From assembly GCF_965641715.1 (NCBI RefSeq), contig NZ_OZ282453.1: a DNA stretch of 64,000 nucleotides. One strand, 5' to 3'. Made by a program: the position numbers and the translations under genes. Shown here piece after piece: positions 1-64,000 of this stretch. The notes under the pieces are model-generated. The model worked only from the letters and a program-made list of their open reading frames with translations, searched no databases and was not told where the DNA came from. How positions within the stretch are numbered: the stretch's first letter is position 1; each line of letters opens with the position of its first letter. The DNA comes from Escherichia coli (GTDB lineage: Bacteria > Pseudomonadota > Gammaproteobacteria > Enterobacterales > Enterobacteriaceae).

Positions 1-270
1 TACGCCTCACCAAAGTTGCGATTACCCGAAGCAATAACGCCGCGCAGCAATGCCCGGTTATGCTCGTCGTTTAAAAAGCGAATTACCTGTCGTGGCACCG
101 CGCCAGCCGTACCGCCGCCGCCGTAAGAGGGCACGATCAGGATGTAAGGCTCGTCTACCTGAATCCGTTCCCGCTCATTGAGCGGGATGCGCACCGCGGG
201 CAGACCTAAACGTTCGATAAAACGCTGCGTGTTTTCGGAGCTGCTGGAGAAGTAGACGAGCTGGCTCATG
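1..270 (-). CDS. nrdI: NrdI ribonucleotide reductase stimulatory flavoprotein, 5' portion only (gene runs off the window start)
   Basis: Reverse-strand translation from the ATG at 270-268 reads [34 protein letters not shown]...; start overlaps nrdH stop (ATGA); absent from the ORF track because it is truncated by the window edge. Confidence 0.85.
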
Positions 271-511
271 CACTGGCCGCGTGTGGCGCTGGATGCAGAC
301 GGTTAATCATGTCCGGACGGAAACCAGACCAGCTAAGATCGCCAGCAATCACTACCGGCAACTGACGAAAGCCCTGAGCACGCAACGCTTCTGCCGCTTC
401 AGGAACGCGATCGACATTAATCATTTCAAAATCAAAGCCCCGGTTTTCCATCGCCCGTTTGGTGGCGTGGCACTGAACGCAATCGTTACGAGTGTAAATA
501 GTAATGCGCAT
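266..511 (-). CDS. nrdH: NrdH glutaredoxin-like protein
   Basis: 81 aa [37 protein letters not shown]... with CVQC redox motif; immediately upstream of nrdI. Confidence 0.95.
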
Positions 512-695
512 GATTCGTATTTCCGTTTAAAATGAAGATACGGCGCGATGATACGCGTCGGGTTGTCTCTCTGTTGATACAGAGATACTAGATGTAGTTG
601 AAAAAAGATTCAACCACACAATATATAGCAAATAGTGGTCGAAATTACCCTGGATATGAGCGTGACGGGGTAGGGGGATTTTTGTGATTCACCAG

Positions 696-728
696 GTAAA
701 AAGAAACCCCGAAGACAGGCTTCGGGGT
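696..728 (-). terminator. Rho-independent terminator downstream of ygaM
   Basis: GC hairpin CCCCGAAG-ACAG-GCTTCGGGG at 707-727 followed on the minus strand by a T-rich run. Confidence 0.6.
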
Positions 729-758
729 CAAAGACGCGTATTTATTATCATTTTTGCA

Positions 759-1088
759 CTACGATTTGCGCATGCTTAACAGTGCACCGATAAAAATACC
801 CACCGCAGCTGCTGTACCCACGCTACACCAGGGTCTTTCACGAACAAAAGAATCCGCGCAGCCAACGGCATCGCGTGCGGCTTGCTGGACGCGAGTACGA
901 CCATGCATTCGCGCCCTGGTTTCTTTCAGCAATGCCTGAGCTTTACTGCGTGCGGCTTCAGCTTCCCCTTTGGCGTCGCTGCCCCAGGACTTCAATACAG
1001 ATTCGAGGCTGTCAGCTAATTGATTGACATCATTCTGGATATCCTGCACGCCATCATCAACGTCGTTGCGGTTCGGTCGGTTAAACAT
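759..1088 (-). CDS. ygaM: YgaM (ElaB/DUF883 family, C-terminal membrane anchor)
   Basis: ORF 759-1100; likely start MFNRPNRNDVDDGVQDIQNDV...; C-terminal hydrophobic tail AAAVGIFIGALL. Confidence 0.85.
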   Translation of the reverse strand: MFNRPNRNDVDDGVQDIQNDVNQLADSLESVLKSWGSDAKGEAEAARSKAQALLKETRARMHGRTRVQQAARDAVGCADSFVRERPWCSVGTAAAVGIFIGALLSMRKS

Positions 1089-1239
1089 ATGATCCCCCAT
1101 TAGAATTCGATGTAATTTTCAGTGTAGACCATAATTTTCTTAACTGAGGTTCATCGCGGCTTTATGGACTTTTCTGAAAGCGTTGTGAATGCGCAATCAG
1201 GTAAGGTAGGCCCGCGGTTGATAATAACGAGGATCAAAT

Positions 1240-1584
1240 ATGTATTTACGACCAGACGAGGTGGCGCGCGTACTTGAAAAAGTCGGTTTTACTGTCGATG
1301 TGGTAACCCAGAAAGCGTATGGTTACCGCCGTGGGGAAAATTATGTCTATGTTAATCGCGAAGCGCGAATGGGACGTACCGCACTGGTAATTCATCCAAC
1401 ATTAAAAGAACGTAGTTCGACACTGGCTGAACCCGCTTCCGATATTAAAACTTGCGATCATTATCAACAATTTCCGCTCTATTTAGCAGGCGAGCGACAC
1501 GAGCATTACGGTATCCCGCATGGCTTTAGTTCGCGTGTTGCACTTGAACGTTATTTGAATGGTTTATTTGGCGAAGCCAGTTAA
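1240..1584 (+). CDS. ygaC: YgaC (DUF2002 family protein)
   Basis: 114 aa [50 protein letters not shown]...; conserved synteny between ygaM and alaE. Confidence 0.85.
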
Positions 1585-1588
1585 AGAC

Positions 1589-1609
1589 GCGACTGGCGAT
1601 GCCAGTCGC
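1589..1609. terminator. Hairpin between convergent ygaC and alaE (probable bidirectional terminator)
   Basis: Inverted repeat GCGACTGGC-GAT-GCCAGTCGC immediately after the ygaC stop. Confidence 0.45.
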
Positions 1610-1620
1610 GAAAAGAAGGG

Positions 1621-2070
1621 TCAGGCTTTTACCTGCTGGTAACGGCTGACTTTAAACAGTCGGCGGCAATAATCGAGGAAGTAGCCATAAACCGCCCCCA
1701 TCAACATCGAAACAACGATGTTTGAACTGACCGCCGCCATAATCTGATGCCAGTCTGCGCCCACCACTAACAAGATCGCCACATACACCGGTGACTGGAA
1801 CGTCACATAAGCCAGGATATCCGCCAGATTTTTTATCCAGCCCGACGGGCTAACTTTGCGTGCCGCGCGCATAAACAGATCACGGTACATACCGTATGGC
1901 CATGCAATTAAGATGTTCACCGGAATCGCTACCAATCTGGAATAAAAAGACTGTTCGAAGCTCATTCCGGAGAGGAAAACTTCAATACACATGTTCACGA
2001 CAGAACAGTAAACAACCATCGCGAACGTATCTGCAACTGCATGACGCAAGCGTGACTGCGGTGAGAACAT
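1621..2070 (-). CDS. alaE: AlaE L-alanine exporter
   Basis: 149 aa hydrophobic [67 protein letters not shown]... Confidence 0.9.
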
Positions 2071-2738
2071 GCTAATGCTCCTTAATAAAAGCGTAATGGG
2101 ATGTTAATGGAGATGAAAGCAGTGGATCTCATTGCCATCTGCATTTTCGCATAGCGTATATCGCTGGCTATGACTAATCAATTAGTGAAAAATTTTTATT
2201 TGGTCAGTTTTTGTAGATAAAATATTCCGTAACGGCTCGTTTTTTGTACATTGTGGATTTTTACATGCCGATATGATTTATTTTCAATTAAATCAATTAG
2301 ATATGACCTTGCCTTTAATTTCACTAATGAAAGTTTGGGGGTGAGGTAACGCTATAAGCGTAGAGAATTCGGTGTATGTCGTGACCGGGTCATTTACAGC
2401 ATTTTTTATGCCAGAAAATATACATTAACAGCAGAAAGCACCAGTGAGGGGTGTTTTCTTTTTATTCTGTTATATTGCATTTTTATTCACTTCGGTTTTG
2501 TCAGGCTTGCGGAATTAGCGAGCAGAGAGCGCCACTCTGTTCACCAATAACCTAAATTACTCATCAAAATGGCTAATATATAATCTTGAAATTATTCTGA
2601 GAGTTTCAGAAAATAACAGCTGAAATAATCTCGCGCAGGACTGTAAATAGATTAAATTTTGTGGAAATATAATAAGTGATCGCTTACACTACGCGACGAA
2701 ATACTTTTTTGTTTTGGCGTTAAAAGGTTTTCTTTATT

Positions 2739-3143
2739 ATGTCCGTAATGTTACAAAGTTTAAATAACATTCGCACCCTCCGTGCGATGGCTCGCGAATT
2801 CTCCATTGACGTTCTTGAAGAAATGCTCGAAAAATTCAGGGTTGTCACTAAAGAAAGACGTGAAGAAGAAGAACAGCAGCAGCGTGAACTGGCAGAGCGC
2901 CAGGAAAAAATTAGCACCTGGCTGGAGCTGATGAAAGCTGACGGAATTAACCCGGAAGAGTTATTGGGTAATAGCTCTGCTGCTGCACCACGTGCTGGTA
3001 AAAAACGCCAGCCGCGTCCGGCGAAATATAAATTCACCGATGTTAACGGTGAAACTAAAACCTGGACCGGTCAGGGCCGTACACCGAAGCCAATCGCTCA
3101 GGCGCTGGCAGAAGGTAAATCTCTCGACGATTTCCTGATCTAA
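2739..3143 (+). CDS. stpA: StpA, H-NS paralog nucleoid protein / RNA chaperone
   Basis: 134 aa [39 protein letters not shown]...[16 protein letters not shown]; preceded by a long AT-rich leader (2071-2738) typical of H-NS/StpA-regulated promoters. Confidence 0.95.
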
Positions 3144-3195
3144 TTACTGAGGCCGGATGTTGCTGATATGGCGCGTCCGGCGTCGCTTCTCAAGC

Positions 3196-3714
3196 TCATT
3201 GGTTCCACGGCATCTTATCTAACAACCTTGCCATCCCACAAAAACCGCTAATTCCTGCAAACAGTAACCCGGCACCAACAAAGCCGCTTAATAAGAAGAA
3301 ACCGCTATTTACGGTATAACCCAGTATAACGCCGATTAATATTAAACCACCCGCAGCGATCTGCACCTGGCGCATTAACGGCAAGGGTTGAGATTTATTT
3401 ACCGCTACTGGCAATCCTGCTTTTTTCCAGCCATCAATCCCATCTTCGAGTAAAAAGATTTCTGCGGGGGCGGCAATCGCTGCTAATTTATCGGCGTTAT
3501 TACTGGTGCGTTTACCTGCCTGGCAGTGGAATATAATTTGCTCGTGACGTAATTTAGCCGGAAGACCTGACTGTTCCAGCACGGATAATGGAGCCAGATC
3601 TGCTTCAGGAATATGTTCACGAAGATATTCATCAGCATCACGAATATCGATTAACTTTGCGCCGCGTGCGATTAATTCTTGTGCATCATGCGGCGAAATG
3701 GTTGTCAAAGCCAT
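3196..3714 (-). CDS. ygaP: YgaP membrane-anchored rhodanese (thiosulfate sulfurtransferase)
   Basis: 172 aa ORF with rhodanese active-site region [12 protein letters not shown] and two C-terminal TM helices. Confidence 0.9.
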
Positions 3715-3723
3715 AGTGACTCC

Positions 3724-4023
3724 TTACGGACAATAGACATTTTTCAGGGTGGCGATAATGGCATTTACCGCCTCATTTTTAATGGAATATAGAATGCGTT
3801 GGGCATCCCGTTGGCTGTCGATAAGCCCTTCGTCCCGCATACGAGCGAGATGCTGTGATGTCGCAGAGGCACTCAGTCCGGTAATGCGCGTCAGCTCTCC
3901 CGCGCTGGTGCCGGGGGAACCGCTAAGCATGCACAGAATCAGCAATCGTTTAGGGTGGCTCATTGCTTTCAATAAGGCCGCTGCCTGTTCAGCACTGGCC
4001 TGTAATTGCGTGAGTTCGGTCAT
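3724..4023 (-). CDS. ygaV: YgaV ArsR/SmtB-family HTH transcriptional regulator
   Basis: 99 aa ORF MTELTQLQASAEQAAALLKAMSHPKRLLILCMLSGSPGTSAGELTRITGLSASATSQHLARMRDEGLI...; forms an operon with ygaP. Confidence 0.9.
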   Translation of the reverse strand: MTELTQLQASAEQAAALLKAMSHPKRLLILCMLSGSPGTSAGELTRITGLSASATSQHLARMRDEGLIDSQRDAQRILYSIKNEAVNAIIATLKNVYCP

Positions 4024-4205
4024 AGTTATTTAAGTATTTTCTAAATTAAGTAAACTCTAAACTAAAAATGCAACATATACCAGCCTCAGCAGCGTAAATG
4101 AGAGTAAAAGCGTAAGCTGAAACTGGCAGCCTCCGCTAAAATTACTACGCTTAAGAGATAAAATCTCTTTTTAAACAATGAGTAATTTTCTTATAGGGAG
4201 TACAT

Positions 4206-4364
4206 ATGGGTTTCTGGAGAATCGTCATCACCATCATTCTGCCGCCGCTCGGCGTGCTGCTCGGTAAAGGGTTCGGTTGGGCGTTCATTATTAATATTCT
4301 GCTGACACTGCTTGGGTATATCCCCGGTTTGATTCACGCGTTCTGGGTGCAAACCCGCGATTAA
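4206..4364 (+). CDS. yqaE: YqaE small membrane protein (Pmp3/UPF0057 family)
   Basis: 52-codon ORF found by manual translation (below the ORF-track size cut-off): MGFWRIVITIILPPLGVLLGKGFGWAFIINILLTLLGYIPGLIHAFWVQTRD; GGAG RBS upstream. Confidence 0.85.
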   Translation: MGFWRIVITIILPPLGVLLGKGFGWAFIINILLTLLGYIPGLIHAFWVQTRD

Positions 4365-4447
4365 ACCTGTGTTCCCCCCCGCGGCGTTAACGCGCCGCGT
4401 TCCTCTGCTACACTTTCTGAGTGTTTCCGTTAACGAATGAGGTAGCT

Positions 4448-4897
4448 ATGGGTCTGTTCAATTTTGTGAAAGATGCCGGAGAAAAACTCTGGGACGCGGT
4501 TACAGGTCAGCACGATAAAGACGATCAGGCGAAGAAGGTGCAGGAGCATCTGAACAAAACCGGTATACCTGATGCCGATAAAGTGAACATTCAAATTGCC
4601 GACGGCAAAGCGACGGTCACTGGTGACGGCCTGAGTCAGGAGGCGAAGGAGAAAATCCTTGTTGCGGTGGGGAATATTTCCGGTATTGCCAGTGTTGATG
4701 ATCAGGTGAAAACGGCGACACCAGCCACTGCCAGCCAGTTTTATACCGTTAAGTCTGGCGATACTCTGAGTGCCATTTCCAAACAGGTCTACGGTAACGC
4801 CAATCTGTACAATAAAATCTTCGAAGCGAATAAACCGATGCTAAAAAGCCCGGATAAAATTTACCCGGGGCAAGTGTTGCGTATTCCTGAAGAGTAG
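4448..4897 (+). CDS. kbp: Kbp (YgaU) potassium-binding protein with BON and LysM domains
   Basis: ORF 4421-4897; likely start [20 protein letters not shown]...; C-terminal LysM-like [50 protein letters not shown]. Confidence 0.9.
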
Positions 4898-5560
4898 TTA
4901 ATTGCCAGCCATCGCCTGCTGGATAATGGGAATTGGCGTCAGTAAATGCTGGCGCATTAACTCACTGGCGCGCGCGGTATCTCGCGCCAGTACCGCCGCA
5001 GTCAGGGTCTGGTGCTGATCGTGTTTATCCTCCAGCATTTCCACCGAAAGCACCGTTCGCCGCAGCCAGATAAATCGATAACGCGCCGCCAGATCAAACA
5101 ACCGTTCACGCATTTGCAGCAAATAGTGAGAACCACAGCCCGCCACAATTGCAGTATGAAACGCCTGATGACGCAGATCCCACTCATCAAGCATTTTCTC
5201 GCTAGCGTCACAGGCCTCAAGCTTACTCAGCAGATGCGCTTTTGCGAGAACGTCTGCCTCCCACTCATCGTCACCGCGGGCAATCGCCAGACTCACTAAC
5301 ATCGCTTCCATATTGGCGCGGGCGTCGAAAATATCGAGCAGCTCCTGCTCTGACATAGACGCCACCCGATACCCTTTTTGATTCACCACCGTGACCAGCC
5401 GTTCCGCCACCAGTTGCGAAAGAGCTTCCCGTAACGGCCCAACGCCAAGTGCATAACGCGATGTCAGCAAATTCATTCGTAATTTTTCATCCGGTTGAAA
5501 ATTACCGCGAATAATATCGTTCTTCAGCCAGCGATAGCCATCCAGAGACGTAATGGTCAT
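4898..5560 (-). CDS. csiR: CsiR GntR-family repressor of the csiD-lhgO-gabDTP operon
   Basis: ORF 4898-5578; likely start MTITSLDGYRWLKNDIIRGNF...; GntR/FadR-type architecture; directly downstream of gabP. Confidence 0.9.
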   Translation of the reverse strand: MTITSLDGYRWLKNDIIRGNFQPDEKLRMNLLTSRYALGVGPLREALSQLVAERLVTVVNQKGYRVASMSEQELLDIFDARANMEAMLVSLAIARGDDEWEADVLAKAHLLSKLEACDASEKMLDEWDLRHQAFHTAIVAGCGSHYLLQMRERLFDLAARYRFIWLRRTVLSVEMLEDKHDQHQTLTAAVLARDTARASELMRQHLLTPIPIIQQAMAGN

Positions 5561-5580
5561 GGTGTGACTCCTGATCATTA

Positions 5581-6981
5581 TCAGCGCGTATTATGAACGG
5601 GTGTTTTTTGCCACAATACCAGCTTTTTCCAGCGAGCCATAATTGGCACGGTACAGATAATCCCTATCGCTAATAAGCCAGTGGAGATCACTTCTAACTG
5701 TTGCGCCGGGCGGAATAGCATCACCACCAACACAAAGGTAATAAAGCCTATTACCAGCCAGGTGAGCCACGGGTAAAGCCACATGCGCAAGCGAATTTCG
5801 CTTCCTTCTGCTCGCAGAATTTTACGCATCCGCAACTGTGAAACGGCGATGACTAAATAAACCAGCAGGGCGATAGCACCGGAGCTGTCTATCAGGAATT
5901 TAAACACTTTCGCAGGTGCGTAATAGTTCACCACCACCGTTAAAAATGCCGCTCCGGTGGAGAGTAACACCGCCACATACGGGGTTTTACTGCGGTTGAT
6001 TTTGCCCATTACCGCGGGCGCATCACCGCGACGGCTTAAGGAGTAGAGCATCCTTGACGCGGTATACAGCGCCGAGTTCAGACAGCTGGTTACGGAAAGT
6101 AATATCACGCAGTCCATGATTAATTTCGCATGGGGAATATTGAGCAATTCCAGAACCGAGCGATAAGAACCAACGGCTTTCAGCCCCGGCATATTCCACG
6201 GTATTAACGCCACTACGACAAAAATAGAGCACAAATAGAAGATAGAAATACGCCAGATAACCGAGTTGGTAGCGCGGACAATATGTTTTTCCGGCGTGTC
6301 GGATTCCGCGGCGGCAATGGTGACAATTTCTGCGCCCATAAACGAGAACATGGTGATCAACATCGCGCTTAATACCGCGCCGAAGCCGTTGGGCATAAAA
6401 CCGCCGCTATCCCATAATCTTGAGATCCCGCTCACGTCGGCATACGGGTAAAAACCGCTAATTGCCACTGCACCGAGGAAAATAAACGCCAGGATGGCAA
6501 TCACTTTGCATAGCGCCAGCCAGAACTCAAATTCGCCGTAGTTTTTAACGCTTAATAAATTACTGCCGGTTAAAGCGAGAGTAATGACGAGGGAAAATAA
6601 CCAGATGGGAATACCGGGAACCCACGAGTGCAGGATCATGGCGGCGATGTTGGCTTCCAGCGGGATAACCAGTACCCAAAACCACCAGTACAACCAGCCG
6701 ATGGTATAACCCGCCCAGCGACCAATGGCTTTATCGGCATAGGTGGAAAACGAACCGGTATCGGGCGTGGCAACCGCCATTTCCGCCAACATCCGCATAA
6801 TCATAACCACCAGTAATCCGGCGAACAGATAGGCCAGTAATACCGCCGGGCCCGCTTCGGCGATGGCGACGCTGGAACCGACAAACAGACTTGCGCCGAT
6901 AACACCGGCAATAGACAACATGGTGACGTGGCGTGACTTCAGCCCGCCGCCTAACTCATGTGGTTGCGATGATTGCCCCAT
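5581..6981 (-). CDS. gabP: GabP gamma-aminobutyrate permease (APC family)
   Basis: ORF 5581-7044; likely start MGQSSQPHELGGGLKSRHVTMLSIAGVIGASLFVGSS..., 12-TM amino-acid permease. Confidence 0.93.
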   Translation of the reverse strand: MGQSSQPHELGGGLKSRHVTMLSIAGVIGASLFVGSSVAIAEAGPAVLLAYLFAGLLVVMIMRMLAEMAVATPDTGSFSTYADKAIGRWAGYTIGWLYWWFWVLVIPLEANIAAMILHSWVPGIPIWLFSLVITLALTGSNLLSVKNYGEFEFWLALCKVIAILAFIFLGAVAISGFYPYADVSGISRLWDSGGFMPNGFGAVLSAMLITMFSFMGAEIVTIAAAESDTPEKHIVRATNSVIWRISIFYLCSIFVVVALIPWNMPGLKAVGSYRSVLELLNIPHAKLIMDCVILLSVTSCLNSALYTASRMLYSLSRRGDAPAVMGKINRSKTPYVAVLLSTGAAFLTVVVNYYAPAKVFKFLIDSSGAIALLVYLVIAVSQLRMRKILRAEGSEIRLRMWLYPWLTWLVIGFITFVLVVMLFRPAQQLEVISTGLLAIGIICTVPIMARWKKLVLWQKTPVHNTR

Positions 6982-7130
6982 CCTGAATCCTCTCGAAAGT
7001 GTGTCACTTGGGAGAGCGCCCCGACATTTCCCGCGTCGGGTCACGCGTTTAATTGTTATTGATTCTTTTTGCCGGAGAGCGGCTCCGCCTTACCCGGCCA
7101 ACATAGATTTATTCCTGTTCACGTACAGAT

Positions 7131-7480
7131 TGTCGGATGCGGCGTAAACGCCTTATCCGACCTGGATCCCCGTAGGCCGGACAAGACGCAAAGCGTCGCC
7201 TCCGGCATGGATGCGCCGAATGTCGGATGCGGCGTAAACGCCTTATCCGATCTACATTTCCGTAGGCCGGACAAGACGCGTAAGCGTCGCCTCCGGCATG
7301 GTGCGCCGAATGTCGGATGCGGCGTAAACGCCTTATCCGACCTGAATCCCCGTAGGCCGGACAAGACGCGTAAGCGTCGCCTCCGGCATGGTGCGCCGAT
7401 TGTCGGATGCGGCGTTAACGCCTTATCCGACCTACACTCTCGTAGGCCGGACAAGACGCGCAGCGTCGCCTCCGGCATGG
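7131..7480. repeat. REP/BIME array: four tandem pairs of repetitive extragenic palindromes in alternating orientation
   Basis: Units TGTCGGATGCGGCGTAAACGCCTTATCCGACC and CGTAGGCCGGACAAGACGC...AGCGTCGCCTCCGGCATGG each recur four times with about 95-nt periodicity between gabP and gabT. Confidence 0.9.
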
Positions 7481-7488
7481 GGGCGGTG

Positions 7489-8769
7489 CTACTGCTTCGC
7501 CTCAGCAAAACACTGGCCGATGATCTCCAGACCCTGACGAATCTGAGCATCTTCAATTGTGAGCGGTACAAGGATGCGCAGCACGTTGTAATACGGGCCG
7601 CAGGAGAGAAGAATCAGGCCCTTATCGCGGGCGCGCGCCACGATCTCGGCGGTGAGTTTGGCGTTCGGTTTACTGTGATCGCCGTCTTCAAACAGCTCGA
7701 TGGCGATCATCGCCCCCAGCCCGCGTACGTCGCCGATCTCGGTGTGTTTTTCGGCGATCGCCAGCAATCCGTCTTTCAACTTCTGCCCCAGATCGTTGGC
7801 TTTTTGCAGCAGATTTTCCTGCTCAAACACCTTCAACACTTCCAGCGCAGCCACGCAGGCAATCGGGTTACCCGCATAGGTGCCGCCCAGCCCGCCTGGA
7901 GCGACGGCATCCATCACTTCGGCGCGCCCGGTGACGCCCGCCAGCGGGAAACCGCCTGCGATCGATTTCGCAAAGGTGGTGAGATCCGGTGCCACGCCCA
8001 TTTGCTCCATCGCAAACAGCGTGCCGGTACGCCCCGCGCCGCTCTGCACTTCATCGGCAATCAGCATGATCCCGTGCTCGTCACACAGCGCGCGTAAACG
8101 CTGCATAAACGCAGGCGTCGCGGCGTAGAAACCGCCTTCGCCCTGAACCGGCTCAATCACGATGGCGGCGATATCTTCCGGCGCGGCGTCATTTTTGAAG
8201 ATCCGGTGGATGCTGGCGATAGCGTCATCTTCACTGATGCCGTGCAGCGGGCAAGGATAAAGCGCGCGATAAACGTGCCCTGGCATCAGGCCCATGCCCG
8301 CAGAGTACGGATTCACCTTGCCGGTCAGCGCCAGCGTGTAGTGCGTGCGCCCGTGATACGCGCCGCTAAAAGCGATGGTGCCGCTACGTTTGGTGGCAGC
8401 GCGGGCGATTTTCACCGCGTTTTCCACCGCTTCGGAACCCGTGGTGACCAGCAGCGTTTTCTTGGCAAAATCGCCCGGCACCTTCTGATTCATAATCTCG
8501 CACAGCTCCAGATACGGCTCGTAAGCCAGCACTTGGAAGCAGGTGTGCGACAATTTTTTCAACTGCGCTTCCACCGCCGCAACCACTTTCGGATGCAGGT
8601 GCCCGGTATTGAGCACCGCAATGCCGCCCGCGAAATCAAGATACTCACGGCCTTCAACGTCCCACACCCGGCAGTTTTCCGCGCGATCAGCGAAAATGGG
8701 GTGAATTTGCCCAACGCCACGAGGAACTGCCTGACTGCGGCGCTGCATTAACTCTTTATTGCTGCTCAT
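7489..8769 (-). CDS. gabT: GabT 4-aminobutyrate aminotransferase (PLP-dependent)
   Basis: 426 aa ORF MSSNKELMQRRSQAVPRGVGQIHPIFADRAENCRVWDVEGREYLDFAGGIAVLNTGHLHPKVVAAVEAQL... Confidence 0.97.
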   Translation of the reverse strand: MSSNKELMQRRSQAVPRGVGQIHPIFADRAENCRVWDVEGREYLDFAGGIAVLNTGHLHPKVVAAVEAQLKKLSHTCFQVLAYEPYLELCEIMNQKVPGDFAKKTLLVTTGSEAVENAVKIARAATKRSGTIAFSGAYHGRTHYTLALTGKVNPYSAGMGLMPGHVYRALYPCPLHGISEDDAIASIHRIFKNDAAPEDIAAIVIEPVQGEGGFYAATPAFMQRLRALCDEHGIMLIADEVQSGAGRTGTLFAMEQMGVAPDLTTFAKSIAGGFPLAGVTGRAEVMDAVAPGGLGGTYAGNPIACVAALEVLKVFEQENLLQKANDLGQKLKDGLLAIAEKHTEIGDVRGLGAMIAIELFEDGDHSKPNAKLTAEIVARARDKGLILLSCGPYYNVLRILVPLTIEDAQIRQGLEIIGQCFAEAKQ

Positions 8770-8782
8770 TCGCGTTCTCCAG

Positions 8783-10231
8783 TTAAAGACCGATGCACAT
8801 ATATTTGATTTCTAAGTAATCTTCGATGCCATACTTCGAACCTTCACGACCCAGACCCGAGGCTTTAATGCCGCCGAACGGGGCCACTTCATTGGAAATA
8901 ATCCCGGTATTGATGCCGACGATGCCGTACTCCAGCGCCTCGCCCACGCGGAAGACGCGACTTAAATCACGGGCGTAGAAATAGGCGGCAAGGCCAAACT
9001 CGGTGTCATTGGCCTGCGCGATCACATCGGCTTCATCTTTAAAACGGAACAGCGGGGCGAGGGGGCCGAACGTCTCTTCTTTCGACACTTTGGCGTTGGC
9101 TGGAACGTCCACCAGAATGGTCGGCTGGAAGAAGTTACCGCCGCGTTCGTGTGCTTTACCACCGCAAACTACGCGCGCGCCTTTTTCCAGCGCATCGGCA
9201 ATATGCTCTTCCACTTTTGCTACCGCTTTTTCATCGATCAGCGGCCCGATGGTGACGCCTTTATCCAGCCCGTCGCCGATATGCAGTTTGCTCACCGCCT
9301 GCTGCAATTTTTCGGCAAAGCGGTCATACACGCCGTCCTGCACGTATAAACGGTTGGCGCAGACGCAGGTTTGCCCGGCGTTGCGGAATTTCGAGGCCAG
9401 TGCGCCTTCCACGGCTTTATCGAGATCGGCATCGTCAAAGACGATAAACGGCGCGTTGCCGCCCAGCTCCAGCGACACTTTTTTGATGTCTTTCGCGCAC
9501 TGTTCCATTAACTGGCGGCCAATTTCGGTCGAACCGGTAAACGACAGTTTGCGTACCAGCGGGTTGCTGGTCAGTTCGTCACCCACCGCGCCCGCCGAAC
9601 CGGTGACCACGTTAAACACGCCAGCCGGAATGCCCGCGCGGATCGCCAGCTCCGCCAGCGCCAGCGCAGAGAACGGCGTCTGACTGGCGGGCTTCAGTAC
9701 CATGGTGCAGCCTGCCGCCAGCGCCGGGCCGGCTTTACGGGTAATCATCGCCGCCGGGAAGTTCCACGGCGTGATAGCCGCGGTAACGCCAATCGGCTGC
9801 TTGATCACAATCAGGCGCTTATCGGCCTGATGACCGGGAATGGTGTCGCCATAAATGCGTTTGCCTTCTTCGGCAAACCACTCAATAAAAGAGGCGGCGT
9901 AGCTGATTTCGCCTTTGGCTTCAGCCAGCGGTTTACCCTGTTCGAGGGTCATCAGGCGCGCTAAATCGTCCTGATGCTCCATCATCAAATTGAACCAGTT
10001 GCGCAGAATGTTGGCGCGTTCTTTGGCGGTGAGCGCGCGCCATGCGGGCAGGGCGCGGTTGGCGGCGTCGATAGCGGCGCGGGTTTCATCTGCGCCCATT
10101 TTCGGCACGCTACCCAGCTTGTCGCCGTTCGCCGGATTGGTGACGTCGATGACTTCACCATTGTTGGCGTCCAGCCATTCCCCGTTAATCAACGCCTGTT
10201 GGCGGAATAAGTTGCTGTCGTTCAGTTTCAT
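8783..10231 (-). CDS. gabD: GabD NADP-dependent succinate-semialdehyde dehydrogenase
   Basis: 482 aa ORF MKLNDSNLFRQQALINGEWLDANNGEVIDVTNPANGDKLG... with aldehyde-dehydrogenase catalytic region. Confidence 0.97.
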   Translation of the reverse strand: MKLNDSNLFRQQALINGEWLDANNGEVIDVTNPANGDKLGSVPKMGADETRAAIDAANRALPAWRALTAKERANILRNWFNLMMEHQDDLARLMTLEQGKPLAEAKGEISYAASFIEWFAEEGKRIYGDTIPGHQADKRLIVIKQPIGVTAAITPWNFPAAMITRKAGPALAAGCTMVLKPASQTPFSALALAELAIRAGIPAGVFNVVTGSAGAVGDELTSNPLVRKLSFTGSTEIGRQLMEQCAKDIKKVSLELGGNAPFIVFDDADLDKAVEGALASKFRNAGQTCVCANRLYVQDGVYDRFAEKLQQAVSKLHIGDGLDKGVTIGPLIDEKAVAKVEEHIADALEKGARVVCGGKAHERGGNFFQPTILVDVPANAKVSKEETFGPLAPLFRFKDEADVIAQANDTEFGLAAYFYARDLSRVFRVGEALEYGIVGINTGIISNEVAPFGGIKASGLGREGSKYGIEDYLEIKYMCIGL

Positions 10232-10253
10232 CGCTACATCCTGTTTTCAAAGG

Positions 10254-21700: not shown

Positions 21701-23378
21701 CGTCTACGCAGGTACGCTGGCGGATGCATCGGTCAGTGGCGCGACAGGAAGCCTGTCGTTAATGACGCCACGGGATAATGTTACGCCAGTTAAACTCGAA
21801 GGGGCGATCCGGATTACCGATAGCGCGACATTAACTATCGGCAATGGCGTTGATACGACGCTTGCCGACCTGACGGCTGCCAGCCGGGGCAGTGTCTGGC
21901 TTAACAGCAATAATTCCTGTGCAGGCACCAGCAACTGCGAGTATAGAGTAAACAGTTTGCTACTTAACGACGGTGATGTTTATTTATCAGCACAAACAGC
22001 AGCGCCAGCCACAACTAACGGTATATACAATACGCTGACAACCAATGAACTTTCCGGTAGCGGTAATTTCTACCTGCATACCAACGTTGCAGGCTCCCGG
22101 GGCGATCAACTGGTCGTCAACAACAACGCCACTGGTAATTTTAAAATCTTTGTTCAGGATACCGGCGTCAGCCCACAGTCTGACGACGCGATGACGCTGG
22201 TGAAAACAGGGGGAGGGGATGCTTCGTTTACGCTGGGCAATACCGGCGGTTTCGTTGATCTTGGGACCTATGAGTATGTCCTGAAAAGTGACGGCAACAG
22301 CAACTGGAACCTGACCAATGATGTCAAACCCAACCCGGACCCCAACCCAAATCCCAACCCAAATCCCAACCCAAATCCGAAGCCAGATCCAAAACCAGAC
22401 CCAAAACCGGATCCGAAACCAGACCCGACTCCCGAGCCAACGCCGACACCCGTTCCGGAGAAACGCATCACGCCTTCTACCGCAGCCGTACTCAATATGG
22501 CAGCAACATTACCGTTGGTATTTGATGCTGAGCTAAACAGTATTCGCGAGCGGTTGAACATAATGAAAGCGAGTCCACGCAACAATAATGTCTGGGGGGC
22601 GACGTATAACACCCGTAATAATGTCACCACCGATGCGGGGGCCGGGTTTGAGCAGACGCTGACCGGAATGACAGTGGGGATCGACAGCCGTAATGATATT
22701 CCTGAGGGGATTGCGACGCTGGGCGCTTTTATGGGTTATTCCCATTCACATATCGGTTTTGATCGCGGAGGATATGGCAGTGTGGGCAGTTATTCTCTGG
22801 GCGGCTATGCCAGTTGGGAACATGAAAGTGGTTTCTATCTGGACGGTGTCGTGAAGCTGAACCGTTTTGAAAGTAACGTAGCCGGTAAAATGAGCAGCGG
22901 TGGAGCCGCCAATGGCAGTTACCACAGCAACGGGCTGGGCGGTCACATTGAAACCGGGATGCGATTTACCGATGGTAACTGGAACCTGACGCCGTATGCA
23001 TCGTTAACGGGGTTCACCGCTGATAACCCCGAATATCATTTATCCAATGGCATGAAATCGAAATCAGTCGATACCCGCAGTATATATCGTGAACTGGGCG
23101 CAACGCTGAGTTACAACATGCGTCTGGGAAACGGTATGGAAATTGAGCCGTGGCTGAAGGCGGCTGTGCGCAAAGAATTTGTCGATGATAACCGGGTGAA
23201 GGTGAATAATGACGGTAATTTCGTCAATGATTTGTCGGGCAGACGTGGAATATACCAGGCAGGTATTAAAGCCTCATTCAGCAGTACGTTAAGCGGGCAT
23301 CTCGGGGTGGGGTATAGCAACGGTGCCGGTGTGGAATCCCCGTGGAACGCGGTGGCTGGTGTGAACTGGTCGTTCTGA
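18771..23378 (+). CDS. ypjA: YpjA-like AIDA-I-type autotransporter adhesin (about 1535 aa): signal peptide, repeat-rich passenger, Pro-rich linker, C-terminal beta-barrel
   Basis: ORF 18651-23378; probable start MKFMNRTSPYYCRRSVLSLLISALIYAPPGMA (signal peptide) with RBS; passenger built of degenerate ~19-residue repeats; PNPDPNPNPNPNPNPKPDPKPDPKPDPKPDPTPEPTPTP linker; terminal ...GVGYSNGAGVESPWNAVAGVNWSF. Confidence 0.88.
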   Translation: MKFMNRTSPYYCRRSVLSLLISALIYAPPGMAAFTPDVIGVVNDETVDGSQRVDERGTTNSTHIINHGQQNVYGGVSNGSLIESGGYQDVGRHNNYVGQSNNTTINGGRQSIHDGGISTGTTIESGNQDVYKGGISNDTTIKGGNSHISGGTANGTIIDGGSQRVTTQGHVDSTTINKSGSQDITQGSLATNTTINGGRQYVEQSTVETTTIKNGGEQRVYESRALDTTIEGGTQSLNSKSTAKNTQIYSGGTQIVDNTSTSDVIEVYSGGVLDVSGGTATNVTQHDGAILKTNTNGTTVNGTNSEGAFSIHNHVADNVLLENGGHLDINAYGSANKTIIKDKGTMSVLTNAKADATRIDNGGVMDVAGNATNTIINGGTQNINNYGIATGTNINSGTQNIKSGGKADTTIISSGSRQVVEKDGTAIGSNISAGGSLIVYTGGIAHGVNQETGSALVANTGAGTDIEGYNKLSHFTITGGEANYVVLENTGELTVVAKTSAKNTTIDAGGKLIAQKEAKTDSTRLNNGGVLEVQDGGEAKHVEQQSGGALIASTTSGTLIEGTNSYGDAFYIRNSEAKNVVLENAGSLTVVTGSRAVDTIINANGKMDVYGKDVGTVLNSAGTQTIYASATSDKANIKGGKQTVYGLATEANIESGEQIVDGGSTEKTHINGGTQTVQNYGKAINTDIVSGLQQIMANGTAEGSIINGGSQVVNEGGLAENSVLNDGGTLDVREKGSATGIQQSSQGALVATTRATRVTGTRADGVAFSIEQGAANNILLANGGVLTVESDTSSDKTQVNTGGREIVKTKATATGTTLTGGEQIVEGVANETTINDGGIQTVSANGEAIKTTINEGGTLTVNDNGKATDIVQNSGAALQTSTANGIEISGTHQYGTFSISGNLATNMLLENGGNLLVLAGTEARDSTVGKGGAMQNQGQDSATKVNSGGQYTLGRSKDEFQALARAEDLQVAGGTAIVYAGTLADASVSGATGSLSLMTPRDNVTPVKLEGAIRITDSATLTIGNGVDTTLADLTAASRGSVWLNSNNSCAGTSNCEYRVNSLLLNDGDVYLSAQTAAPATTNGIYNTLTTNELSGSGNFYLHTNVAGSRGDQLVVNNNATGNFKIFVQDTGVSPQSDDAMTLVKTGGGDASFTLGNTGGFVDLGTYEYVLKSDGNSNWNLTNDVKPNPDPNPNPNPNPNPNPKPDPKPDPKPDPKPDPTPEPTPTPVPEKRITPSTAAVLNMAATLPLVFDAELNSIRERLNIMKASPRNNNVWGATYNTRNNVTTDAGAGFEQTLTGMTVGIDSRNDIPEGIATLGAFMGYSHSHIGFDRGGYGSVGSYSLGGYASWEHESGFYLDGVVKLNRFESNVAGKMSSGGAANGSYHSNGLGGHIETGMRFTDGNWNLTPYASLTGFTADNPEYHLSNGMKSKSVDTRSIYRELGATLSYNMRLGNGMEIEPWLKAAVRKEFVDDNRVKVNNDGNFVNDLSGRRGIYQAGIKASFSSTLSGHLGVGYSNGAGVESPWNAVAGVNWSF

Positions 23379-23388
23379 CCATCAACGA

Positions 23389-23412
23389 AAAAGCCCACAT
23401 CTGTGGGCTTTC
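23389..23412. terminator. Hairpin after ypjA (possible terminator)
   Basis: Inverted repeat AAAGCCCACA-TCTG-TGGGCTTT directly after the ypjA stop. Confidence 0.5.
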
Positions 23413-23538
23413 ATGTCACCAGGAGCCGCGGCTCCTTTGCGTATCCTTTTATGTCTCCTCACCGTCTGGTCGGTGTCCTGCTGAGACTTCTAACTTCCTG
23501 TTTTTGTTGGTGTTGTTTTTACACCGTCCAATCATGAT

Positions 23539-23901
23539 TGGTGGAGCTGGCGGGAGTTGAACCCGCGTCCGAAATTCCTACATCCTCGGTACTACATGCT
23601 TAGTCAGTCTTTACATTCGCTTGCCAGCTGCGGACGGACACGCCACTAACAAACTAGCCTGATTAAGTTTTAACGCTTCAACCCCAGGCAGGGCTTCCAC
23701 GCGATCTCTTTTGGGTTTGACCTCTCTTGATCCCCGTCCTAAGAGCGGAGGCTAGGGAGAGAGGGCTCTAAGCAGGTTATTAAGCTGCTAAAGCGTAGTT
23801 TTCGTCGTTTGCGACTATTTTTTGCGGCTTTTTACGAGGCCAACCGCCCCTCGGCATGCACCTTGGGTTTCGCAAATCCCGTCGAATCCAGAATCAGCCC
23901 C
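23539..23901 (-). ncRNA. ssrA: tmRNA (SsrA), 363 nt
   Basis: Reverse complement matches the recalled E. coli tmRNA from 5' GGGGCUGAUUCUGGAUUCGACGGG... through the tag-encoding region to the 3' ...GGUUCAACUCCCGCCAGCUCCACCA. Confidence 0.97.
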
Positions 23902-24115
23902 AATGTGTAAAGGTAAGTATACCAGATTTATGAGCGCCATGACCAGCCTCAATGGCGTTATCGTTAAAGATTTAGCACCCATGTAGCCTGATTTTTATTC
24001 GATTAAGCAATGGGATGGCAACATCTTCGTCGGATGTGATAGCCAATAAGATGTTCATTCGCGCCGCCGGAGAGGGAGGCGCGGTGAGGAACTGGTCAAT
24101 AATTGGAGTGCAGGT

Positions 24116-24598
24116 TTAACGGTGGGCGTTTTTCATTATACGCGCTTTATCCACCTGCCATTCGCGTTCTTTGATATCTGAACGTTTATCGTGCTGTTTC
24201 TTACCTTTGGCGACGCCGATTTTCACTTTGCACCAGGCATTTTTCCAGTACAGGGAGAGCGCCACTACGGTATAGCCTTCTCGATTGACGCGACCGTACA
24301 ATGAGTCCAGTTCGCGCTGGTTGAGAAGTAACTTGCGGGTACGGGTAGGATCGCACACCACATGCGTGGAGGCCACGGCCATTGGCGTGATGTTAGCGCC
24401 AAACAGAAATGCCTCTCCGTCACGCAGAAGGACGTAGCTGTCGCTGATATTGGCTTTTCCTGCGCGCAGGGATTTAACTTCCCAGCCTTGCAGGGCAAGT
24501 CCCGCTTCGAACTCTTCTTCGATAAAGTATTCGTGACGGGCGCGCTTGTTAAGCGCGATGGTCGCTGAACCAGGTTTATGTGCTTTTTTCTTCGTCAT
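24116..24598 (-). CDS. smpB: SmpB SsrA-binding protein
   Basis: 160 aa [59 protein letters not shown]... Confidence 0.97.
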
Positions 24599-24729
24599 AA
24601 GCGTCGTGAATCATCGGTAATCTGAAATCGAAAACACCCCATATCAATCCTGCGGGGGACAAGGCTCTATCTTAGCATGAACCCGATGTTACCCAGCGCC
24701 GGGATAGCGTTTTTTTTACAGCAGGATAA

Positions 24730-25206
24730 ATGATATTATTTGTTGGATTTTTGTTGATGGAAATTGTTATGCCTCAGATTAGCCGGACCGCACTGGTACC
24801 CTACAGCGCGGAGCAAATGTATCAGTTAGTGAATGACGTTCAGTCTTATCCTCAGTTTTTGCCGGGTTGTACCGGAAGTCGGATTCTGGAGTCCACTCCT
24901 GGGCAGATGACTGCGGCGGTAGATGTATCTAAGGCTGGGATCAGCAAAACGTTTACTACCCGCAACCAGTTGACCAGTAACCAAAGTATTCTTATGAATC
25001 TGGTGGATGGGCCGTTCAAGAAATTGATTGGTGGATGGAAGTTTACGCCGCTGAGCCAGGAGGCGTGTCGTATCGAGTTTCATCTCGACTTTGAGTTTAC
25101 CAATAAGTTGATTGAACTCGCCTTTGGTCGCGTGTTTAAAGAGCTGGCGGCTAATATGGTCCAGGCTTTTACGGTTCGTGCGAAAGAGGTTTACAGTGCC
25201 AGGTAA
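24730..25206 (+). CDS. ratA: RatA (YfjG) ribosome association toxin, SRPBCC family
   Basis: ORF 24730-25206 (alternative start [30 protein letters not shown]... at 24769). Confidence 0.9.
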
Positions 25207-25486
25207 AATTGCCGTTGAGGTGGCTTATGCGCTACCTGAGAAGCAGTACCTGCAGCGAGTGACGCTGCAGGAGGGCGCGACGGTTGAAGAAGCTATTCGC
25301 GCCAGTGGCTTGCTGGAATTGCGTACCGATATCGATTTAACTAAAAACAAAGTCGGCATTTACAGCCGTCCGGCAAAACTAAGTGATAGTGTGCATGATG
25401 GCGATCGGGTGGAGATTTATCGCCCTCTCATTGCCGATCCGAAAGAGCTTCGCAGGCAACGAGCAGAAAAATCAGCGAATAAATAA
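25196..25486 (+). CDS. ratB: RatB (YfjF) UPF0125 protein
   Basis: GTG start overlapping the end of ratA; translation (M)[63 protein letters not shown]... Confidence 0.8.
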
Positions 25487-25493
25487 CAGACAG

Positions 25494-25524
25494 AAAAAAG
25501 GTGCTCATTGAGCACCTTTTTTAA
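25494..25524. terminator. Bidirectional rho-independent terminator between ratB and bamE
   Basis: AAAAAAGGTGCTCA-TTG-AGCACCTTTTTT perfect hairpin flanked by A-run and T-run. Confidence 0.8.
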
Positions 25525-25547
25525 CGTCTTTGAGAGCAACTTTATTA

Positions 25548-25889
25548 TTAGTTACCACTCAGCGCAGGTTTGTTATCAATATTGGTCAACACACCGCTAC
25601 TGTTAAAGGTCAGCGTCAGCGTTTGCTGCGTTACACCTTCATGACCTGGTTGCTGGCGGAAGACATAGAACCAGGTATTCGTACCAAATGGATCGGACAT
25701 CAGCGGTGTACCCAATGCGTACGCAACTTGTTGTTGCGTCATGCCAACACGTATTTTGGATACGTCGTTAGCGGTCAGATAGTTCCCCTGGTTGATGTCA
25801 GGACGGTAAACCACTCGCTCCAGAGTGGAACAGCCTGCGGTCAACATCAATAGTACTGCTGCTGCAGCAGTCAGCGTTTTACAGCGCAT
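25548..25889 (-). CDS. bamE: BamE (SmpA) outer-membrane lipoprotein of the BAM complex
   Basis: 113 aa [58 protein letters not shown]... with lipobox LTAGC. Confidence 0.95.
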
Positions 25890-26037
25890 AGTGATTTGAT
25901 TCCTTTTCGGGCCCGAGCAGTACGTGGCTCATCTGTAATATGCCGATGATAATAGACCTTTCATCACTTTAAAACCTTTTGCTTTCCAGTCTTACGACGT
26001 TTTGCTGTTTACTCTGACCGTGAAGCAGGAAAAAAGT

Positions 26038-27699
26038 TTACGCCGCAAGCAGTTCTTTCGCATTCGCCAGTGTGTTACGTGTGACTTCACTGCCACCAAG
26101 CAGGCGCGCCAGCTCTTGTAACCGCGCTTTTTTATCCAGAGATTGCATATGCGTTTCTGTCATCGCACCATCGGTTTCTTTGCTGACAAAATAGTGTTGA
26201 TGACCACATCCCGCGACTTGTGGCAGGTGGGTAACACACATCACCTGAGTTGATTCGCCGAGTTGACGCAGCAGTTTGCCGACAACTGCCGCTGTTGGAC
26301 CGCTAATCCCTACATCCACTTCATCAAAAATCAGTGCCGGGGTTTCCATTTTACGCGCGGTAATGACCTGGATTGCCAGTGCGATGCGGGACAATTCACC
26401 ACCGGATGCGACTTTGGCAATAGGCTGCATTGGCTGACCTGGGTTGGTGGTTACCCGAAACTCAATACGATCGGCGCCGTCAGCGCCCAGGTGATGCTCG
26501 TCAAATTTGACATCAATCGTAAACTGCCCATGCGGCATTGAGAGCGCATGCATGCTGTCGGTGATCAGCTGTGCAAGTTCTTCTGCATAATGCTGGCGTT
26601 GCTGGTGTAATGCGCGCGCCGTTTCCAGTGCCTGCTGATGATGTTTCGTTACCGCCAGCGCGAGCGTTTCTTGTGAGTCGGCCTGATCGTCCAGTTGCTG
26701 CTGTTCTTCCAGTAGCGACTGGTAATACTGTGGCAATGTCTCAGGGCTGACGTGATGTTTACGTGCCAGCGAAATCTGTTTTGAGATGCGCTGTTCAAGT
26801 TCAAACAGTCGGTTGGGATCGAGATCCAGACGATCGCAGTAGTGGCGCAGTTCGTCGCTGGCTTCAACAATCTGGATGGTAGCTTCTTCCAGCATATCAA
26901 GTACGCCGGACAGTTTGCTGTCCATGCCAATCAATTCGCTCACCAGTTGTTTAGCCGTGTAAAGCTGACTTTGCAGGTTTGCGTCTTCACCGTCGGCCAT
27001 TAATGCCAATGCATTCTGGCTGGTGGTCAGCAATTGACCGCTGTTCGCCAGACGTTTGTACTCTTCGTCGATTTGCTCAAACTCTCCGGGCTGCGGATTA
27101 AATTCGTTAAGTTCTTTTAATTGGTATTGCAGCAGTTCCGCACGGGCAGCACGTTCCTGACTTAACTGTTGATGATGCGCGAGGTCACGGCAGCTTTGAT
27201 GCCACAACTGATAACGTGCGGTCATTTCCTGGAGTAGAGAGGTTTCATTGGCATAGCCATCAAGCAGGAACTTTTGGTGCTCGGGTTTGGTGAGTAACTG
27301 ATGAGCGTGCTGACCATGGATCTGAATCAGCAACTGACCCAGTTCGCGCAGTTGTGACAGAGGAACAGCTGTACCGTTGATGAAACCACGGGAGCGACCA
27401 TCGCTGCTGATCACGCGACGAAGCAAACATTCATGCCCGTCTTCAAGCTGGTTTTCTTCCAGCCAGCGCAGAGCCGCTGGCGTATCTTTCAGAGAAAAAC
27501 GAGCGCACAGGTCAGCGCGAGCAGCGCCGGTACGCACCATGTCGGCTTCAGCGCGACCACCGAGACAAAGACCGAGGGCATCTATTGCAATAGATTTACC
27601 CGCGCCGGTCTCGCCAGTTATTACGGTCATGCCGCTATGAAAATCAATCTCAAGCTCACGAACGATAGCAAAGTTGCTGATGGTCAGTTGTGCCAACAT
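26038..27699 (-). CDS. recN: RecN DNA repair protein (SMC-like ATPase)
   Basis: 553 aa [59 protein letters not shown]... Walker A GETGAGKS. Confidence 0.97.
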
Positions 27700-27725
27700 A
27701 GTCGTTTTCCTGTATGAAAAACCAT

Positions 27726-27767
27726 TACTGTTATTGTGTACAGTATAAACTGGTTTTATATACAGTA
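27726..27767. promoter_or_regulatory. Two LexA operators (SOS boxes) in the recN promoter
   Basis: TACTGTTATTGTGTACAGTA (27726-27745) and ACTGGTTTTATATACAGTA (27749-27767) fit CTG-N10-CAG immediately upstream of recN. Confidence 0.85.
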
Positions 27768-27784
27768 AAGAGGCTGGCGTAAAA

Positions 27785-28663
27785 TTAGAATAATTTTTTT
27801 GACCAGCCGAGCTTGGTGCTTAATGTATTGAAATAACTGTAATCTTTCGGATGAATCAGATTCAGATGGTAATCACAGCGACGAATCAGGACATCTTCAC
27901 CTTCCTGAATCGGCAGTGCTATCTGGCTGTCGCAACTGATTTCCAGGTCGTTACGGCGATGCGAAAAACGCAGACGGATCGTGCTGCTGCTGTTTATGAC
28001 CAGTGGTCGTGCTGACAACGTATGCGGGAACATGGGCACCAGGGTAATCGCATCCAGAGAGGGGGTCAGAATAGGACCGCCCGCAGAGAGGGAATAGGCG
28101 GTGGAGCCTGTTGGCGTCGAAATAATTAGCCCATCAGATCGCTGAGAAAACGCAAAGATCTCGTCGATATACACTTCGAACTCTATCATATGCGCCACTT
28201 TGCCTGGATGAAGTACCACTTCATTTATCGCGGTGCTGATGCGCTTTTGGCAATCTTGCTGACAGACTTGCGCTTCCAGCAAAAAACGTTTCTCGCTGAT
28301 GTAGTGACCTTCCAGCACATCGGCTAATTGTTGCTGGGCGTTATCGGGGTCAAGGTCAGTCAGGAAACCCAGGTTGCCACGGTTGATTCCAATAACTTTA
28401 ATATCGTAGCGGGCGAGCGTGCGCGCCGCGCCCAGCATATTACCGTCGCCACCAACGACTACCGCGAGATCAGCCAGTTGCCCAATCTCCGCGAGCGTGC
28501 CAGTTTTCACATTCTTCAGTTGCAATTCGTGAGCGATTTGTTGCTCAACGATGACCTCGTAACCTTTTGTGCACAGCCAGCGGTAGAGCATTTCATGTGT
28601 TGTCAGTGCAGTAGGGTGCCGTGGGTGTCCCACAATGCCAATACACTTGAAATGATTATTCAT
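27785..28663 (-). CDS. nadK: NadK NAD kinase
   Basis: 292 aa [50 protein letters not shown]... with GGDGN motif. Confidence 0.97.
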
Positions 28664-28752
28664 TTTTCCGAGGTCCTTGTTGCGAAGATTGATGACAATG
28701 TGAGTGCTTCCCTTGAAACCCTGAAACTGATCCCCATAATAAGCGAAGTTAG

Positions 28753-29379
<627 letters not shown>

Positions 29380-29402
29380 TTTCTGTTTTCGTAATAATTC
29401 AC

Positions 29403-29432
29403 GGCCCTGCATGCGAATGCAGGGCCGTTTTC
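29403..29432. terminator. Bidirectional terminator between grpE and yfjD
   Basis: GGCCCTGCAT-GCGA-ATGCAGGGCC hairpin followed by GTTTTCG. Confidence 0.8.
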
Positions 29433-29433
29433 G

Positions 29434-30696
29434 TTACTCCGCCACACTCTCGCGCAGCGGTTTCACAGGAAAAACTTTTACCTGCTTAATCATATTGTCC
29501 TGTACGTCGAGAATATCGATATCGTACTCGCCAATACGCACGCGGGTGCCTGCGACAGGGATCTCTTCCAGTGCCTCAAGAATGACGCCATTAACCGTGC
29601 GGGCATCATCTTCCGGTAGATGCCAGTTAAAGGCTTTGTTGATTTCCCGCACGTTGGCAGTGCCATCAATAATCACCGAACCGTCGTTTTGCGGCGTGAC
29701 CTCTTCGGCAAGTGTTGGCGACATCGACGTGGTGAAATCACCAACTATCTCTTCCAGAATATCTTCAACCGTCACCAGCCCCTGAATGTCTCCATACTCG
29801 TTGACGACCAGGCCGACTTTCTTTTTGTTGCGCTGAAACTTAACCAACTGCGTGCTGAGGGGCGTACCTTCCGGCACAAAATAGATCTCGTCCGCGGCGC
29901 GCAGCATGGTTTCTTTGGTGAACTCTTTTTTCTCCGACATCAACCGCCAGGCTTCACGTACTCGCAGCATACTGATGGCGTCGTCCAGCGAATCACGGTA
30001 GAGCACGATGCGCCCGTGAGGTGAGTGGGAGAGTTGGCGCAGAATAGATTTCCAGTCATCGTTGATATCAATACCGATAATTTCACTGCGCGGCACCATG
30101 ATGTCATCAACGGTCATTTTTTCCAGATCGAGCACCGACAGCAGCATATCCTGATTGCGACGGGAAATTTGTGAGCGCGATTCGTGCACGATAGTGCGCA
30201 ACTCTTCTTTGCTCAAAGAGCCGCTGACCACGATATCGGTTTTGATGCCCATAATGCGCATTAACATGCGGGTGATAGCGTTCAGCAACCAGACCAGCGG
30301 CATCATCAAAATTTGCAGCGGTGCTAACAGAATACTACTCGGATAAGCGACTTTTTCCGGGTATAGCGCAGCGATAGTTTTCGGCAACACTTCGGCAAAA
30401 ACCAGCACCACAAAGGTCAGCACACCAGTCGCAATTGCCACGCCCGCATCGCCGTACAAACGCATCCCAACAATAGTGCCGAGCGCGGAGGCAAGAATAT
30501 TGACCAGGTTATTGCCGATTAACACCAGGCTTATCAGCCGGTCTGGCTTACGCAGCAATTTTTCGACGCGTTTGGCCGAGCGATTACCCTGTTTCGCCAT
30601 ATGTCGCAGACGATAGCGGTTGAGGGTCATCATTCCGGTTTCGGACCCGGAGAAATAGGCTGAAATGACCACCATGATGATCAGAATAATGATCAA
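29434..30696 (-). CDS. yfjD: YfjD (CorC/HlyC-family, DUF21-CBS-CorC domains) putative ion transporter
   Basis: 420 aa ORF with N-terminal TM domain and CBS pair; MIIILIIMVVISAYFSGSETGMMTLNRYRLRHMAKQG... Confidence 0.9.
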   Translation of the reverse strand: MIIILIIMVVISAYFSGSETGMMTLNRYRLRHMAKQGNRSAKRVEKLLRKPDRLISLVLIGNNLVNILASALGTIVGMRLYGDAGVAIATGVLTFVVLVFAEVLPKTIAALYPEKVAYPSSILLAPLQILMMPLVWLLNAITRMLMRIMGIKTDIVVSGSLSKEELRTIVHESRSQISRRNQDMLLSVLDLEKMTVDDIMVPRSEIIGIDINDDWKSILRQLSHSPHGRIVLYRDSLDDAISMLRVREAWRLMSEKKEFTKETMLRAADEIYFVPEGTPLSTQLVKFQRNKKKVGLVVNEYGDIQGLVTVEDILEEIVGDFTTSMSPTLAEEVTPQNDGSVIIDGTANVREINKAFNWHLPEDDARTVNGVILEALEEIPVAGTRVRIGEYDIDILDVQDNMIKQVKVFPVKPLRESVAE

Positions 30697-30740
30697 CGTA
30701 GTAGTAGAAATGTGTTCCAGGGGAAACTCCTTTTCTGGGT

Positions 30741-31532
30741 TTAGCTGATTAACTGCTGGACAATTCGGCTGCCGAAGTAGGCCAGTGTCAGAATGACTGC
30801 ACCCGCAACGTTAAACCAGACGACGCGGCGTCCACGCCATCCTTCATGATAATGTCCCCACAGCAGCACAATATAGACAAACCACGCCACGATAGAGAGC
30901 ACAGCCTTGTCGATATTTTCCATGCTAAATAAGTTGTGCATGTAGAACAGGCCAGTGCAAAGCGTGAGCGTTAGCAGCACCACGCCAATCTGCGTGATGT
31001 GGAACATTTTACGCTCGATACTCATCAATGGCGGCATTTCCTGGTTAAACGCCAGCTTCTTGTTCTTCAGTTGGTAATCAATCCACGCCAGTTGCAGCGC
31101 GTACAGGGCGGCGATAATTAGCGTGGCATAGGAAAAGAGCGATAAGCCAATGTGCACCAGCATCCCAGGCGTAGCTTCCAGATGGGTGATGTATTCATTG
31201 GGCATGAAGGTTGCCAGCGCCAGGTTGATAAGCGCAAAGGCATAGACAATGGGTAGCAGCAACCAGCCACGATTGCGAGAAGCCACAATGGTCATTACCG
31301 TACAGATCATCAAACTGACCAATGAACCAACGTTCAGCAGGCTGAGGTTTTGTCCGCTATCACCGTCGGGCAGGATGCGGGCTTCCAGAGCGATTGCGTG
31401 GCAGACCAGCGCAATGACCGCAGAAATAATAGCCATGCGCCGCCAGCCGCCGTTTTTTTGCAGCAGACCGGGAACAATCAGCGCAAGACTGACGGAGTAG
31501 GCGACAAGCGCGAGCAGAGCAAAAACGGGCAT
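30741..31532 (-). CDS. ypjD: YpjD inner-membrane protein (cytochrome c assembly CcsA-like family)
   Basis: ORF 30741-31607; probable start MPVFALLALVAYSVSLALIVPGLLQKNGGW...; polytopic membrane protein. Confidence 0.85.
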   Translation of the reverse strand: MPVFALLALVAYSVSLALIVPGLLQKNGGWRRMAIISAVIALVCHAIALEARILPDGDSGQNLSLLNVGSLVSLMICTVMTIVASRNRGWLLLPIVYAFALINLALATFMPNEYITHLEATPGMLVHIGLSLFSYATLIIAALYALQLAWIDYQLKNKKLAFNQEMPPLMSIERKMFHITQIGVVLLTLTLCTGLFYMHNLFSMENIDKAVLSIVAWFVYIVLLWGHYHEGWRGRRVVWFNVAGAVILTLAYFGSRIVQQLIS

Positions 31533-31698
31533 AGTAATGTCGACAGTTTGAGCAATAAGAAAGAGAAGCAGTATAGCGTCAGGTGAACGCTGCTCCAACC
31601 GTTGCATAACAACAAAGACGCCTTCATGTTATACTGCGGCAAAATACTGATGATGTGTCGCGATTGCGGCCAACCGTTTCCACCCCAGGCGAGAGACA

Positions 31699-33060
31699 AT
31701 GTTTGATAATTTAACCGATCGTTTGTCGCGCACGCTGCGCAATATCAGTGGCCGTGGACGCCTCACTGAAGACAACGTAAAAGATACGCTGCGCGAAGTG
31801 CGCATGGCGCTGCTGGAGGCGGACGTCGCTCTGCCGGTAGTGCGTGAGTTTATCAATCGCGTAAAAGAGAAAGCGGTTGGTCATGAAGTTAATAAGAGCC
31901 TGACGCCGGGGCAGGAGTTCGTCAAAATCGTCCGTAACGAACTGGTTGCGGCGATGGGCGAAGAGAACCAGACCCTGAACCTGGCTGCGCAACCGCCTGC
32001 GGTCGTACTGATGGCGGGCCTGCAAGGTGCCGGTAAAACAACCAGCGTTGGTAAACTCGGTAAGTTCCTGCGCGAGAAGCACAAGAAGAAAGTGCTGGTG
32101 GTTTCTGCCGACGTTTATCGCCCGGCGGCAATCAAACAGCTTGAGACGCTGGCAGAGCAGGTGGGCGTTGATTTCTTCCCTTCTGATGTTGGTCAGAAGC
32201 CGGTAGATATCGTTAACGCGGCGCTGAAAGAAGCCAAACTGAAATTCTACGACGTGCTGCTGGTGGATACCGCTGGTCGTCTGCACGTTGACGAAGCGAT
32301 GATGGACGAGATCAAACAAGTCCATGCGTCGATTAACCCGGTTGAAACCCTGTTTGTGGTTGACGCCATGACCGGTCAGGATGCGGCCAATACGGCAAAA
32401 GCATTCAATGAAGCGTTACCGCTTACCGGCGTAGTGTTGACCAAAGTGGACGGCGATGCCCGCGGCGGTGCGGCGCTCTCTATTCGTCACATCACTGGCA
32501 AACCGATCAAGTTCCTCGGTGTTGGCGAGAAAACTGAGGCGCTGGAGCCGTTCCATCCGGACCGCATCGCGTCGCGTATTCTCGGCATGGGCGACGTACT
32601 GTCGCTGATCGAAGATATCGAAAGCAAAGTTGACCGCGCGCAGGCAGAGAAATTAGCCAGCAAGCTGAAAAAAGGTGACGGCTTCGATCTCAACGACTTT
32701 CTTGAGCAGCTGCGCCAGATGAAAAATATGGGCGGCATGGCTAGCCTGATGGGCAAGCTGCCGGGCATGGGGCAGATCCCGGATAACGTCAAGTCACAGA
32801 TGGACGATAAAGTGCTGGTGCGTATGGAAGCCATCATCAACTCGATGACGATGAAAGAGCGCGCTAAGCCAGAAATCATCAAAGGTTCGCGTAAACGCCG
32901 TATTGCTGCCGGTTGCGGTATGCAGGTGCAGGACGTTAACCGTCTTCTGAAACAGTTCGACGACATGCAGCGCATGATGAAGAAAATGAAGAAGGGCGGA
33001 ATGGCGAAGATGATGAGAAGCATGAAGGGGATGATGCCGCCGGGATTTCCTGGTCGCTAA
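31699..33060 (+). CDS. ffh: Ffh signal recognition particle protein (SRP54 homolog)
   Basis: 453 aa ORF MFDNLTDRLSRTLRNISGRGRLTEDNVKDTLREVRMALLEADVALPVVREF... with GTPase motifs and Met-rich C-terminal M domain. Confidence 0.98.
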   Translation: MFDNLTDRLSRTLRNISGRGRLTEDNVKDTLREVRMALLEADVALPVVREFINRVKEKAVGHEVNKSLTPGQEFVKIVRNELVAAMGEENQTLNLAAQPPAVVLMAGLQGAGKTTSVGKLGKFLREKHKKKVLVVSADVYRPAAIKQLETLAEQVGVDFFPSDVGQKPVDIVNAALKEAKLKFYDVLLVDTAGRLHVDEAMMDEIKQVHASINPVETLFVVDAMTGQDAANTAKAFNEALPLTGVVLTKVDGDARGGAALSIRHITGKPIKFLGVGEKTEALEPFHPDRIASRILGMGDVLSLIEDIESKVDRAQAEKLASKLKKGDGFDLNDFLEQLRQMKNMGGMASLMGKLPGMGQIPDNVKSQMDDKVLVRMEAIINSMTMKERAKPEIIKGSRKRRIAAGCGMQVQDVNRLLKQFDDMQRMMKKMKKGGMAKMMRSMKGMMPPGFPGR

Positions 33061-33118
33061 ATGACCTTATGCGACAGAGTTATTAACTGCTGATTGCATT
33101 TTCTCCAGAAATCAGTAA

Positions 33119-33445
<327 letters not shown>

Positions 33446-33463
33446 TCTGTCACGGTGGTCATG

Positions 33464-34012
33464 ATGAGCAAACAACTCACCGCGCAAGCACCTGTTGATC
33501 CCATCGTTTTGGGAAAAATGGGTTCGTCTTACGGTATTCGTGGGTGGCTCAGAGTGTTTTCTTCCACCGAAGACGCCGAAAGCATTTTTGACTATCAGCC
33601 CTGGTTTATCCAGAAGGCGGGTCAGTGGCAGCAAGTCCAGCTGGAAAGCTGGAAGCACCACAATCAGGACATGATCATCAAGCTGAAAGGCGTTGACGAT
33701 CGTGATGCGGCGAACCTGCTGACGAATTGTGAAATTGTCGTGGATTCATCGCAGCTGCCTCAGCTTGAAGAGGGGGACTACTACTGGAAAGACCTTATGG
33801 GCTGCCAGGTAGTAACCACTGAAGGCTACGATCTCGGTAAAGTCGTCGATATGATGGAAACCGGATCCAATGACGTTCTCGTCATTAAGGCAAACCTGAA
33901 AGATGCGTTTGGTATCAAGGAACGTCTCGTACCGTTCCTCGATGGGCAGGTTATCAAGAAAGTCGATCTCACTACTCGTTCAATCGAAGTAGATTGGGAT
34001 CCTGGTTTTTAA
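33464..34012 (+). CDS. rimM: RimM 16S rRNA processing protein
   Basis: ORF 33455-34012; likely start [42 protein letters not shown]... Confidence 0.95.
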
Positions 34013-34042
34013 ACCACCGGATAAACGGTAAAAGACGGCGCT

Positions 34043-34810
34043 ATGTGGATTGGCATAATTAGCCTGTTTCCTGAAATGTTCCGCGCAATTACCGATTACG
34101 GGGTAACTGGCCGGGCAGTTAAAAATGGCCTGCTGAGCATCCAGAGCTGGAGTCCTCGCGACTTCACGCATGACCGGCACCGTACCGTGGACGATCGTCC
34201 TTACGGCGGCGGACCGGGGATGTTAATGATGGTGCAACCCTTGCGGGACGCCATTCATGCAGCAAAAGCCGCGGCGGGTGAAGGCGCAAAGGTGATTTAT
34301 CTGTCACCACAGGGACGCAAGCTTGATCAAGCGGGCGTCAGCGAGCTAGCAACGAATCAAAAATTGATTCTGGTGTGCGGTCGCTACGAAGGTATAGATG
34401 AGCGCGTGATCCAAACCGAAATTGACGAAGAATGGTCAATCGGCGATTACGTTCTCAGTGGTGGTGAGTTACCAGCAATGACGCTGATTGACTCCGTTTC
34501 CCGGTTTATTCCGGGAGTACTGGGACATGAAGCCTCGGCAACGGAAGATTCCTTTGCTGAAGGATTGCTGGATTGCCCGCACTATACGCGGCCTGAGGTG
34601 TTAGAAGGGATGGAAGTTCCGCCAGTGTTACTGTCGGGCAACCATGCCGAGATACGTCGCTGGCGTTTGAAACAGTCGCTGGGCCGTACCTGGCTTAGAA
34701 GACCTGAACTTCTGGAAAACCTGGCTCTGACTGAAGAGCAAGCAAGGTTGCTGGCGGAGTTCAAAACGGAACACGCACAACAGCAACATAAACATGATGG
34801 GATGGCGTAA
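34043..34810 (+). CDS. trmD: TrmD tRNA (guanine37-N1)-methyltransferase
   Basis: 255 aa [66 protein letters not shown]... Confidence 0.98.
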
Positions 34811-34848
34811 GCCCCCGAGATATCAGTTTACCCAGGATAAGAGATTAA

Positions 34849-35199
<351 letters not shown>

Positions 35200-35226
35200 G
35201 ATTTCGCTTAAGCGACATCCTGTTAA

Positions 35227-35257
35227 GAAGGGCTGGCCAATTGGCTGGCCCTTTTTT
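35227..35257 (+). terminator. Rho-independent terminator of the rpsP-rimM-trmD-rplS operon
   Basis: Hairpin AGGGCTGGCCAATTGGCTGGCCCT (11-bp stem allowing two G-U pairs) followed by TTTTTTT. Confidence 0.8.
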
Positions 35258-35275
35258 TATCTGTTTGCTCGTGTT

Positions 35276-35758
35276 TTAAGGGGTAGTAATCACCACTGCG
35301 ACGCGGCGGTTCTCGGCGCGGCCCTGGGCGGTCTTGTTACTGGCTATGGGATATTTTTTTCCTAAACCCTGTGCGGTGAGATTGCTGCGCGGAATTTGTC
35401 CACCCTTAGCCCATGCATCGGCCACGACATTCGCCCGTTTCAATGATAAGCCTTCGTTGTAACTGTCTTCACCATAGTTATCGGTGTGTCCATCCATACG
35501 GGCATGTGTTAGCCCTGTCGAGGCCAATTTGGCTGCCATGGTTTGGATCTGTTGCTGGCTTTCCGGGAGCAATTTGTAGTCATTTTTTGCGAACAGAATG
35601 GCATCTGATAAGCCCAGCGACCAGTCGCCGGCGGATTCAGTAAATCCATAAGATTGCATAGCGGCGACTTGCTCAGGAGTAAACTTTCCCTGAGGGGACT
35701 GGCAGCCAGTCAGTATTAGTGAGGTGAAAATCAGGGGTGCTACCAGGTGCTTTATCAT
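35276..35758 (-). CDS. yfiB: YfiB OmpA-family outer-membrane lipoprotein (activator of YfiN via YfiR sequestration)
   Basis: 160 aa ORF MIKHLVAPLIFTSLILTGCQSPQGKF... lipobox LTGC and C-terminal OmpA-like peptidoglycan-binding region. Confidence 0.93.
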   Translation of the reverse strand: MIKHLVAPLIFTSLILTGCQSPQGKFTPEQVAAMQSYGFTESAGDWSLGLSDAILFAKNDYKLLPESQQQIQTMAAKLASTGLTHARMDGHTDNYGEDSYNEGLSLKRANVVADAWAKGGQIPRSNLTAQGLGKKYPIASNKTAQGRAENRRVAVVITTP

Positions 35759-35773
35759 ATCGATATATCCTTG

Positions 35774-37000
35774 TTATCTCACCAGCTTTTCGGCACGCTG
35801 GTGTTTGGCCTGATACATATTGTGATCGGCAAGCTCTTGTAATTTTTCCGCAGAGGCGTGCTCAATGGTCATCGCGTAACCAATGCTTAATGTCATGGTG
35901 GTCTGATGGCCATTATTAAGATCAAACGGGAGATTAAAGATTTGTGTCAGTGCTGAGCATATCTGCTGCACTTCAGATTCCGACTGTACATCATAGAGCA
36001 CCATAGCGAATTCATCGCCGCCCAGGCGGTATGCTTTATGTCGCAGCCCGCCAAATTCAGCTAACCGTTTTGCGATTTCAATCAAGACTCTATCGCCCGT
36101 CGCATGACCCCAGGTATCATTGATATATTTGAAATTATCGCCATCAAGAAATAGTAACGCCGACGTTTTTCGGGCATCGGAATTGTTCATCAACGTATTG
36201 ATGCCGCTACGAAACGCTGCGCGGTTAGCCAGCCCGGTTAATGGGTCATGTAGCGCGGTACGCAGAAGCTGCGCATTTTTGGCCTGTAAACGAAGCTGCC
36301 ACTCTTCCATTTCATCCAGCAGACTGTTGAAGTCGAGAGCGAAGCGGTGAAACTCAGCGATACGTTCTTCCGAAACTCGTCGGGAAAAATTGCGGTTGGA
36401 ACGCACATCATGTACGACATCGGTGATATTTTTCAGTGCTTCCACCAGGCCATTGTGCAAATGGCGGGTGAGGGTAATTGCGATTCCTGATGCCAGCAGA
36501 ATACAACCGGTCAGTACGGCGAGCGAAAACCAGATAAAATGGCTGATTGAACTGTCGCGAGCGGTTAAGCGTACTTCGCCAATGGTTTCACCATTGTGAC
36601 GAATCGGCTGAATGATGGGGGCAGGGAAGAGCCAGTGGCTTATGAAATTGCTGAAAGTATCGCCTGGATCCTTACGGGTGTAATGCCAGGATGCCAGAAT
36701 ATTTTGCTGCTTATCACGTACTTCTGCAGTTGAAAATTGCCCTTGCTGGCCCAGCGCTGCCAGTGTTTCAGTTGCTGCAGGGCCATCGGCAAAAACGACA
36801 GCTGCTTCCAGACTGTAAGTCATTGTTGCTGCTGTCAGTGCCAGGTTTTTTTGCGCGTACTGTTTCAGGGTCAGCACCGAGGTCACGGAAAGCAGCAACC
36901 AGATCAGCATCATAGTGATAAATATGCTGGTCATACTGATGTTGCGTAATGCTCTTTTAAACGTGGGGCGCTTATTAAGAGAATTATCGTTATCCATCAT
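35774..37000 (-). CDS. dgcN: DgcN (YfiN) membrane diguanylate cyclase with HAMP and GGDEF domains
   Basis: 408 aa ORF; GGDEF active site RLGGDEF present. Confidence 0.95.
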
Positions 37001-37508
37001 TTTTCTTCCGTGCGAGCATTAAGACATCCGGGTTGACCTTTACACCGCTACGCGATAAGGCATCCAGGTTTACGGCAAATCTGACGTCATTATTGTGGAT
37101 GATTAGACAAAAGGCGCTACCAATAATGCACTCGGTATTTTGTTCGGCAATTAATAATAACGCCTTTGACGGATATTGTTCGGTTAATTCCATCTGGAAT
37201 GTCGGTGACTCGTTGCCAAAATAAAAACCATTGCAGCCTGAAATCATCGCCTCTTGTTGAGTGTGAATGATGACAGGCAGATAAGGCAAAGATGTCGCGG
37301 CATTCTCTTGTAGGGCGGTACTAAAACGTGAAGATGAAAAGATACATAACTTTGGTGGCCCTGATAGCGCAGGCCAGCGGGTGTAACTGACAATACCGGA
37401 AACCATCATACGCACGTTTTTCGCAACGTCAGAAGGCTCCTGAGCGAGTATTGGTGCTCCCGTCAGCAGGAGAATCAGAAGTAAGAACAGTCGGTGAGAA
37501 AAACGCAT
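36990..37508 (-). CDS. yfiR: YfiR periplasmic repressor of DgcN
   Basis: 172 aa [49 protein letters not shown]... with signal peptide; overlaps start of dgcN. Confidence 0.93.
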
Positions 37509-37657
37509 TCAGGGATCCCCACCATCTTCGCTCGAAATGCATCGATATTTTTTCAGAATGCTCATTAAAATATCATTATTTCATGCGGTCGTCATCATTG
37601 TGAGAAATAAAACATAATGAGTAAAATCTTATGTTTAATTTATTTGTGGGGTTTTAA

Positions 37658-38023
37658 TTAATTTAATCGTATTGCGCTGGCATTTTCATCAGCCCCTTTT
37701 TGCCATACTTCATGCAGTTGGCTGGCATTTTCAACATTGTTGCAGCTGGCAGGAAAGCTTTTACCGGAAAGTCCTCGGGCATAAGTAAAATCGGTCTGGC
37801 AAGTTTTCTTTTGTCCTTCGGCATATCCTTTAAGGTATAGACCGCGATCCGCCTGTGAATCGCTAAATGCATCGTCATCTTTTATGGCGCTGCCCGATAT
37901 CGCATCTTCCATACCAACATCATACCAGTCGGTGCTGGTCAAGGTTGGCGCGTGAGTATAAGGATCAATCTGGCATCCGCTAACCAGTAAAGCCAACAAG
38001 GGGGCGATAAACTTTTTCATCAT
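37658..38023 (-). CDS. yfiL: YfiL lipoprotein (DUF2799)
   Basis: ORF 37658-38062; probable start MMKKFIAPLLALLVSGCQIDPYTHAPTL... with lipobox LVSGC. Confidence 0.85.
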   Translation of the reverse strand: MMKKFIAPLLALLVSGCQIDPYTHAPTLTSTDWYDVGMEDAISGSAIKDDDAFSDSQADRGLYLKGYAEGQKKTCQTDFTYARGLSGKSFPASCNNVENASQLHEVWQKGADENASAIRLN

Positions 38024-38120
38024 TTCTTTCTCCTTTTTCAAAGCATAGCGGATTGTTTTCAAAGGTGGTGTAAATTTATCTATACAGAATCAAGGATTGA
38101 AAGCGCGAATAAATTGCTTA

Positions 38121-38161
38121 TGTAAAGAAAAATGTACGAAATATGGATTGAAAACTTTACT
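38121..38161. promoter_or_regulatory. Candidate TyrR boxes in the aroF promoter
   Basis: TGTAAAGAAAAATGTACG (38121-38138) and TGGATTGAAAACTTTACT (38144-38161) approximate the TGTAAA-N6-TTTACA TyrR consensus upstream of aroF. Confidence 0.6.
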
Positions 38162-38232
38162 TTATGTGTTATCGTTACGTCATCCTCGCTGAGGATCAAC
38201 TATCGCAAACGAGCATAAACAGGATCGCCATC

Positions 38233-39303
38233 ATGCAAAAAGACGCGCTGAATAACGTACATATTACCGACGAACAGGTTTTAATGACTCCGGCACAACT
38301 GAAGGCCGCTTTTCCATTAAGCCTGCAACAAGAAGCCCAGATTGCTGACTCGCGTAAAACCATTTCAGATATTATCGCCGGGCGCGATCCTCGTCTGCTG
38401 GTAGTATGTGGTCCTTGTTCCATTCATGATCCGGAAACTGCTCTGGAATATGCTCGTCGATTTAAAGCCCTTGCCGCAGAGGTCAGCGATAGCCTCTATC
38501 TGGTAATGCGCGTCTATTTTGAAAAACCCCGTACCACTGTCGGCTGGAAAGGGTTAATTAACGATCCCCATATGGATGGCTCTTTTGATGTAGAAGCCGG
38601 GCTGCAGATCGCGCGTAAATTGCTGCTTGAGCTGGTGAATATGGGACTGCCACTGGCGACGGAAGCGTTAGATCCGAATAGCCCGCAATACCTGGGCGAT
38701 CTGTTTAGCTGGTCAGCCATTGGTGCTCGTACAACGGAATCGCAAACTCACCGTGAAATGGCCTCCGGGCTTTCCATGCCGGTTGGTTTTAAAAACGGCA
38801 CCGACGGCAGTCTGGCAACAGCAATTAACGCTATGCGCGCCGCCGCCCAGCCGCACCGTTTTGTTGGCATTAACCAGGCAGGGCAGGTTGCGTTGCTACA
38901 AACTCAGGGGAATCCGGACGGGCATGTCATCCTGCGCGGTGGTAAAGCGCCGAACTATAGCCCTGCGGATGTTGCGCAATGTGAAAAAGAGATGGAACAG
39001 GCGGGACTGCGCCCGTCTCTGATGGTAGATTGCAGCCACGGTAATTCCAATAAAGATTATCGCCGTCAGCCTGCGGTGGCAGAATCCGTGGTTGCTCAAA
39101 TCAAAGATGGCAATCGCTCAATTATTGGTCTGATGATCGAAAGTAATATCCACGAGGGCAATCAGTCTTCCGAGCAACCGCGCAGTGAAATGAAATACGG
39201 TGTATCCGTAACCGATGCCTGCATTAGCTGGGAAATGACCGATGCCTTGCTGCGTGAAATTCATCAGGATCTGAACGGGCAGCTGACGGCTCGCGTGGCT
39301 TAA
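38233..39303 (+). CDS. aroF: AroF tyrosine-sensitive DAHP synthase
   Basis: ORF 38164-39303; likely start [66 protein letters not shown]... Confidence 0.96.
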
Positions 39304-39313
39304 GAGGTTTATT

Positions 39314-40435
39314 ATGGTTGCTGAATTGACCGCATTACGCGATCAAATTGATGAAGTCGATAAAGCGCTGCTGAATTTATTAGCGAAGCGTCTGGAACTG
39401 GTTGCTGAAGTGGGAGAGGTGAAAAGCCGCTTTGGACTGCCTATTTATGTTCCGGAGCGAGAGGCATCTATGTTGGCCTCGCGTCGTGCAGAGGCGGAAG
39501 CTCTGGGTGTACCGCCAGATCTGATTGAGGATGTTTTGCGTCGGGTGATGCGTGAATCTTACTCCAGTGAAAACGACAAAGGATTTAAAACACTTTGTCC
39601 GTCACTGCGTCCGGTGGTTATCGTCGGCGGTGGCGGTCAGATGGGACGCCTGTTCGAGAAGATGCTGACACTATCGGGTTATCAGGTGCGGATTCTGGAG
39701 CAACATGACTGGGATCGAGCGGCTGATATTGTTGCCGATGCCGGAATGGTGATTGTTAGTGTGCCAATCCACGTTACTGAGCAAGTTATTGGCAAATTAC
39801 CGCCTTTACCGAAAGATTGTATTCTGGTTGATCTGGCATCAGTGAAAAATGGACCATTACAGGCCATGCTGGCGGCGCACGATGGCCCGGTACTGGGGTT
39901 ACACCCAATGTTCGGTCCGGACAGCGGTAGCCTGGCAAAGCAAGTTGTGGTCTGGTGTGATGGACGTAAACCGGAAGCATACCAATGGTTTCTGGAGCAA
40001 ATTCAGGTCTGGGGCGCTCGGTTGCATCGTATTAGCGCCGTCGAGCACGATCAGAATATGGCGTTTATTCAGGCACTGCGCCACTTTGCTACTTTTGCTT
40101 ACGGGCTGCACCTGGCAGAAGAAAATGTTCAGCTTGAGCAACTTCTGTCGCTCTCTTCGCCGATTTACCGCCTTGAGCTGGCGATGGTCGGGCGACTGTT
40201 CGCTCAGGATCCGCAGCTTTATGCCGACATTATTATGTCGTCAGAGCGTAATCTGGCGTTAATCAAACGTTACTATAAGCGTTTCGGCGAGGCGATTGAG
40301 TTGCTGGAGCAGGGCGATAAGCAGGCGTTTATTGACAGTTTCCGCAAGGTGGAGCACTGGTTCGGCGATTACGCACAGCGTTTTCAGAGTGAAAGCCGCG
40401 TGTTATTGCGTCAGGCGAATGACAATCGCCAGTAA
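39314..40435 (+). CDS. tyrA: TyrA chorismate mutase / prephenate dehydrogenase
   Basis: 373 aa [57 protein letters not shown]... Confidence 0.97.
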
Positions 40436-40442
40436 TAATCCA

Positions 40443-40475
40443 GTGCCGGATGATTCACATCATCCGGCACCTTTT
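40443..40475. terminator. Bidirectional terminator between convergent tyrA and pheA
   Basis: GTGCCGGATGAT-TCACATC-ATCATCCGGCAC perfect hairpin followed by CTTTT. Confidence 0.85.
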
Positions 40476-40477
40476 CA

Positions 40478-41638
40478 TCAGGTTGGATCAACAGGCACTA
40501 CGTTCTCACTTGGGTAACAGCCCAATACCTTCATTGAACGGGTGATTTCCCCTAACTCTTTCAATGCTTTTTGCATTTCCGCTGATTCAAGATTGGCCTG
40601 AATATCCAGATAAAACATCTCTTCCCATGGATTACCGTGAATCGGGCGTGATTCCAGACGGGTCATAATCAGATTGTGGTTGCGCAGTACCAGCAACGCT
40701 TCAACCAGCGCACCGGCTTGTTGCCCGGTCGCCATTAACAACGTCGTTTTCGCCGGAACCTGATCAGACACGTTAATGGCTTTACGCGCCAACACCACAA
40801 ATCGGGTGAAGTTTTGTCGCTGATTCGCTTCAATCCGCTCCAGTACCTGCAAACCGTACAAAGTGCCGCCAGCTTCGCTTCCCAACGCAGCAACATGCGG
40901 TGATTTTGCCTGTGCAACCTTTTCCATTGCCGCAGACGTACTTTCGGTATATTCAATCTTCCAGTGCGGATAACGATTAAGGAATTTGCTGCATTGCTGG
41001 AATGGCTGCGGATGGCTGTAGACCGTATTGATGGTGGATAAATCAGTAGTGCCGGAGACCAACAAACAATGGTCGATAGTTAACGTCATCTCGCCAACAA
41101 TCGACAAGCTGGTATGTTGCAGCAGATCGTAAACGTCATTTATGGCACCGGAGCTGGTATTTTCAATCGGTACGACGGCATAGTCGGCCTGGCCGGTTTC
41201 CACCTGATTAAAAATATCGGCAAATTTGGCGCAGCCACTTTCAATGAATTGCTCAAAGTGACGGGCAGCATACTGGCGCGCCGCAAGATGGGAATAAGAA
41301 CCTTTGGGGCCGAGAAAAGCGATGCGTGCTGAGTGCGGATTAATTTTATTGAGATGTTGTTGGAGCAAAGCCTGCTGAGTTAATACGGAATCTTCAATGA
41401 TGAGCTGGAACAGGCGAGTAATGTAATGGGCGTCCAGATGGTGCGCTTTACCGAGCGTAATTAATCTTTCCAGTAAATCGCGTTCACGATCAATATCACG
41501 TACCGGGCGATGCGAGAGCAGTTTGGCTTTTCCCACCTCGACGGCCAGTTCGCGCCGCTCTGCGAGTAATGCTAATAATTTTTCATCCAGCGCGCTGATT
41601 TTCTCTCGCAGCGCCAGTAACGGGTTTTCCGATGTCAT
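40478..41638 (-). CDS. pheA: PheA chorismate mutase / prephenate dehydratase
   Basis: 386 aa [63 protein letters not shown]... Confidence 0.97.
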
Positions 41639-41661
41639 AGTGTTGCCTTTTTGTTATCAAT

Positions 41662-41688
41662 AAAAAAGGCCCCCCGATTTGGGAGGCC
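41662..41688 (-). terminator. pheA attenuator terminator
   Basis: Minus-strand hairpin GGCCTCCC-AAATC-GGGGGGCC followed by TTTTTT, between pheL and pheA. Confidence 0.85.
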
Positions 41689-41736
41689 TTATTGTTCGTC
41701 TTCGCATTCTGTTTCATACGACGAAACGCCTCCCAT

Positions 41737-41784
41737 TCAGGGGAAGGTAAAAAAGAATGCGAAGAAAAACGGTGTGTGTTTCAT
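41737..41784 (-). CDS. pheL: pheA leader peptide (Phe-rich), 15 aa
   Basis: Manual translation of the minus strand gives MKHTPFFFAFFFTFP-stop with seven Phe codons, classic attenuation leader. Confidence 0.9.
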   Translation of the reverse strand: MKHTPFFFAFFFTFP

Positions 41785-41840
41785 GTTTGTTTCCTTAAGT
41801 GACTTTAGTACAGTACCCGTACTGTTTTCACGCTGTCAAC

Positions 41841-41862
41841 AAAAAACGCGCCCGAAGGTGCG
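41841..41862 (-). terminator. Terminator-like hairpin immediately upstream of the pheA promoter (host side of the prophage junction)
   Basis: Minus-strand CGCACCTTCGGGCGCG hairpin followed by TTTTTT, abutting a TTGACA -35-like hexamer (plus 41834-41839). Confidence 0.5.
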
Positions 41863-41951
41863 TTGTAAAACCCACTGAATTCAATGTTTTCCCTTTGTTT
41901 TCAGTGGGTTTTGTTATTGGTGGGGGGTACTGATTACCCTATAAAACCCAC

Positions 41952-42974
41952 TTATGTGGATGAAATGTGGATGCCTCCTTTTAACGGATTAAGTGAAATT
42001 GCATCCTGGAGGAAATCAGGAGCGAGGTGCGCATAGGTCATAGTTTGCTGGATCGTGGCGTGCCCCATAATTCGCTGGAGCGTAAGTATATTTCCTCCAT
42101 TAATCATAAAGTGAGCTGCAAAGGTATGGCGTAGAACATGTACTGCCTGCCCTTTTGGTAGATCAGGTTTAACACTGCGAAGCACCTTGCGATATTCCTC
42201 ATAATTGACGTCAAACAAAAGGCCGGATTTCTTTGTTTTGATCTCGCTAACAACTTCATCAGAGACAGGAATAATTCGAACTTTTCCGTTTTTAGTTTTG
42301 TTAAACGTCACGCGGTTATTGATGATGTGTTCCGCGCGCAGATTTTTCGCTTCTCCCCATCTCGCACCAGTACTGAGACAAAGTAGCGTAATCCGCCGGG
42401 CATCACCGCTTACTGCATCCAGTAATTTGGCAATTTCTTCCGTGGTGAGATACGTCATTTCGGGTGATTTTCGTTTCAAAGAGGGGAGGGCGCGGAGCGG
42501 ATTTTCTCCGTGAAATTCCCCGGCATTTGCCAGGAGTGTAAACATTCCTCCGAGATCCGACTCATCACGCCGAACAGTAGACTCTTTTACTCCCAAAGAT
42601 AAACGGGAGCTTCGATAAGCGGCCATGAAACGAGCATTAATCTGGCTAACCCTTGGATCATTCATTTCTTTGATGATTTTTTTCAACCTGGTTAGAACGC
42701 CGTTAGCATATGGCTTATTGCGTCCACCCAATTCCCACCATAACGGAAGCAGATCTGAGAGATGACGTTGCTCTGTTGGCTTTTCAAGCCATTCCTTATC
42801 GTGCATGTGGCTGAGAACATAACGCTCAAAGGCCACTGCATCTGCCTTTTTCTTAAAAATCCGCTGAATCCGACGTCCACTTCGGCCACGCGGTCTAACA
42901 TCCACTTTATACCGTCCACCATCGAGTGCTTTAATTGCCATTGGCAAGCCCTCCGGTGAAACGAGGAAAGACAT
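41952..42974 (-). CDS. int: P2-type tyrosine integrase
   Basis: 340 aa ORF; ...RLKAEHIINNRVTFNKTKNGKVRIIPVSDEV...HVLRHTFAAHFMINGGNILTLQRIMGHATIQQTMTYAHLAPDFLQDAISLNPL closely resembles P2 Int as recalled (catalytic R...HxxR...Y). Confidence 0.93.
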   Translation of the reverse strand: MSFLVSPEGLPMAIKALDGGRYKVDVRPRGRSGRRIQRIFKKKADAVAFERYVLSHMHDKEWLEKPTEQRHLSDLLPLWWELGGRNKPYANGVLTRLKKIIKEMNDPRVSQINARFMAAYRSSRLSLGVKESTVRRDESDLGGMFTLLANAGEFHGENPLRALPSLKRKSPEMTYLTTEEIAKLLDAVSGDARRITLLCLSTGARWGEAKNLRAEHIINNRVTFNKTKNGKVRIIPVSDEVVSEIKTKKSGLLFDVNYEEYRKVLRSVKPDLPKGQAVHVLRHTFAAHFMINGGNILTLQRIMGHATIQQTMTYAHLAPDFLQDAISLNPLKGGIHISST

Positions 42975-43007
42975 TTCCAGTTTGTAAAACGTAAGAATAA
43001 TAAAGGG

Positions 43008-43310
43008 TTAACCAATTTTCCTTTCGGATGGGGGTAAATCCGTTGGTTCTTGCCCATAGTGTGCGAGAGCCGGAGCTATCTGCCCGGATTCAGGCGCAAT
43101 TTTTCCAGTCATAAACCACAACGCATATTTCTCAAATCTGGGGTTGTTTAGTATTTGCTCAATTACTTCAGCATTAGGGATAGTTTTACCGCTTTCATAT
43201 CTCCACAGAGCATCACGGTTTAAACCAAGCATTTTTGCTGTATCCGGGAGGCTAGTAAGTCTCTCGCTTTCACGCATGATTTTTATGCGCTCTCCAATAG
43301 TCATACGCAT
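43008..43310 (-). CDS. P2 C-type immunity repressor
   Basis: ORF 43008-43325 (start ambiguous among three in-frame ATGs); ...YALWFMTGKIAPESGQIAPALAHYGQEPT... matches the recalled P2 C repressor C-terminal region. Confidence 0.85.
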   Translation of the reverse strand: MRMTIGERIKIMRESERLTSLPDTAKMLGLNRDALWRYESGKTIPNAEVIEQILNNPRFEKYALWFMTGKIAPESGQIAPALAHYGQEPTDLPPSERKIG

Positions 43311-43405
43311 GTTGCAATTCTCCAACGTCTGTATTAATGTTTATACAAATGAGTTTGATTTGGGGCATCCGTCGCAAGAAATACCCCAAACAGGGAGATT
43401 ATCAC

Positions 43406-43732
43406 ATGAATGAAGAACTATTGAGGGCATTGTTTAAGATCCCAGACCCCATCACCGTCGATGAGTTTTCCCGCCGCACAGGTAAGACCGAATCAGCCGT
43501 AAGAAAGTTGGTAGAGCGTCGACTCATCCCTCTAACTACTGAGCGCGAGGTTTTAGGCGAGGAAGGGAGTTCGCGCCGTCTTCTCATCCTTTGGAATGAG
43601 TGGCTCGAAATGGTCTATGACGCAACGAAACAGCTTCCTCCTGAGCGTAAAGATTGGCGCAATCACTGGCTGAAGAAAGCCAAGAAGCTGGCGGAAGATT
43701 TGGGATTAGGTTTTCTTAATTTTGCTGCATGA
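43406..43732 (+). CDS. cox: Cox-like excisionase / transcriptional switch protein
   Basis: Divergent from the repressor gene; GGGAG RBS; HTH-like segment DEFSRRTGKTESAVRKLVERRLIPL resembles P2 Cox. Confidence 0.7.
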   Translation: MNEELLRALFKIPDPITVDEFSRRTGKTESAVRKLVERRLIPLTTEREVLGEEGSSRRLLILWNEWLEMVYDATKQLPPERKDWRNHWLKKAKKLAEDLGLGFLNFAA

Positions 43733-43750
43733 GATGCAGGGAGTTTTGAT

Positions 43751-44092
43751 ATGAAACAGCAACGTAATTCACGCTTTCGTAATGGCGCTGAACGCCACGC
43801 TAACCGTTTCGCTACCAGCGCATCACGCAGCAACATCCGCTACAGCCTGAGTGATACACACGCAACGCCGGATGGCTACCCAGTAAAACAAATCGGCGAG
43901 CATGCCTGGCTGATTGAAAAAGCTGGAATCGTGGTCCACAAATGCCCACGCAATCCGTTTACCGGAAACCGCATTTTTGCATTGAGCTGCGGCGACAATC
44001 AGTTCGGGCAGGATTTCACATTGTACGAAGCGCTACGCACGGTTGATCGTCTGCTCCGCGGACAAAGTTTTATTAAACAGGCTGATTTATAA
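43751..44092 (+). CDS. Hypothetical prophage early protein (113 aa)
   Basis: ORF with GGGAG RBS in the early operon; no recognisable motif. Confidence 0.55.
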   Translation: MKQQRNSRFRNGAERHANRFATSASRSNIRYSLSDTHATPDGYPVKQIGEHAWLIEKAGIVVHKCPRNPFTGNRIFALSCGDNQFGQDFTLYEALRTVDRLLRGQSFIKQADL

Positions 44093-44102
44093 CAGGTGCT
44101 TT

Positions 44103-44390
44103 ATGACCAAAGACCATGCACAAGGTGTATTTATCCGTTTTATTGATTTTCGCGGTGAACTGTTATTACGCGCATCCGCTATTGATGGAGTGGCTCCGGC
44201 GGGTAAAAACGGAGCCGACGAAGCCACTTACGTTTATCTGAACGGCACGCGACTGCTTGTGGAACTTCCGTACCAGACCGTACGAGAAATCATTAGCAAA
44301 GCTGAAAAAGCGCGCCAGGCTAATGGCAATGAACCCTATATCGAAATTATTTGCATGGATTCAGAAGCTGAAATCCAGAAAGCAGATTAA
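44103..44390 (+). CDS. Hypothetical prophage early protein (95 aa)
   Basis: ORF 44043-44390 with internal start MTKDHAQGVFIRFIDFRGELLLRASAIDG...; co-directional early operon. Confidence 0.5.
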   Translation: MTKDHAQGVFIRFIDFRGELLLRASAIDGVAPAGKNGADEATYVYLNGTRLLVELPYQTVREIISKAEKARQANGNEPYIEIICMDSEAEIQKAD

Positions 44391-44401
44391 AGGGCGTTGC
44401 G

Positions 44402-44644
44402 ATGGGCAAAGAATATAAAACTCTCATTAACAAAGCACTTGAGCGTTTCTATTTTCGCTTAAGTGCATCAGGCGCTCATGCTGAACGTGCTGCCCGTGAC
44501 TCATTGACCAGGGCAATCCGGAGTCTGTATGACGTGGCTTTTTACGCTGATGATCTGGATGCACCTAACGAACTTTCCGAGCTGATCTGTGCCGCAGAAT
44601 GCGGGGAACATATTGAACCGTATAAGCTGGGGAATATCGCATGA
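44402..44644 (+). CDS. Hypothetical prophage early protein (80 aa)
   Basis: ORF in early operon, tightly packed with neighbours. Confidence 0.5.
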   Translation: MGKEYKTLINKALERFYFRLSASGAHAERAARDSLTRAIRSLYDVAFYADDLDAPNELSELICAAECGEHIEPYKLGNIA

Positions 44645-44754
44645 GTATATTTATCTCATGGCTTGTTCTGATTATTTCGGTGGTCTGCGCCATTGGGATT
44701 ATGCGAATTATTAATTCAGTGAAAAAGATCGAGCGTTTTTTCTCTGATGAATAA
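44641..44754 (+). CDS. Possible small hydrophobic protein (37 aa)
   Basis: Manual translation MSIFISWLVLIISVVCAIGIMRIINSVKKIERFFSDE; ATG overlaps the previous stop; single predicted TM helix; below ORF-track cut-off. Confidence 0.35.
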   Translation: MSIFISWLVLIISVVCAIGIMRIINSVKKIERFFSDE

Positions 44755-44846
44755 CGATACAAATAAAACATCAAATTAAATAAGAAAACGTGAAAACCAT
44801 CCGTATTAACGGAGGTATTCGCACACGTAAATAATGGAGATATAAA

Positions 44847-45263
44847 ATGAACGCAAAAGAAGAAGGCATTATCGACACATTAAAAAAAATATCAGAAGCG
44901 GAAGATGAAATGGCTAAAGATGACGTGAAGCGTAGCCAACATATGGCAGCACTTCACGCACTGACCATCGCAAAAATCACCGCTGACGCAGCCAAAATTA
45001 TTGAGGAACAGGGCAAAGAAATCGACACTCTTAAAACACAGTCAACAGTTGCAGCCATGAATCCGTCCAGCATTGGACGCCGCATTTACATTCTTGGTTC
45101 GGCAATAATGACGCAATACACCATTATTGCCGAACTGCACGGCAAATACCTGATAACGCCTTACCACACAAAAGAGTCAGAGCTTCTGACAAATCTCCGC
45201 CTGATAGAACGCTCTCAAGCTGTATTCATTGATGACGCGCAACGTGCCGTATTTAACGCATAG
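44847..45263 (+). CDS. Hypothetical prophage early protein (138 aa)
   Basis: ORF with RBS; no recognisable motif. Confidence 0.55.
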   Translation: MNAKEEGIIDTLKKISEAEDEMAKDDVKRSQHMAALHALTIAKITADAAKIIEEQGKEIDTLKTQSTVAAMNPSSIGRRIYILGSAIMTQYTIIAELHGKYLITPYHTKESELLTNLRLIERSQAVFIDDAQRAVFNA

Positions 45264-45286
45264 GGTTACTGGACAAAGGGGGCGCA

Positions 45287-45490
45287 ATGGCAATTAAGCA
45301 TTTTCCCGTCGTTCGCTTTACCTCCAGAGGGCGCGAATACGAGGTCGACGAACGCCTGATTACCACTATCGACAAACATCGTTCGGAAAAGGATGCACAC
45401 CACATCTACCTCACTGACGGCACTTACTTCTGCGCCACCAACGTGGCGCGGGTGAATCTTATCCGACAGGTACAGGAGCCACACAGATGA
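45287..45490 (+). CDS. Hypothetical prophage early protein (67 aa)
   Basis: ORF with AAGGGGG RBS; stop overlaps next start (ATGA). Confidence 0.5.
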   Translation: MAIKHFPVVRFTSRGREYEVDERLITTIDKHRSEKDAHHIYLTDGTYFCATNVARVNLIRQVQEPHR

Positions 45491-45753
45491 CCATTCTGGA
45501 CTACATCGCTACTCATCCGGGGTGTAGCGGCGGAGAGATCGCCGCAGCACTGAATACTCCAACCACAGCCATTAATGCTGAGTTACGCCAACTTTGGCGC
45601 GGCGGCTTAGTCATCAGAACAAACCGCAGCACAGGTGGTCGCGCTCGCAAAACTGGAGGCCAGGCTTCTTACCACGTAAACCCGATGCCGTTCGGGTGTA
45701 GCAATCCACTTACTCACATGTTTAACCAGCTACTGAAGGAAGCCAGAGCATGA
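45487..45753 (+). CDS. Small winged-helix-like DNA-binding protein (88 aa)
   Basis: MTILDYIATHPGCSGGEIAAALNTPTTAINAELRQLWRGGLVIRT... resembles a winged-helix recognition unit; translationally coupled to neighbours. Confidence 0.55.
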   Translation: MTILDYIATHPGCSGGEIAAALNTPTTAINAELRQLWRGGLVIRTNRSTGGRARKTGGQASYHVNPMPFGCSNPLTHMFNQLLKEARA

Positions 45754-46049
45754 GCACCATCAACCACCAGAAGCTACGCGAACTGGCATTTGCCCTGCAA
45801 CGAATGGCAACGCCTCAAAAATTACTGGCATTTCGCGCAATGCTCTCGCCGTCTGCTGTGCTGGCATTGCTGGATGAGCTGGAGCACGCCAGAACCACGG
45901 CTCCTGCCATTCGCCTGACGCTCCATCATGAAATCGCTGATTTCTGCGCGACATTGGAGGCGCCAGGCGAACCGGAAACGCCGGAAGCAATACAGCAAGA
46001 GCCGCTGCAACGCATTGACAAGGTTTTTGATTTTTTTCTGAACCAGTAA
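45750..46049 (+). CDS. Hypothetical prophage early protein (99 aa)
   Basis: ORF translationally coupled to upstream gene. Confidence 0.5.
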   Translation: MSTINHQKLRELAFALQRMATPQKLLAFRAMLSPSAVLALLDELEHARTTAPAIRLTLHHEIADFCATLEAPGEPETPEAIQQEPLQRIDKVFDFFLNQ

Positions 46050-46371
46050 GAAACCAGAGCATGCACACACAAAAAAACCGCTTGCCATGCCGCAATCAGT
46101 CAGGTTACATTTTCGCTGCACCTCATAAAACGGGTGCCGGGTTTCGCAGCCTGCTGACAACCAAAGCGCACAACCGCGCCAGCGGTTTTTTTGTGCGTAC
46201 TGTATTGCCACGTTTTTTTCGCGTCAGAATTATGGCGGGGCGTACGGGGCCGACTTCGGTCGGGCCGGGTTCTTTGGTTGCCGGTACTGCGAACCCCGTA
46301 CGTCTCGCCACCCACAGTTTCGCAGCTCTGGATGGTGAGTTTTCAAAACTTACAACCAAAGAGGCCACACC

Positions 46372-46602
46372 ATGGCAAACCGCAAACAGCACCGCGCTAT
46401 CGCGGAGCGTCGTCACATCCAGACTGAAATCAACCGCAGACTTTCCCGCGCATTCCGCGTCGCTAAAATCATGCACATCAATATGCTGCATGAGCGTAGC
46501 TGCGAACTTTCAAACCTCTACTCATCCGCTGTTTTCAGCTATCTGGCGGATGATCTGCGCGAGCTTCAACAGCTCATCCAGCAGCAAAACAAACTCCATT
46601 AA
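46372..46602 (+). CDS. Hypothetical prophage early protein (76 aa)
   Basis: ORF with AGAGG RBS; protein-like composition, unlike the overlapping 205-aa ORF in another frame. Confidence 0.5.
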   Translation: MANRKQHRAIAERRHIQTEINRRLSRAFRVAKIMHINMLHERSCELSNLYSSAVFSYLADDLRELQQLIQQQNKLH

Positions 46603-46674
46603 TTCCTGTTCCGGGCCTTTCCTGCACCTTGCGGCGGGAGGCCTTCGCACATCTGTAACAAGAGGATTGCCGCA

Positions 46675-47040
46675 ATGATTCTCGCCAACGACTTTCTTGA
46701 ATACCTGCTCAACACAGAGCGTGATCTTGCCGCTCGCGTACGTGATCGTTATGACATGTATCTGAAATCCCTGCCTGTACCGCAGCTCGCTGACGGAAAG
46801 ATTGTTATTGATGGTCGCTACATGATTGACAGCCACGAGGGAAATTACAGGCTTTACCGCATTGAAGGTGGCACCCCGTCCGTTATTGGCATTTACCAGC
46901 GCCCATCCTCTGCAATCGTCGATGTGATTGCCGACAGCATCCGCATCACACATCGCCATGCCGACACAGAAGACACCGTGCTGGAAATTCAGCGGCTGGC
47001 TGCCGTCTGCCGCGACACCCTGAATGGCATGACGAAGTAA
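46675..47040 (+). CDS. Hypothetical prophage early protein (121 aa), immediately upstream of replication gene A
   Basis: ORF with GAGGA RBS; occupies the position of P2 early/replication accessory genes. Confidence 0.55.
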   Translation: MILANDFLEYLLNTERDLAARVRDRYDMYLKSLPVPQLADGKIVIDGRYMIDSHEGNYRLYRIEGGTPSVIGIYQRPSSAIVDVIADSIRITHRHADTEDTVLEIQRLAAVCRDTLNGMTK

Positions 47041-47046
47041 ATCACT

Positions 47047-49869
47047 ATGACGGCAGAGTACATCAGGGACTGGCAACAACCGCGCCACGCAGTGGGACGT
47101 GAAGGAACGGGGATCCCCGTTCCTGAATCCGCGCTTTCCTCCTGGCTGGATGCCTACCGGGCAGAGAACGAGCGCCGCCAGGAAATGGCTGATGCGGCGT
47201 TCTCCGCCACGCCGCTGGGCAACCTGATTAATAAAAGCCTGGATGCACAGGAAAAACAGGACAAAACCATCACACTGGCAGGAGACGCCAGAAAACAGGT
47301 ACGCGGTGCGGTGGATGAAGCCATGGCCTCGCTGCGCCTGCTGCCGTCCTATCTGCGCGATCCGCTTATTCGCCACCTCTCCTTCCTGCGCAAAAAACAG
47401 GAAGCCGATCGCCGGAAAGGCAAAAAGAGCTGGCAGGCTGAACGCTACGCGCGCGGAACCCTGCGCAAAATATTCGAACGTCTGGACCGCACCGACCACC
47501 GCTGGCTGACACCGGGTTATCGCTCCCTTGCCGGACGCGAACGCCTGGATGATTTGCTTTACCTGCCGCAGCTCAACAAGCACCAGATACAGACGCTGGC
47601 CACCATGACGGCGGCGATGTTCAGCAGCACCTTCGAAAAACTCTGCGATGGCTTTGGCGCGACTGATGGCGAGCTGACCATGGATGTAACGCTGAAGGCG
47701 TATCAGATGCTGGCCCGCATGGCGTTACACCTGCACGCCATGCCTCCGCATTATGATGCACTGACAACAGACAAAGACCGGAGGAACGAACCGGACACGG
47801 AGCTGCTGCCGGGCGCAATCCTTCGCCTGACCTGTGCGGAATGGTGGAAACGCAAACTGTGGCTGTTACGTTGCGAGTGGCGGGAAGAACAACTCCGCGC
47901 CGCCTGTCTGGTTTCCAGAAAAACATCGCCCTATCTGAGCCAGGACGCGTTAAGCGAGTTTCGCGCACAGCGCGAGAAAACACGCGATTTCCTGAAAAGT
48001 TTCATGCTGGAAAACGAAGACGGGTTCACGATTGATCTCGAGACGGTGTATTACGCGGGAGTAAGTAACCCGGTTCATCGTAAGGCAGAAATGATGGCCA
48101 CCATGAAGGGGCTGGAACTTCTGGCCGAAGCCCGTGGCGACAAAGCGGTGTTTCTGACTGTCACCTGCCCGTCAAAATACCACGCCACAACAGAGAACGG
48201 TCATCCGAATCCCAAATGGAACGGGGCCACCATGCGCGACTCCAGCGATTACCTGGTTAACACGTTTTTTGCGGCGGTCCGCAAGAAACTGAACCGCGAC
48301 GGCCTGCGCTGGTATGGCATCCGCACGGTGGAGCCTCACCATGACGGCACCGTGCACTGGCATATGATGGTCTTTGCTCATCCGGAAGAAATCGACACCA
48401 TTGTGTCCCACACCCGCGATATTGCCATTCAGGAAGATCGTCACGAGCTGGGTGATGATATTACCCCACGCTTTAAGGCGGAGTACGTCGACGGCTCAAA
48501 AGGCACACCGACCAGCTACATCGCCACCTACATCGGGAAAAACCTGGACAGCCGTGCCGTGGATGGCATCGACCCGAAAACGGGCAAGCCACGCGTTGAC
48601 CACGAAACCGGAAAATCAATGGCCGAGAGCGTGGAACGCGCCATCGGCTGGGCGCGCCTTCATCGGGTCCGCCAGTTCCAGTTCTTTGGCATCCCCTCCC
48701 GTCAGGTGTGGCGTGAACTGCGCCGCCTTGCCAGCCAGATGGCTCGCAACCCGGAAGGACCGCAACGGCTGAAGGATGACGCAATGGACGCGGTTCTTGC
48801 TGCCGCTGATGCCGGATGTTTTGCCACCTACATAGAGAAACAGGGCGGCGTACTTGTTCCACGCAAGGACTACCTGATTCGCACCGCCTACGACCTCGCA
48901 GATGAGCTGAACGATTACGGTGAACAGAGCGTACAGATTTACGGGATCTGGTCACCGCTCATCGGGGAGTCTTCCCGCGTATGCACGCATCCGGACAACT
49001 GGAAGCTGGTAAGACGCAAACCGGAAGCGGAAGACAGCGCCCGCGAAAATGGTTTTGACCTTCAGGGCGGCCCTGCCGCCCCTTGGACTCGTGGCAATAA
49101 CTGTCCCCGTGTACAGGAAACAGGCAACAGCGGGACAGAACAGTCGAAAGAACGGCCAGCACCGTGGCCGCAGCTTCCTGACGGCGTTGACGTGAACGAA
49201 TGGATGCGCTCACTGAAACGGCACGAACGCCGGGCGCTGATGCGTTCGCTTCGTGACAAACAGGCAAAAAACAGCAGTGATGAAATGCAGAGCTGGACAC
49301 AGAGCCGCAAACAGCCACGGCCTTTGCCTGATAACCACGAATTACTCGCTAAAGAATGGCGGGAGTCTGCTGAATCTCTCGGCCTGCATATCGGTGAACA
49401 ACAGATGCAGCACCTGTTACGGGGCGGCAGTCTGTACGTTGACGGCAGCATCATTGCACCGCAGGGATTTGAAATTGTACGCAAACCGGATACCCGCCCG
49501 GACAGCCGAATCACGCAGCTCTGGCAGCGCCTGAGCCGTAATCATGGCGTAAGCAGCACGGAGATCCGCCATAACCCGGTCGCCAGCTATCTGGCACAGC
49601 TGGGGGCATCAGACCCTGAAGCCGCCGCACGCCTGGCATCCACACTTCAGCAGGACCAGAACACCATGAAAACACCCGTTACCGTGCTTTCTGACATGCT
49701 GCGCGCCATCCGCGACGCAGAGCACGCACAGAGAATCAGTGAAACCACTGAACGCGCCAGCCGCAAAGCAGACCTGCTGCGGGGTGGCCTGACCAGTGGA
49801 AACAAAAAACAGACAGAAACGGGATTCACAAATCCCATAAATGAGCAAAAAACGTGCCGCGATATATGA
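47047..49869 (+). CDS. P2 gpA-like rolling-circle replication initiator endonuclease (940 aa)
   Basis: HUH-type motif region ...GIRTVEPHHDGTVHWHMMVFAHPEE...; position after the early ORFs matches P2 gene A; unusually long C-terminal region. Confidence 0.85.
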   Translation: MTAEYIRDWQQPRHAVGREGTGIPVPESALSSWLDAYRAENERRQEMADAAFSATPLGNLINKSLDAQEKQDKTITLAGDARKQVRGAVDEAMASLRLLPSYLRDPLIRHLSFLRKKQEADRRKGKKSWQAERYARGTLRKIFERLDRTDHRWLTPGYRSLAGRERLDDLLYLPQLNKHQIQTLATMTAAMFSSTFEKLCDGFGATDGELTMDVTLKAYQMLARMALHLHAMPPHYDALTTDKDRRNEPDTELLPGAILRLTCAEWWKRKLWLLRCEWREEQLRAACLVSRKTSPYLSQDALSEFRAQREKTRDFLKSFMLENEDGFTIDLETVYYAGVSNPVHRKAEMMATMKGLELLAEARGDKAVFLTVTCPSKYHATTENGHPNPKWNGATMRDSSDYLVNTFFAAVRKKLNRDGLRWYGIRTVEPHHDGTVHWHMMVFAHPEEIDTIVSHTRDIAIQEDRHELGDDITPRFKAEYVDGSKGTPTSYIATYIGKNLDSRAVDGIDPKTGKPRVDHETGKSMAESVERAIGWARLHRVRQFQFFGIPSRQVWRELRRLASQMARNPEGPQRLKDDAMDAVLAAADAGCFATYIEKQGGVLVPRKDYLIRTAYDLADELNDYGEQSVQIYGIWSPLIGESSRVCTHPDNWKLVRRKPEAEDSARENGFDLQGGPAAPWTRGNNCPRVQETGNSGTEQSKERPAPWPQLPDGVDVNEWMRSLKRHERRALMRSLRDKQAKNSSDEMQSWTQSRKQPRPLPDNHELLAKEWRESAESLGLHIGEQQMQHLLRGGSLYVDGSIIAPQGFEIVRKPDTRPDSRITQLWQRLSRNHGVSSTEIRHNPVASYLAQLGASDPEAAARLASTLQQDQNTMKTPVTVLSDMLRAIRDAEHAQRISETTERASRKADLLRGGLTSGNKKQTETGFTNPINEQKTCRDI

Positions 49870-49945
49870 AGCGCGCACAAAACAGGCAAAAGCGGGATTT
49901 AAAAATCCTGTAAACGATTAATTAATCAACATAAGGAAAAGCGAC

Positions 49946-50905
49946 ATGAAAATTTGTATCGACGACGGCTCCACCAACATCAAGCTGGCATGGACTGAGA
50001 ACGGCGAACGCCGCAACGCCATCAGCCCGAACAGCTTCAAGTCGGAATGGTCTGCGCCGTTCGGTGGCTCGCAGCCCGCGAACTACATGCTTGATGGCGT
50101 GCGCTATGGTTTTGATCCGGTCAGCGATCGCTTTGTCCAGACGACCGACACGCAATACCAGTACAGCGATGTGAATGTCATTGCCATTCATCACGCGCTG
50201 GTCAAATCAGGCATCACGCCACAGGAGGTGGATGTGGTTGTCACCCTGCCATTGAGCGAGTATTTCGACACAAACGCACAGCCGGACATGGCCAACATCA
50301 GCCGCAAAAAAGCGAACGTTATGCGCCCGGTGGAGTACCAGAACGGCGAAACATTCACTATCCGTAACGTACGGGTTATGCCTGAATCCATTCCGGCTGG
50401 CTTTAAAGCACTGGCTGACATGAGTCCGCTTGAATCCCTGCTGATTGTGGATTTGGGCGGAACCACACTGGATGTGGCAAAGGTTCAGGGGCAACTGGCA
50501 GGTATCAGCCAGGTGTTTTGCGATCCACACGTAGGCGTTTCCCTGATGGCCGATGCCGTACTGTCGGTGATGGCCACTAACGGTATGCGTATCAGTCACC
50601 ACATCGCCAATACCATTATCGAACATCGCCATGATGAAGCCTGGTTGCGCCAGCACATCCACAATGACGCGCATTACGCCAGCCTGATGGCGGTTATTCG
50701 TGAAAAGGAAGAAACACTGAAACAACGCGTGATCCGCGCGCTGGCGGTTTTTTCGGGTTACGGGCGGGTGATGGTTGTCGGTGGCGGGGCGGAGATTGTG
50801 GCACCCGCTATCCGCGAAGCCTGCGGAGTTAATGCGACTTTCATCGCGGACGGGGTGCCACAGTTTGCTCTGGTTAATGGGCTGTACGCAATGGACAAGG
50901 AGTAA
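49946..50905 (+). CDS. ParM/StbA-like actin-fold ATPase (319 aa)
   Basis: N-terminus MKICIDDGSTNIKLAWTE...ISPNSFKSEW...YQYSDVNVIAIHHALVKSGI...LIVDLGGTTLDVA... matches the recalled plasmid R1 ParM phosphate-1/connect/phosphate-2 motifs; strong RBS. Confidence 0.8.
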   Translation: MKICIDDGSTNIKLAWTENGERRNAISPNSFKSEWSAPFGGSQPANYMLDGVRYGFDPVSDRFVQTTDTQYQYSDVNVIAIHHALVKSGITPQEVDVVVTLPLSEYFDTNAQPDMANISRKKANVMRPVEYQNGETFTIRNVRVMPESIPAGFKALADMSPLESLLIVDLGGTTLDVAKVQGQLAGISQVFCDPHVGVSLMADAVLSVMATNGMRISHHIANTIIEHRHDEAWLRQHIHNDAHYASLMAVIREKEETLKQRVIRALAVFSGYGRVMVVGGGAEIVAPAIREACGVNATFIADGVPQFALVNGLYAMDKE

Positions 50906-50909
50906 ACCA

Positions 50910-51221
50910 ATGACGACTCCAACCAGACGGATAAGTTTCTATCTGAAGCCCGCCGCCGTCAAGAACGAAGGTGAAGCATGCGCCTGGCTGGACAGCCTTA
51001 CACCAGAAGCGCGCAAAAGCGGCCAACGCGTGGCTTTTCTGGCCGGGCTGGCACTTCTGAAAATGAATCCGGCAGAGGCTTACCGACTGGCTGCATGGGC
51101 TGATGATGAAGCGTTATCAGTGACACAAACCAGGACAGAACGCCCCGCGTCACAGCCAGTATCAACCGCACAGATAACCAGTCAGATGGCCGGAAATATC
51201 CGGGCGTTATTTCCCGAATAA
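50910..51221 (+). CDS. ParR-like small DNA-binding protein (103 aa), partner of the ParM-like ATPase
   Basis: ORF 50775-51221 with probable start MTTPTRRISFYLKPAAV...; RRISFYLKP...RVAFLAGLALLKMNP...NIRALFPE parallels recalled R1 ParR (RRTIAFKLNP...RAALTAGLALYRQDP...ILRSLFPKE); 4-nt gap after parM-like gene. Confidence 0.7.
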   Translation: MTTPTRRISFYLKPAAVKNEGEACAWLDSLTPEARKSGQRVAFLAGLALLKMNPAEAYRLAAWADDEALSVTQTRTERPASQPVSTAQITSQMAGNIRALFPE

Positions 51222-51284
51222 CACAACATCAGGGCGCATCCGCCCTGATGACTTTAACCCGGGAACATAAACAAGGGGGACACA

Positions 51285-51620
51285 ATGCAACGCATTGACA
51301 GAGAAAAAGCGCAGCGACTGATTGAGCGGATGGAAGCGCTGGCGAAAGAAGAAAATGTCAACATCCAAAAAATAGCTGAATGTGGCCAGATAGTTCTTCG
51401 TCGTGAAAAAGACCTCAAACAACTGATGTCTGGCGAAACCAGCAAAACATGGACTTCAGGTGAGGAGACGATTTATTGCAGCTTCTGCAATAAATCCCAG
51501 TACGAAGTCACAAAGGTGATTGCCGGACCGTCTGTTTACATCTGCAATGAGTGCGTTGATTTGTGCAATGAAGTTATCAGGAGAGAAGTGACAGACCATG
51601 AAGAAAAAACGCATGAATGA
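51285..51620 (+). CDS. Small protein with C-terminal ClpX-type C4 zinc-binding domain (111 aa)
   Basis: [40 protein letters not shown] is near-identical in pattern to the ClpX N-terminal ZBD ([39 protein letters not shown] as recalled); N-terminal 60 aa predicted helical; own AAGGGGGA RBS. Confidence 0.8.
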
Positions 51621-51786
51621 CGAATTTGACGGCTTTTAATTTTATCGGGGCGCACTGTCGCCCTGCATGGAGAAAAACAATAAAAAAGATGAATAACTGC
51701 TCATGTCAGACGCGCTGCGGGCAAGTCTGGCACCCTGCCCTGTCTCCGCAAAGGCTGTTGTCTTAACACGACAGAGTATGCCAGCA

Positions 51787-52194
51787 TTAAATATAATCTT
51801 CTTCGTAGTCGCTGATTAATTCATTGCCATAATCAGACAGCAATTTCAAAGCAAAGGTAACTTCCTCAAGGGTAGCTATCCCCATTGCTGAAAACACCGT
51901 TAATTTAACCAGCAGCAGGGAGTTTGAAAGTTCGGAAGAGTTCATCATTAAAAATATTGATGCAGCCTGAAAAGCTGTGCGTTTATTCCCATCATGAAAG
52001 GCATGAGCCTTGGCTATACCAATCAAATACATAGCAGCCAGAGCATGAATATCATCAACCCCTTCATAGTAGTGTAGTGTCCTGACGCGATTTAAAGCAC
52101 CTTCAAGTAGCCCGTCATTGGCATTTCCGCTCTGGGGTAAAGTTTCAGCATGGATACGTTCTACTTGTTCTTTTGACAAAAACACTATGTCCAT
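51787..52194 (-). CDS. Doc-like (Fic/Doc family) toxin
   Basis: 135 aa ORF with Doc-type Fic motif HAFHDGNKRTA (HxFx[D/N]GNKR); start overlaps stop of upstream antitoxin-like gene. Confidence 0.8.
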   Translation of the reverse strand: MDIVFLSKEQVERIHAETLPQSGNANDGLLEGALNRVRTLHYYEGVDDIHALAAMYLIGIAKAHAFHDGNKRTAFQAASIFLMMNSSELSNSLLLVKLTVFSAMGIATLEEVTFALKLLSDYGNELISDYEEDYI

Positions 52195-52550
52195 CAGTTA
52201 TCCTCAAGCTTTTTAATGATATCCGCATGTTTTTCTCTTGTACGCTTCATTGCATCTTCAAAAGACAATCCTTTTTTTCTCTGTGCGACAAGAGCTGGAT
52301 GACGTTTTTCCAGATCTCTCACTGCATTTATTAAGAGTGGTTGCTTCATTTTGTTTATTTGATCCCGCAGTTTTTTGGTTTTGCCAAGGACAGCCCGTAT
52401 TTCAGGACTAAGATCAGAACCAGCAAGAACAACATCCTTCCCTCCCTGCGCCGTGATAACGACACTGCCACCGGAAGAAAGGTAATCCAGAATTTCACTC
52501 AGGTTCTCACGAAATTCATCATCAGTTACAGTTTTCATATTCATTTCCAT
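52194..52550 (-). CDS. Phd/YefM-like antitoxin with extended C-terminal region (118 aa; start ambiguous among three ATGs)
   Basis: N-terminal MKTVTDDEFRENLSEILDYLSSGGSVVITAQGGKDVVLAGSDL resembles the Phd/YefM fold; basic C-terminal 60 aa; overlaps doc-like gene (ATGA arrangement). Confidence 0.7.
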   Translation of the reverse strand: MEMNMKTVTDDEFRENLSEILDYLSSGGSVVITAQGGKDVVLAGSDLSPEIRAVLGKTKKLRDQINKMKQPLLINAVRDLEKRHPALVAQRKKGLSFEDAMKRTREKHADIIKKLEDN

Positions 52551-52617
52551 TATGCACGCCCATAACGTAAGTATAACGGCTTGTTGGGCAGTAATAACAC
52601 CGCCATATTTTCATTTT

Positions 52618-52652
52618 ATACACCGCACAATAGTGCACAAATTTGCACAATT
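52618..52652 (-). promoter_or_regulatory. Candidate promoter/operator of the phd/doc-like operon with three iterated GCACAA sites at 10-bp spacing
   Basis: Plus strand CGCACAATAGTGCACAAATTTGCACAAT; minus strand reads TTGTGCAAATTTGTGCACTATTGTGCG followed by TATAAAAT -10-like element, then the antitoxin start. Confidence 0.5.
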
Positions 52653-53074
52653 TTTTTGAACAACTTTTTACCCTTCCGGCCCGCGTGGCGACTGGATCCG
52701 TCAAGGATCCGTGCGTGCACAAAAAAACGCGTTTTTTCTGCGCGCAGGTGACGGGGGAACAGCCCGCGTTTCAGGGGGTAAATAGCATTCCCTGAACGAT
52801 GTCGCAGCGACACAACAGAATGGCTGTATTTCTCACACTGAGCGTGAAAAAGGCGTGAGGGCTTTTGATTTGATGGGGTGACAGATAAGGCCGTCAAAAT
52901 CGCACTGAGGCGGCAAGAACATGCAGTCAACGCGGTGGGATTGCGTAAGAGCCTGACCGTCGATGATGGCGATAAGCTGGAAGACGTCGTGAAATTATCT
53001 GATTGATACAGGAGCTGGAGAGTCGGGGCATAAATTTTTTATGCCCCGGCGAAGCAGCAGACAAGCGAAGCGCG

Positions 53075-54121
53075 TCAGGATGTGGGCTGGGTGTCCAGCA
53101 GTGCGTAAGGGTTAAAGCGGATCACCTCTTCGCCAAGCCAGTCATTGATATGCTTCATGGCCTCCATGACGGGCATCAGCTCGTTAATTGCGTAAACCCG
53201 CGCTGCCTTCTCCACATCACCAAACGCACTTTTTTCGCCCGGCATCGCCCCCATCAGTTGCGGCGGAACGCGGTGCGCAGCCAGCACATCATCACGGGAT
53301 GCCGCCTTAACATTCATGAACTCATCCTTTGCGGTGATCTGCTGGAACGGCAAAATTTGCACACCTTCTTTGCCCCCGTTGGGCGCGTGAATGAGCACGT
53401 TTTTAAATGCACCACCACCACGCGCACCCTGTAGCGTTTCCTTCAGGGAGTCCATGCTTTCGCGGTTTACCTGCGCTGCACCGATGTAGATGATGCACCC
53501 GGCGTGGGATCCATTGTCGTAGTACAGTTTTCTGAACATGTCCGCCGAATGAGACAGGCTGGCCGAGAGTAATGCGCCAAGATATTCCGGCATGCCGTAA
53601 ATTTCCTGGTTAATGTCCGGATTCATCAGGTGGCACACTTTGCCAGGGCGAAACTGAAACGCGTCCTTGCCATCCTGCACATACCACCATGATTCAAGAT
53701 CGCTTCCGCGTCGCATGTATTTCGCCAGTGCGTGCCGTAATTTAAGTGGTTCGCCGAGCATATTGCTCCGAAGCTCAAGGAATGCGTTACCGAACACAAA
53801 CCAGTCCAGCGCCAGCGCCGAGAAATCCTGCCGGGAAAGCAGCGGGTGCGGGATGTAGCAACCGAGCAATACATTGCGCTTAAAGTAAAGCGCAGACTGA
53901 TGCCAGGACGTTTGCCGGGCGGCTCTTGCCAGACCGTACCAGTCCACCGGGGTTTCATACCACCGCCCGTTATCAGCACAGTACATATTGTCCAGCAGGT
54001 CATGCCCGGTCAGGCGGTAAGGACCATCAAATGTGAATGCACTGAGCGACGATTCTTTCCTGAGCGCATCAGCGAGATCAATGCGTGAACTCATGCGCAC
54101 TTTTTTATTTTTTCTGCTCAT
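53075..54121 (-). CDS. Portal protein (P2 gpQ-like)
   Basis: 348 aa ORF in the conserved position and orientation of P2 Q; start overlaps the stop of the terminase gene. Confidence 0.9.
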   Translation of the reverse strand: MSRKNKKVRMSSRIDLADALRKESSLSAFTFDGPYRLTGHDLLDNMYCADNGRWYETPVDWYGLARAARQTSWHQSALYFKRNVLLGCYIPHPLLSRQDFSALALDWFVFGNAFLELRSNMLGEPLKLRHALAKYMRRGSDLESWWYVQDGKDAFQFRPGKVCHLMNPDINQEIYGMPEYLGALLSASLSHSADMFRKLYYDNGSHAGCIIYIGAAQVNRESMDSLKETLQGARGGGAFKNVLIHAPNGGKEGVQILPFQQITAKDEFMNVKAASRDDVLAAHRVPPQLMGAMPGEKSAFGDVEKAARVYAINELMPVMEAMKHINDWLGEEVIRFNPYALLDTQPTS

Positions 54122-55872
54122 CAGAACTCCATAACCGTGAAACGCTCGTTTTCTCCTTCGCCGCCAATTGGTTCGTTAATGACAGCAAGCATGGTTGCCC
54201 ACGCAAGGTCGCCGTGGCTGATCCCCCTCGCGCGGTCCGTTTCGTAAGTGATAAAGCCGCCCGGTGTTTTCACCTTACGCACGGCGTTAAAGGCCGCGAC
54301 CAGCTCGCGTTCGGCGCGATCGTATTCCCACCGCCCGGCACGCATTATTTGCAGCATTTTCAGTACCAGCGACCGTTTTGATGACAGCGTGAAGGTGTAC
54401 GGAATAGCGGCAGGGAAAAACCGTTTCACTATCTGATAAACAGCCTCCCCGTTCCCGCCCGTCACATCAATGCCGATGTGTTCCACGTTGTAGCGACACG
54501 TGAACTCTTCAATGACTCTGGCCTGTTCTTCAAACTCCAGCCCCTGAACGCGTCGCGTCTCCACCGTTCGAAAACGGCCACCAGGAACAGCCGGAGGAAC
54601 CACCACGGACACCGCGCCACTGTCGCCGTTTCCACTGCTGCCGTTTGCGTCATACCCAATCCATACCGGACGATTCCCCATCGGGCGGGGAGCAAAAGGT
54701 TTCCAGTCTTTCCAGTCGTCGTATCCGTCAACACCGCAGCCAATCAGGATATTCAGGTTAAATGCCGATTCCCCTTCGCGGACAAACTCACACATATAGA
54801 GATTGCGGAACTCGTCTTCGGTGTTTTCATCACGAATTTCATCAATATCGGTGTGTTTCCAGCCGTGATTAACCACATCTTCCAGCGTGACAATTTGCCG
54901 CCACGTCCGGTCGGGGCAGATAAGCCCGTTATGCAGCGTTTTCCAGTCCACAGAAAAACGCTGGCGTTTATGCGCGGCCTTTTTCTCGTTCCAGCGGTCG
55001 CCGTTCCAGTAGACGTATGCCTCGTGCGTTTCGGTTGATGGCGTGGAGAAGTAGGTGCGTCGCAGCCCGCTGAGGGTTGCCATAGCGCCAGCCACCTTGC
55101 GCAGTTCAGCAAAGCGACTGACCCAGAAAAATTCATCAAAATAAAAATTGCCTGTGTAGGACTGTGCCGTCGCAGCAGAAGTGCCGAGAAAATGCAGCTC
55201 TGCGCCGTTGGAGAGGATGATTTTATCGCCCCCTTTCAGCTCCACATCAACTTCAGATGCAGCCTTCTGAATAATGCTTTTAAACTGGAACGCCTGACGA
55301 CGCGACGCAGACAAAAAAATCTGGTTACGCTGGTAAGGTTGCGCCACATCGTCACGCAGCGCCATCAGCAGTGCTTCCTGTGCAAAATACCAGGTCGCCC
55401 CAATCTGTCGGGATTTCAGGATCATCCTGTTACGTATCCCGGCTTCCCTGCAAAGGGTCAGGGAGTCAAACCAGCCCCGCTGATGCCACTCCAGCCTGCT
55501 GATGATTTTTTCCCGCAGTGCGGCAATCTGTTCCGGCGTGAAATGATTTTTAAGCTTTTTCGCCCGGCCTTTCTTTCCTGTGGCCGTCGCATCCGGCTGG
55601 CCATCATGCAGTTTTTTAAGCTGCCGGGTCAGCAGGTCTATTTCCTTAAAGTCACCGCCTGTTTTATTCTGTTTTTCAGTAAGCTGGATGAGGCGCGCAT
55701 CGATGGACTGCGTGACACGCTGCACGGGTGGCGTTTCATCCCACTGGTCGCGTTTTTTCCACGCATAAATCGTGTTCGGGTTTATTCCCATCAGACGTGA
55801 TATTTCAGCGGGCGGATAACCCTGCCAGTAAAGTTGTCGCGCACGCTGGCGCACAAAAGCGTCCTGAATCAT
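54121..55872 (-). CDS. Terminase large subunit, ATPase (P2 gpP-like)
   Basis: 583 aa ORF MIQDAFVRQRARQLYWQGYPPAEISRLMGINPNTIYAWKKRDQWDE... with N-terminal HTH and ATPase/nuclease regions. Confidence 0.92.
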   Translation of the reverse strand: MIQDAFVRQRARQLYWQGYPPAEISRLMGINPNTIYAWKKRDQWDETPPVQRVTQSIDARLIQLTEKQNKTGGDFKEIDLLTRQLKKLHDGQPDATATGKKGRAKKLKNHFTPEQIAALREKIISRLEWHQRGWFDSLTLCREAGIRNRMILKSRQIGATWYFAQEALLMALRDDVAQPYQRNQIFLSASRRQAFQFKSIIQKAASEVDVELKGGDKIILSNGAELHFLGTSAATAQSYTGNFYFDEFFWVSRFAELRKVAGAMATLSGLRRTYFSTPSTETHEAYVYWNGDRWNEKKAAHKRQRFSVDWKTLHNGLICPDRTWRQIVTLEDVVNHGWKHTDIDEIRDENTEDEFRNLYMCEFVREGESAFNLNILIGCGVDGYDDWKDWKPFAPRPMGNRPVWIGYDANGSSGNGDSGAVSVVVPPAVPGGRFRTVETRRVQGLEFEEQARVIEEFTCRYNVEHIGIDVTGGNGEAVYQIVKRFFPAAIPYTFTLSSKRSLVLKMLQIMRAGRWEYDRAERELVAAFNAVRKVKTPGGFITYETDRARGISHGDLAWATMLAVINEPIGGEGENERFTVMEF

Positions 55873-56026
55873 TGCTCCCCCTGAGTAATTACAGGAAGAT
55901 TACCCGCGCGCGAAACCGTTCTCCTTAACCCCCTGTTCTGGCCATTTTCTTACAACAAAAGCCCTTTGTATCAGCCTGTTACGCTTTGCCATCATGACTG
56001 AAGAACCAGTCAGAGGGGCAAAAACT

Positions 56027-56863
56027 ATGGCTAATGAAAAAAAGACATCACGCAAAAAGTTTCGCGTGGCTGTCTCCGGATCAACTGTTGATGGCCGCGA
56101 AATCAGTCCGGTGCATCTGCGTGAAGCTGCTGAGAACTTCGACCCGGATGTTTACGCTGCCCGCGTGAACGTTGAGCACTATCTCTCGCCATGCCCGTCA
56201 AGCGAATTTTCCGCAATGGGCGATGTCACCGCACTGAGTACGGAAGACATTACGGAAGGTCCGCTGGCCGGGCGTACTGCGCTGTATGCAGAAATCGAAC
56301 CGACCGAGCGCATGAAGAAGCTTGTCGCTGACGGCAAGAAAATTTATTCCAGTATCGAACTGCACCCGCAGTTCTCCGTTAACGGGCGCGCCTATCTGGT
56401 CGGGCTGGCGATGACCGACACCCCGGCAAGCCTGGGCACTGAACGTCTGAAATTCACGGCACAGCAACGTCAGGCAGTGATGAAATTCAACAGTGTCCAG
56501 GGTGAGGCTCCGCTTATCTCCGAAGCCATCGAGTCTGAAATCATCGAAATGGCAGAACAACGCCAGGAAGAAGGCACCCAGTGGTTTAACCGCGTAATGG
56601 GAATTATTGGCCGTGGCCGCAAAGCGGATGACGCCAGTTTTTCCCGTATTCAGGAAGCGGTGGAAGGCGTCGCAACGTCACAGGCCGACATTATCGACCG
56701 TTTTAATGCACTGGAAGCCCGCCATAAGCAGGACCGTCAGAAAATCACGTCACTGACCACAGAGCTGACAGCACTGAAGGAAAAACTGCGCACGCAGGAC
56801 GGCGATCCGCAGAACCGGTTCACCGCAACGGGCGCAGCCTCCGACCAACTGGCTGACTTCTGA
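56027..56863 (+). CDS. Capsid scaffolding protein (P2 gpO-like)
   Basis: ORF 55994-56863, likely start MANEKKTSRKKFRVAVSGSTVDGREISPVHLREAAENFDPDVYAARVNVEHY...; resembles P2 O N-terminal region. Confidence 0.88.
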   Translation: MANEKKTSRKKFRVAVSGSTVDGREISPVHLREAAENFDPDVYAARVNVEHYLSPCPSSEFSAMGDVTALSTEDITEGPLAGRTALYAEIEPTERMKKLVADGKKIYSSIELHPQFSVNGRAYLVGLAMTDTPASLGTERLKFTAQQRQAVMKFNSVQGEAPLISEAIESEIIEMAEQRQEEGTQWFNRVMGIIGRGRKADDASFSRIQEAVEGVATSQADIIDRFNALEARHKQDRQKITSLTTELTALKEKLRTQDGDPQNRFTATGAASDQLADF

Positions 56864-56886
56864 TAAGACAAAGGAGCAAAATTTTT

Positions 56887-57939
56887 ATGAATCTGGTGAT
56901 GTCAGATAATGCCCGTAACAAGCTGGGCTGCTACATGACGCAGCAGGCGTCGCTTAACAATATCCCGGTTTCTGCGCTGGTATCGCGATTTACCGTCAAT
57001 CCATCGGTACAACAGCGTTTTGAAAACGCTTCAAAGGAAAGTACCGAATTTACGAAAAGAATTAACGTAATCGGTGTAACTGACCAGAAAGGCGAAAAAG
57101 TTCTCCTGGACACCACCGGGCCGATTGCGCGCACGAATACCAGTTATGACGGCACAGATCGCCGTAATCCGATTAACGCTGTCGATATGAAGGCTCGTCA
57201 GTACCAGTGTGAACAGGTGAACTACGACACCTTTATTTCGTATCCGAAGCTTGATGCCTGGGCGGCTCACAGCGATTTTCAGTCGCGCATCAGCACACAG
57301 ATTGCCCGGCAGGTGGCGCTTGACCGCATCATGATCGGCTTTAACGGCACATCACACGCGGAAAAATCCAATTTCAGCACCAACAAGCTGCTTCAGGACG
57401 TTAACGTGGGCTGGCTGGAGCACATCAGAACCGATGCCAGTGAACGCGTAATGAATGACGTGACGCTGACTTCCCGCAACATGGACAACACCGTGGCGCA
57501 CGCGGGTAAGTATGCGAACGCTGATGCACTCGTACAGGACGCGCGCTCATCCCTGCTGGATGAATGGCACAAGGAAGCAGACGACCTCGTGGTGATTATG
57601 GGGCGCAACCTGTTTAACTCGCTGCGTCTGCCCGTTCTGAACAGCATCAGCGGCCAGAATCCCAATGCGGAATTACTCGCCGGACAGCTCATCCTGTCAT
57701 CGCGCACCATTGGCGGGCTGGATGTATTCCTTGCGCCGTTCTTCCCGGATGCAACGATGCTGATTACCTCATTCAACAACCTGTCAATTTACTGGCAGAG
57801 AGGCTCAATGCGTCGCCTGATGAAAGACGAGCCGGAATACAACCGCATCGCCACTTACCAGTCCATCAATGACGCTTATGTCGTTGAAGACTATGGCAAG
57901 TGCGCGATGGTCACTGGCCTGAAGTTCGCCGACAGCTAA
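56887..57939 (+). CDS. Major capsid protein (P2 gpN-like)
   Basis: 350 aa ORF; ...IMIGFNGTSHAEKSNFSTNKLLQDVNVGWLEHIRTDA...LITSFNNLSIYWQRGSMRR... parallels P2 N. Confidence 0.92.
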   Translation: MNLVMSDNARNKLGCYMTQQASLNNIPVSALVSRFTVNPSVQQRFENASKESTEFTKRINVIGVTDQKGEKVLLDTTGPIARTNTSYDGTDRRNPINAVDMKARQYQCEQVNYDTFISYPKLDAWAAHSDFQSRISTQIARQVALDRIMIGFNGTSHAEKSNFSTNKLLQDVNVGWLEHIRTDASERVMNDVTLTSRNMDNTVAHAGKYANADALVQDARSSLLDEWHKEADDLVVIMGRNLFNSLRLPVLNSISGQNPNAELLAGQLILSSRTIGGLDVFLAPFFPDATMLITSFNNLSIYWQRGSMRRLMKDEPEYNRIATYQSINDAYVVEDYGKCAMVTGLKFADS

Positions 57940-57984
57940 TCAACTCACGGCGGGCATCATGCCCGCCTGTAACGGAGAGAAAGA

Positions 57985-58785
57985 ATGATTACCCCTGCAC
58001 AGCAACACTGGCAGAACGTGATGGCGCAGCGCGCAGGCCGGGCGAATGAAGGCGTGGATCACGCCGCACGTACCGCGCATGAAGAGGTGCTGTATCGTCT
58101 GCGTCTGGCACAGGCCCGACTTAAGGGCGTACAGGCCAGAAGCGCCAAAGCCGCCATCAAAAAAGAGTTGTTACCGGACTTTTCTGGCTGGATTGAAGGA
58201 ACGCTGGAGGCTGACGGCGGGCAGCAGGATGAGGTGATTGCCACGCTGATGGTGTGGGCGATTGACTGTGGCGATCTTCCGCTGGCATTGCGTATTGGTG
58301 CGTATGTGGTCCGTCACAACCTCATCATGCCGGATAACTTTGGCCGTACTGCTGCCACAGTGCTGACCGAAGAAATCTGCAACCCGGTACTGACGCAGGC
58401 CGGGACGGATGCCGACGCGGATTTGTCCGCCTTTATCGAACCACTGGACACCCTCCGGGAGATTGTCACCGACCAGGATATGCCGGACGAAGTACGCGCC
58501 AAATTATGCAAGGCGTGCGCCTTTGCCCGCCGTGGCCTGAGCGATGCGGACAGCATGGCCCTGTCACTGAAGCTGCTGCGCGAAGCGATGCACCTGAACC
58601 CGAACGCAGGTGTGAAACGCGAGATTGCAACCCTTTCCCGCGCCCTGAAAAAAGCCGATTCCGCAGCCGCCCCAGATGACGCCAGCGCACAGCAGGCGCA
58701 GGACGAAAGCAGCAAAAGTAAAAAGACAACGCGGAAGCCTGCAACACGAAAAACCACCGCGACGCAGAAGGCGAAGCGCGTTTAA
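57985..58785 (+). CDS. Terminase small subunit / endonuclease (P2 gpM-like)
   Basis: 266 aa ORF; ...DMPDEVRAKLCKACAFARRGL... matches P2 M motif DMPDEVRAKL; basic C-terminal tail. Confidence 0.9.
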   Translation: MITPAQQHWQNVMAQRAGRANEGVDHAARTAHEEVLYRLRLAQARLKGVQARSAKAAIKKELLPDFSGWIEGTLEADGGQQDEVIATLMVWAIDCGDLPLALRIGAYVVRHNLIMPDNFGRTAATVLTEEICNPVLTQAGTDADADLSAFIEPLDTLREIVTDQDMPDEVRAKLCKACAFARRGLSDADSMALSLKLLREAMHLNPNAGVKREIATLSRALKKADSAAAPDDASAQQAQDESSKSKKTTRKPATRKTTATQKAKRV

Positions 58786-58877
58786 CGACTGACCCCGTCA
58801 GCGGGCGGCGTGCACGGTGTTCCGGTTTGACTCCGTGACCGTTTACACCGCGCACCCACCGCCCGATTTTTTCAGGA

Positions 58878-59381
58878 GTGAACCCCATGAGTATGGTTGC
58901 CAGAACCAACCCCGGCCCCGCAGAGGACGACATCACCGATACCGATGATGGTGATACCCGTATTTCAGCGGGCGCATTCTGGCCGGATATTGTGCTGCGT
59001 GAGCTGCGTCTGGCGATACGACTGCCGGGCCGTGTGACCACCTCCCGCCTGCTGCATACCGCCACCGGGGCCGTGGCACACGTTACCCGCGAGCTGGAAG
59101 CGTGGCAGCAGGAACAGCAGGCGGCTGGCCACCAGACGCTGGCCGATGTTCCGGCACCCGTAATTAACGGAGAAAGCGTCAATCTCTGGCACTGGCGCAA
59201 TGCCGTTTATACCGCCACACGCGCCCTGATTCTGGAGCGTTACCGCGATGCGGACACAACGGATAAGGGCGACCGCCGGGCGGACGCACTGGATATACAG
59301 ACATCGGATTTGTGGCGCGATGTGAGCTGGGCCATCTCTGACATTCTGGGACGACCGCGAATCTTTGCGGAGTTGTGCTGA
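58878..59381 (+). CDS. Head completion/stabilisation protein (P2 gpL-like)
   Basis: 167 aa ORF in conserved position between M and X. Confidence 0.85.
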   Translation: MNPMSMVARTNPGPAEDDITDTDDGDTRISAGAFWPDIVLRELRLAIRLPGRVTTSRLLHTATGAVAHVTRELEAWQQEQQAAGHQTLADVPAPVINGESVNLWHWRNAVYTATRALILERYRDADTTDKGDRRADALDIQTSDLWRDVSWAISDILGRPRIFAELC

Positions 59382-59581
59382 TGAAAGTGAAGGCACTGGA
59401 AGGCGACACCGTGGATTCGCTCTGTTTCCGGTACTACGGCACGACGCAGGGCGTCACCGAAAAGGTGCTGGATGCCAACCCCGGACTCTGTCAGCAGGTA
59501 TTTCTGGACCCCGGGCAGGACGTGGAGATGCCGGAGCCGGAGAAGAAGAAACGAGAAATGATTCAGTTGTGGGGGGAGTAG
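59381..59581 (+). CDS. Tail protein X (P2 gpX-like)
   Basis: ATG overlaps L stop (TGATG); MKVKALEGDTVDSLCFRYYGTTQGVTEKVLDANPGL... parallels P2 X (MKTFALQGDTLDAICVRYYGRTEGVVETVLAANPGL). Confidence 0.88.
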   Translation: MKVKALEGDTVDSLCFRYYGTTQGVTEKVLDANPGLCQQVFLDPGQDVEMPEPEKKKREMIQLWGE

Positions 59582-59583
59582 TA

Positions 59584-59907
59584 GTGAGCACTATTCAAAC
59601 AGGGATCACAGAGCAGGTTATTGCGTGGCTCTTTGACCACCTGCCAACGGTGTATGCAGCAGGCGCGGCAGTCAGCATTTCCGCGCTGATGAGTCTTTAT
59701 GACGGACGAACGCTGGTTCAGACCGTAACGGGATCGCTGGCGTGCGGCGTTCTTGCCATGGCCGTGGCCGGGTCGTTGCGCTTCTTCGGAGTTCCTGAAG
59801 ATGCCGTGACGTTTTTCGGCGCATCTATCGGTTTTATGGGCGCAGAAAAAGCACGCGACAAGATCATTGCCGCCTTTAACCGCATAACCCAAAAGGGAGA
59901 TGAATAA
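59584..59907 (+). CDS. Holin (P2 gpY-like)
   Basis: GTG start after GGGGGGAG RBS; hydrophobic product with predicted TM helices (…AAGAAVSISALMSLYDG…LACGVLAMAVAGSLRFFGV…). Confidence 0.75.
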   Translation: MSTIQTGITEQVIAWLFDHLPTVYAAGAAVSISALMSLYDGRTLVQTVTGSLACGVLAMAVAGSLRFFGVPEDAVTFFGASIGFMGAEKARDKIIAAFNRITQKGDE

Positions 59908-59961
59908 GTCGCAGGCTTAAAGCCGGTAATCACCATAAAAATCATTCACAGAGGTGACGAA

Positions 59962-60507
59962 ATGAAATCGAAAGACGAAATTTTTGATGTCGTTCTTGGC
60001 AAAGAAGGCGGCTACGTCAATCACCCGGATGACAGAGGCGGTCCGACAAAATGGGGCATCACTGAAAAGGTGGCACGGGCGCACGGATACCGTGGCGATA
60101 TGCGTGATTTAACTCGCGGACAGGCACTGGAAATCCTTGAAGCTGATTACTGGTACGGACCGCGTTTTGATCAGATAGCGAAGCTGTCCCCGGATATTGC
60201 CGCAGAACTGTGTGACACCGGAGTAAATATGGGGCCGTCTGTGGCAACCAGAATGCTTCAGCGCTGGCTGAACGTATTCAATCAGGGCGGGAAACTGTAT
60301 CCCGATATGGACACGGACGGACGCACTGGCCCACGCACGATTAACGCATTGCGTGCATATCTGGAAAAACGCGGTCGGGACGGCGAGATGGTGATGTTGT
60401 CTGCAATGAACTGTACGCAGGGCGAACGCTATCTGGAGCTGGCAGAGAAACGCGAGGCTAACGAGTCGTTTGTCTATGGCTGGATGAAAGAACGTGTAGC
60501 CCTGTAA
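59962..60507 (+). CDS. Endolysin, GH108-type muramidase with C-terminal peptidoglycan-binding region
   Basis: N-terminal EGGYVNHPDDRGGPTKWGIT is the characteristic GH108 signature; occupies the lysozyme (K) position of the P2 lysis cassette. Confidence 0.8.
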   Translation: MKSKDEIFDVVLGKEGGYVNHPDDRGGPTKWGITEKVARAHGYRGDMRDLTRGQALEILEADYWYGPRFDQIAKLSPDIAAELCDTGVNMGPSVATRMLQRWLNVFNQGGKLYPDMDTDGRTGPRTINALRAYLEKRGRDGEMVMLSAMNCTQGERYLELAEKREANESFVYGWMKERVAL

Positions 60508-60547
60508 CCTCATGAACTGCAACAAGTGAATAACGAGGACAACAACC

Positions 60548-61015
60548 ATGCTGAAAACTGATTCCCTGCGTGAAGCCATGACCCGTTCATGCCGATGGTG
60601 TCAGGCCAACCCGGAAAAATTCACCATTTTCGTGGAGAGCGGCAACATTGAAACGACCGGAGAAACGCCCTCGTTTGTTTACCGCTATCAGATGGTGATG
60701 TTTGTCATGGATTACGCCGGAGAGCTGGACGACCTCACGCTGCCGCTGCTGGCGTGGTTATCCGAAAATCAGCCACAGTTGTTGCTTAATCCGGAGTGTA
60801 ATCAGGACATCAAATTTTCCGCCGTTATCAATGACGATGACAGCGCCGATCTCCTGTTTACGCTCCCCCTGCGGGAACGCGTTCGCATCACGCGCAACAG
60901 TCAGGGGACACCGCAGGCAGAACACCTGCCGGAGCCAAAACCCCGCCTGCCCTCCTCCGAAGGCGACTGGTCGCATGTATTCCAGGATGTGACGTGGGGT
61001 GAAAGCGATGGATAA
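60548..61015 (+). CDS. Tail completion protein (P2 gpR-like)
   Basis: 155 aa; MLKTDSLREAMTRSCRWCQANPEKFTIFVESGNIETTGE... parallels P2 R (MLKPDSLRRALTDAV...). Confidence 0.85.
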   Translation: MLKTDSLREAMTRSCRWCQANPEKFTIFVESGNIETTGETPSFVYRYQMVMFVMDYAGELDDLTLPLLAWLSENQPQLLLNPECNQDIKFSAVINDDDSADLLFTLPLRERVRITRNSQGTPQAEHLPEPKPRLPSSEGDWSHVFQDVTWGESDG

Positions 61016-61643
61016 GGCATTCACCCGCGTGGATGAAACCTTTGAGGCCATCCGCGACAGCCTGAATCAGCAGGCCATCAATAACATCGCCAGAAAGCTG
61101 GCACAGGATTTACGCCGCGCCCAGCAGGCGCGCATCCGGTCACAGAAAGCGCCGGACGGGACCGCATGGACACCACGCAGACGCCGCGTAACCCGGATAC
61201 AGGAGCGCATTCGCTTTATCTGGAATAACGAAGCACGCACGCTGAAAAACTGGCATCACGACACGGGGAAATACGGGCGAACCATCACCGGGTGGGATGA
61301 GGATAAAAACAGCATCCGCACGTTTTACCGGGATGACATCGACCGCTTTCTGGAAATACGCACCCGGCGCATCAACCAGGACAGCACCAGGCGCGTCCCC
61401 ATGTTCGTAAAACTGCGCACCGCCCGCTACCTGAAAGCCCGTGCAGATGCTTCCGGTGTGACGGTGGGTTACAGCGGCGTGGCCGCACGTATTGCACGCG
61501 TTCATCAGTTCGGTGAGCGCGATCAGGTTGCGCCGGGCATTTTCACCGATTACCCGGTACGTGAGCTGCTGGGTATCAGCCAGGCAGATGAGCGCCTGAT
61601 TTATAACACGGTGCTGGGCCGGATTGCGGAGGCTGTACGGTGA
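60999..61643 (+). CDS. Virion morphogenesis / tail completion protein (P2 gpS-like)
   Basis: 214 aa ORF overlapping the end of R; conserved position. Confidence 0.75.
   Translation: MKAMDKAFTRVDETFEAIRDSLNQQAINNIARKLAQDLRRAQQARIRSQKAPDGTAWTPRRRRVTRIQERIRFIWNNEARTLKNWHHDTGKYGRTITGWDEDKNSIRTFYRDDIDRFLEIRTRRINQDSTRRVPMFVKLRTARYLKARADASGVTVGYSGVAARIARVHQFGERDQVAPGIFTDYPVRELLGISQADERLIYNTVLGRIAEAVR

Positions 61644-64000: not shown

Follow-up and report, generated by a model that had tools for sequence, protein, structure and literature searches.

Loss of the spanin genes from the lysis cassette of a Xuanwuvirus-type prophage of Escherichia coli

The lysis cassette of a P2-like prophage of Escherichia coli, found in a stretch of 64,000 nucleotides that was analysed as a whole and is referred to here as the window, is very probably a derived allele of the Xuanwuvirus (P88/phiSM-type) cassette from which the spanin genes have been deleted, and the holin and endolysin that are left would now bring about lysis in two steps, without active disruption of the outer membrane. 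For lysis of Gram-negative hosts, the action of spanins is viewed as an obligatory third step; the evidence that they are needed beyond the laboratory comes mostly from engineered mutants of lambda. The finding is a modest one, a variant of a known lysis cassette, and its main value lies in its use as a natural spanin knockout.

Layout of the cassette and its closest relatives

The genes of the cassette and the features surrounding them are collected in Table 1. A preliminary description of this DNA had read a holin, a GH108-signature endolysin and, after a 40-bp gap, the homologue of P2 gene R, and both the coordinates and the domains are borne out by the open reading frames (ORFs) and the Pfam matches. 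Against TIGR01594 (holin_lambda), the holin scores 51 bits, slightly below the cutoff. The endolysin, rightly set apart in that description from a conventional K-type lysozyme, matches PF05838 at 93.4 bits (cutoff 21.2) and PF09374 at 88.1 bits (cutoff 24.6), contains an EGGY motif and, as read from its sequence, is soluble, with neither an N-terminal transmembrane segment nor a signal sequence. Its protein is 87% identical to Sen1395 (PDB 6V3Z) and 68% identical to TtsA (6V40), with which it has a two-domain architecture in common. Sen1395 is a GH108 muramidase of solved structure that hydrolyses ordinary peptidoglycan (PMC6996933), and by analogy with its biochemistry, the window enzyme would be an N-acetylmuramidase that cuts peptidoglycan. 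Downstream, the remnant of lysC overlaps the start of R and contains the ribosome-binding site of that gene, GAGGA, 8 nt 5′ of its ATG; R itself has the same length in spanin-bearing relatives, and S is followed by V, W, J and I. A scan of the cassette (59300-61100) for promoters and terminators returned nothing above chance, and the deletion junction creates no terminator-like site.

Table 1. Features of the lysis cassette, its neighbouring genes and the attachment sites of three spanin-less prophages (window coordinates)
Feature	Position	Strand	Evidence or remark
Gene L	58878-59381
Tail protein X	59375-59581	+	PF05489, E=7e-20; gene directly 5′ of the lysis cassette
Holin, 107 aa, GTG start, lambda S family	59584-59907	+	PF05106, 69 bits; PHROG 126 holin/anti-holin
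Gap, 54 bp	between holin (ends 59907) and endolysin (begins 59962)
GH108 endolysin with PG_binding_3, 181 aa	59962-60507	+	PF05838 (Glyco_hydro_108) and PF09374
Putative recombinant 3′ patch of the endolysin gene, lambdoid-prophage GH108 type	60398-60507	+	Identity drop against Xuanwuvirus relatives
Gap, 40 bp	60508-60547		Endolysin stop to R start
9-nt filler CCTCATGAA	60508-60516	+	At the deletion junction
lysC remnant, final 14 codons and stop, LQQVNNEDNNHAEN	60517-60561	+	Alignment to the lysC 3′ end in relatives
Tail completion protein R, 155 aa, intact	60548-61015	+	PF06891, 136 bits
Virion morphogenesis/tail completion protein S	60999-61643	+	PF05069
Attachment site, window prophage	adjoins pheL-pheA		As UMNF18
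Attachment site, RM10740 prophage	between pdxB and flk
Attachment site, ETEC1730 prophage	between btuC and ihfA

The preliminary description had also set this cassette against that of P2. The differences it named are real, but the comparator was not well chosen, as DNA comparison places the prophage in Xuanwuvirus (P88/phiSM-like, Peduoviridae), a genus in which lysA is normally absent and some members carry a GH108 enzyme. The window DNA is 96-98% identical to that of Citrobacter phage Shae_phiSM (OR565851), and 96.3-96.7% identical over 52612-64000 when the deletion is set aside; 100-nt windows flanking the cassette are collinear with the relatives and 97-100% identical to them. Outside the endolysin, the region also matches phage P88, whose match is confined to the DNA outside that segment (74% coverage), and about 1,100 E. 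coli prophages. The order of the cassette in the genus is X, holin, endolysin, lysB/lysC and R, without lysA, and because both of the genus members inspected have no gene between the endolysin and lysB, the missing lysA is the normal state. Two endolysin modules alternate in the genus: UMNF18 and P88 have an M15 peptidase, Shae_phiSM and PG20180057 the GH108 enzyme that is also found in the window. Judged against these relatives, neither the GH108 endolysin nor the absence of lysA is unusual, and the sole real anomaly is the loss of lysB and lysC, a derived deletion and not another cassette design.

The two GH108-bearing relatives, Shae_phiSM and PG20180057, are collinear with the window from the capsid genes through the baseplate, have the same holin, R and S, and encode the same endolysin with 4-5 amino-acid differences. 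[quoted passage not shown] The holin gene is intact, and a single holin protein accession, WP_000104344.1, is common to the spanin-less prophage of strain RM10740 and the spanin-bearing PG20180057. UMNF18 and P88 have the same late operon, holin family and X-holin-endolysin-(lysBC)-R order as the window, and the left junction of the UMNF18 prophage, adjoining pheL-pheA, is that of the window, with 99.3% identity to it over 36000-46000; the UMNF18 endolysin, however, is annotated as an M15 metallopeptidase and not as a GH108 enzyme, and both lysB and lysC are present.

The deletion junction and the search for spanins

Between the endolysin and R, the relatives hold 498 bp (PG20180057) or 510 bp (Shae_phiSM) as against 9 bp in the window, a net 489-501 bp of additional DNA that is annotated as a DUF2570 protein and an Rz1-like LysC. 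The window is collinear with both relatives up to about 60400 and then again from 60517. Their LysC matches Pfam PF23793 at 51 bits (cutoff 27), and their LysB, of 131 aa, matches DUF2570 weakly and below the cutoff; NCBIfam returned no match for either protein. Where lysC of PG20180057 ends in LQRLNNEDNNHAEN and a stop, the window retains LQQVNNEDNNHAEN and a stop, so that the whole of lysB and the first 82 of the 96 lysC codons have been lost and 9 bp of filler gained. As the window retains the last 14 codons of lysC, the spanin-less state is to be read as a derived deletion, and the same remnant argues against the opposite course, in which spanin-bearing forms would have arisen by insertion into a spanin-less ancestor; that the ancestor bore spanins is, on these alignments, certain. 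In 7 of 13 spanin-less loci, an A/G polymorphism at 60524, the only one at the junction, restores the lysC codon CGA. The recurrence of this junction in 13 independent assemblies, five complete RefSeq chromosomes among them, leaves practically no room for the idea that the missing spanins are an artefact of assembly or sequencing.

The way in which the junction arose may be read from the end of the endolysin gene, whose identity to the Xuanwuvirus relatives falls from 98-100% to 87-90% between about 60398 and the stop codon. The counterparts of this 3′ stretch in GH108 genes from phage-plasmids and lambdoid prophages (L008-L010) share 93-100% identity with it, and positions 60442-60481 match the lambdoid gene of L008 without a single difference. 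With almost all of its substitutions synonymous and four amino-acid changes, the patch thus derives from a functional gene rather than from decay. The filler CCTCATGAA is absent from the spanin-bearing relatives and resembles the bases that follow the stop of lambdoid GH108 genes (ACTCATCGAA in L008). A closer donor of the patch was sought, and the best lambdoid GH108 genes of E. coli reached 93-95% identity over 60407-60497, none of them with the filler after its stop. The lambdoid-type patch points to a recombination accident. In the ancestor, X, the holin gene and the GH108 endolysin gene were followed by lysB, for the i-spanin, by an overlapping lysC, for the o-spanin, whose end lay within R, and by R itself. 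In one event, the final ~110 nt of the endolysin gene would have been swapped for the corresponding, homologous part of a GH108 gene from a lambdoid prophage and an illegitimate rejoining would have taken place 31 nt upstream of the R start, with the loss of lysB and most of lysC. We infer, in other words, a homologous exchange within the endolysin gene that was resolved by an illegitimate join.

The absence of lysA, lysB and lysC between the endolysin and R, and of any spanin ORF in any frame of 59900-61000, had both been claimed in the preliminary description and both withstood a wider search. [quoted passage not shown] In tblastn searches of the window, LysB of the nearest relative gave no match better than E~1, and its LysC matched the C-terminal remnant alone (60517-60558, E=1.7e-4). 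A lipobox scan from every start in six frames over 41.9-64 kb returned only short antisense chance ORFs inside other genes, while in the relative PG20180057, used as a positive control, it recovered LysC. The RM10740 prophage is 99% identical, and the same scan of its other 13 kb returned nothing; no embedded or relocated spanin gene was found in the prophage part of the window or in the rest of that prophage. A unimolecular spanin (T1 gp11 type) would combine an N-terminal lipobox with a C-terminal transmembrane domain in a single ORF, and the late operon has no lipobox ORF on its coding strand.

These searches bear on the idea that the outer membrane is disrupted from elsewhere, be it by a relocated or unrecognised gene, by a peptide of disruptin type read in an overlapping frame or by the spanins of a co-induced prophage acting in trans. 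Precedents exist, as about 13-15% of phages of Gram-negative hosts are without recognisable spanins, phiKT employs a 56-aa cationic peptide (the disruptin gp28) in their place, and in LambdaSo nested ORFs concealed the spanins; the persistence of the allele also suggests a tolerable cost. We nevertheless consider such compensation improbable. Apart from the negative lipobox scans, the cassette has no unassigned coding space, since its intergenic gaps measure just 54 and 40 bp. Small plus-strand ORFs embedded in other genes (e.g. 59472-59561 and 59984-60112) lie in DNA that is near-identical in spanin-bearing relatives and are therefore not specific to the spanin-less allele. Comparison of 10 spanin-less loci with spanin-bearing relatives showed no consistent gain of any gene, and each of the five complete carrier genomes holds only one copy of the R/lysis region.

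Distribution of the allele and state of its carriers

A search of 5,426 complete E. coli genomes found the junction in five, those of RM10740, from a feral pig, and of four Belgian enterotoxigenic (ETEC) strains from pigs. In the complete genomes, R is found at 1168 places and lysBC at 1163, a difference of 5, and this retention of lysBC beside R implies that spanins are strongly selected in the genus and that their loss should cost fitness. In a larger collection, the exact endolysin protein of the window occurs on 325 contigs, as against 823 and 224 for the two main spanin-bearing alleles, and in all ten retrieved places with this exact endolysin allele, R begins 40 bp after it. All 13 spanin-less loci examined have one common junction, which argues that the deletion happened once. 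The DNA around it is far from uniform: there are 39 variable sites from X to S, the flanks are mosaic, and one locus (L015) changes to a Shae-like haplotype within R. Most of this flank diversity has been imported from functional relatives by recombination. The spanin-less prophages moreover occupy three attachment sites (Table 1) with unrelated integrase modules, and the cargo that lies between their portal and partition genes comprises six different modules or more. The loci point to one old deletion of ~0.5 kb, the product of which has by now reached hundreds of E. coli assemblies. PGAP annotates the spanin-less loci correctly and leaves the deletion unflagged.

Over 59300-61700, the window is 100% identical to RM10740. 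The two prophages cannot be equated as wholes, as a blastn search with the entire window matches RM10740 over 45276-64000 only (99%), and the host flank and integrase of the window, beside pheA, are of the UMNF18 type; because the match is confined to that part, the downstream lesions of RM10740 are not assignable to the window genome. An apparent truncation of gpD in RM10740, suggested by an 801-bp annotation, was also discarded, the ORF being intact at 37398-38639 of the RM10740 sequence and the same short PGAP call being found in UMNF18.

Insertion sequences, in turn, have interrupted essential tail genes in both kinds of complete-genome carrier inspected: ISCro1 lies in the tail-fibre gene H of RM10740, and in ETEC1730, one of the four Belgian pig strains, gpD is interrupted by IS66 and an early gene by IS100. 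At least some of the spanin-less copies thus appear to be dead prophages. Such lesions would fit a scenario in which the spanin loss is itself one lesion of a decaying, non-productive prophage that has spread vertically and by gene conversion, with no infectious phage involved, as would the small number of known carriers and their association with pigs. E. coli genomes hold up to six related places each, which makes conversion between prophages possible, no phage isolate carries the junction, and pattern scans for it gave no match in IMG/VR, JGI metagenome contigs or GTDB species representatives, although these scans say little, since a control pattern for the spanin-bearing allele had only four matches in IMG/VR. 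On balance, we find decay plausible but the less likely explanation. The insertions differ between lineages and are therefore later than the deletion, all window genes from int to I are full length (up to position 64000, where the window ends), and the late genes, among them that for a tail fibre of 548 aa, are intact at 9 of 10 further loci. One junction in combination with three attachment sites and integrases, six or more cargo modules and mosaic flanks is also more easily explained by a mobile phage. It is possible, and we put it forward tentatively, that a P2-like temperate phage has given rise, once only, to a natural sublineage without spanins which continues to infect E. coli and to circulate in it. 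Were this so, either active disruption of the outer membrane would be dispensable for this phage in the gut or an unrecognised compensating function would exist.

Predicted course of lysis and comparison with known systems

In the spanin-deleted cassette, the lambda-S-type holin would permeabilise the inner membrane at a set time, and the soluble Sen1395-like muramidase would then escape and degrade the peptidoglycan. With no active disruptor of the outer membrane supplied by the prophage, induced cells would be expected to round up and to let virions out only upon failure of the outer membrane through shear or osmotic stress. Lambda Rz/Rz1 nulls form spherical cells bounded by the outer membrane and lyse only with shear or at low concentrations of divalent cations, and in shaken cultures, spanins are unnecessary for lysis unless millimolar divalent cations are added (PMC6139136). 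By likeness to these nulls, the window allele would impose a conditional defect in lysis and no block on phage production, a reading which is consistent both with the conservation of lysBC in the genus and with the survival of one deletion lineage. A mild cost of this kind, we propose, may have allowed the allele to persist and to spread by recombination among related prophages.

A holin paired with a peptidoglycan hydrolase and no spanins also makes up the Type 10 secretion systems (T10SSs) of Salmonella (PMC13284979), and the window endolysin resembles the hydrolases of this family, TtsA included. That the pair has been repurposed as a T10SS-like module for non-lytic release is nonetheless highly implausible. 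Both genes belong to the virion's late operon, where X and R flank them, and have next to them neither a cargo toxin nor a chitinase and no separate promoter signal in 59300-61100; the capsid and tail genes have been kept, and the holin is identical to that of spanin-bearing phages. The enzyme, moreover, is nearer to Sen1395, whose specificity is general and which cannot substitute for TtsA (PMC6996933).

The allele provides a clean natural spanin knockout with near-isogenic spanin-bearing relatives, among them an isolated phage, Shae_phiSM. Such a pair could be tested for the fitness cost of spanin loss in a temperate phage and would also permit screening for compensating functions. More generally, where a spanin seems to be missing from a P2-like prophage, relatives at the level of the genus should be compared before a novel lysis design is proposed.

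Among known systems, P2 (Y, K, lysA, lysB, lysC) likewise has its lysis cassette between X and R. P2 lysC ends out of frame inside R (PMC3091744), and the lysC genes of the window's relatives, which start in another frame inside lysB and end inside R, have the same arrangement. The window departs from P2 in its GH108 endolysin, in the lack of the antiholin gene lysA and in the deletion of lysB and lysC. With Sen1395 and TtsA it shares a hydrolase paired with a holin in the absence of spanins, but its enzyme is encoded inside a phage late operon without secretion cargo. [quoted passage not shown] The closest functional parallel is with the lambda Rz/Rz1 nulls, which also combine a holin and an endolysin without a spanin and serve as the model for the predicted phenotype. 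Those nulls, however, are laboratory knockouts, whereas the window allele is a natural deletion of single origin that has survived and been disseminated among wild E. coli.

Mosaic structure and insertion history

The prophage is mosaic: window 1-45275, host flank included, resembles the typical Xuanwuvirus prophage UMNF18, and window 45276-64000 resembles RM10740, a carrier that also lacks the spanin genes. UMNF18 is matched by the host flank, the integrase and the early region, with an identity of 99.3% over 36000-46000, and this UMNF18-type left part adjoins pheL-pheA. Position 45276 and everything after it match RM10740 best (99.0%), whose prophage is located between pdxB and flk. The IS insertions of the annotated spanin-less carriers RM10740 and ETEC1730 are independent of each other.

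Features of the window prophage, spanin-less carriers and related lambdoid-type cassettes
Element	Feature	Coordinates
Window	ParM and plasmid-stability (ParR-like) protein	49946-51221
Window	Variable cargo slot: ClpX-type zinc-finger protein and Doc (Fic)/Phd toxin-antitoxin pair	51285-52550
RM10740 (L004)	Tail-fibre gene H interrupted by ISCro1 (IS66 family)	28121-30736
ETEC1730 (L005)	IS100 in DUF4761 early gene; IS66 in gpD	5031-6832 and 33301-35889
pTD225C4_47	Overlapped i-/o-spanin-like pair downstream of GH108 endolysin: one protein of 92 aa has a TMD, the other, of 69 aa, has the lipobox LIASC	
TUM9812	Small TM proteins and 60-aa lipoprotein (LLVGC) downstream of GH108 endolysin	

Partition genes, cargo and annotation

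The partition genes, which are unusual for an integrated P2-like prophage, are also encoded by all Xuanwuvirus relatives inspected. Between them and the portal gene sits a variable slot, occupied in other spanin-less loci by DUF4760, DUF3800, Ead/Ea22 or unknown genes, and this varying gene content gives the slot the look of a hotspot for cargo or defence genes.

In the PGAP annotation, gpD is split into a CDS of 801 bp, named 'VgrG/Pvc8 family', and a pseudogene of 93 bp (L004; L011 5647-6447), although the actual ORF is longer than this call and intact (L004 37398-38639), and the record of the spanin-positive Citrobacter phage Shae_phiSM labels the gpD ORF 'ogr' and the sheath gene 'late control gene D'. 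Within gene S, 271 bp (window 61258-61528) have a 97% match in an unannotated region of the 254-kb Aeromonas phage AP1 (MT713136), an odd finding in a jumbo phage of Aeromonas that may be due to contamination or a chimeric assembly.

The endolysin and its lambdoid relatives

The closest lambdoid phage records with the endolysin type of window 59962-60497 are Rac-SA53 and SerU-LTIIb (KU052037 and KU052038; ~80% identity), and the gene pool of such phages is probably the source of the recombinant patch at the 3′ end of the endolysin gene. The LTIIb in the latter name hints at a connection with the LT-II enterotoxin. Related GH108 endolysins in lambdoid and phage-plasmid cassettes are followed by downstream genes of their own (L009 2598-3000; L010 2742-3264).

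The window endolysin (59962-60507) is 87% identical to the GH108 muramidase Sen1395 (PDB 6V3Z) and 68% identical to TtsA (6V40), the muramidase of typhoid-toxin secretion. The patch changes only residues 147, 149, 175 and 181, all four in the C-terminal, substrate-binding half, which in TtsA and Sen1395 determines specificity.
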